A DNA stretch of 36,580 nt from Actinomycetes bacterium (GCA_021821585.1 JAKACF010000001.1:1-36580), one strand, 5' to 3'; numbered from the stretch's first letter, positions 1 to 36,580 are shown. Numbers and translations are program-made. The notes: generated from the letters alone by a model not told the origin.

Positions 1-272
1 AGGCGGGCACGGGGGACCGAGCCGCCGACGAGCCCGGTGTTGCCGCCCTGGGGGATGACCGCCGCCCCGTGGCGGGCCGCCACCTCGAGCACCCCGGCCA
101 CCTCGGCGGCGTCAACCGGGCGTAGCACGGCGAGGGCCGTCCCGCTGTAGCGCCCCGTCCAGTCCGTGGTGTAGGAGGCGAGAAGGTCCTCCCCGGTGAG
201 GAGGTGGGCGGGCCCGACGACCTCCTGCAGGTCGCCGAGCAGCCCGGAGGGACCGGACGGGGGCGTGCTCAC
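1..272 (-). CDS. FAD-binding (PCMH-type) oxidoreductase, GlcD/D-lactate dehydrogenase-like. Only the N-terminal ~90 aa are present; the gene runs off the window.
   Basis: Not in the ORF track. Reverse translation from GTG (272-270) reads VSTPPSGPSGLLGDLQEVVGPAHLLTGEDLLASYTTDWTGRYSGTALAVLRPVDAAEVAGVLEVAARHGAAVIPQGGNTGLVGGSVP. This is the typical N-terminal FAD-binding pattern (PQGGNTGLVGGS). The GTG overlaps the upstream gene's TGA (GTGA at 269-272). Confidence 0.6.
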   Translation of the reverse strand, partial: MSTPPSGPSGLLGDLQEVVGPAHLLTGEDLLASYTTDWTGRYSGTALAVLRPVDAAEVAGVLEVAARHGAAVIPQGGNTGLVGGSVPRAR

Positions 273-1180
273 CCCTCGCCGGTCGGCAGCTCGATCGTGC
301 CCTCTCCGATCACGCGCACGGCACCGGCGACGGCCACCTTGTGGCCGACCACCCGGCCGTAGAGCCGGCTCGGCGAGCCGATCTCCTCGCCCTGGGAGAC
401 GGCGATCGCCCGCCTCCCGAGCCGGTCGCTCGCGTAGGCCATGAGCGGGCCGGCCGCCGAGCCCGTGGCGGCATCCTCTCCTCCGGCCACCTTTCCGGTG
501 AAGCAGCGCGCTCGCCACTCGTCACCGCCGAGCGCCACCACGACGTAGCAGGTCACCGGCCGGCCCGGCATCGACTCGAGCGCCCGCCCGAGCGCCGCCA
601 GGTCGACCGCCACCCGGGCGAGGGTGCCGAGACCGGTCACCGGCAGGACGAGGGTGGCAAGGCCGGTCGAGACGACGGCGGCCGGCAGGTCCCGGCGGGC
701 GTCGTCCGGCCCGAGGCCGAGCGCTGCCAGCACGGCCCTCGGGTCCGGTTCGCCCAGGTCCACCGGCGGGTTCTGGACGAGCTCGACACGCCCGGACGAG
801 CCCTCGGTGTCGAGCTCGACGGCGAGCTCCTGGGTGCCGGCGCCCGTCTGTTGGACGAGGCGGGCGGTCGTCCTCCCCGCCGCCCGGGCGAAGGCGGCCG
901 CCGCCCCGAGGGAGGGGTGGCCGGCGAAGGGGATCTCGCCTGCGACGGTGAAGATCCTGTGGCGGTAGTCGCCGTCCCCCGTGCCGGGGCGCGTCAGGAA
1001 GCTCGTCTCCGACAGCCGCATCCGTGCCGAGAAGCGGGCCATCGTCTCGGTCGAGAGCGCGTCGGCGTCGTGCAGCACGGCGTGCAGGTTCCCGCCGAGC
1101 GGCGCCTCGGCGAAGACCTCGAGGAGCGTGAGGCCGAAGCGGTCGGTCGGGGGCCGGTCCGCCGGCGTCGGCGTCGTCAT
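269..1180 (-). CDS. PhzF-family (phenazine biosynthesis-like) isomerase
   Basis: ORF 269..1285, trimmed to the ATG at 1180 (MTTPTPADR...). Family-like segments: FAEAPLGGNLHAVL, SETSFL, IFTVAGEIPFAGHPSLG, ARCFTGKVAGGEDAATGSAAGPL. The extension upstream of 1180 would run into the end of the MscS gene. Confidence 0.8.
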   Translation of the reverse strand: MTTPTPADRPPTDRFGLTLLEVFAEAPLGGNLHAVLHDADALSTETMARFSARMRLSETSFLTRPGTGDGDYRHRIFTVAGEIPFAGHPSLGAAAAFARAAGRTTARLVQQTGAGTQELAVELDTEGSSGRVELVQNPPVDLGEPDPRAVLAALGLGPDDARRDLPAAVVSTGLATLVLPVTGLGTLARVAVDLAALGRALESMPGRPVTCYVVVALGGDEWRARCFTGKVAGGEDAATGSAAGPLMAYASDRLGRRAIAVSQGEEIGSPSRLYGRVVGHKVAVAGAVRVIGEGTIELPTGEG

Positions 1181-1232
1181 GAGGGCACGGTAGCCGTCAG
1201 CCCCCTCGCCATCGCGCTGCACCGCCGCACCC

Positions 1233-2156
1233 TCAGCCCGGCTCGGGACCCGGTTCTCTCGGCTCGGCGGCGGCGCCGTCACCACCGGCGGCCCGCTGGC
1301 CCCGCGTCCGGCGGATGATCTCGCGCGGCCGGCGCTTCACCACCTCGCGGTGGGCGGCCCGCGCCTGGCGGTCGGACCGCCGTGGGCTCGGGGGCGCCGG
1401 CCGGGTGGCAGCGGCCCGGGGAGGGCGCTTGGGGAGCGCCCGGTCGACATAGAGCGCCTTCGTCTCCTGGTTGCGCGGCGGCTCGGGCGCAGGTCCGACG
1501 GCGGCGGCGAGGATGCCGAGGTTCGGCACCTTGAGGAGTCCGTCGTCGGTCATGAGCTCGACGTAGGTGAGGCCCATCGCCCTCACCTCGGCGTCGAAGA
1601 TCCCGCCGAAGGAACCCGAGCGGATCCGGATGCGCTGGCCGATGCTGAAGGGTCGGGCCACCATGAGCACGATGCCGGCGAAGACGTTGCCGAGGCTCTG
1701 CTGGGCGGCGAGGCCGAAGATGACGCCGGTGATCCCCGCCGCCGCCAGGAGCTTGGTGGCGTCGACGCCGAGCAGCGCGATCGTCACGAGGACCACGACG
1801 AGGAGGCCGGCGATCGTGAAGATGAGCCGGATGGCGTTGGCGGCGGTCGGGCCGGCCCCGATGTGGACGAGCCTCGCGAGCTGCGTGGCGAACCTCCGGA
1901 CGGCGATACTTCCGAAGATGAGGAAGGCAGCGGAGGTGCCGAGCGCCCACAGCCGGGCGTTCAGGTGGGCGGAGCTCGACAGGTCGCCGTGCTTCACGTG
2001 CTCGAGGACGATGGCGGCGATGGCGATGGCGGCCGAGAGGAGGGCGATCTTCCAGCGCGGCCGCGGGGGCAGGGGAACCTTGGACAGGGTCGGCAGCGCG
2101 GCAAGTGACCGCTGCTCGCGCGCCGCGCGCAGGTCCTTCCACAGTGGCCGGGCCAT
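1233..2156 (-). CDS. Mechanosensitive ion channel, MscS family, with an Arg/Pro-rich C-terminal tail
   Basis: Real start taken at MARPLWKDL (cat at 2154-2156) inside the long ORF 1233..2768. Three TM helices are followed by GVIFGLAAQQSLGNVFAGIVLMVARPFSIGQRIRI, the conserved MscS pore/beta-domain signature. Confidence 0.85.
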   Translation of the reverse strand: MARPLWKDLRAAREQRSLAALPTLSKVPLPPRPRWKIALLSAAIAIAAIVLEHVKHGDLSSSAHLNARLWALGTSAAFLIFGSIAVRRFATQLARLVHIGAGPTAANAIRLIFTIAGLLVVVLVTIALLGVDATKLLAAAGITGVIFGLAAQQSLGNVFAGIVLMVARPFSIGQRIRIRSGSFGGIFDAEVRAMGLTYVELMTDDGLLKVPNLGILAAAVGPAPEPPRNQETKALYVDRALPKRPPRAAATRPAPPSPRRSDRQARAAHREVVKRRPREIIRRTRGQRAAGGDGAAAEPREPGPEPG

Positions 2157-2183
2157 CCCACTGTTGTACCGCGCGGTCAGCAC

Positions 2184-2951
2184 ATGAGCGCCGACCTGGC
2201 GCTCCGGCGGCTCCGTCCCGAGATCTCCTGGCACCGCGGGGGCGCCGAGCTCGCCCCGGCGGCCAGCCTCGGCGCCTTCGCCCAGGCGGCCCGCCGCGGG
2301 GCCGAGTTCGTCGAGGTCGACCTCCGCCGGACCGGGGACGGCGCGCTCGTCTGCGTCCACGACGCCGACCTGCCCGGCCTCGGCGCCGTCTCGGAGCTCT
2401 CCTGGTCCTCCCCGGCCGTGCGGCGCGCCGCCGCCGGCCGGGTCTTCGAGCTCGGGCAGTTCCTCGACGTGCTCGACGAGGAGGATCCCGGCCGGCGAAG
2501 CGGCATCCACCTCGACCTGAAGGAGGTCGGCTTCGAGGGCGAGGCGGTGGACGCCGTCCTCGGGCGTGCTCGCCGGCTGTTCGTCACGAGCTCCGAGGAG
2601 GCCTCCGTCTCGGCCGTGCGGGCCGCCCGTCCCGAGGTGGCGGCCCTTCTCACCCTCGGCCGGGACGGGCGCGGCCTTCGACCGGCGGAGCTCGCCCGCC
2701 TGAGGGCGGGCGAGCTCGTGCCGTTCTCGCGCGTGGAGCGCTCGGGGGCGACCGGCGTCGCCGTCCACTACCTGCTCGCCACGCCGGCGCTGCGTGCCGT
2801 CTGCCGGCTGCGGGGCCTCACCGTCGTGGTCTGGACGGTCGACGGCGACCGGCAGCTCGCCCGCTGGCTCGGGCGGCGGTACGTCGACGTGGTCGTCACC
2901 GACCGACCGCTGGCGGCCACGGCGCTGCGGGACCGGGCGGTCGCCCGGTGA
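2184..2951 (+). CDS. Glycerophosphodiester phosphodiesterase (GDPD) family protein
   Basis: ORF 2184..2951. Motifs: ISWHRGG, AEFVEVDLRRTGDGALVCVHD, VVVWTVD. Confidence 0.75.
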   Translation: MSADLALRRLRPEISWHRGGAELAPAASLGAFAQAARRGAEFVEVDLRRTGDGALVCVHDADLPGLGAVSELSWSSPAVRRAAAGRVFELGQFLDVLDEEDPGRRSGIHLDLKEVGFEGEAVDAVLGRARRLFVTSSEEASVSAVRAARPEVAALLTLGRDGRGLRPAELARLRAGELVPFSRVERSGATGVAVHYLLATPALRAVCRLRGLTVVVWTVDGDRQLARWLGRRYVDVVVTDRPLAATALRDRAVAR

Positions 2952-3577
2952 TCGTCGGGCTCGAGGTCGGCCGGCGCCGGGTCTTCGCCGCCGCGCTCGC
3001 GTGGCCCGGCTGGTGCCGCTCCGGGCGGGACGGGGAGGCGGCCCTCGCCGCCCTCGCCGCCTACGAGGCCCGCTACGCCGCCGTGGCGGCGCTCGCCGGG
3101 GTGAGCGTCGGCCACGACGAGGTCATGGAGGTGGTCGAGGAGGTCGCAGGCAACGCCACGACCGACTTCGGGGCGCCCGCCGCCGTCTTCGCCTACGACC
3201 GCGAGCCGGTCCCCCCTGCCGAGCGGGCGCGGACCGCCGCCCTCGTCCGGGCCGGCTACGAGTACTTCGACGACGTCATCGCCTCGTCTCCCGAGCTGCT
3301 CCGCAAGGGGCCGCGGGGCGGTGGCCGCGACCGCGACGCCGTCGCCGCCCACGTGCTCGCCGCCGACGGGGCCTACGGGCGCAAGCTCGGGCTGCCGAGC
3401 CCGGGGACCGGCCCTCAGGAGGTGAGGGCGCACCGGGAGGCGGTGGTGGGGCTCTTCGCCTCGGCCACGGGAGGAGCGTCGCCGCCCCGGGGCCGGTGGC
3501 CCCCTCGCTACGGGGCGAGGCGGATCCTCTGGCACCTCCTCGACCACGCCTTCGAGGTGGAGGACCGTCGCGGCTGA
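2948..3577 (+). CDS. Conserved hypothetical protein, possibly with a DinB-like C-terminal region
   Basis: GTG at 2948 overlaps the GDPD stop (GTGA). Third-position GC is very high (near 95%) from VIVGLEVGRRRVF... to ...RRILWHLLDHAFEVEDRRG. I cannot name a family with confidence. Confidence 0.6.
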   Translation: MIVGLEVGRRRVFAAALAWPGWCRSGRDGEAALAALAAYEARYAAVAALAGVSVGHDEVMEVVEEVAGNATTDFGAPAAVFAYDREPVPPAERARTAALVRAGYEYFDDVIASSPELLRKGPRGGGRDRDAVAAHVLAADGAYGRKLGLPSPGTGPQEVRAHREAVVGLFASATGGASPPRGRWPPRYGARRILWHLLDHAFEVEDRRG

Positions 3578-3596
3578 GCCGACCCCGCTCGCTACG

Positions 3597-4805
3597 ATGC
3601 CCGCGGTGGACACCGCCTGGAGCATCGAGCGGGCGAGGGCGCTCGACGACGAGGACGCGCTCGGCGGGATCCGCCACCGCTTCCTCCGGCCCGACGGCCT
3701 CGTCTACCTCGACGGCAACTCCCTCGGCATGCTGCCCACCGGCGTGCCGGAGGCCACGCGCCGGGTCGTCGAGGAGGAGTGGGGGAGGGCGCTCATCTCC
3801 GGCTGGACGGAGTGCGGGTGGATGGAGGCGCCCGAGCGCCTCGGAGACCGCATCGCACCGATCATCGGAGCCGGCCCCGGGGAGGTGCTCGTCGCCGACA
3901 CGACCTCGGTGGCCCTCGCCAAGCTGGTCGGCGCCGCCCTCGCCGCCCGGCGGGATCGCCGGGTGGTGCTGACGAGTGCCGACAACTTCCCGAGCGACCT
4001 CTACGCGGCGGCGGGTGCCGCCCGGTTGCAGGGCGCCGAGCTGAGGGTGGTCGACCGCTCCGAGCTGCCGGCGGCGCTCGACGAGGACGTGGCCGTCTGC
4101 TGCCTCACCCAGGTCGACTTCCGCACGGGCGAGCTGCACGACCTCCCCGGTCTCACGGCGGCGGCGCACGAGGTCGGCGCGCTCGCGCTGTTCGACCTGT
4201 GCCATTCGGCCGGCGCGCTCCCCGTCGGCCTCGGCGAGCACGGGGTCGACCTCGCGGTCGGCTGCACCTACAAGTACCTGAACGGGGGACCCGGCTCCCC
4301 GAGCTTCCTCTACGTGCGAGAGGGCCTGCAGGGCGAGCTCGAGAACCCGCTCCCGGGCTGGCTCGGCCACGAGACGCCCTTCGACTTCGACCGACGGTGG
4401 CGCCCGGCCGAGGGGATCCGCCGCTTCCTCACCTCCACCCCTCCGATCCTCGCCCTGACGGCGCTCGACGCCGCCCTCGACGCCTTCGAGGGCGTCTCGA
4501 TCGACACCGTGCGGGCCAAGTCCGAACGGCTCGGCCAGCTGTTCATCGAGGTGATCGACGACCTCGGGCCTGCGTCGCTCACCGTCGCCTCCCCGCGCGA
4601 GGCGGCCAGGCGGGGCTCACAGGTCTCCCTCGAGCACCCGAGGGCCGGCGAGGTGGTGGCCGCAGCCGCCGACAAGGGGGTTGTCGGCGACTTCCGTTCG
4701 CCCGGGTTGTGCCGCTTCGGCTTCGCACCGCTCTACCTGTCCTACGCCGAGGTCTTCCAGGCGGCCGAGCTCGTCTCGGCAGCCGCCACCTCGCTGTCGG
4801 ACTGA
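3597..4805 (+). CDS. kynU: Kynureninase
   Basis: ORF 3597..4805. Motifs: YLDGNSLG, FDLCHSAGA, and the PLP-lysine region VGCTYKYLNGGPGSPSFLYV typical of kynureninase. An alternative leaderless GTG start at 3606 lies 7 nt after a TACGAT -10-like hexamer. Confidence 0.85.
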   Translation: MPAVDTAWSIERARALDDEDALGGIRHRFLRPDGLVYLDGNSLGMLPTGVPEATRRVVEEEWGRALISGWTECGWMEAPERLGDRIAPIIGAGPGEVLVADTTSVALAKLVGAALAARRDRRVVLTSADNFPSDLYAAAGAARLQGAELRVVDRSELPAALDEDVAVCCLTQVDFRTGELHDLPGLTAAAHEVGALALFDLCHSAGALPVGLGEHGVDLAVGCTYKYLNGGPGSPSFLYVREGLQGELENPLPGWLGHETPFDFDRRWRPAEGIRRFLTSTPPILALTALDAALDAFEGVSIDTVRAKSERLGQLFIEVIDDLGPASLTVASPREAARRGSQVSLEHPRAGEVVAAAADKGVVGDFRSPGLCRFGFAPLYLSYAEVFQAAELVSAAATSLSD

Positions 4806-4811
4806 GGCCGC

Positions 4812-5204
4812 TCAGCCGGAGAGGCGCTGGTCCGGGACGACCCTCACGATGACCCGGACCTCGCCGGGCGTCGAGGGCGGCCGGGCGTCGGGTCCCTCGT
4901 ACTTGTGCCAGAGGCGGGCGTTGTGCTCGTCCGCCCCCTCGTCGACGAGCTCGGCCCGTCCACGGACCGCCAGCCACCGGTCCGGGTCGGCGCGGTCCAC
5001 GACGAGCAGCGAGACACGGTCGTCCCGAAGGAGGTTGCGGTGCTTCACCCGCCCCTTCGCGGTGTTGACGAGGAGCGCCGTCCCGTCGGTGTCGACCCAC
5101 GTCGGGGTGAGCTGCACCGAGCCGTCCGGGTTCAGCGTGGCCATGGCGGCGATCTGGGGCTCCTCGAGCAGTCGTCGGTCGTCGTCGGTGAGAGGGGCGG
5201 CCAC
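4812..5204 (-). CDS. PPOX-class (pyridoxamine 5'-phosphate oxidase-like), probably F420-dependent, oxidoreductase
   Basis: Start set at GTG 5204, preceded by AAAGGAG with 5-nt spacing. Sequence: VAAPLTDDDRRLLEEPQIAAMATLNPDGSVQLTPTWVDTDGTALLVNTAKGRVKHRNLLRDDRVSLLVVD...WLAVRGRAELV. Confidence 0.75.
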   Translation of the reverse strand: MAAPLTDDDRRLLEEPQIAAMATLNPDGSVQLTPTWVDTDGTALLVNTAKGRVKHRNLLRDDRVSLLVVDRADPDRWLAVRGRAELVDEGADEHNARLWHKYEGPDARPPSTPGEVRVIVRVVPDQRLSG

Positions 5205-5277
5205 GGAGGCTCCTTTGCGGCTCGGGCGGTCGCCGCCACGGTACCTGGGCCGGCGCGACCTCCCTAGCATCGCGGCC

Positions 5278-5724
5278 ATGCCACTCGAAGGAGAGTACGA
5301 ACCGAGCCCGGCGCAGTGGGTACGGGAGCAGGTCGAGGAGTACGAGCGCTCCGGCGGCACCCGGGCCAACACCCTCGGTGACACCGGGCTGCCCATCGTC
5401 ATCGTGACGACGCGGGGGCATCGAAGCGGCAGGATCCGCAAGAGCCCCGTCATGCGGGTCGAGCACGACGGCGAGTACGCCATCGTCGCCTCGAAGGGCG
5501 GGGCCCCCGAGCACCCGCAGTGGTACGACAACCTGCGCGCCGACCCGAAGGCGGTCATGATCCAGGACGGCCCGGAGCCTTTCGAGGTCGAGGTCCGCGA
5601 GCTCGAGGGCGACGAGCGCGAGCTGTGGTGGCGGCGGGCGGTCGCCGCCTACCCGCCGTATGCCGAGTACCAGGAGAAGACCGACCGTGTGATCCCCGTC
5701 CTGCTCGCCACCCGGCGGGACTGA
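5278..5724 (+). CDS. Deazaflavin (F420)-dependent nitroreductase family protein (Ddn-like)
   Basis: ATG 5278 inside ORF 4681..5724. Sequence: PIVIVTTRGHRSGRIRKSPVMRVEHDGEYAIVASKGGAPEHPQWYDNLRADP...WWRRAVAAYPPYAEYQEKTDRVIPV. This is the characteristic family pattern. Confidence 0.85.
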   Translation: MPLEGEYEPSPAQWVREQVEEYERSGGTRANTLGDTGLPIVIVTTRGHRSGRIRKSPVMRVEHDGEYAIVASKGGAPEHPQWYDNLRADPKAVMIQDGPEPFEVEVRELEGDERELWWRRAVAAYPPYAEYQEKTDRVIPVLLATRRD

Positions 5725-5730
5725 GGCGCC

Positions 5731-6672
5731 TCAGCGGGCGAAGCTCAGACCGAGGTAGACGCCGTAGGCGAGGACGAGCAGCATGCCGGCGCCTCGGACG
5801 GCCATGTCGGGGAGGCGGCGCAGGCCGAGCAGGACGAGCGGCAGTCCGGCGGCCAGCCAGGCGGCGCCGTCGAGCCCTGAGGTGGCGAGCGGGTGGACGA
5901 GCGTGGCGACGCCGAGCGTGGCGGTCGCGTTGTAGAGCACCGATCCGAGCAGCCCGGCGAGCGCGAGCTCGCCGAGGTCCCTGCGGAAGGCGGCCCAGAC
6001 GAGGGCGAACAGCTCGGCCGTCGTGGCGAGAGCCACGAGCGTGGAACCGACGACCGACTCGGAGAGACCGAGAGAGTGGACGAGCCGGTCGGCGCCGCTC
6101 ACCGCCAAGAATCCCCCCGCGGCCATCGCCACCAGGCCGGCCGCCACGGCGAGCGGTGCCAGGCTGCCGGCTCGCGTCCTCTCCTCGCCGTCGTCCTCCT
6201 CCTCCTCGAGCTCGGCCACCTCCCCGATCGCCGGCGGCCGCCGTTCCCTCCGCCAGATGGCGAGCACGGCGAGGAGGTAGGCGGCGACGAGGCCGGCGCC
6301 GGCCGGCCGGGTGAGCTCGCCGCCGAGGAGAGCACCGGCCGCCGCCGCCCCGGCGCCGGCCGCCGCCAGGGCGTACGGGACAGCCGGACGCCGGAGGGTG
6401 CCCGGACGGGCCACGAGGATGAGCCCGAGAACGACCGTGAGCATCGTGACGTTGGAGCCGATGGCGTCACCGGCGGCGACGCCGGGCAGGTGCCGGGCCG
6501 AGGCGACGATCCCGGTGACGAGCTCCTCCGGCTCCGCACCGGCGAGCAGCAGGCCGACGGCGAGCGTCGTGAGGCCGAAGCGCCTGGCGGCGGCACCGGC
6601 GTGCTCGGCGAAGAGCTCCGACCCGGCGCCGAGGAGGACTCCGGCGGCGACGAGGAGCCCGAGGCCGATCAC
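5731..6672 (-). CDS. Sodium/calcium exchanger (CaCA, YrbG-like) membrane protein
   Basis: ORF 5731..6879. Two alpha-repeat-like regions (GAEPEELVTGIVA...GDAIGSNV and LVALATTAELFALV...GSVLYN) are separated by an acidic loop (EEEEDDGEE). Start is uncertain: GTG 6672 gives the compact protein, but ATG 6756 or ATG 6879 are also possible, and the 6879 extension keeps high third-position GC. Confidence 0.7.
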   Translation of the reverse strand: MIGLGLLVAAGVLLGAGSELFAEHAGAAARRFGLTTLAVGLLLAGAEPEELVTGIVASARHLPGVAAGDAIGSNVTMLTVVLGLILVARPGTLRRPAVPYALAAAGAGAAAAGALLGGELTRPAGAGLVAAYLLAVLAIWRRERRPPAIGEVAELEEEEDDGEERTRAGSLAPLAVAAGLVAMAAGGFLAVSGADRLVHSLGLSESVVGSTLVALATTAELFALVWAAFRRDLGELALAGLLGSVLYNATATLGVATLVHPLATSGLDGAAWLAAGLPLVLLGLRRLPDMAVRGAGMLLVLAYGVYLGLSFAR

Positions 6673-7069
6673 GGTCGCACCGTACCGGGCCTGTGGCTCG
6701 GGCGAGGAAGGGCTTCCGCCGTGGACAGGGGCGGGGTCGCGTGCTGGCCGCCACATGGAGGCCCGTTGGCGGTGTTCCCCGAGGCGCCTGCCGTCGCGCG
6801 GGCGGCCGGTGGGCGGTCGCAGCGGGGGGCACTGGGCGAGCGTGTGCCCTCGGCCCAGGGCCGCGCCGGCCGGCGCCACGTCTCGGCCTCGGCCGTGTTG
6901 CCGGGCTCTCCGGAGCCGGCCGCCGCACGAGGTTCGACGCCGCGGGGACAGCGGGCGAACCGCGCGGTGCCGTCACCCGGCGCGACGACACCCCGCTCCC
7001 GGGTATGACGGGAAGAGACCTCCTGAGCATGCCGACAGCGGCGCGGCGCCTCCGGGCCGGCGGCCGGCT

Positions 7070-7423
7070 CTAGTCGGGCAGGACGAGCCGGCCGGCGGCA
7101 TCCCGTCTGACGGCCACGACCTCGGTGACCGAGCTCGCAGGGAGGACTCCGTAGATGTGCGGGTACTGCTCACCGCCGGGTTCCGGAGCTTCGTACCGCA
7201 CGACGGCCGGCACTCGCTCGCTGTCGATGACGAGGACGACGAGGTCATCGGCGGCTGCGTCGCCATAGAGGAACTCGGCCACGGGGCGAAGCTGGTGACG
7301 AAGCGAGCAATGGATGAAGCCCTGTTCGGCAAGCGTCACCCCACGGGTCGACATCCGGTACTCGCCAGTCATCGCCGCTTCCAGCCAGGTGACCCGCTCG
7401 GTGATGTGAAGCAACTCGGCCAC
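7070..7423 (-). CDS. DUF952 family protein
   Basis: ORF 7070..7468. Motifs: LLHIT, EQGFIHCS, LVVLVID, YPHIYG. GTG 7423 is preferred over the ATG at 7468. Confidence 0.7.
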   Translation of the reverse strand: MAELLHITERVTWLEAAMTGEYRMSTRGVTLAEQGFIHCSLRHQLRPVAEFLYGDAAADDLVVLVIDSERVPAVVRYEAPEPGGEQYPHIYGVLPASSVTEVVAVRRDAAGRLVLPD

Positions 7424-7555
7424 GTGCCTACCCTGCCAGCAGGCCGGACCGCGTACCAGGGCGGACACAGATCCGCGTCCGAAGTCACCCCGGGGGCCTC
7501 TCCCAGGACGACGAACGGCCGAAGTCGGACGAAAGGCGAGTTCCGGAGGGCGAAC

Positions 7556-7912
7556 CTACGCCGACGCGGCCTCCGGCCGGACGATGTCGACGGAGACCTC
7601 CACCGCAAGGAGGGGGCCTCTGTTCTCGAGCCAGTGTGTGGTGTTCCGATCCTCCGGCCAGCCCACACCCGGCCCGTAGTCCGTGGCGGTCCCATCTCGG
7701 TGGTCGGTGATCGTTCCCTGCAGGACGTAGACGAGGCCTGGTCTGTCCCTGTGGTCGTGAAGAGGCCCGAGGACGGCTCCGGGCTCGAAGGTGAACATCC
7801 GCATCCGGAGCTGGCGACCTGCCATGCCTTCGATCTCGGGACCGAGGTCGACCGCTGCGAGCAGTTCCGCCGTCACACCGCGGGTCTCGGGTACCGCCTC
7901 TTCCTTGCTCAT
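7556..7912 (-). CDS. Cupin domain protein
   Basis: ATG 7912 (MSKEEAVPE...) at the C-terminal end of the artefactual 871-aa ORF. The cupin core is FEPGAVLGPLHDHRDRPGLVYVLQGTI...THWLENRG. Confidence 0.7.
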   Translation of the reverse strand: MSKEEAVPETRGVTAELLAAVDLGPEIEGMAGRQLRMRMFTFEPGAVLGPLHDHRDRPGLVYVLQGTITDHRDGTATDYGPGVGWPEDRNTTHWLENRGPLLAVEVSVDIVRPEAASA

Positions 7913-7973
7913 GGCGCGCTCGGTCGGGCGATGGCCGGCCCCGTCACCGAGGAGAACCCGGGTGCCACGCGGG

Positions 7974-7993
7974 CTCCCGCCCCGGGGCGGGAG
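7974..7993 (-). terminator. Perfect 20-nt palindrome CTCCCGCCCCGGGGCGGGAG, a candidate terminator hairpin downstream of cydC
   Basis: Read directly from the sequence. It lies about 95 nt after the cydC stop on the minus strand. There is no U-tract, as is common in high-GC actinobacteria. Confidence 0.4.
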
Positions 7994-8088
7994 GCCGGCC
8001 AGGCGGGGCGGACCGGCGTCGACGGTGCCTCGGGCGACAGCCAGGCGATCCCGGCACACGTCGGTCGAGGCGGCTGTTCCATCGTCGT

Positions 8089-9780
8089 CTAGCTCGCCGG
8101 GCGCTCGTGGTCCGGCTCGACGTCCCAGTCGGCGTCGAGCTCGACGACCCTGTCGACGAGCTGTGCGAGGTGAGGGTCGTGGCCCGTCACGAGCACCGAC
8201 CGCTCCGAAGCCGCCTCGATCAGCTCGCTCGCCAGGCGCCGCGCCGACCACGGATCGACGTGCGCCGTCGGTTCGTCGAGGAGCAGGACGTCCCCGCCCG
8301 CCAGCAGGAGGCGAGCCATGGCGAGGCGCTGGCGCTCGCCGGCGCTGAGCGGCTGTCCTCCGGCGCCGAGGGGCGTGCGGAGGCCGCCCCCGAGAGCCCG
8401 GTACCACGGTCCGAGCCCCACGCGGCCGAGCGCCTCGGCGCACTGTTCGTCCGTCGCGCCGGGATCGGCGAGGCGGAGGTTCTCGCCCAGGCTGGCGGCG
8501 AACACGTGGTTCTCCTCCGGCAGCCATCCGACGAGCTCGGCGAGGCGGCGACGGGTCAGTCCGCCGACCTCGGCCCCGCCGATGGCGACCGATCCCCGCG
8601 AGGGGGAGAGGAAGTGCAGGATCGTGTGGATGAGCGTCGTCTTGCCCGACCCGCTCGGCCCGACGACGGCGAGCCGCCGTCCGGGCGGCAGCTCGAGGGA
8701 GACCCCGGACAGCGCGGCAGGGGCGTCCCCGGCGGGAGCAGGCAGCACCTCGAGCCCCCGAACGACGACGTCGGCGGGCCGGCGCGGCAGGCGCTCGTCG
8801 ACCGGCACCTCGTCGACGGGTGGCCGGGCGGCGCCGAGCTCGCCGAGGCGGCGCTCGGCGGCGGCCCCGCTCTGGATGCCGGCGAGAGCGCCCGGGAGGC
8901 CGAGGCACTGGTCGAAGACGGCGAGGGCGGCGAAGGTGACGACCGCCAGCATGACCCCGGACAGGCGTCCGGCGTCGTGGGCGCGCAGCCCGGCGGCGAC
9001 GACCGCCATGAGGCCTCCGGCCGCCAGCATGGTGGCGGCGGCGCGGGAGACCCCCGTCACCGCCGCCTCGCGGGCCGAGGCCGACCGGGCGCTCCGCCCC
9101 ACGCGTGCGAGCTCCCCGGCGAGGAGGTCGCTGCGGCCGTAGACGGCGAGCTCGGGAGCGGCGGTGACGGCTTCGAGGACGGCGTCGGCGAGCTCCCCTC
9201 GTGCGGCTGCCGCCCGTGCGGCCGCCCGGCGGCCCACCTCCGACAGCCCGGCGGACACCGCCACCAGCGCCAGCGCGGCGGCGAGGAGGGCTGCGCCCGC
9301 CACGGGGTCGACGGCGGCCGCGAGCACGCTGCCGACGACGATGCTCGAGCCGGCCTCGACGAAGGCCGTCGTCTTCTTGGCAAATCCCTCGGCCACGAGA
9401 TCCGCGTCGGCGAGGAAGCCGCTCAGCACCCGGCCCCGGCCGTGTCGCGGCAGGCCGGCCGGCACGAGGGGCTCGACGGTGTCGTACAGCCGGAGCCGGA
9501 GCGCCCCGAGGCGCTCGAGCGAGAGGGTGTGCACCCGGAGGCGCTGGACGAATCGGGCGATTCCCCGGCCGATGGCGAAGGCCTGGACGGCTCCGATGGC
9601 GACCGAGAGCAGCAGCACCGGCGGTCGCAGCCATGCGCGGGTGATGAGCCAGCCCGAGGTGGCGAGCAGTCCGATGCCACAGGTGGCCGACACGAGACCG
9701 GCGCCGAGGGCCGGGAGCAGGCGCCGCCCGCCGGGTCCTCCGTCTCCGAGGCCGTCCCTGCGGGGCGGGCGACCGCTCAT
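8089..9780 (-). CDS. cydC: Thiol reductant ABC exporter subunit CydC
   Basis: ATG 9780 (MSGRPPRRDG...) within ORF 8089..11322. Six-TM domain, then Walker A GPSGSGKTT, signature LSAGERQRL and Walker B LLLDEPTAHVD. It is the last gene of the cyd operon. Confidence 0.85.
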   Translation of the reverse strand: MSGRPPRRDGLGDGGPGGRRLLPALGAGLVSATCGIGLLATSGWLITRAWLRPPVLLLSVAIGAVQAFAIGRGIARFVQRLRVHTLSLERLGALRLRLYDTVEPLVPAGLPRHGRGRVLSGFLADADLVAEGFAKKTTAFVEAGSSIVVGSVLAAAVDPVAGAALLAAALALVAVSAGLSEVGRRAAARAAAARGELADAVLEAVTAAPELAVYGRSDLLAGELARVGRSARSASAREAAVTGVSRAAATMLAAGGLMAVVAAGLRAHDAGRLSGVMLAVVTFAALAVFDQCLGLPGALAGIQSGAAAERRLGELGAARPPVDEVPVDERLPRRPADVVVRGLEVLPAPAGDAPAALSGVSLELPPGRRLAVVGPSGSGKTTLIHTILHFLSPSRGSVAIGGAEVGGLTRRRLAELVGWLPEENHVFAASLGENLRLADPGATDEQCAEALGRVGLGPWYRALGGGLRTPLGAGGQPLSAGERQRLAMARLLLAGGDVLLLDEPTAHVDPWSARRLASELIEAASERSVLVTGHDPHLAQLVDRVVELDADWDVEPDHERPAS

Positions 9781-11540
9781 ACCGCCGCCCCCTCGGCCTC
9801 GAACATCTCGGATCTGGCGAGGGGTACGAGGTGGCCACCGTCGAGGCGGAGCACGCGGTCGGCGAGCGCGAGCACGGCCGGCCGGTGGGTGACGACGAGG
9901 GTGCTCGATCCGGCGAGGACCCGGCCGAGGGCGGTGACCGCCGCCAGTTCCGCCTGGGCGTCGAGATGGGCTGTCGGCTCGTCGAGGAGGTAGAGCGACG
10001 CCGGCCGGAGAAGGGTGCGGGCGAGCGCGATCCGCTGGCGCTCGCCGGCGGAGGGGAGGCGCCCACCGACGCCGAGCACGGTGGCGAGGCCGTCGGGCCA
10101 CCTGTCGAGCAGCGACTGCGCCCCGGCCGCCACGAGTGCGGCGGCGAGCTCGTCGTCGCCGGCGTCGGCACGGGCCAGCCGCAGGTTGGCCGCCAGCGTG
10201 TCCGAGAGCAGTGCCGGCCGCTCGGGCAGGTAGGCGAGCCACCGCCGCCAGCTCACCGGGTCGACGCGAGCGAGCTCCAGCGGGCCGACGCGGACCTGGC
10301 CGTGCTCGGGCCGGCGCAGGCCGGCGAGGAGCGAGATCACGGTCGACTTCCCGGTTCCGTTCGCCCCGACGAGCGCCACGGTCTCCCCGGGCGCGAGCGC
10401 GAATTCGGGCGCGTCGAGCAGCGGTGCACCCCGGTCCTGTACCGCGACCCTGACCCCGTCGAACCAGACGGTCTCTGTTGCGGGGTCGGGGGCGGAGAGG
10501 AGCTCCGGTCGGGCGGCGGCGCCGGGGGCACCGCTCCCGCCGGCCGCACTGCTGCTGTCGGGGCCGGCGGCCCCGATGACGTCGAGGGCTCGCCCGGCCG
10601 CCGCCAGGCCCTCGGTGCTCTCGTGGAAGTCGGCGCTCGCCCGCCTGAGCGGGAGGAACACCTCCGGCGCCACGATGAGGACGGCGAGGGCGGCGCTCAG
10701 GCCGAGCGAGCCGTCGAGAAGGCGCAGCCCGAGAGGGACGGCGAGGATGGCGACCGACACCGAGGCGAGGGTGTCGAGCACGAGTGCCGACAGGAAGGCC
10801 ACCCGCAGCGTCGAGAGGCTCGCTCGCCGTAGCGTCGCCTCCACCTCGGCGATGCGCCGGCGCTGGGCACCCGAACGGCCGAAGGCGCGCAGCACCGGCA
10901 GCCCCTCGAAGGTGTCGGCGATCTGCCGGCCGAGGTCCTCCACCTGGTGCCATCTGCTGGCTGCGAGCTCCCCGCCCGTGCGTCCGACGAGGGCGCCGAA
11001 GACGGGGAAGAGGGAGACGGCCACGAGGACGACGAGCCCGGACAGCCAGTCCAGCCCGCCGATCACGGCCACCAGCCCGACCGGGACGGCCGTCGCCAGC
11101 ACGAGGTCGGGGAGGCACCGGGCGACGTAGGCGTCCAGGGCGTCGAGGCCCCTGCCCGCGAGGGTGGCGAGCTCGCCGGCTCCCGGCCCGCCGGGGGTCG
11201 CCCCCGCGCCCGCAAGCAGCTCGGCTCGCAGCTCCGCCTTCACGCGCTCGGCGCCCCGTGTGGCGAGCGTCTCGCTGCCGAGGGCCGCCAGCGCCCGGAC
11301 GCCGGCGGCGCCCGCCAGCCACGCGAAGGCGGCCCGGTCGTTCGTCGGCGAGCCGGTGACGGCGCCCGAGAGCAGGTCGGCCAGCGTGAGCGCCTGGACG
11401 ACGACGGCGGCAGAGGAGATGAGCCCGAGCGCCACCGGCGGGGCGAGCGCCTGCCGGACCGCAGGCCTGGCGAGGAGCCGGCGGTCGACCGGCCCCGGCC
11501 GGCGCCCTCCTGCCCCGGCCGACGCCGGATCGGATGCCAC
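9777..11540 (-). CDS. cydD: Thiol reductant ABC exporter subunit CydD
   Basis: GTG 11540 (VASDPASAG...) lies 5 nt after the cydB stop. The stop overlaps the cydC ATG (ATGA at 9777-9780). Walker A GANGTGKST, signature PSAGERQRIALAR, Walker B YLLDEPTAHLD. Confidence 0.85.
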   Translation of the reverse strand: MASDPASAGAGGRRPGPVDRRLLARPAVRQALAPPVALGLISSAAVVVQALTLADLLSGAVTGSPTNDRAAFAWLAGAAGVRALAALGSETLATRGAERVKAELRAELLAGAGATPGGPGAGELATLAGRGLDALDAYVARCLPDLVLATAVPVGLVAVIGGLDWLSGLVVLVAVSLFPVFGALVGRTGGELAASRWHQVEDLGRQIADTFEGLPVLRAFGRSGAQRRRIAEVEATLRRASLSTLRVAFLSALVLDTLASVSVAILAVPLGLRLLDGSLGLSAALAVLIVAPEVFLPLRRASADFHESTEGLAAAGRALDVIGAAGPDSSSAAGGSGAPGAAARPELLSAPDPATETVWFDGVRVAVQDRGAPLLDAPEFALAPGETVALVGANGTGKSTVISLLAGLRRPEHGQVRVGPLELARVDPVSWRRWLAYLPERPALLSDTLAANLRLARADAGDDELAAALVAAGAQSLLDRWPDGLATVLGVGGRLPSAGERQRIALARTLLRPASLYLLDEPTAHLDAQAELAAVTALGRVLAGSSTLVVTHRPAVLALADRVLRLDGGHLVPLARSEMFEAEGAAV

Positions 11541-11545
11541 CGGAG

Positions 11546-12691
11546 TCAGCCCCGGCTGTGGAGGGGAAGACCGGCCCGCCGGCGGGTCCCGCCCGCTGCC
11601 GGCGCCGCTGGACGCTCCGGCATGCCCCCTCCTCCCGGTCGCGAGGACGGGGGCGCCTCTCCGGCGAGCAGCACCGGGGGACGGGTGAGGCGCTGGCGGA
11701 AGACCCAGTAGGTCCAGGCCTGGTAGGCGAGCACGAGCGGCGTGAAGATCGCCGCGACGACGGTCATCACGACGAGCGTCGTGTGCTGGGAGGCGGCGGC
11801 GCCGATCGTGATGGAGTTCGCCGCCCGGTTGCTCGCCGGCAGCACGGCCGGGAACATCTTGCCGAAGACCGCTCCGACGGCGAGGAGGATCGAGGAACCG
11901 GTGAGGCCGAAGGCGTATCCTGACCGCCCGGCGGCGGTGAGGACCAGCGCACCGGCGAGGGCGGCGAGCGACGCCAGGGCGAAGGCGAGCGGGACGGCGC
12001 CGGGCAGCTCGCCGCTCAGCGGAGGCCGCCCGTCGGCAGCGACCCAGGCCACGGTGCCCGCCAGCAGCACGACCGCCGCCGAACCGGTGAGCAGCGCGGA
12101 GCGCGAGGCCCGCGCCGCCAGCCCGCCCGTGGTCTTGAGCGAGAGGAACAGCGAGCCGTGGAAGGCGAACAGGAACAGCGCGGCCAGCCCTCCGAGGATG
12201 GCGAGCGGATGGAGAAGGCCGGGGAGACCGCCCTCGTATCGGCCGGCGGGGGTGAGGGGGACGCCGAGGACGAGGTTGGTGAAGGCCACTCCCCAGACGA
12301 CGGCTGCCACCAGGCTGCCGCCGAAGTTGGCCACGTCCCAGAGCCGCTGCCAGCGGGGGCTGTCGACCCGGGCGCGGAACTCGAAGGAGACCCCTCTCAC
12401 GATGAGGGCGAGCAGCACGAGGAACAGAGCGAGGTAGAAGCCGCTGAACAGCCGGGCGTACCAGAGGGGGAAGGCGGCGAAGGTGGCACCGCCGGCGACG
12501 ATGAGCCAGACCTCGTTCCCGTCCCACACCGGGCCGATGCTGTTCCAGCAGATCCGCCGGTCGAGGCCGTCCCGGCTCACGAAGGGGGTGACGACCGACA
12601 CGCCGAAGTCGAAGCCCTCGAGGAAGAAGTAGCCGGCCCACAACAGGCCGATGAGGGAGAACCAGGTGGTGTTGAGAGGCGCAAAGGTCAC
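11546..12691 (-). CDS. cydB: Cytochrome bd ubiquinol oxidase subunit II
   Basis: GTG 12691 is preceded by AAGGGAG. Motifs: WFSLIGLLWAGYFFLEGFDFG, PVWDGNEVWLI, and a C-terminal core ending LAYQAWTYWVFRQRL. An extra tail of about 46 aa follows. Confidence 0.9.
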   Translation of the reverse strand: MTFAPLNTTWFSLIGLLWAGYFFLEGFDFGVSVVTPFVSRDGLDRRICWNSIGPVWDGNEVWLIVAGGATFAAFPLWYARLFSGFYLALFLVLLALIVRGVSFEFRARVDSPRWQRLWDVANFGGSLVAAVVWGVAFTNLVLGVPLTPAGRYEGGLPGLLHPLAILGGLAALFLFAFHGSLFLSLKTTGGLAARASRSALLTGSAAVVLLAGTVAWVAADGRPPLSGELPGAVPLAFALASLAALAGALVLTAAGRSGYAFGLTGSSILLAVGAVFGKMFPAVLPASNRAANSITIGAAASQHTTLVVMTVVAAIFTPLVLAYQAWTYWVFRQRLTRPPVLLAGEAPPSSRPGGGGMPERPAAPAAGGTRRRAGLPLHSRG

Positions 12692-12705
12692 GTCTGCTCC
12701 CTTGC

Positions 12706-14085
12706 TCAGTAGACGAGTCCGGGAACCGAGGCGGCACCTGCCTGCTCAGCCGGCTCCTCGAGGGGACGGCGCGCGGCCCGCACCATGAGCCAGGCGTCGA
12801 CCGCCCCGAGCGCGCCGTAGACGAGCAGGAAGGCGACGAGCGTGCCGGCGACGTCCGCCGTCGGCACGGCGGAGACTCCGCGGAGCGTCTTCATGAGGCC
12901 GACCACGATCCAGGGCTGGCGGCCCGCTTCGGTGAAGATCCAGCCGGTGGCGTTGGCGAGCATCGGGAGCCCGATCCCGACGAGGGCGGCCCGGCGGAAC
13001 CACCGGCTCTCACCGAGGCGCCTGCGCCGGGCGAGCCAGACCCCCCAGGCCGAGAGCAGGATGAGGGCGATCCCGGCGCCGACCATCAGGCGGAAGGACC
13101 AGTAGCTGAGCCAGACGACCGGGACGTAGCTGCCCGGGCCGTAGCGGGCCGCCTCGGCGGCCTGGACCTGGTTGATTCCCTGCACCTGCCCGTTCCAGGA
13201 CAGGTTGGCGATGAGCGACAGCAGGTGCGGCACGCGGATCTGGAAGATCGGCTTGTCGGAGAGGTCGCCGATCGTGATGAGCGAGAAGCTGGCGCCGTGG
13301 GCCGAGTTGTAGAGCGCCTCGGCCGAGGCCATCTTCATCGGCTGCTGGGTGTCCATGAGCCTCGCCTGGGCGTCGCCCGCCACGGAGGTGAGCAGGACCG
13401 ACCCGAGGGTGAAGCCGGCCGCCAGCCGCGCCGCCTTCGTGAACAGGGCCCGCTCGCCCTCGCCGGCGTCGCGATGCGCCCGCCAGGCACTGATGCCGAG
13501 CATGAGCGCGCCCCCGGTCGTGAAGGCGGCGAGCAGGGTGTGGGCGAAGGCCCACCACAACGTGGAGTTGCCGAGCACCGCCCAGAAGTTCGTGAGGACC
13601 GCCTGCCCACCCTTCAGGCGGTAGCCGACGGGATGCTGCATCCAGGAGTTGGCGGCCAGGATGAAGAAGGCCGACAGGATGGTGCCGGCGCTCACCACCC
13701 AGATCGTCGCGAGGTGCAGCCGGGGAGACAGTCGGCCGCGGCCGAAGATCCACAGCCCGATGAAGGTGGACTCGAGGAAGAAGGCGAGCAGCCCCTCGAT
13801 GGCGAGCGGCGCCCCGAAAATGTTGCCCACGAAGACCGAGTAGGAGGACCAGTTCAGCCCGAACTGGAACTCAAGGACGATGCCCGTCACGACACCGACG
13901 GCGAGGTTGATGAGGAACAGGCGCCCGAAGAAGCGGCTCAGCCGGTCCCAGCCGGCCTCCGGCCGGCGATAGGCGAGCGTCTCGAGGGTGGCCACGAGCA
14001 CCCCGAGGCCGATGGTCACCGGCACGAAGAAGAAGTGGAAGACGGTGACGGCCGCGAACTGCCAGCGGGCGAGCATGAGCGTCAT
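12706..14085 (-). CDS. cydA: Cytochrome bd ubiquinol oxidase subunit I
   Basis: ORF 12706..14085. Sequence: MTLMLARWQFAAVTVFHFFFVPVTIGLG, a Q-loop region, and GWIFTEAGRQPW. SD GGGGGGAG lies upstream. Confidence 0.95.
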   Translation of the reverse strand: MTLMLARWQFAAVTVFHFFFVPVTIGLGVLVATLETLAYRRPEAGWDRLSRFFGRLFLINLAVGVVTGIVLEFQFGLNWSSYSVFVGNIFGAPLAIEGLLAFFLESTFIGLWIFGRGRLSPRLHLATIWVVSAGTILSAFFILAANSWMQHPVGYRLKGGQAVLTNFWAVLGNSTLWWAFAHTLLAAFTTGGALMLGISAWRAHRDAGEGERALFTKAARLAAGFTLGSVLLTSVAGDAQARLMDTQQPMKMASAEALYNSAHGASFSLITIGDLSDKPIFQIRVPHLLSLIANLSWNGQVQGINQVQAAEAARYGPGSYVPVVWLSYWSFRLMVGAGIALILLSAWGVWLARRRRLGESRWFRRAALVGIGLPMLANATGWIFTEAGRQPWIVVGLMKTLRGVSAVPTADVAGTLVAFLLVYGALGAVDAWLMVRAARRPLEEPAEQAGAASVPGLVY

Positions 14086-14144
14086 GGCGCTCCCCCCACT
14101 TCCGCCTGCGGGGCTCGCGACGACCAGGGAGGAGTCCCGACCAT
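14082..14144 (-). promoter_or_regulatory. Candidate 20-codon leader uORF (MVGTPPWSSRAPQAEVGGAP) terminating in ATGA overlap with the cydA start
   Basis: The ATG at 14144-14142 is preceded by GGAGGA (14157-14152) at 7-nt spacing. The TGA at 14084-14082 shares TG with the cydA ATG (14085-14083). An internal TCCTCC (14133-14128) can pair with the uORF SD. Codon bias is weak. Confidence 0.3.
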
Positions 14145-14209
14145 TCCCTGATCCTCCGGCGGCCCGGCGGCCTGGGGCTAGGGCCGAAAGACACGCCTCT
14201 CGGGCCGGT

Positions 14210-14251
14210 TGGCACTGCGGCCACCACGACTGGCACTGCGGCCGTCACGAG
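14210..14251. repeat. Tandem direct repeat of 2 x 21 nt (TGGCACTGCGGCCACCACGAC / TGGCACTGCGGCCGTCACGAG)
   Basis: 18/21 identical, head to tail. Each unit contains a TGGC-N6-GCC(A/G) dyad. The repeat lies 126-167 nt upstream of the cydA ATG. Confidence 0.8.
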
Positions 14252-14330
14252 TCGCCGGCGGTCGCGCCGCACCGCCCGCCCCCCCGGCGCTCACCTCACC
14301 GGTGAGGGGCGCCGGCCCTCATCTCGTGCT

Positions 14331-14357
14331 GCCCGGAGATCGCCGCGATCTCCGGGC
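14331..14357 (-). terminator. Strong hairpin (12-bp stem GCCCGGAGATCG / CGATCTCCGGGC, 3-nt loop) just after csbD
   Basis: Perfect complementarity read from the sequence. It starts 5 nt downstream of the csbD stop on the minus strand and separates csbD from the cyd leader. Confidence 0.6.
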
Positions 14358-14361
14358 GGGA

Positions 14362-14559
14362 TCAGCGGCGGACGTCCTCGGCGGCCCGCCGCGCGCCCCG
14401 CTCGAGGTCGCCGGCTGCCTGCTCGGCCTTGCCGGCGGCGGACTCGGCCGCTCCCTCGGCCTCGAGGCTGTGGTCGTCGGTCGCCTTGCCGGCGGCCTTC
14501 TTCGTCTTCCCGGCGAGCTCGCGACCCGCTCCCTTCACCTTCTTCTCGGCTCCGGCCAT
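14362..14559 (-). CDS. CsbD family stress-response protein
   Basis: ATG 14559 is preceded by GGGAGG. Sequence: MAGAEKKVKGAGRELAGKTKKAAGKATDDHSLEAEGAAESAAGKAEQAAGDLERGARRAAEDVRR, which shows the typical CsbD repeat composition. Confidence 0.75.
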   Translation of the reverse strand: MAGAEKKVKGAGRELAGKTKKAAGKATDDHSLEAEGAAESAAGKAEQAAGDLERGARRAAEDVRR

Positions 14560-14651
14560 GGTGTCAACCTCCCGGCGGTCTGGCTGTTGCGAGAGGACGG
14601 TGATACCCGCCCCCGGTGCGGGGGAACCGGGGAGATCTCGGCGGCGCCCGG

Positions 14652-14657
14652 TAGGCT
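14652..14657 (+). promoter_or_regulatory. -10-like hexamer TAGGCT placed 8 nt before the DyP ATG (leaderless-type arrangement)
   Basis: Fits the TANNNT pattern. There is no SD between it and ATG 14666. Confidence 0.35.
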
Positions 14658-14665
14658 CCGGCGCC

Positions 14666-15559
14666 ATGGCACACGCCCAGCCCGGGATCTTCGCGCTCGG
14701 CACCCGCTCCCACCACCATCTCGAGTTCGACGTGACACGGAGGGGACCGGAGGTGCTCGCTGCGGTGGCGGAGGCCTGCGAGGCGGCCGACGCCGTCGCA
14801 GGGGTCAACCTCGTCGTCGGCTTCGGCGCCCGCCTGTGGTCCGAGATCGCCCCAGGGCAGGTGCCCGGCGACTTCGGCGACTTCGAGCCGGTCGAGGGTC
14901 CCGACGGGTTCGTCATGCCCGCCACCCAGCACGATCTGTGGGTCTGGCTGCACGGTGCTGGGCCTGACGCCGTCTTCGACGTCGCCCGGGCCAGCGCGAC
15001 GACGCTGTCGGCAGTGGCGACGGTCGCCGCCGAGCACCCTTGCTTCGCCTACCTGTCGAGCCAGGACCTGACCGGCTTCGAGGACGGGACGGAGAACCCG
15101 CCGGTCCACGAGGCCGTGAGGGTGGCGACCATCCCGGACGGAGAGCCCTGCGCCGGCGGGAGCGTCGTGCTCCTCCAGCGCTGGGTACACGACCTCGACC
15201 GCTTCGACGCCCTCCCGCTCGAGGAGCGTGAGCGGGTGTTCGGGCGCACGCTCCAGGGAAGTGTCGAGCTCGACGAGGCCCACCAGGTGCCGGACTCGCA
15301 CGTCAGCCGCGTCGTGATCGAGGACGCGAACGGTGAGGAGCTCGAGGTGTTCCGGCGCTCGAGCGCATTCGGCGGTGTCATCGAGCACGGCCTCGTCTTC
15401 GTCGCCCTCAGCAGGGACCGGGCGCGCCTTCGCACCATGCTGGACCGGATGGCGGGCCGCGGCGACGGGCTACGCGACCGGCTCACCCGGTTCTCCCGTC
15501 CCACCTCGGGCGCCTGGTACCTGGCGCCGCCCGTCGAGCTGCTCACCGGCGGGCGCTGA
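14666..15559 (+). CDS. Dye-decolorizing (DyP-type) peroxidase, cytoplasmic YfeX/B-class-like
   Basis: ATG 14666 (MAHAQPGIFALGT...) within ORF 14429..15559. Motifs: QDLTGFEDGTENP (the GXXDG region) and VFRRSSAFG. No signal peptide. Confidence 0.85.
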   Translation: MAHAQPGIFALGTRSHHHLEFDVTRRGPEVLAAVAEACEAADAVAGVNLVVGFGARLWSEIAPGQVPGDFGDFEPVEGPDGFVMPATQHDLWVWLHGAGPDAVFDVARASATTLSAVATVAAEHPCFAYLSSQDLTGFEDGTENPPVHEAVRVATIPDGEPCAGGSVVLLQRWVHDLDRFDALPLEERERVFGRTLQGSVELDEAHQVPDSHVSRVVIEDANGEELEVFRRSSAFGGVIEHGLVFVALSRDRARLRTMLDRMAGRGDGLRDRLTRFSRPTSGAWYLAPPVELLTGGR

Positions 15560-15562
15560 CGG

Positions 15563-15584
15563 CCCTGAGGGGTGAGCCTCAGGG
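15563..15584. terminator. Hairpin CCCTGAGG-ggtgag-CCTCAGGG between the convergent DyP and GNAT genes
   Basis: 8-bp perfect stem. The right arm contains the GNAT stop codon (tca at 15579-15581). Confidence 0.45.
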
Positions 15585-16103
15585 GAGCGGGCGCCCCATG
15601 AGGATCGAGTCCCACAGCTCGCCGTTGCGGCGCCGGTAGTGCTTGGCCTTGCGTCCCTCGACGACGAAGCCGGCCCGTTCGTACAGCGCGATGGCGGCGG
15701 CGTTGTCGGGCCAGACCTCGAGGGACATCTTGTGGGCCCCGGCCGAGGTGGCCCAGGCGATGGCGGCATCGAGGAGGGCCCGCCCGATGCCCCGTCCCCG
15801 CCAGCCCGCCTGGAGCAGCATCCCGATGTCGGCGACGCCGTAGGGGGCGACCGAGACGGTGAGGTGGCCGACGACGCCCGGGCCGCCGGCGGCGCAGGTG
15901 TCGGCGACGAGCACCGTCGAGGTCTCGGCCCCGAGCAGCTCCCCGAGCCGGGCGCGCCGCCGGGCGCGGTCGAAGGGCACCTCGGCACCGATGAAGCGGC
16001 CCTCGGCGGCGACGGACCAGGTCTGCTCGACGAGCAGGTCGAGCTCGTCCTCGGTGGCGGGGCGCACGAGGACGGCGGCCTCCGGCGTCTCGGCGGATCG
16101 CAT
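15579..16103 (-). CDS. GNAT family N-acetyltransferase
   Basis: ATG 16103 ([17 protein letters not shown]...). The acetyl-CoA site is [19 protein letters not shown], followed by [12 protein letters not shown]. Confidence 0.85.
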
Positions 16104-16182
16104 CGCCCGAGTCTTGCCGCCCGGCGAGAAGGGGTGCACGCCGCCGCGGCTCCGGGGCCCGCCGCCGCCGCAGGTCGGCGAG

Positions 16183-16188
16183 TAGCCT
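16183..16188 (+). promoter_or_regulatory. -10-like hexamer TAGCCT placed 8 nt before the GTG start of the Ntn hydrolase (leaderless-type arrangement)
   Basis: Fits TANNNT. There is no SD before GTG 16197. Confidence 0.3.
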
Positions 16189-16196
16189 CGGCCTTC

Positions 16197-17396
16197 GTGT
16201 GCGACACCCTGGTGACGCTCGGCGACGAGGGTGTCCTCTTCGGGAAGAACAGCGACCGGGAGCCGAACGAGGCACAGGTCGTCGAGTGGCACCCGGCCGC
16301 CTGCCATCTCGAGGGCGCCACGCTCCGCTGCACGCACATCGAGATCCCGCAGGCCCCCCGCACCCATGCCGTCGTGCTCTCCCGCCCGTGGTGGATGTGG
16401 GGCGCCGAGATGGGGGCGAACGAGCACGGCGTGGTGATCGGCAACGAGGCGGTCTGGACGCGGGAGCCGGCCGGCGACCCGGCACTGCTCGGCATGGACC
16501 TGGTGCGCCTCGGCCTCGAGCGGGGGGCGAGCGCGCAGGAGGCCGTCTCGGTCATGGTCGACCTGCTCGAGCGCCACGGCCAGGGCGGTCCCTGCAGCCA
16601 CGACCGGCCCGGGTTCAGCTACCACAACAGCTTCCTCGTGGCCGACCCGTCCGGTGCGACCGTCCTCGAGACGGCCGGCCGGCGGCACGCCACCGAGGTG
16701 GTGCGGGGGCGGGGGAGGAGCATCTCGAACGAGCTCACGATCCCGTCGTTCGCCCGGGCCCACTCCGACCGGCTGCACGGGCGGGTGGCGGCCGCAGGGC
16801 GCCGGCGGGCGCTCACCGAGCGGGCGGCCTCCGCGGCCGGCGAGCCGGCCGACCTGATGGCGGCCCTGCGCGAGCACGGTGCCGGGGGCCCGCCCGTCTT
16901 CTCGCCGCTCAACGGGACGCTCGGCGCTCCCTGTGTCCACGCCGGCGGCCTCGTCGCCTCCAGCCAGACCACCGCCTCGTGGGTGGCGGACCTGCGGGCC
17001 GAGCCGCTGCACTGGGTGACGGGCACCTCCGCCCCGTGCACCTCGGTCTTCAAGCCGGTGCGGGTGGACGAGCCGCTCGGGGACGAGCCGCCGGCGAGCG
17101 ACCGTTTCGACCCCGCCACGCGCTGGTGGCGCCACGAGCGTCTGCACCGGGCGACGCTTCGCGACCACGCTGCCCTGCTCGGCCGCTACCGGCCGGCGCG
17201 GGACCGCCTCGAGCGCTCCTTTCTCGCCGACCCGCCGACCGCCGCCGACGCCTTCGCCACGGCCGACGCCGTCGAGGCGGCGTGGCTGTCCGACGTCGCC
17301 TCGGCCGGGCTTCCCGACGTCCGGCCGGCGTGGTTGCGGCGCTACTGGGACAAGCTCGACCGGAGAGCAGGGCTCTCGGAGAGGGAGGGGACGTGA
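16197..17396 (+). CDS. Peptidase C69/secernin-like N-terminal-nucleophile (Cys) hydrolase
   Basis: GTG 16197 followed by [28 protein letters not shown]. Cys directly after the initiator plus [10 protein letters not shown] is the C69/secernin hallmark. In frame with ORF 15639..17396. Confidence 0.7.
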
Positions 17397-18751
17397 GCGG
17401 ACCGCGGGTGGTGGTGGTGGGAGCAGGACTGGCGGGGCTCGCTGCCGCCAGGGCGCTGCGGCGCGCCGGCGCCGACGTGGTCGTCCTCGAGGCCCGCGAC
17501 CGGGTCGGGGGACGGACCGAGGGCGCCCTCACCGCCGAGGGCGCCCCCGTCGAGCTCGGGGGCCAGTGGGTCGGCCCCACCCAGACGCGGATGTACGAGC
17601 TCATCGCCGAGCTCGGCCTCGAGACGTTCCCGACCTACAACTCGGGCGAGCACGTGGTGCGCCTCGGCGGCCGGACGACCCGCATGGGCTCGAAGCGCGG
17701 GGCCGTGCCCAAGCTGAGCCCCTTCGTCCTCGCCGACCTGTTCCAGGGGCTCACCCGCTTCATGCGGGCGGCCCGGCAGGTGCCGCTCGACGAGCCGTGG
17801 CAGGCGCCGCACGCCGCCCGCCTCGACGGCCAGACCTTCGAGACCTGGATCCGGCGCAACCTGCGGACCGAGATCGGGCGGACGTACTTCCAGGTGGCGA
17901 CCGAGGCGGTCTTCGCAGCGGAGCCGGGAGACTTCTCGGCGCTGCACGCGCTCTTCTATGCCCACTCGGGCACCGACTTCGAAGGTCTCCTCTCGGTGGA
18001 CCGCGGCGCCCAGCAGGACCGGATCGTCGGCGGGTCGGTCAAGGTGGCCGAGGCGATGGCCGACGAGCTCGGCGAGTCCGTTCGGCGCGGACAGGTGGTC
18101 GACCGGATCGAGCAGGACGGCGGTGCCGTGCGCCTCCGGACCCGTGAGGGGTCGGTCGTCGAGGCCGACCGGGCGATCGTCACCCTGCCGCCGACGCTGG
18201 CGGGGCGCCTCGAGTACGCGCCGGCGCTGCCGGCGTGGCGCGACCAGCTCACCCAGCGCCTCCCGGCGGGCGCGGTGATCAAGGTCTTCGCCGTCTACGA
18301 CGAGGCCTTCTGGCGCTCCGACGGTCTCACCGGGCAGGCGGCCTCCGACGAGGGCCCGGTCAAGATCACCTTCGACAACTCCCCGCCGTCCGGCTCCCCG
18401 GGCGTGATGCTGGGCTTCCTCGAGGCTGCCGAGGCCCGCAGCTGGAGCCGCCGGTCGCCGGAAGAGCGGGAAGAGGCCGTCATCGACTGCTTCGCCCGGT
18501 ACTTCGGCGAGCGCGCCCGCACGTACCGGCAGTACCTGGAACGGGACTGGACGGCCGAGGAGTTCACCCGGGGCTGCTACGGGGCCCACTTCGTCCCGGG
18601 CACGTGGACCTCCTACGGGCCGCTGCTGCGCCAGCCGGTCGGCCGCCTCCACTGGGCGGGCACGGAGTGCTCGCCGGTCTGGAACGGCTACATGGAGGGA
18701 GCCGTGCGCTCGGGCGAGCTGGCCGCCGACGAGGTGCTGGCTTCGGGCTGA
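17393..18751 (+). CDS. Flavin-containing amine oxidase (putrescine/monoamine oxidase-like)
   Basis: GTG 17393 overlaps the upstream stop (GTGA). The dinucleotide fold is [36 protein letters not shown]. The C-terminal FAD motif is [22 protein letters not shown]. Confidence 0.9.
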
Positions 18752-18842
18752 ACCTGGCCCGTGAGGCCGAACATGCCTCGCACCATTGCGCTCGAAGGTC
18801 GAGAAACACCATGATTTGGCGGTAGAAGGTCACGGCAGCGCG

Positions 18843-18873
18843 CTGACATGCGCTGCGCGCAGGGCGCTAGCTT
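18843..18873 (+). promoter_or_regulatory. Candidate sigma-A type promoter: -35 CTGACA (18843-18848), 19-nt spacer, -10 TAGCTT (18868-18873)
   Basis: It lies in a lower-GC spacer upstream of the methyltransferase gene. The -35 sits in the loop of the inverted repeat GCAGCGC (18835-18841) / GCGCTGC (18850-18856). Confidence 0.3.
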
Positions 18874-18906
18874 TGGCACCAGCCGTGCTGCACCCCGAGA
18901 CGGAGG

Positions 18907-19917
18907 ATGGCCGTGACCACCAACTCCCCGACCGGCTCTCTCACCCGCGCCGCCCGTGACGGCTCGTCCGAAGGGCTCACCTTCTCCCTCGGGGACCTCC
19001 CCGACCGCGACGAGGTGACCGGCCGGGTCCACGACCAGTACGCCGTCCATCCCTTTCCACCCCCTCAGCGAAAGCACTCCTACCGGGGACATGCCGCCTA
19101 TGTGAGGTCCTTCCTCGAGGGCATCGGCAGGGACCCGGCCCGATGGCGCTTCGGGGACATCGCGTGCGGGACCGGCCTCATGATGCTCGACTACGCCCTC
19201 GAGTTCCCCGAGGCCAGCTTCGTCGGCTACGACCTGTCGGAGACCTCGGTCGACCGGGCGAACGAGATGCTGCGGCGCGAGGGGGTCGACAACGCCGAAG
19301 CGGCGGTGGCGAACCTGCTCGAGATCGAGGAGACCGAGAGCTTCGACTACATCCTCTCGTGGGGCACCGTCCACCATCTCGCCGACCCCTTCCAGGGGAT
19401 CTCGGTGCTCTGCCGCGCCCTCAAGCCGGGTGGGGTGCTCCGCCTCGGCGTCTACGGCCACTACGGGAACTTCGAGCGCAAGCTCCAGCAGGAGATCATG
19501 GAGACGGTCGGTGGCCACCTCCCGCTCGAGGAGCGGATCTCCCTCGTGCGAACGTGGGCGGAGGTCGACCCGCGCTTCGTCGGGGCCCAGACGGCACCCC
19601 CCGTCGACCTCGACGACGACGACTGGGTGGTCGACGAGTTCCTCCACGCATGGGAGCAGCCGCTCAAGCTCGGCGAGGTCGTGGGCTGCCTCGGATCCTC
19701 GGGGCTGGCGGCGGTGGTCCTCACCGACTACTACGACGAGCCCATCTCGCTCGACCCGGCCCGCTACCTGCCACCGGGCCCTCTCTCCGAGCTGGCGGCC
19801 GGCCTCCCCTTCGAGCGGCAGTGCCACCTCGTCGACCTGCTCGCCAGGCCGTACTGGCTCTCGGTCCTCGCCGTGAAGCAGTCCGGCGGCGACCTCTCCT
19901 CGCCGGGCGAGGGCTGA
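18907..19917 (+). CDS. Class I SAM-dependent methyltransferase
   Basis: ORF 18907..19917. Motif I is FGDIACGTGLMML, followed by YILSWGTVHHL and LKPGGVLRLGVYG. The in-frame GTG at 18913 has better SD spacing (GGAGG at 18902-18906) and may be the true start. Confidence 0.85.
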   Translation: MAVTTNSPTGSLTRAARDGSSEGLTFSLGDLPDRDEVTGRVHDQYAVHPFPPPQRKHSYRGHAAYVRSFLEGIGRDPARWRFGDIACGTGLMMLDYALEFPEASFVGYDLSETSVDRANEMLRREGVDNAEAAVANLLEIEETESFDYILSWGTVHHLADPFQGISVLCRALKPGGVLRLGVYGHYGNFERKLQQEIMETVGGHLPLEERISLVRTWAEVDPRFVGAQTAPPVDLDDDDWVVDEFLHAWEQPLKLGEVVGCLGSSGLAAVVLTDYYDEPISLDPARYLPPGPLSELAAGLPFERQCHLVDLLARPYWLSVLAVKQSGGDLSSPGEG

Positions 19918-19920
19918 CCC

Positions 19921-22284
19921 GTGTGCGGGATCGCCGGCTTCGTCGGCCCGCCGGAGCACAAGCTGCTCCTCCAGATGAGCGAGCGGATCGCCCACCGGGG
20001 TCCGGACGACGACGGCTGCCTCGAGAGCGGGTCGGCCAGCATCGCCCACCGCCGGCTCGCCGTCATCGACCCGGACCACGGTCACCAGCCGATGTCGAAC
20101 CCCGAAGGGACCGTCCACATCGTCTACAACGGGGAGGTCCACAACTTCCGCGAGCTGCGGGCCGAGCTCGAGTCCGAGGGCTACGCCTTCTCGACCCGCT
20201 GCGACACCGAGGTCGTCCTGCGGGCCTACGAGGCGTGGGGGAACGCCTGCTTCCCGCGCTTCAACGGCATGTGGGCCGTCGCCATCCTCGACGAGCGGCA
20301 GGGGAGCGAGCCGCGGGTGGTGCTCTGCCGGGACCACCTCGGCGTGAAGCCGCTCTATCTCGCCGAGGCGGGCGGACGGTTGCTGTTCGCCTCGGAGATC
20401 AAGGCGTTGTTCGCCTCCCCGCAGCTGGCGGTGGCCGTCGACGAGGAGCGGCTCTCGGGCTACCTGCTCACGGGGCTGCACAACCACGACACCGGGACGT
20501 TCTTCGCCGGCGTGCGCCAGGTCCCCCCGGCGACGGCGGTCACGCTCAGTCTCGCGGGTGGCGGGCGCAGCGAGCAGGCCGAGCGGTACTGGGAGCCGCG
20601 GCTCTCCTCCGACGGGCCGAGCGACCCGGCGGAGTTCCGCAGGGCGCTCACGAGGGCAGTGGAGCGCCGCCTCATCTCGGACCTGACTGTCGGAACGTGC
20701 CTGTCCGGCGGCCTCGACTCCTCGACGATCGTCTCGCTCATGAGCGACCTGCTCGGCTCCGGCTCGGCCGACGCCTCCTCGATGGGGGACCGCCTGAAGA
20801 CCTTCTCCGCCGTCTTCCCGGGGGACCCGATCGACGAGCGGCGCTACATCGAGCCCGTGCTCGAGCGCGCCAGGGCCGAGAGCCACTACATCGAGCCCCG
20901 CTCCGACCAGCTCTTCGAGGACCTCCCGCTCGTCGTGTGGCACCAGGACGAGCCGATGGTCTCCTCCGGTCCCTATGCCCAGTACCGCGTCATGGCCTTC
21001 GCCCGGGACCATGCCCGGGTCCTCCTCGACGGCCAGGGTGGCGACGAGCTGCTGGCGGGCTACGTCCCCCACCTCCTCGTCTACATCCGCCAGCTCCTCT
21101 CGGAGGGCCGCTACGTGCCGGCGGCCAGGGAGGCGGCCTCCGCCGCCGACATCCTCGGCCCGCTCGTGCTCTCGAAGATGAGAGACCGCCGAAAGGCGGT
21201 GAGACCGTCGTCGCTGTGCACCGAGCGGGTCCGCCGCCACCTGCCGGCCGCCCGCGCGGCCGACCACCGGACGAACCGGAACCTGAAAGAGCGGCTGCTG
21301 CAGGACCTCACGACCTACAGCCTCCCCCCGATGTTGCGCTACGAGGACCGCAACGCCATGGCCTACGCCATCGAGTCGAGGCCGCCCTTCCTCGACCAGG
21401 AGCTGGTCGAGCTGGTCCTCTCCCTCCCCGCGGACGCCATCGTGCACCATGGCTGGAGCAGGGCCGTCCTCCGGGAGGCGATGAGGGGCGTGCTTCCCGA
21501 CGCCGTCCGCCGCCGGCGCAAGAAGATCGGCTTTACGACGCCCGAGATGCGCTGGTTCCGTGCCGAGCGGGCCACCGTGCGGGGCATCCTGCGCTCGCCC
21601 GCGTTCCACTCCCGCCCCTACTGGGACGGGCCGAGCGTCGTTGCGGCCTTCGAGGACTGCTACGAGGGCCGCCTCGAGGAGTCGCTCTTCTTCTGGCGGG
21701 TCCTCGACACCGAGGCGTGGCTGCGGGTGTTCCACGGGGCGGCGCCGCTGTCGGAACGCGGCGGGCGGCCGACGGGCACGCTCGCCGAGGCGGGCGACGC
21801 GCTCGTCCCAGGTCTCGTCGGCCCGGCGTGCGAGGAGGCCGCCGCGCTGCTCGAGATCGCCCCACCTCGCCCGGGCCGACACCTGTTCGCCTGCGACCCG
21901 AGCGGCAGGTCGGTCTACGCCCGGGTCCCCGTCTCCTCCTCGAGCACCCCCTCCCTCGAAGGGGCCGACTGGGCGTGGCTCGCCGGCCTGCTCGCCCCCG
22001 GCGACACGGTCGTCGCCGTCGCGCACGAAGGGGACCTCGAGGGCGCGGGCGCCGGGGCGACGGCGGCGGACCTCGCCGCCACGCTCGGCTCCCGGGCGAG
22101 CGACCTTGCCCGCGGCCCGGTCCGGGTGGCGGTGCTCGCCGGGGGCCAGGACCCCCGCGTCGTCGCCGGTGGGACGACGCCGGCTGCGCCCGATCTCGTC
22201 TGGCTCGCCGGGGACGACCCGTTCGGGCAGCCGTCGCCGGGAAGCGTGAGGGTCGGGGTCGTGCGTCGCGTCGGCGAGCTCTGA
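19921..22284 (+). CDS. Asparagine synthase (glutamine-hydrolysing)-like amidotransferase with a C-terminal extension of about 180 aa
   Basis: GTG 19921 lies 3 nt after the methyltransferase stop. MCGIAGF gives the Cys2 Ntn nucleophile of the class II GATase domain. The PP-loop is CLSGGLDSSTIV, followed by LLDGQGGDELLAGY. At 787 aa it is longer than the roughly 600-650 aa I expect for AsnB. Confidence 0.85.
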   Translation: MCGIAGFVGPPEHKLLLQMSERIAHRGPDDDGCLESGSASIAHRRLAVIDPDHGHQPMSNPEGTVHIVYNGEVHNFRELRAELESEGYAFSTRCDTEVVLRAYEAWGNACFPRFNGMWAVAILDERQGSEPRVVLCRDHLGVKPLYLAEAGGRLLFASEIKALFASPQLAVAVDEERLSGYLLTGLHNHDTGTFFAGVRQVPPATAVTLSLAGGGRSEQAERYWEPRLSSDGPSDPAEFRRALTRAVERRLISDLTVGTCLSGGLDSSTIVSLMSDLLGSGSADASSMGDRLKTFSAVFPGDPIDERRYIEPVLERARAESHYIEPRSDQLFEDLPLVVWHQDEPMVSSGPYAQYRVMAFARDHARVLLDGQGGDELLAGYVPHLLVYIRQLLSEGRYVPAAREAASAADILGPLVLSKMRDRRKAVRPSSLCTERVRRHLPAARAADHRTNRNLKERLLQDLTTYSLPPMLRYEDRNAMAYAIESRPPFLDQELVELVLSLPADAIVHHGWSRAVLREAMRGVLPDAVRRRRKKIGFTTPEMRWFRAERATVRGILRSPAFHSRPYWDGPSVVAAFEDCYEGRLEESLFFWRVLDTEAWLRVFHGAAPLSERGGRPTGTLAEAGDALVPGLVGPACEEAAALLEIAPPRPGRHLFACDPSGRSVYARVPVSSSSTPSLEGADWAWLAGLLAPGDTVVAVAHEGDLEGAGAGATAADLAATLGSRASDLARGPVRVAVLAGGQDPRVVAGGTTPAAPDLVWLAGDDPFGQPSPGSVRVGVVRRVGEL

Positions 22285-22435
22285 TAGCGAGGTCCGCGCC
22301 CGCCGGGTCGCCCTCGCCCGGCCGATGGGACGTTCGCGCCGGAGAAAGGTACCTTCGGCCGTACCGGAGGCGTCCCGCAGGCGTCATGCTCGGGCGCGGC
22401 CGGTTGGAGTGCCGGCAACACGGCGAAGGGACATC

Positions 22436-23632
22436 ATGGACACCGAGGGGTCACAGATCTCACGCCACGGCGGCGTCGCGCCACCCGCCCCGAGCGTGCG
22501 CCGCCTGCACTTCGACGTGGGAGCGCGGCCCTTCCTCGTGCTCGTCGAGCTGACGCGCGCCTGTGACCTCGCATGCCGGCACTGCCGCGCCGAGTCGGTG
22601 CGGGATCGGGACCCGGCCGAGCTGACGACGGCCGAGCTCACCGCCCTCCTCGACGATCTCGCCTCGCTCGGCGCTCCGCGACCGCGGGTCGTGTTCACCG
22701 GAGGGGACCCGTTCCACCGACCGGACCTCGAGGAGCTCGTCCGGCACGGCTCGTCGGCCGGGCTGTCGGTCGCCGTGTCGCCGGCGGGAACCCCACGGGC
22801 GACGGCGGAGCGCTTCGGCGCCCTGCGCCGGGCCGGAGCCGTCGCCGCCTCGCTGTCGATCGACGGAGCCGGCCCGTCGACCCACGACGCGTTCCGCCGG
22901 GTGGACGGGTCGTTCGACTGGACCGTGCAGGCGTGCCGCGCGGCCGTCGCTGCCGGCCTGCGGCTCCAGGTCAACACCACCGTGAGCCGCGAGACGGTGG
23001 CCGACCTGCCCGGCATCGCCCGGCTCGTGGCCGACCTCGCGGTGGTGATGTGGAGCGTGTTCTTCGTGGTCCCTGTCGGGCGGGCCGAGCAACTCCAGCC
23101 TCTCGGCGCCGACGAGACCGAGGACGTCCTCCACTTCCTCCACGAGCTGGCGCCGAGGGTGCCGCTCAAGACGACGGAGGCTCCCGCCTACCGCCGGGTC
23201 ATGCTCGAGGGCGAGGCGGGCGGCCACTCCGCCTGGAGGCCGGGGCCGCTGTTCGATGAGCTCCACGCGCGCCTGAGGGCGATCTGGCCCGAGGCGCTCG
23301 ACCCGGAGGCGCCGGGCCGCCGCGTGCACGACGGTCGGCGCCGCGCTCCGCTGTCGGTCGGGGACGGCCGCGGGGTCGTCTTCGTCTCCCACGTCGGCGA
23401 CGTCCAGCCGAGCGGCTTCCTCCCCCTCGTCGCCGGCAACGTCCGGGAGCGCCCCCTCACGAGCCTCTACCGAGACTCCCCGCTGTTGCGCAGCCTGCGG
23501 GACCCGGCCCGGCTCGGCGGCCGGTGCGGCCGGTGCGACTACGCCGATTCGTGCGGCGGCTCGCGCTCGCAGGCGTACGGACGCTCAGGAGACCCGCTCG
23601 GCGAGGACGCGAGCTGCGCCTACGTTCCTTGA
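22436..23632 (+). CDS. Radical SAM protein with a C-terminal SPASM/twitch-type auxiliary cluster domain (NirJ/AhbD-like branch)
   Basis: ATG 22436 is preceded by GAAGGGA. The in-frame stretch upstream to 22325 has low third-position GC (about 61%) and is treated as non-coding. Motifs: PFLVLVELTRACDLACRHCRAE (CX3CX2C), VVFTGGDPF, and a C-terminal CGRCDYADSCGG...ASCAY with 4 Cys. Confidence 0.85.
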   Translation: MDTEGSQISRHGGVAPPAPSVRRLHFDVGARPFLVLVELTRACDLACRHCRAESVRDRDPAELTTAELTALLDDLASLGAPRPRVVFTGGDPFHRPDLEELVRHGSSAGLSVAVSPAGTPRATAERFGALRRAGAVAASLSIDGAGPSTHDAFRRVDGSFDWTVQACRAAVAAGLRLQVNTTVSRETVADLPGIARLVADLAVVMWSVFFVVPVGRAEQLQPLGADETEDVLHFLHELAPRVPLKTTEAPAYRRVMLEGEAGGHSAWRPGPLFDELHARLRAIWPEALDPEAPGRRVHDGRRRAPLSVGDGRGVVFVSHVGDVQPSGFLPLVAGNVRERPLTSLYRDSPLLRSLRDPARLGGRCGRCDYADSCGGSRSQAYGRSGDPLGEDASCAYVP

Positions 23633-23861
23633 GCACTCCGTCGTGCGAGCGCCGCCGGGCGGTCCGCGCCGGTGTGGGGCTCGCCCCGGCGGACGTGCGA
23701 GTCTCGGTGACACCGCGCCGCCGTCGGTGCACGGTCGTGAGCGGATCGGACAGGATCGTCGCCCTGATCGAAGAGCTCGTCACGTGCGAGACTTCACGAC
23801 ACGGCGCGCTCGTCGCTGGCGCGAGCGCGAGGCTGCCGGACCGCAGCGAGGAGGAGGCGTC

Positions 23862-24353
23862 ATGCCGCGAGAGACGATGCCGGTCGATCAGATCGTCTCC
23901 ATTCTCCGCGAGACACCGGAGCGACTGGCCCTCGCGAGCGCCGACCTCTCCGATGCCCGGCTCCACGCTTCTCCAGAGCCGGGCGAATGGTCGATGACCG
24001 AGCTTCTCGCCCATCTTCGGTCGTGCGCCGACGTGTGGGGGACCGCCATCGAGACGATCTCGAGCACCGCTCATCCCGTCCTGCGGGCGGTCAGCCCGAT
24101 CACCTGGGTGCGGAGCACGGACTACGGCGAGCTCGCCTTCTCCCCATCCTTGGAGTCCTTCCGCAGCCAGCGTGACGACCTGCTCGGTCTCCTCGAGGCA
24201 CTGTCGGCAGCCGACTGGTCGCGAAGCGGCACCGTGCTCGGAGCCGGCAAGCCGCTCGAGCTGACGGTCCTCTCCTACGCAAACCGGATGGCCCGCCATG
24301 AGCGAACCCACTGGCGGCAGGCGGGGAAGACGGCGAGGGCCCTCGCCCTCTAG
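23862..24353 (+). CDS. DinB family (DinB_2-like) protein
   Basis: ATG 23862 is preceded by GAGGAGG. Motifs: WSMTELLAHLRSCADVW and ANRMARHERTHWRQ (His triad pattern). The in-frame upstream region has low third-position GC. Confidence 0.75.
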   Translation: MPRETMPVDQIVSILRETPERLALASADLSDARLHASPEPGEWSMTELLAHLRSCADVWGTAIETISSTAHPVLRAVSPITWVRSTDYGELAFSPSLESFRSQRDDLLGLLEALSAADWSRSGTVLGAGKPLELTVLSYANRMARHERTHWRQAGKTARALAL

Positions 24354-24387
24354 CCCGGCAGCACCCCGACTGTCCAGCGCGACAGCG

Positions 24388-24425
24388 CCGGGGGCGGGCG
24401 TGCCGTTCGGGGCCCGCTGCCCCGG
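24388..24425. terminator. GC-rich hairpin (CCGGGGGCGGGC ... GCCCGC-TG-CCCCGG) between convergent genes
   Basis: 12 paired bases with a 2-nt bulge, read from the sequence. It lies between the DinB stop (24353) and the cytidylate-kinase-like stop (24559). Confidence 0.35.
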
Positions 24426-24558
24426 TCGGCGCGACGAGACGTGGGCCCGGGGCGCCGCTCAGGCAGGGACCGTGCAGAAGGAACCGGGGGGTTGAGCGGG
24501 CCTTCTCCTTCGCCCGTCGTGACGGTGCGGGCAGCGCTCGGCGGGAGACCCTCCGCGA

Positions 24559-25173
24559 TCAGACGGGGTTCTTGACGGCGTCGACGATCAGCGCGCTGAC
24601 GCCCTGTGCCGTGAGTTTGTCCGTGTTCACGACGAGGTCGTAGTGCGTGGGCTGCTCGGCTGACACGCCGTAGAAGCGCCGTATGTAGTCGGCTCGCCCT
24701 GCGTCGGACTGCTTCATCAGGCGGGCCGCTTCGTGCTCGTCGACACCGCGCTCTGTGGCCAACCTGCCCTGGCGTGTCGTGTCGGAAGCGGTCACGTGCA
24801 CTCGGAGCACGTTCTCGCGTGCCGCCAAGGCGAAGGAGGCGGCGTGCGCGAACAGGACGACGTCGCCCGAGGCGGCCGTCTCCTCGATGACGGACCGGAT
24901 CACCTGTCGCAGGCCGTCGCTCGCGTGCTGCCCGAGGCCGACGACGTCGGGCGCCGGCGCTCCGGTCGCGAAGCCCTCGAGCAGCCTCGACACGAGCGAC
25001 TTGCGCCGTTCGACGTCGGCGACCACCTCCTCGTCGATGTTGGCCTCCGAGGCGGCGCGTGCGACGACGTCCTCGTTGATGAGGCGGAAGGCCAGGGCGT
25101 CGGCGACGAGCCGAGCGATCTCTTCGGCCCCGGCCCCGTCCGCGCTCGAGATGCACACCACGTTGTAGGCCAT
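24559..25173 (-). CDS. Cytidylate kinase-like family protein (degenerate P-loop)
   Basis: ORF 24559..25173. Sequence: MAYNVVCISSADGAGAEEIARLVADALAFRLINEDVV...GRADYIRRFYGV...HYDLVVNTD. This matches my memory of the cytidylate-kinase-2 type family. Confidence 0.7.
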   Translation of the reverse strand: MAYNVVCISSADGAGAEEIARLVADALAFRLINEDVVARAASEANIDEEVVADVERRKSLVSRLLEGFATGAPAPDVVGLGQHASDGLRQVIRSVIEETAASGDVVLFAHAASFALAARENVLRVHVTASDTTRQGRLATERGVDEHEAARLMKQSDAGRADYIRRFYGVSAEQPTHYDLVVNTDKLTAQGVSALIVDAVKNPV

Positions 25174-25180
25174 TGCATAG

Positions 25181-25210
25181 AGCCTACGATGGCCGGTAGT
25201 GACCCGTCAA
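25181..25210 (-). promoter_or_regulatory. Candidate promoter: -35 TTGACG (25210-25205), 18-nt spacer, -10 TAGGCT (25186-25181), 7 nt to the ATG (leaderless arrangement)
   Basis: Minus-strand reading: TTGACGggtcactaccggccatcgTAGGCTctatgcaATG. There is no SD. Confidence 0.45.
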
Positions 25211-25385
25211 TAAGGAAGCGGTCCGACTCATGCGATTCCTCAGCCCGGCGCAGGGACGATGCCGCACGATTTGCGCCTGCATTCCAGAGGAAGTGCCGCG
25301 AGCATACGGCCAGTAACCAGGCCAGCCACACGGTGTCGGAGCCGCCGTGAGTCGTCTACATATTTGGCGCTCGATCCTGGTGTGT

Positions 25386-25415
25386 ATGTGACGAGCTCGC
25401 CTCCGATCGTCACAT
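25386..25415. terminator. Hairpin ATGTGACGA-(12 nt)-TCGTCACAT downstream of the MFS gene
   Basis: Perfect 9-bp stem. It lies 46 nt after the MFS stop on the minus strand. It could instead be an operator for the neighbouring gene. Confidence 0.35.
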
Positions 25416-25460
25416 GGTGAAGGCCTCGTTGGCGGAACGCACCGGTCAGGGAACCCGGTG

Positions 25461-27197
25461 TCAGTGGGCGCTCCCGGCCGCCGCCCGGGTCACCGCCAGC
25501 TTCTCGAGCTCGGCGTTCACCATCTCCTCGTGGCGCCGTGCGTCCTCGCGTGCCCGCTTCGGCCGCCAGCGACCGGCCATGAGGAAGATGAAGGGCAGGA
25601 AGAGCGCCTCGCCGGCGACGCACACCCAGTACCAGGTCTGCCACTGGCCGGGGGAGACCTTGGCGGCATGCTTGACGCTCGCCAGTGCGGCGGCGTGGCG
25701 CTGCAAGAACGCGATCTCGCCCTTCAGCTTGGCGTCCTTCGCGGCAGCCGTGAGCTTCGGGATCCCGACCTCCTTGATCGCCGTGGCGAGCAGGGGTCCT
25801 GGGATCTTGGTCGGCGGGTACTTGGCGAGCTGGGCGAAGAGCTTCGGGTGGGCGAGCACGGTGGAGACGTTCGGATCGCTCTTGATGATCGCCTCGGCCC
25901 TCACCGCCAGCGCCCCGCTCTCGACGAGCGGCGTCACCGAGGAGACGACGAAGGGCAGGACGAAGATGGAGAGGGCGACGACGGCGCGGAGGATCCAGCC
26001 CCACACCGCCAGCCCGGTCGCCGTGAGCGCAGGGTTCCGACGCTCCACCGTCTCGGTGAAGCTGGCCATCCACGGGCCGTACGCCGTGGCGAGGAAGATG
26101 GCGAGCAGGCTGAACATCCAGGCAACGGTGTAGTAGCCGGTGTGCGGGTTGGTCGCCTGCTCGAGGTAGAGGATCGTCATGGCCACGGCGCCGAGCCCGC
26201 CGACGATCATGAACGGCTTGCGCACCCGCACCCGGTCCGAGACGATCCCGACGACGATGAGGGCGCCGGCGTCGAAGGCCCACAGCCAGTTCCCGACGGC
26301 GTTGGCCTGGGAGGCGGAGAACCCGAAGATCGTCTCGAAGTAGATCACGTTGAAGCCGACTGCGGTGTAGTAGATGATCAGGAACACCGAGATGGCGAAC
26401 GCCGAGGCGATGATGTCCATGTGCAGCATCTGCCGCCAGGGCCGGCGGAGCGTCGCCGAGATGTCGATGCCCTTGGCCCGGGCCTCGATGAGGGTCCGGT
26501 CCCGGATGCTCACCATGAGCTGGTCTCTCAACCCCGGCGAGAGCTCCCGCAGGCCGACGAGGGCGATCGCGAAGACGACGAGGCCGGCGATACCGCAGAT
26601 GATGAACTGGTCCTGCCACGCGGTGAGGTGGGACAGGGTGTGGCTCGCCACCTCGGCGACGACGAGGCTGCCCACGACCGGGCCGAGTGTCCAGAAACCC
26701 ATCGCGGATGCCCGCCCGAGCTGGGGGGAGAAGTCTCGCACGAGCGCAGGCGTGGCGACGAGGACGATGCCCTCGACGAAGCCGACCGCACAGACCAGCG
26801 TGGCGAAGGCCCACTCGCCCGGGGCGTTCGGGATCCCGAACAGCACGAGCAGGGCGGTGAGCCCGAGCCCGTAGGCCACCATGTTGGCCCGCCCCCAGCG
26901 GTCCGCCAGCCCGGCGAGGATGGAGGTGAAGGCGCCGATGGCGTTGCCCACCACCGTGATGTACACGTAGAAGCGGAACGTCATGTGGTAGTGGGCCAGG
27001 ATCTGCGGTGCGACCGCCCCGGCCACGTACAGCTGGTAGTAGAGGATGATCGTGGCGAGCACGACGATCCCGAGGTAGAAGACTCGGCGTCCCGTGTCCG
27101 GGTAGCGGTCGAGCTCCCGGTACCAGAGCGCCTTCGTGATCGGCCCGTGGCGGGAGGCGTTCTCCCCGCCTGTCACCGCCACCGTCGTCTGGGTCAT
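25461..27197 (-). CDS. MFS transporter with a C-terminal extension of about 155 aa (extra soluble segment plus a 13th predicted TM helix)
   Basis: ORF 25461..27197. SD GGAGGA lies 4 nt before the ATG. It has 12 hydrophobic helices and the loop motif GLADRWGRA. The tail contains WQTWYWVCVAGEALFLPFIFLMAG. Confidence 0.85.
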   Translation of the reverse strand: MTQTTVAVTGGENASRHGPITKALWYRELDRYPDTGRRVFYLGIVVLATIILYYQLYVAGAVAPQILAHYHMTFRFYVYITVVGNAIGAFTSILAGLADRWGRANMVAYGLGLTALLVLFGIPNAPGEWAFATLVCAVGFVEGIVLVATPALVRDFSPQLGRASAMGFWTLGPVVGSLVVAEVASHTLSHLTAWQDQFIICGIAGLVVFAIALVGLRELSPGLRDQLMVSIRDRTLIEARAKGIDISATLRRPWRQMLHMDIIASAFAISVFLIIYYTAVGFNVIYFETIFGFSASQANAVGNWLWAFDAGALIVVGIVSDRVRVRKPFMIVGGLGAVAMTILYLEQATNPHTGYYTVAWMFSLLAIFLATAYGPWMASFTETVERRNPALTATGLAVWGWILRAVVALSIFVLPFVVSSVTPLVESGALAVRAEAIIKSDPNVSTVLAHPKLFAQLAKYPPTKIPGPLLATAIKEVGIPKLTAAAKDAKLKGEIAFLQRHAAALASVKHAAKVSPGQWQTWYWVCVAGEALFLPFIFLMAGRWRPKRAREDARRHEEMVNAELEKLAVTRAAAGSAH

Positions 27198-27297
27198 GGC
27201 GTCCTCCGGTTATGAATGAACGTTTGTATACCTAGCCCTCCGAAGCGTGGGGGTCAAGGTTCTGCAAGGCTGAGGCGACTGAGGGAGGAGGGGTCAG

Positions 27298-27957
27298 ATG
27301 GTGCTCACGGAGACGGCGGACCGGGATCACGGGCATCTCGACGGCAGCCATCTCGCGCTCTCGGGTCCGGCCCGCCGCCTGCTCGAGGCGGCCGGCGAGC
27401 TCTTCTACGACCAGGGAGCGGAGGCGACGACGATCCGGGAGATCACGGCAGCCTGCGGCGTCACCCCGGGAGCCTTCTACAACCACTTCACCTCGAAAGA
27501 AGAGCTCCTTTTCGTCCTCGTCCGTGCCCGCCATCGGCGTCTCGAGGAGGAGGTCACGGCCGCCCAGACCGCCGTCGCCGGGGACCCGTGCGCCGAACTG
27601 TCGGCCATCGTGCGGGTCTACGTCCGGATGCACGTCCGCCAGCACAAGGGAGCCCGCGTGGCGAACCGGGAGTTCCCTCGGCTCACGGGCGACCGGCTTG
27701 CCGAGATCGTGGCCATCCGCCGTCGCCTTCGCGACCGGGTCGTCGACGTGCTGCTGGCGGGTACCCGTACCGGTGCTTTCCAGGTGGCGGGCGGTGACGA
27801 CCATGCCGCCTTCGCGATCACGGCCGCCTCGCTGCTCGACATGCTCGTCCACTGCGGGGAGTGGCTGCGAGAGGATTCGCCGTTGTCGCTCGCCGAGATC
27901 GAGGCACGCTACGTGGAGATGTCACTCCGACTCGTCGGCTGGGCCGCTCGGAACTGA
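27298..27957 (+). CDS. TetR/AcrR family transcriptional regulator
   Basis: ORF 27298..27957, with SD GAGGGAGGAGG upstream. The helix-turn-helix region is LLEAAGELFYDQGAEATTIREITAACGVTPGAFYNHFTSKEELL. It is divergent from the MFS gene. Confidence 0.9.
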   Translation: MVLTETADRDHGHLDGSHLALSGPARRLLEAAGELFYDQGAEATTIREITAACGVTPGAFYNHFTSKEELLFVLVRARHRRLEEEVTAAQTAVAGDPCAELSAIVRVYVRMHVRQHKGARVANREFPRLTGDRLAEIVAIRRRLRDRVVDVLLAGTRTGAFQVAGGDDHAAFAITAASLLDMLVHCGEWLREDSPLSLAEIEARYVEMSLRLVGWAARN

Positions 27958-28237
27958 CGCGCCGAACTCGCTCCGTCGCAACCTCGAGGACCGACCGCGC
28001 CGGACGCCTGCGGCCTGCCGTGGCCCGCTCTCGACCGGGCAGGCAGGCGTATACGGGCTGACCACCCGCCCGCGACGAGGAGGCGCCGCCGCGACGTGCC
28101 CCGATGCATGGGGTCCGCCGTGGCCTCCCGGCGAACCAGGCGCAGTGCTGGCGGGGCAGAGGACGGCCGAGGTTGGAGTGGCTTCGGCCCTCGCCTCCGG
28201 TCGCGCCCGTGGGGCGGACGCGGGCCGTTGCGCGCCC

Positions 28238-29422
28238 TCAGCGCACGAGCGCCTTCGGGAAGGCGAGTGCGGGGAGGACCGCCGCCAGGCTGAGCCCGGC
28301 CAGTGCCCAGAAGACGGCCGTCACGTCGACGTCGCTGACGAGGAAGCCGACCAGGAGGACGAGCACGGCGCCGATCCCGTTTCCGAGACCGAGCGCGATG
28401 CCAGATCCCATGGAGCGGTTCTCCGGGAAGATGTCCTGGCCGATGAGCACCGTGGTGGACGCGGTGAGGAACAGCGCTGGCCCGAGAAGGCCGGCCGCGA
28501 TCCACACGGCTGCTCCGCTGAGGTACGCCACCGGGAGGATCAGCGCTGCCGTTGCCGCCGCCGACAGGACGAGTACCAGCCTTCGCCCGAAGCGGTCTGC
28601 GAGGTGTCCGCCGAAGACGTTCCCGACGACACCCGCCACGATGATCGTCGTGATGATCGATGCTCCCGAGACCAGGCTTCCTCCGCGAAGGTGCCACAGG
28701 ATCGGGATGAAGGTGACGACGCCGTAGGTGGTGAGGGCGCGCACGCCCCGGTACGAGAGCAGCAGGGCGAGGGGGCGACGGTGCTCCTTCCAGCGGATCG
28801 CCGCCCTGGTTCCCCGGGAGGGCGGGAGCTTCGGCGCCATGCGGAAGACGAGTGCCACGGTCGCGAGGCCGGGAATGGCGATGATCCACAGGTAGGACAG
28901 GCCGAGGTTGGCGGCGACGAGGCTGGCAGCCGTGGGCCACACGCCGCGGCCGAGCTCGCCGCCGACGAGGAAGAGCGAGGTGAAGAGCCCCTGCCTGCCT
29001 CGCAGCATGCTGCGCACACCGGCCAGGGCCTGCGGGTGGAAGAAGGCGCTTCCGAACCCGATCAGCAGCAGCAAGACGATCAGCACGCCGAGACTGTGCG
29101 TCACGCCGAGCAGCGCTCCGCCGAGAGAGCTCATGAACAGCCCGAGGGCCACCATCCATCGCCCTCCCACCCGGTCGGCGATCCAGCCGGCGGCCGGCTG
29201 AAAGGCTTGCCCGATCGTGAGGGCGGCGACGAGGACCCCGGCGAGTCGGATCGGCTCGTCCACCGCGACGAGCACCGCCGGCAGCACGCCGGGCAGATAG
29301 TTCGCCGCGCCGTCGTTCAGCAGGTGGGCCCATGTGAGCGCGAGCAGGCGCTGCTTCGACTCCCCGCTCGAGCTCTCGAGCACCACGCCGGGGCGCTCGC
29401 TCGTGGACGCTGTCGTCGTCAC
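28238..29422 (-). CDS. MFS transporter (Fsr-like)
   Basis: ORF 28238..29551. Motifs: LLNDGAANYLPGVLP, GWIADRVGGRW, GHLADRFGRR. Start set at GTG 29422 because the ATG at 29551 would overlap the marR-like gene by 56 nt. The start is uncertain. Confidence 0.75.
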   Translation of the reverse strand: MTTTASTSERPGVVLESSSGESKQRLLALTWAHLLNDGAANYLPGVLPAVLVAVDEPIRLAGVLVAALTIGQAFQPAAGWIADRVGGRWMVALGLFMSSLGGALLGVTHSLGVLIVLLLLIGFGSAFFHPQALAGVRSMLRGRQGLFTSLFLVGGELGRGVWPTAASLVAANLGLSYLWIIAIPGLATVALVFRMAPKLPPSRGTRAAIRWKEHRRPLALLLSYRGVRALTTYGVVTFIPILWHLRGGSLVSGASIITTIIVAGVVGNVFGGHLADRFGRRLVLVLSAAATAALILPVAYLSGAAVWIAAGLLGPALFLTASTTVLIGQDIFPENRSMGSGIALGLGNGIGAVLVLLVGFLVSDVDVTAVFWALAGLSLAAVLPALAFPKALVR

Positions 29423-29495
29423 GGTCGTCTCGGATCCTTCTTCGGCGCCGTCGCGCCGTCGCCGGGGTGCCCGTCGTGAGCGGGGAGGCTCTGTG

Positions 29496-30038
29496 TCATC
29501 GCCGTGCGGCGCCCAGTGAGCCGCCCGACTCCTTGATGGTGGCGGTCTCAACCTCGAGCACCTGCTCGAGGTGACCGAGCAGCCCCTGGAGCCTGTCCAT
29601 TTCCGCCGTGCCGATCAGCTTGGAAAGACGGCGATGCCACGCATGCGCCCGGCCGGCGACCTCGCCGGCCAGCGCGAGCCCCTCCTTGGAAGGATGGATG
29701 CCGCGCCGCTGACGGTGGGCGGGGTCGGGCTCAGAGTGCACGAGGCCGGTCCGTTCGAGGTGGTCGGCCAGGTGCTTGGTGTTGGTCGGGTCGGTGTGGA
29801 GCAGCCGCGCCGCCTCGCGCAGCCCGACGCCCGGCCGCTCGCAGATCACCCGGAGCAGAGCGGCCTGGGGAGGAGTCAGCTCGAGGTCCGCGATCTGCCC
29901 GGCCCAGGCATCCCGGAGCAACCGGTGGCTCCGTCCCATGCGAAAGCCGATCTCGGACTCGAGCGTCGGAGGCCCCGTCGGCCGCCTCGAGATGTCGTTG
30001 GTCGCCGCCTGCGTCACCGTCGCCTCACTCGCCCACAC
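29496..30038 (-). CDS. MarR family transcriptional regulator
   Basis: C-terminal part of ORF 29496..30365. Sequence: IGFRMGRSHRLLRDAWAGQIADLELTPPQAALLRVICERPGVGLREAARLLHTDPTNTKHLADHLERTGLV. Start is GTG 30038, or GTG 30017. Upstream of that point the ORF would overlap the ssrA terminator region. Confidence 0.75.
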   Translation of the reverse strand: MWASEATVTQAATNDISRRPTGPPTLESEIGFRMGRSHRLLRDAWAGQIADLELTPPQAALLRVICERPGVGLREAARLLHTDPTNTKHLADHLERTGLVHSEPDPAHRQRRGIHPSKEGLALAGEVAGRAHAWHRRLSKLIGTAEMDRLQGLLGHLEQVLEVETATIKESGGSLGAARR

Positions 30039-30039
30039 T

Positions 30040-30066
30040 GTAGTCACCACTACGGTTAACGTCGAC
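30040..30066. promoter_or_regulatory. Cluster of short palindromes (GTAGT-cacc-ACTAC, GTTAAC, GTCGAC) immediately upstream of the marR-like gene; candidate operator
   Basis: Read directly from the sequence. MarR proteins usually autoregulate through dyads overlapping their own promoter. No binding data are available. Confidence 0.25.
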
Positions 30067-30186
30067 AGGTGGCGCGCATTCCCGGGCGGTGTGCCGCGTG
30101 GTGGGTCGAGCCGGCGGCCCCAGGAGACAGGGCGGGGAGGGGCGTCTCGGCACGGGAGGGCAGTTTCGACCCGGATGCACCGGAGC

Positions 30187-30226
30187 GCGAGACGACCCCG
30201 CCTGATCTCCGGCGGGGTCGTCTCGC
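30187..30226 (-). terminator. Strong hairpin, 16-bp perfect stem GCGAGACGACCCCGCC / GGCGGGGTCGTCTCGC with an 8-nt loop, downstream of ssrA
   Basis: Perfect complementarity read from the sequence. It lies 40 nt past the tmRNA 3' end on the minus strand. Confidence 0.7.
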
Positions 30227-30265
30227 AGCTCGAGGGACGCCGCTCTCCGACGTCGTCTCGTCTCG

Positions 30266-30613
30266 TGGAGGTGCCGAGAGTCGAACTCGGGTCCTCCGGC
30301 TTCTCAATGGGACTTCTCCGAGCGCAGCCGGCGATCGATCTCGAAGCCCGCCTCGCCACCGGCACCGGACGGACTTCCAGCTGACTGAGATGTCCCTCAG
30401 CGGCGCATCAGCGACACCGCCGAGGTAAGCCCTACGAGATGACGCCCACGACCGACCCGTAGGGCTGGGGCCGGATGGACGTTGCCGCTAGTTAGGCAGC
30501 AAGCACAAGCTGAGGCTTGGCGTTTGTATTGGTTTCCGGCTCTTTAACGTGGCTCCGGAGACCACGGCTCGCTTCTCCCACTTCGACGACCGGAGTCGAA
30601 GCCTGTCACCCCC
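30266..30613 (-). ncRNA. ssrA: tmRNA (transfer-messenger RNA, SsrA)
   Basis: The minus strand starts GGGGGTGACAGGCTTCGACTCCGG and ends GGACCCGAGTTCGACTCTCGGCACCTCCA. The acceptor stem GGGGGUG/CACCUCC has the G3:U pair, and the T-arm is GAGTTCGACTCTC. An internal tag reading frame ends ...GCC AAG CCT CAG CTT GTG CTT GCT GCC TAA (30521-30492). It lies directly downstream of smpB. The 3' CCA is not encoded (the genome reads CGA). Confidence 0.9.
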
Positions 30614-30669
30614 TTGTTCGGGACCGCACCATGGTACCGATACTGCGTGGCCACCACGCCACGGCAGGC

Positions 30670-31179
30670 TCAGCGACCCTGGAACTCCTTGATAGTCCGC
30701 TGCGCCTCCCGGGCGGCGTCACGAGCCGCGATCGCATGGCGTTTGTCGTACAGGCGCCGGCCCCGGGCGAGCGCCAGCTCGACCTTGGCCTTGCCGTCCT
30801 TGAAGTACACCGACAAGGGCACGAGCGTGAGCGACTTCTCGGCGACCTGGCCGGCGAGCTCGTCGAGCTCCCGGCGGTGGAGGAGCAGCTTGCGAGCCCG
30901 GTCCGGCTCGAAGCGGCCGTAGCCCGCCGCGTACTCGTAGGGGGCGACGTGGGCGCCGACCAGCCAGGCCTCCCCCCGCTCCACCCTCGCGTAGGCGTCC
31001 TGGAGCGCGATGTGCCCGGCCCGGAGCGACTTGACCTCTGCGCCGGTGAGGGCGATCCCGCACTCGTAGGTCTCGAGGATCTCGTAGTCGTGGCGGGCGC
31101 GCCGGTTCTGGGCGACGCGCCGGATGCCGCGAGCGGCGTCGTCGCGGGCCCGCGAGCTGGCACTTTTCTTCTTCGCCAC
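30670..31179 (-). CDS. smpB: SsrA-binding protein SmpB
   Basis: GTG 31179. Sequence: AQNRRARHDYEILETYECGIALTGAEVKSLRAGHIALQDAYA...RKLLLHRRELDEL...LVPLSVYFKDGKAKVELALARGRRLYDKR. Confidence 0.95.
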   Translation of the reverse strand: MAKKKSASSRARDDAARGIRRVAQNRRARHDYEILETYECGIALTGAEVKSLRAGHIALQDAYARVERGEAWLVGAHVAPYEYAAGYGRFEPDRARKLLLHRRELDELAGQVAEKSLTLVPLSVYFKDGKAKVELALARGRRLYDKRHAIAARDAAREAQRTIKEFQGR

Positions 31180-31217
31180 GGCGTCACACGGTACCGGCTC
31201 GCAGGGGGTCGGGGATC

Positions 31218-31697
31218 GTGCCGCTCTGCCGCCCGCGCACTACGGTGACCCGGGTGTCGCACGACGAGGCAGTCTTCGAGCAGGGGTCCTCGTTGTCGTT
31301 GACCCGTCGGCACCTCGACGAGATGGCCGCCCACTGCCTCTCGTGCTACCCGGAGGAGGGCTGCGGCCTCCTCGTCGGGGACCTCTCGACCGGGGCCGTC
31401 ACCGAGGTCCACCCGACCGACAACGTCGCCGCCTCCGCCCAGGTCTACACGGTCGACCCGAAGGCGCACCTCCGCATCGACCGGGCGGCAGAGGAGAGGG
31501 GTCTCGCCGTGATCGGCGTCTTCCACTCCCACACCCACACCGATCCGTGGCCCTCGCCGACCGACGTCCGCCAGGCGCCCGACCCGGGATGGCACTACGT
31601 CCTCGTCTCGCTCCGCCACGAGGTGCCCTCGGTGCGTTCCTACCGGATCGTCGACGGGAACATCTCCGAAGAGCCGGTGGTTGTCTCCGGTCAGTAG
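31218..31697 (+). CDS. mec: JAMM/MPN+ metalloprotease Mec (CysO-cysteine peptidase type)
   Basis: ORF 31218..31697. Motifs: PEEGCGLLVG and the JAMM motif HSHTHTDPWPSPTD. The true start may be downstream (GTG 31254). It lies directly upstream of cysO. Confidence 0.8.
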   Translation: MPLCRPRTTVTRVSHDEAVFEQGSSLSLTRRHLDEMAAHCLSCYPEEGCGLLVGDLSTGAVTEVHPTDNVAASAQVYTVDPKAHLRIDRAAEERGLAVIGVFHSHTHTDPWPSPTDVRQAPDPGWHYVLVSLRHEVPSVRSYRIVDGNISEEPVVVSGQ

Positions 31698-31733
31698 AAT
31701 CTGACCAATCCAGTCAACATTTCCGGAGGTGTC

Positions 31734-32009
31734 GTGTCCGTCGAAGTCCGCCTTCCCACCGTGCTGCGCCCCGCCGCCGGCGGGCAGTCCGTCGTGAACG
31801 TCGAGGGAGCGACGATCGGAGAGGTGCTCGGCAGCCTCCAGGCGCGCTTTCCCGGGGTCGAGGGCCAGCTGCTCACCGAGGACGGCTCGCTGCACCGGTT
31901 CGTCAACGTCTACGTGAACGACGACGACGTGCGCTACCTGGAGAAGCTCGACACCAAGGTCCAGGACGGGGACGTGGTGTCCATCCTCCCGGCGGTCGCC
32001 GGCGGCTGA
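31734..32009 (+). CDS. cysO: ThiS/MoaD-family sulfur carrier protein CysO
   Basis: GTG 31734 follows SD GGAGG. The 91-aa beta-grasp-like protein ends in ...ILPAVAGG (C-terminal Gly-Gly). Its stop overlaps the cysM ATG (TGATG). Confidence 0.85.
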   Translation: MSVEVRLPTVLRPAAGGQSVVNVEGATIGEVLGSLQARFPGVEGQLLTEDGSLHRFVNVYVNDDDVRYLEKLDTKVQDGDVVSILPAVAGG

Positions 32010-32956
32010 TGGCCGTCTACTCGAGCATCCTCGACCTCATCGGGAACACGCCGCTCGTCGACGTGTCGGCGCTCAGCCCCAACCCCTCGGTCCGGATCCT
32101 CGTCAAGCTCGAGGGCCAGAACCCCGGCGGGTCGGTGAAGGACCGCCCGGCGCTCGCCATGATCGAGGAGGCCGAGAAGCAGGGACTGCTCGAGCCGGGA
32201 GCCACCCTGATCGAGCCGTCCTCGGGCAACACAGGGATCGGCCTCGCCATGGTCTGCAAGGTGAAGGGCTACCACCTGAAGGTGGTCCTCCCCTCCAACG
32301 TGTCGACCGAGCGCCGGCAGCTGCTCGAGGTCTGGGGGGCCGAGATCATCGAGTCGCCCGGCAGCGAGGGCTCGAACGGCGCGGTGCGGGCCGCCCGGGC
32401 GCTCGCGGCCGAGCACCCCGAGTGGGTCTTCCTCTACCAGTACGCCAACCCCGCCAACCCGAGGGCCCACTACGAGGGGACCGGACCCGAGATCCTCCGC
32501 GACTGCCCGGAGGTGACGCACTTCGTCGCCGGGCTCGGCACGAGCGGCACGCTCATCGGAGTCGGCACCTACCTGAAAGAGCACAAGCCCGACGTCCAGG
32601 TCTGGGCGGTCGAGCCACCATCGGGCGAGCTCGTCGACGGGCTCCGGAGCCTCGACGACGGGTACGTCCCTCCGATCTTCACCGAGGGCGACGGCGAGCA
32701 CCTGCTCGACCGCAAGACGATCGTCGGGCCGCGCGACTCGATCGAGTGGACCCGCCGCCTGACCGAGCTCGGCATCTTCGCCGGGATCTCGACCGGCGCC
32801 GCCATGGCGGGTGCCGCCAAGTGCGCCGCCTCGATCGACTCGGGCGTGGTCGTCATCGTCTCCGCCGACGGGGGCTGGAAGTACCTGTCGACGAGCGCCT
32901 GGACGGGTGAGATCGACGCCGTCGTCGAGCGGGCGAAGTCGATCATCTACTTCTAG
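32009..32956 (+). CDS. cysM: PLP-dependent cysteine synthase, CysM type (uses CysO-thiocarboxylate)
   Basis: ATG 32009 within ORF 31124..32956. Motifs: GNTPLV, KLEGQNPGGSVKDRPA (PLP lysine), SSGNTGIGLA, GLGTSGTLIG. Confidence 0.9.
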   Translation: MAVYSSILDLIGNTPLVDVSALSPNPSVRILVKLEGQNPGGSVKDRPALAMIEEAEKQGLLEPGATLIEPSSGNTGIGLAMVCKVKGYHLKVVLPSNVSTERRQLLEVWGAEIIESPGSEGSNGAVRAARALAAEHPEWVFLYQYANPANPRAHYEGTGPEILRDCPEVTHFVAGLGTSGTLIGVGTYLKEHKPDVQVWAVEPPSGELVDGLRSLDDGYVPPIFTEGDGEHLLDRKTIVGPRDSIEWTRRLTELGIFAGISTGAAMAGAAKCAASIDSGVVVIVSADGGWKYLSTSAWTGEIDAVVERAKSIIYF

Positions 32957-33799
32957 ATGGCCGACTCGTCCGGCGGCCCCGAGCGGCCGATCGGCATCTT
33001 CGACAGCGGCTTCGGGGGCCTGAGCGTCGCCCGTTCCCTCATCGACCTCCTGCCGGAGGAGAACCTCGTCTACGTCGGTGACACCGGTCGCTACCCCTAC
33101 GGCCCGAGGCCGGCCGAGGAGGTGCGCGCCTTCGCCCTCGAGATTGCCGAGCACCTCGTCGGCGAGCTCGGCTGCAAGATGCTGGTGGTGGCGTGCAACA
33201 CGGCGGCCTCGGTCGCCCTCGCCGACGTCGCCGGCCGGTGCGACGTGCCCGTCGTCGGGGTGCTCGAGCCCGGCCTGCGGGCCGCCGCCCAGGCGACTCG
33301 TAACGGGCGGATCGGGATCATCGGCACCGTAGGGACCATCGCCTCGGGCGCCTACCAGCGCCTTGGTGCCGAGATGGCCCCGGACGCGGAGGTGGTCTGC
33401 GCCGCCTGCCCGGGCTTCGTCGAGTTCGTCGAGCGGGGCGAGACCGACAGCGACCAGGTCCACGTCCTCGCCGAGCGCCTGCTCGCTCCCGTGAGGGAGG
33501 CGGGGGTCGACACGCTGCTGCTCGGCTGCACGCACTACCCGTTCCTCGCCCGGACGATCGGCGACGTCATGGGCCGCGACGTCGTCCTCGTCTCGTCGGC
33601 CGACGAGACGGCCTTCGACACCCGGGCGCTCATCGGGCGGGAGGGCATCGCCCGCGAGCGCGGACCGGCGAGCCACCGGTGGTTGTCGTCCGGCGACGTC
33701 GACTGGTTCGTCGAGATGGGACAGCGCCTGCTCGGGCCCGAGCTCGAGTCGGCCGAGAAGCTCGACCTCCCGGCGACCGGGCGACAGACGCCGTGCTAA
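32957..33799 (+). CDS. murI: Glutamate racemase
   Basis: ORF 32957..33799. Motifs: [32 protein letters not shown]. Confidence 0.95.
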
Positions 33800-33809
33800 G
33801 CACACGCCC

Positions 33810-34568
33810 ATGACCTCGAGCACCCCCTCACGTCGTGACGGACGCGCCCCGGACGAGCTACGGCCGGTCTCCTTCGAGCGCGACTACACGGAATTCGCCG
33901 CCGGATCGGTTCTCGTCACGATGGGCCGCACCAAGGTGCTCTGCACCGCCTCGGTCGACGAGGACGTGCCGAGGTGGATGCGAGGGACCGGGAAGGGATG
34001 GGTGACGGCCGAGTACTCGCTGCTGCCCGGCTCGTCGCGTGAGCGGGTCAGCAGGGAGGCGGCCAAGGGCCGGCAGTCCGGGCGGACCCACGAGATCCAG
34101 CGGCTCATCGGCCGGTCGCTGCGAGCCGTGTGCGACATGAACGCCCTCGGCGAGCGCCAGGTCGTGCTGGACTGCGACGTCCTGCAGGCCGACGGCGGCA
34201 CGAGGACGGCGTCGATCTCGGGTGCCTACCTCGCCCTGCACGACGCCTGCAGCCGCCTCGTCGCCCAGGGGTCGCTCAGCCGGCACCCCCTCACCGACAC
34301 CTGCGCCGCCATCTCCGTCGGCGTCGTCGGGGCGGTCGCCATGCTCGATCTCGACTACTCCGAGGACTCGACCGCCGAGGTCGACATGAACGTCGTCATG
34401 ACCGGGGCTGGCCGCTACGTCGAGCTCCAGGGGACCGCCGAGGGCCTCGCCTTCAGCCGCGACGAGCTCGAGGAGATGCTGAGGCTGGCCGAGCTCGGCA
34501 TCTCCGAGCTGCACGCGCTGCAGCGGGAGATGGTGTCGGTCCCCCCGGACGCCCGGCCGGTTCCGTGA
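33810..34568 (+). CDS. rph: Ribonuclease PH
   Basis: ORF 33810..34568. Motifs: [76 protein letters not shown]. Confidence 0.95.
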
Positions 34569-35200
34569 GCACCAGCTCGTTCGTGCTCGCCACGGCCAAC
34601 CCCGACAAGGCGAGGGAGCTCCGGGCGATCCTCGGGGAGGCGATGGGGCGAGACGTCCGTCTCCTCGGGCGTCCCGCCGAGGTGCCAGAAGTGGACGAGA
34701 CGGGATCCACCCTCGAGGAGAACGCCCGCCTCAAGGCCGTCGCCCTCGTCGAGGCGACCGGAATCGCCGCCATCGCCGACGACACGGGCCTCGAGGTCGC
34801 CGCGCTCGGGGGCGCCCCGGGCGTCTACTCCTCGCGGTATGCCGGCGAGCAGGCGACCTACGCCGACAACGTGGCCAAGCTGCTCGCCGAGCTCGGCGGC
34901 TCGACGGACCGGCGCGCCCGGTTCACCACCGTCGCCCTCGCCCGGTTTCCCGACGGGAGCGAGGTGGTGGCGACCGGCATCGTCGACGGCGAGATCGCCC
35001 TGTCGGCGGTCGGCGCGTCCGGCTTCGGCTACGACCCCGTCTTCGTGCCGACCGAGGGGGACGGGCGGACCTTCGCCGAGATGTCCCCCGAGGAGAAGCA
35101 CGCCCTGTCTCACCGCGGACGTGCCTTCCGAGCCCTCGCCGAGCTGCTCGCCGCCGGCCTGCCCGCTCCGGCGGCCGGGCCGGGGAGACCGGCCCCCTGA
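34565..35200 (+). CDS. rdgB: RdgB/HAM1 family non-canonical purine NTP pyrophosphatase
   Basis: GTG 34565 overlaps the rph stop (GTGA). Motifs: [69 protein letters not shown]. Confidence 0.9.
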
Positions 35201-35309
35201 GAGCGGTGGTCAGGCCGGGGTCGCCGGAGCGGGCAGGCAGGCGTCCGGGAGAGGCGTCGCATCTCGGCACTAGCCTTCTGGCGGTGAGCCGTGACAGTGG
35301 GCGAGCACG

Positions 35310-35822
35310 GTGGCAGTCGACCGCAGCCTGATCGGGAGGTCGACGGGCCGCCGCCGCGTCGTGGTCGAGCGTGGCCCTGTCGCGGTCTTCGCCGAGGCCG
35401 TCAAGGATCCGGACCCCGTCTACCGGGACGCGGCCGCCGCCCGCGAGGCCGGCTTCTCCTCGGTGCCCGTCCCGCCGACCTTCCCCTTCGTCATGGCGCA
35501 CTGGGGTGCCCTCGCCGACCTGCAGGGTGCGGGTTCGGGCGGGGAAGGGGAGGCCGCCCTGCTCGAAGTCCTGGCCCCGCTTCTTCGCGCCGGCGGTCTC
35601 CTCCTCCACGGAGAGCAGGAGTTCGAGTACCACTCGCCCATCCTCGTCGGGGACGTCCTCACCGGGGAGGGCCGCGTCGCCGACGTCTACGAGAAGGAGA
35701 CGCCGGGAGCCACGATGACCTTCGTCGTCACCGAGACGACCTGGCGGCACGACTCGAGTGGCGAGGTGGCCGTGGTGGCACGCTCCAACACCCTCGTGCG
35801 CCTGCCGAGGGCGGGGAGCTGA
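35310..35822 (+). CDS. MaoC-family dehydratase, N-terminal (hot-dog, HadA-like) domain protein
   Basis: GTG 35310. Motifs: FAEAVKDPDPVYRD, PVPPTFPF, LLHGEQEFEYHSPILVGDVLTGEGRVADV. Confidence 0.7.
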   Translation: MAVDRSLIGRSTGRRRVVVERGPVAVFAEAVKDPDPVYRDAAAAREAGFSSVPVPPTFPFVMAHWGALADLQGAGSGGEGEAALLEVLAPLLRAGGLLLHGEQEFEYHSPILVGDVLTGEGRVADVYEKETPGATMTFVVTETTWRHDSSGEVAVVARSNTLVRLPRAGS

Positions 35823-35824
35823 GC

Positions 35825-36580
35825 ATGGACGGCGAGGTCACCCTCGGCATCGACATCGGGACGAGCTCGGTGAAGGCCGTGGTCGCCTCGGCGGACGGGA
35901 CCGTCCTCGCCCGCCGAAAGATCCCGAACCGGATCGGGTTCCCGACCTCCGAGCGGATGGAGCACGACGCCCGCCGGGCGTGGCGGCTCGCACCCCGGCG
36001 GGTCATGAGCGAGCTCGCCCGCCTCAAGGTGCCCGAGCCCTCGGCCATCTGCGTCGCCGGCCTCGTCCCCTCCCTCACGGCCGTCGACCAGCGCGGCGTC
36101 CCCGTCTCGGCCGGCCTGCTCTACGGCGACACCCGCGGCTCGCGACTGTCGAAGGTGTCGACCCTGCCGGTCGGGCGTGCCCCCGAGCTGCTGCGCCAGC
36201 TGGCGGCCGCCGAGCCGGCGGCGGCGGGGTACTGGCCCGTCCAGGCCGTCGCCAACCGCTCCCTCGGCGGTCCGGGGGCCATCGACGTCACGACGGCGCT
36301 CGCCATGGCGCCCCTCTACGACGGAGCGAGCTGGGACCTCGCCGTCTGCGCCGAGGCCGGCTGCCTGCCCGACGCCCTGCCGGAGGTGGCCGGGCTCGGG
36401 GAGCCGATCGGCAAGGTGGGCAGCTCGGTGCTCGCCTCGGGGATCGTCGACACCCTCGCCGAGCAGATCGTCTCGGGCGCCGTCGAGGTTGGCGACGTCC
36501 TCGTCATCTGCGGGACGACGCTCGTCATCTGGATCGTCTCGGACACCTGGAGGGAGGTCCCCGGGCTCTGGACGGTGCCC
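35825..36580 (+). CDS. FGGY-family carbohydrate kinase (xylulokinase-like). Only the N-terminal 252 aa are present; the gene runs off the window.
   Basis: Not in the ORF track because no stop is reached. ATG 35825 gives MDGEVTLGIDIGTSSVKAVVASADGTVLA..., the FGGY N-terminal ATPase motif. The frame stays open to the window end. Confidence 0.7.
   Translation, partial: MDGEVTLGIDIGTSSVKAVVASADGTVLARRKIPNRIGFPTSERMEHDARRAWRLAPRRVMSELARLKVPEPSAICVAGLVPSLTAVDQRGVPVSAGLLYGDTRGSRLSKVSTLPVGRAPELLRQLAAAEPAAAGYWPVQAVANRSLGGPGAIDVTTALAMAPLYDGASWDLAVCAEAGCLPDALPEVAGLGEPIGKVGSSVLASGIVDTLAEQIVSGAVEVGDVLVICGTTLVIWIVSDTWREVPGLWTVP

Follow-up and report, generated by a model that had tools for sequence, protein, structure and literature searches.

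A methyltransferase-amidotransferase gene pair and its radical SAM and DinB_2 neighbours in an actinomycete

Do four adjoining genes of an actinomycete, encoding a methyltransferase (MT), an AsnB-like amidotransferase, a radical SAM enzyme and a DinB-fold protein, make up one pathway? An initial annotation of the locus had proposed that they form a single modification pathway. We examined the genes within the whole stretch of DNA that was analysed (36,580 nucleotides of GCA_021821585.1, from an uncultured member of the Acidimicrobiales; hereafter the window) and compared them with related loci. On balance, we favour a reading in which three units lie side by side: an MT-AsnB cassette that would tailor one cell-envelope substrate, a stand-alone radical SAM gene, and an unlinked DinB_2 gene.

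Layout and conservation of the four-gene string

GC3 frame analysis and translations place all four genes of the string on the plus strand, and searches with Pfam and NCBIfam agree with the domain that the initial annotation had given to each. The features discussed below are:

18752-18906, no strand: intergenic spacer between a flavin amine oxidase gene (end 18751) and the MT gene
18907-19917, plus strand: class I SAM MT, 336 aa; Pfam Methyltransf_31/12/25, with a family-specific C-terminal domain
19921-22284, plus strand: AsnB-type glutamine-dependent amidotransferase, 787 aa, GTG start
19921-20412, within the AsnB-like gene: glutaminase domain, aa 1-164
20632-21726, within the AsnB-like gene: synthetase domain, aa 238-602
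21727-22281, plus strand, within the AsnB-like gene: C-terminal extension, aa 603-787, CofE/F420-ligase (PF01996) remnant with internal deletions
22436-23632, plus strand: TIGR04053 radical SAM/partial-SPASM enzyme, 398 aa
23859-24353, plus strand: DinB_2 superfamily protein, 164 aa (PF12867, 1.8e-18)
25461-27197, minus strand: MFS transporter gene, a few kb from the string
32957-33799: murI-like racemase gene, part of a separate housekeeping block

The spacer upstream of the MT gene is lower in GC than the gene string (65.2% vs 72.7%), as had been observed before; a search of it for a sigma-70 consensus gave no match, and its small ORFs are just 17-22 aa long, with low GC3. An alternative MT start, GTG at 18913, would yield a protein of 334 aa, the length called in public records. 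After the MT stop codon TGA (19915-19917) come CCC and GTG-TGC, which leaves a gap of 3 nt before the AsnB-like gene, and a GAGGG Shine-Dalgarno-like run lies 5' of the GTG. The two genes are translationally coupled. The AsnB-like and radical SAM genes are separated by 151 nt, and the radical SAM and DinB_2 genes by 226 nt; tight coupling is thus limited to the MT and AsnB-like genes.

That four genes adjoin on one strand is, alone, no more than chance would give. A single operon pathway would combine methylation, amidation, radical SAM chemistry and a thiol- or metal-dependent step by the DinB-fold protein in the tailoring of a small molecule, cofactor or peptide. It is consistent with the placement of the genes on one strand within 5.5 kb, with a search for a terminator consensus between them that found none, and with the order kept in two near-identical relatives, L001 (99%) and L007 (87-91%), the only loci in which the complete string was found. 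However, the two wider gaps hold no precursor-like ORF, and L001 and L007 are uninformative on co-conservation because synteny spans the whole 20 kb. In these two loci, the DinB gene is the least conserved of the block (73% in L007). More distant relatives part the string. In L006 (AsnB core 89%, MT 82% identical) and L003 (74% and 63%), the MT-AsnB pair is followed by unrelated genes on the opposite strand, without the radical SAM and DinB genes, and in the L003 genome the radical SAM orthologue (71%) lies apart from the pair, on contig L089. A further 130 or so loci anchored on AsnB or the MT have neither a radical SAM nor a DinB homologue in their flanks, except for a distant radical SAM match (29%) in L055. 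The MT-AsnB pair is the sole conserved module of the string. Since the genes are not co-conserved in relatives, the four-gene pathway fails as an explanation, and we consider it very improbable. Transcription may nevertheless run on from the pair into the two genes behind it in the lineage of the window. The earlier statement that the string maps to no described pathway holds.

The radical SAM and DinB_2 genes

The radical SAM protein scores 435.9 bits against TIGR04053 (cutoff 395) and aligns with positions 2-366 of a model 366 positions long, which bears out its earlier placement in a NirJ/AhbD-like branch. We take TIGR04053 to be the family previously called 'BA_1875-type'. The CX3CX2C motif (Cys43, Cys47 and Cys50, at 22562-22585) and exactly four C-terminal Cys (C364-X2-C367-X5-C373-X20-C394, at 23525-23617) are as first described, and because there are only four C-terminal Cys we class the protein as partial SPASM. 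AhbD, the best-scoring characterised family, and NirJ share with it the radical SAM core and an N-terminal motif, but the window enzyme belongs to the separate TIGR04053 family and has four C-terminal Cys instead of the full SPASM set. Against the AhbD haem b synthase model (TIGR04545), it reaches 262.7 bits (cutoff 500) in two stretches that cover the radical SAM core only.

Orthologues with 60-75% identity are common in Actinomycetota, and their neighbours vary. No haem synthesis genes (ahbABC or hemY/hemH/hemQ) lie near the radical SAM gene in the window or in L087-L092; the sole hint of haem synthesis comes from L087, where the second gene downstream of the radical SAM gene encodes Flavodoxin_5. 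The initial annotation had listed no haem, lasso or exporter genes as neighbours. This stands for lasso and haem-synthesis genes, but the MFS transporter gene, as well as the haem-protein genes cydAB and DyP, are a few kb off. AhbD-like genes stand alone in Gram-positive bacteria with the coproporphyrin pathway (PMC13564367). The window gene encodes a stand-alone TIGR04053 enzyme, outside the conserved module; AhbD and NirJ belong to sister families. This enzyme is probably an oxygen-independent decarboxylase of carboxylate side chains (coproheme-type), with its pathway encoded elsewhere.

The DinB_2 protein matches PF12867 at profile positions 2-128 of 128 (67.7 bits; gathering score 24.8) and has a weak YfiT-like match; its gene is generic and unlinked to the MT-AsnB module. 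The resemblance to EgtD/EgtC/EgtB of ergothioneine synthesis is, as suspected from the start, a superficial list of parts (an MT, a glutamine amidotransferase and a DinB fold): the MT falls outside Methyltransf_33, the AsnB-like protein is of another type than EgtC, and no FGE-sulfatase domain accompanies the DinB fold. L089, in contrast, carries true EgtB and EgtD genes.

The AsnB-type amidotransferase and its C-terminal extension

The AsnB-like protein comprises GATase_7 and Asn_synthase domains and scores 423.7 bits against TIGR01536 (asn_synth_AEB; cutoff 267.1). In agreement with the initial annotation, its gene starts 3 nt after the MT stop and encodes an intact Cys2 nucleophile and an intact SGGLDSS (aa 262-268), both of which are invariant across the AsnB alignment (A1), together with R45, N70-G71-E72 and D95. 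By the chemistry of its family, the enzyme would hydrolyse glutamine and adenylate a substrate carboxylate, which would become a carboxamide.

More specific models are matched below their cutoffs. Housekeeping asparagine synthetase B (NF006949) gives 234.8 bits in three stretches against a cutoff of 499, and lasso peptide cyclase (NF033535) 299.2 bits against 525. The lasso resemblance is superficial; no B-protein or protease gene adjoins the AsnB-like gene, no precursor-like ORF is present, and an intact Cys2 glutaminase is atypical of lasso peptide cyclases. The best full-length specific NCBIfam match is the NAGGN amidotransferase AsnO (TIGR03104), at 320.8 bits against a cutoff of 570.1, and no Ngg-like gene (GNAT plus ATP-grasp) adjoins. 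Nearest among solved structures are TsnB9 (7YLZ, 6e-53), a natural-product enzyme that acts as trichostatin hydroxyamidotransferase, and E. coli AsnB (1CT9).

B. subtilis AsnB, C. glutamicum LtsA and M. tuberculosis AsnB belong to the same class as the window protein, with GATase_7 and Asn_synthase domains, Cys2 and a PP-loop. Such mDAP amidotransferases amidate a stem-peptide carboxylate (PMC6736417) and are the most plausible chemical analogue of the window enzyme. That it might act as a peptidoglycan mDAP amidotransferase is suggested by this class-level similarity and by the MurT/GatD context of the MT family. The window protein differs from LtsA and AsnB in that its closest relatives are AsnB-CofE fusions and in that it carries a decayed CofE domain.

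The AsnB-CofE fusions are uncharacterised proteins of Acidimicrobiia, Thermoleophilia, Chloroflexota and Bacillota whose AsnB core is 50-72% identical to that of the window protein. Most of the AsnB-like homologues are 870-925 aa long and contain PF01996. The fusions and the window protein are homologous at either edge of the C-terminal domain; in alignment A1, the window protein matches the two domain flanks of the fusion P0038 and lacks 103 of its 177 PF01996-matched residues. PF01996 finds no match in the window extension even at E<=1 (gathering score 25 bits), while P0038 scores 64.2 bits. The extension is predicted to fold nonetheless (block pLDDT about 63-92). It is a decayed CofE domain, passed down from an ancestor in which AsnB and CofE were fused, and has probably lost its ligase function. 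Neither this gutted domain nor the link of the MT family to murT-gatD had been noticed in the initial annotation.

In the metagenome-assembled genome TL1-5.bin92, the 787-aa form (L007) occurs alongside a complete fusion of 892 aa (L025), and the window AsnB-like gene is therefore a paralogue. The initial annotation had allowed that the gene might be the housekeeping cell-wall amidotransferase; an amidotransferase of cell-wall type is indeed the best-supported direction, but the gene is a diverged paralogue. Relative to the fusions, the CofE core has been lost and an MT partner gained. That partner is missing from the full fusions, whose genes are as a rule preceded by one for a HAD-PlsC acyltransferase; this neighbour, a non-cell-wall context, adjoins these relatives in 22 of 40 loci.

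Descent from fusions in which PF01996 scores above threshold might suggest that the protein still works as a CofE-type enzyme on the F420 glutamyl tail, combining ligation with amidation, and that the MT modifies the cofactor. We find this hardly credible, given the loss of most of the matched residues and of any match to the model, the lack of F420 biosynthesis genes nearby, and the usual partnership of the MT family with MurT-GatD.

The MT family and its amidotransferase partners

We define the amidotransferase-linked MT family by alignment A2; what marks a member is that it has the signature motifs and scores highly against the profile. The window MT belongs to the family: it is 47-82% identical to the members and shares with them 70 invariant columns, including the motifs HPFPPxQR, SWGTxHHL, YGxYGN, TAPPVDxxDDxWVVDEFLHxWE and RPYW. 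The family is small; a search of 1.84 billion proteins with its profile gave just 34 representatives at E<=1e-30. Nearly all of its members are encoded next to amidotransferase genes. Of the MT-anchored loci, 43 extend 300 nt or more past the MT gene; in 38 of these, murT is directly 3' of the MT gene and in its orientation (median gap -1 nt), and the stop and start codons often overlap; gatD comes after murT wherever the contig reaches far enough, and MurJ is next in three loci. Two of the other loci have a convergent plain AsnB gene, and three have neither partner. In L129 and L139, the MT gene adjoins genes for AsnB, a DHQS-like protein, GDPD and GDP-mannose dehydratase. P0361, the second-best MT match among the 1.84 billion representatives, is a 910-aa AsnB-MT fusion whose MT portion shares 45% identity with the MT of the window.

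In the window, murT-gatD is absent from the position directly downstream of the MT gene, which is occupied by the AsnB-type gene; the window MT shares the broader family feature of an adjoining gene for a glutamine-dependent carboxylate amidotransferase. To our knowledge, MurT-GatD acts on lipid II alone, and the literature searched held no methyltransferase partner for it. The two systems are alike in coupling glutamine hydrolysis to ATP-dependent carboxylate amidation, but the window locus has, in place of MurT and GatD, an AsnB-type enzyme with an Ntn glutaminase and an adenylating PP-loop. MurT-GatD amidates the D-Glu of lipid II, and AsnB/LtsA-type enzymes amidate mDAP (PMC6736417, PMC9131376).

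Because relatives of the MT are almost always encoded with a carboxylate amidotransferase, we infer joint cell-envelope tailoring, and this gene context indicates that the substrate of the MT-AsnB pair is probably a peptidoglycan stem peptide or a lipid II carboxylate. The MT would methylate the molecule that the AsnB enzyme amidates, at a free carboxylate or at an amide or amine nitrogen. Against this explanation stand the setting of the AsnB-CofE relatives, the closeness of TsnB9 and the lysine-MTase-like fold of the MT; no peptidoglycan gene adjoins the MT-AsnB pair in the window.

Some of these points would fit a target other than peptidoglycan, such as a secondary metabolite, a surface glycan or an osmolyte-type peptide amide. 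In support of this, TsnB9 is the closest solved AsnB homologue, the NAGGN amidotransferase is matched (under cutoff), natural-product MTases such as MitM, TleD and RebM appear, lower-ranked, in fold comparison with the MT, and the surroundings of the MT gene in L129 and L139 resemble a glycan cluster. However, no scaffold-forming genes (PKS, NRPS, glycosyltransferase or ATP-grasp) adjoin the pair in the window, L003 or L006, and the pairing with MurT-GatD described above speaks against it; we consider such a target unlikely.

The fold of the MT raises another alternative. Its AF2 model (pLDDT 84.6) is closest, among PDB folds, to the lysine MTases PKMT1/2 of Rickettsia and Rv2067c of M. tuberculosis, which are also the top sequence-profile matches and partly cover the C-terminal domain; HMM matches to the glutamine-N5 MTases PrmC/HemK are weak. 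Since the nearest folds are those of protein lysine methyltransferases, the substrate could be a protein, and the MT might modify or regulate its partner amidotransferase, or another protein, at a lysine or a glutamine amide; the gene pairing would then stem from regulation and not from a small-molecule substrate that the two enzymes share. The AsnB-MT fusion would fit intramolecular modification too. The similarity is, however, at fold level only (17-22% identity, TM-score about 0.6), and PKMT1, PKMT2 and Rv2067c have larger proteins as targets and different genomic contexts. Moreover, the partners, MurT-GatD and AsnB, come from two unrelated protein families. With such partners, a shared kind of substrate or product is more probable than a shared protein target. 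We therefore regard a protein-directed MT as improbable.

For joint tailoring of the cell envelope, mycobacteria provide a parallel, in that the carboxyls of their stem peptides have been reported as amidated, methylated or glycylated (PMC4995902). As no MT homologue named as mycobacterial appeared, this serves as precedent only. We tentatively propose, as one possibility, that this undescribed MT family methylates the lipid II stem peptide, giving a methyl ester at a free carboxylate or an N-methyl on the carboxamide just formed, and that the clade of Acidimicrobiales to which the window belongs has swapped MurT-GatD for an AsnB-type enzyme of AsnB-CofE descent. We know of no enzyme assigned to stem-peptide methylation, nor was one found in the literature searched. 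If the proposal is true, a gene would be identified for stem-peptide methylation, a modification reported chemically (PMC4995902).

Co-conservation of the flagged genes

The four plus-strand genes that the initial annotation read as a new pathway are a methyltransferase-AsnB-like pair adjoining two unrelated genes, for a radical SAM protein and a DinB_2 protein. GC3 frame analysis and translations gave the following gene models in this window of 73% GC:

18907-19917, + strand, methyltransferase, 336 aa (334 aa from the GTG at 18913, as in public records)
19921-22284, + strand, AsnB-like protein, 787 aa, GTG start
22436-23632, + strand, radical SAM protein, 398 aa
23859-24353, + strand, DinB_2 protein, 164 aa

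All four of the original domain calls stand. The methyltransferase is a class I enzyme, and the fourth gene encodes a DinB_2 protein. GATase_7 and Asn_synthase domains, Cys2 and SGGLDSS are all present in the AsnB-like protein, whose TIGR01536 score exceeds the cutoff, and the radical SAM protein pairs CX3CX2C with precisely four C-terminal Cys. Three nucleotides separate the methyltransferase stop from the AsnB-like GTG, which has a GAGGG run on its 5' side; the next two gaps measure 151 nt and 226 nt. The radical SAM start at 22436, rather than one at 22325 (435 aa), and a 399-aa gene at approximately 16197-17396, rather than a 585-aa ORF at 15639-17396, are backed by public gene calls and GC3; both longer versions were over-extended.

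The spacer 5' of the methyltransferase gene has 65.2% GC, compared with 72.7% for the string. Farther 5' on the same strand are genes for a DyP peroxidase, the 399-aa protein and a flavin amine oxidase (end 18751), and 3' of the string are opposite-strand genes for a cytidylate-kinase-like protein and an MFS transporter. According to the gene calls of L001, a relative's locus, the 399-aa gene (no Pfam domain) overlaps the start of the flavin amine oxidase gene by 4 nt (16197-18751, +), seemingly as a coupled pair. The flavin amine oxidase gene is missing from the flanks of two other relatives' loci, L003 and L006, which argues against its linkage to the methyltransferase. The spacers had no Rfam match to a riboswitch or other regulatory RNA, the sole match in the window being a tmRNA elsewhere; promoter and terminator consensus scans, uninformative at 73% GC, returned no matches, and the intergenic gaps hold small ORFs of 17-27 aa with low GC3 and nothing else.

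Co-conservation was assessed with the AsnB-like protein as anchor and tblastn of all window proteins against 86 loci. Only two loci have the complete string, L001 at 99% and L007 at 87-91% identity, and because the whole 20 kb is syntenic in these two loci, both are uninformative on functional linkage. After the pair, L006 (AsnB core 89%, methyltransferase 82%) has glyoxalase, YceI and MarR genes on the opposite strand and L003 (74% and 63%) has a PIN gene; the radical SAM orthologue (71%) of the L003 assembly lies on a separate contig, L089, where its neighbours are an unknown gene and, on the opposite strand, EgtB and EgtD. [quoted passage not shown] Since the string is confined to L001 and L007, and L003 and L006 have the pair alone, the proposed four-gene pathway fails on co-conservation, the measure that the initial annotation itself had named; its interpretation is partly supported, with the parts right and the pathway wrong, and the methyltransferase-AsnB-like pair is the only co-conserved part. 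We also rejected an ergothioneine-like pathway, for which the domain families mismatch, and a lasso peptide or RiPP cluster, given a cyclase model below cutoff, an intact Cys2, no B-protein or protease and gap ORFs of merely 17-27 aa.

The methyltransferase family and its amidotransferase partners

The real feature of the interval is a conserved pair of methyltransferase and AsnB-type amidotransferase, a variant within a recurrent, apparently undescribed methyltransferase-amidotransferase association. The methyltransferase family is compact, with 134 matches at E<=1e-10 in a word-indexed search and 34 representatives of its profile at E<=1e-30 among 1.84 billion proteins, and its signature motifs are strong in the family alignment (A2), with which a metagenome scan recovered 51 loci. 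Among the 43 methyltransferase-anchored loci with at least 300 nt of 3' sequence, murT lies directly 3' on the same strand in 38 (median gap -1 nt), followed by gatD wherever the contig permits; two have a convergent, plain 654-aa AsnB at a gap of 2-5 nt, and three have neither murT nor AsnB. In L094 and L096, two of the relatives' loci, the methyltransferase gene and the start of murT (domains Mur_ligase_M and MurT_C) share 4 nt, then comes gatD (GATase_3), and L096 continues with genes for MurJ, a PG_binding_1 protein and a PBP. Pairing with an AsnB whose CofE domain has decayed was seen in four loci, all of the window clade. P0361 (910 aa; a Logan assembly contig of 26475 nt from a low-GC organism), which ranks second among all library matches to the family profile, joins an AsnB at residues 1-590 (33% identity with the window AsnB core) to a methyltransferase at residues 615-909 (45% identity with the window protein) and is a natural gene fusion of the two activities. 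These four independent arrangements (MurT-GatD operon, operon with CofE-decayed AsnB, convergent plain AsnB, and AsnB fusion) link the family to glutamine-dependent carboxylate amidotransferases. This link is a robust genomic rule and apparently an undescribed one; a literature search on MurT/GatD with a methyltransferase found nothing relevant.

At two lower-GC loci, L129 (2639-5732, -) and L139 (1145-6755), genes for a plain AsnB, a DHQ-synthase-like protein and GDPD are convergent with the methyltransferase homologue; a GDP-mannose 4,6-dehydratase gene adjoins the set, whose make-up resembles a glycan or cyclitol-type cluster.

Most close homologues of the AsnB-like protein are 870-925 aa long, with a C-terminal PF01996 domain (CofE, F420-0:gamma-glutamyl ligase), and come from Acidimicrobiales, Thermoleophilia, Chloroflexota and Bacillota. 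Both flanks of that domain have homologous sequence in the window protein (AsnB alignment, A1), which lacks 103 of the 177 PF01996-matching residues of the homologue P0038; PF01996 gave no match to the window protein even at E<=1. Three homologues, P0002-P0004, share the shortened form. MAG TL1-5.bin92 encodes a 787-aa form (L007) besides a full fusion of 892 aa (L025), which makes the window gene a diverged paralogue. The C-terminal CofE remnant is predicted still to fold in the full-length structure model (pLDDT 71.5, shallow alignment). Glutaminase and synthetase catalytic residues are invariant in A1. Of the solved structures, TsnB9 (7YLZ), a hydroxyamidotransferase, and E. coli AsnB come nearest.

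The full AsnB-CofE fusions (L002, L008-L039 and others) have no accompanying methyltransferase gene, and an HAD-PlsC acyltransferase gene usually lies 5' (22/40 loci). This gene encodes an HAD plus PlsC-type fusion of approximately 490 aa on the same strand, and Acidimicrobiia loci have LysR, GNAT and RecA genes farther 5'. A literature search for the fusion found nothing relevant, and we flag these widespread proteins as an uncharacterised enzyme family.

Radical SAM and DinB_2 genes and the wider window

Scoring 435.9 against TIGR04053 (curated cutoff 395) and 262.7 against the AhbD model (curated cutoff 500), the radical SAM protein is, judged by sequence, a bona fide TIGR04053 member. Orthologues at 60-75% identity are abundant in Actinomycetota and their neighbours vary, from ACT protein and Flavodoxin_5 genes in L087 to His_Phos_1/DUF3090 and NMO genes in L091. 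At 3129-4425 (+), L087 has an unknown 209-aa gene and the Flavodoxin_5 gene 3' of a 74% identical TIGR04053 gene. The Flavodoxin_5 family contains HemG-type protoporphyrinogen oxidases, and its proximity may point to a connection with anaerobic haem synthesis. L089 (1800-4160, -), from another Acidimicrobiales-like MAG, has genuine EgtD (Methyltransf_33) and EgtB (DinB_2 plus FGE-sulfatase) genes close to its TIGR04053 gene on the other strand, a coincidental echo of the comparison with ergothioneine synthesis in the initial annotation.

TIGR04053 genes show stand-alone, housekeeping-type behaviour, which fits the role proposed for AhbD-like enzymes as oxygen-independent coproheme decarboxylases in Gram-positive bacteria. 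AhbD-type genes stand alone in Gram-positive bacteria using the coproporphyrin pathway and are candidates for this activity (PMC13564367, PMC10548856); for Bacillaceae, the oxygen-independent enzyme of the coproheme decarboxylation step is described as still unknown (PMC10965808). From these reviews and the variable neighbours, our best guess is that the gene would encode a stand-alone AhbD-like decarboxylase whose pathway is encoded elsewhere, a case that the initial annotation had also named as counting against its pathway. Literature searches for TIGR04053 or BA_1875 found nothing relevant. Within the block, conservation is lowest for the DinB_2 gene, whose product is generic.

Other features of the window are:

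11546-12691, - strand, cydB
12706-14085, - strand, cydA
14429-15559, + strand, DyP-type peroxidase gene
30263-30613, - strand, complete tmRNA gene (RF00023, 147.8 bits)
30670-31239, - strand, smpB (SmpB), directly adjoining the tmRNA gene
32957-33799, + strand, Asp/Glu racemase gene (murI-like)

With a CydDC-type ABC transporter, cydA and cydB form a block 5' of the string (approximately 7000-14085, -), and these genes, like that of the DyP-type peroxidase, are for haem-dependent proteins; the AhbD-like radical SAM gene is a few kb away. The racemase gene comes after Prok-JAB, ThiS-like and PALP genes (31050-32009, +, and onward) in a mec-cysO-cysM-type cysteine synthesis arrangement, and together they look like a conserved housekeeping block.

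Proposed chemistry and substrate of the pair

By the chemistry of its family, the AsnB domain would hydrolyse glutamine at Cys2 and channel ammonia to an adenylated substrate carboxylate, yielding a carboxamide, and the gene context suggests that the methyltransferase would then methylate the same molecule. To our knowledge, the sole role of MurT-GatD is that of lipid II D-isoglutamate amidotransferase. In the stem peptide, mDAP is amidated by enzymes of the AsnB/LtsA type (PMC6736417, PMC9131376). Since MurT-GatD acts on lipid II and AsnB/LtsA on mDAP, we infer from gene association that a peptidoglycan precursor is the likeliest substrate of the pair. Mycobacterial stem-peptide carboxyls are reported to be amidated, methylated or glycylated (PMC4995902), and stem-peptide methylation is thus chemically real; we saw no mycobacterial member of the methyltransferase family. 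No cell-wall gene adjoins the pair in the window, and an alternative is that it acts on another envelope polymer or metabolite. A protein target of the methyltransferase is a further alternative; its model (pLDDT 84.6) is nearest, at fold level only, to the bacterial protein lysine methyltransferases PKMT1/2 and Rv2067c. The link between the methyltransferase family and amidotransferases offers cell-wall biochemists a concrete candidate for methylation coupled to stem-peptide amidation in soil Actinomycetota.
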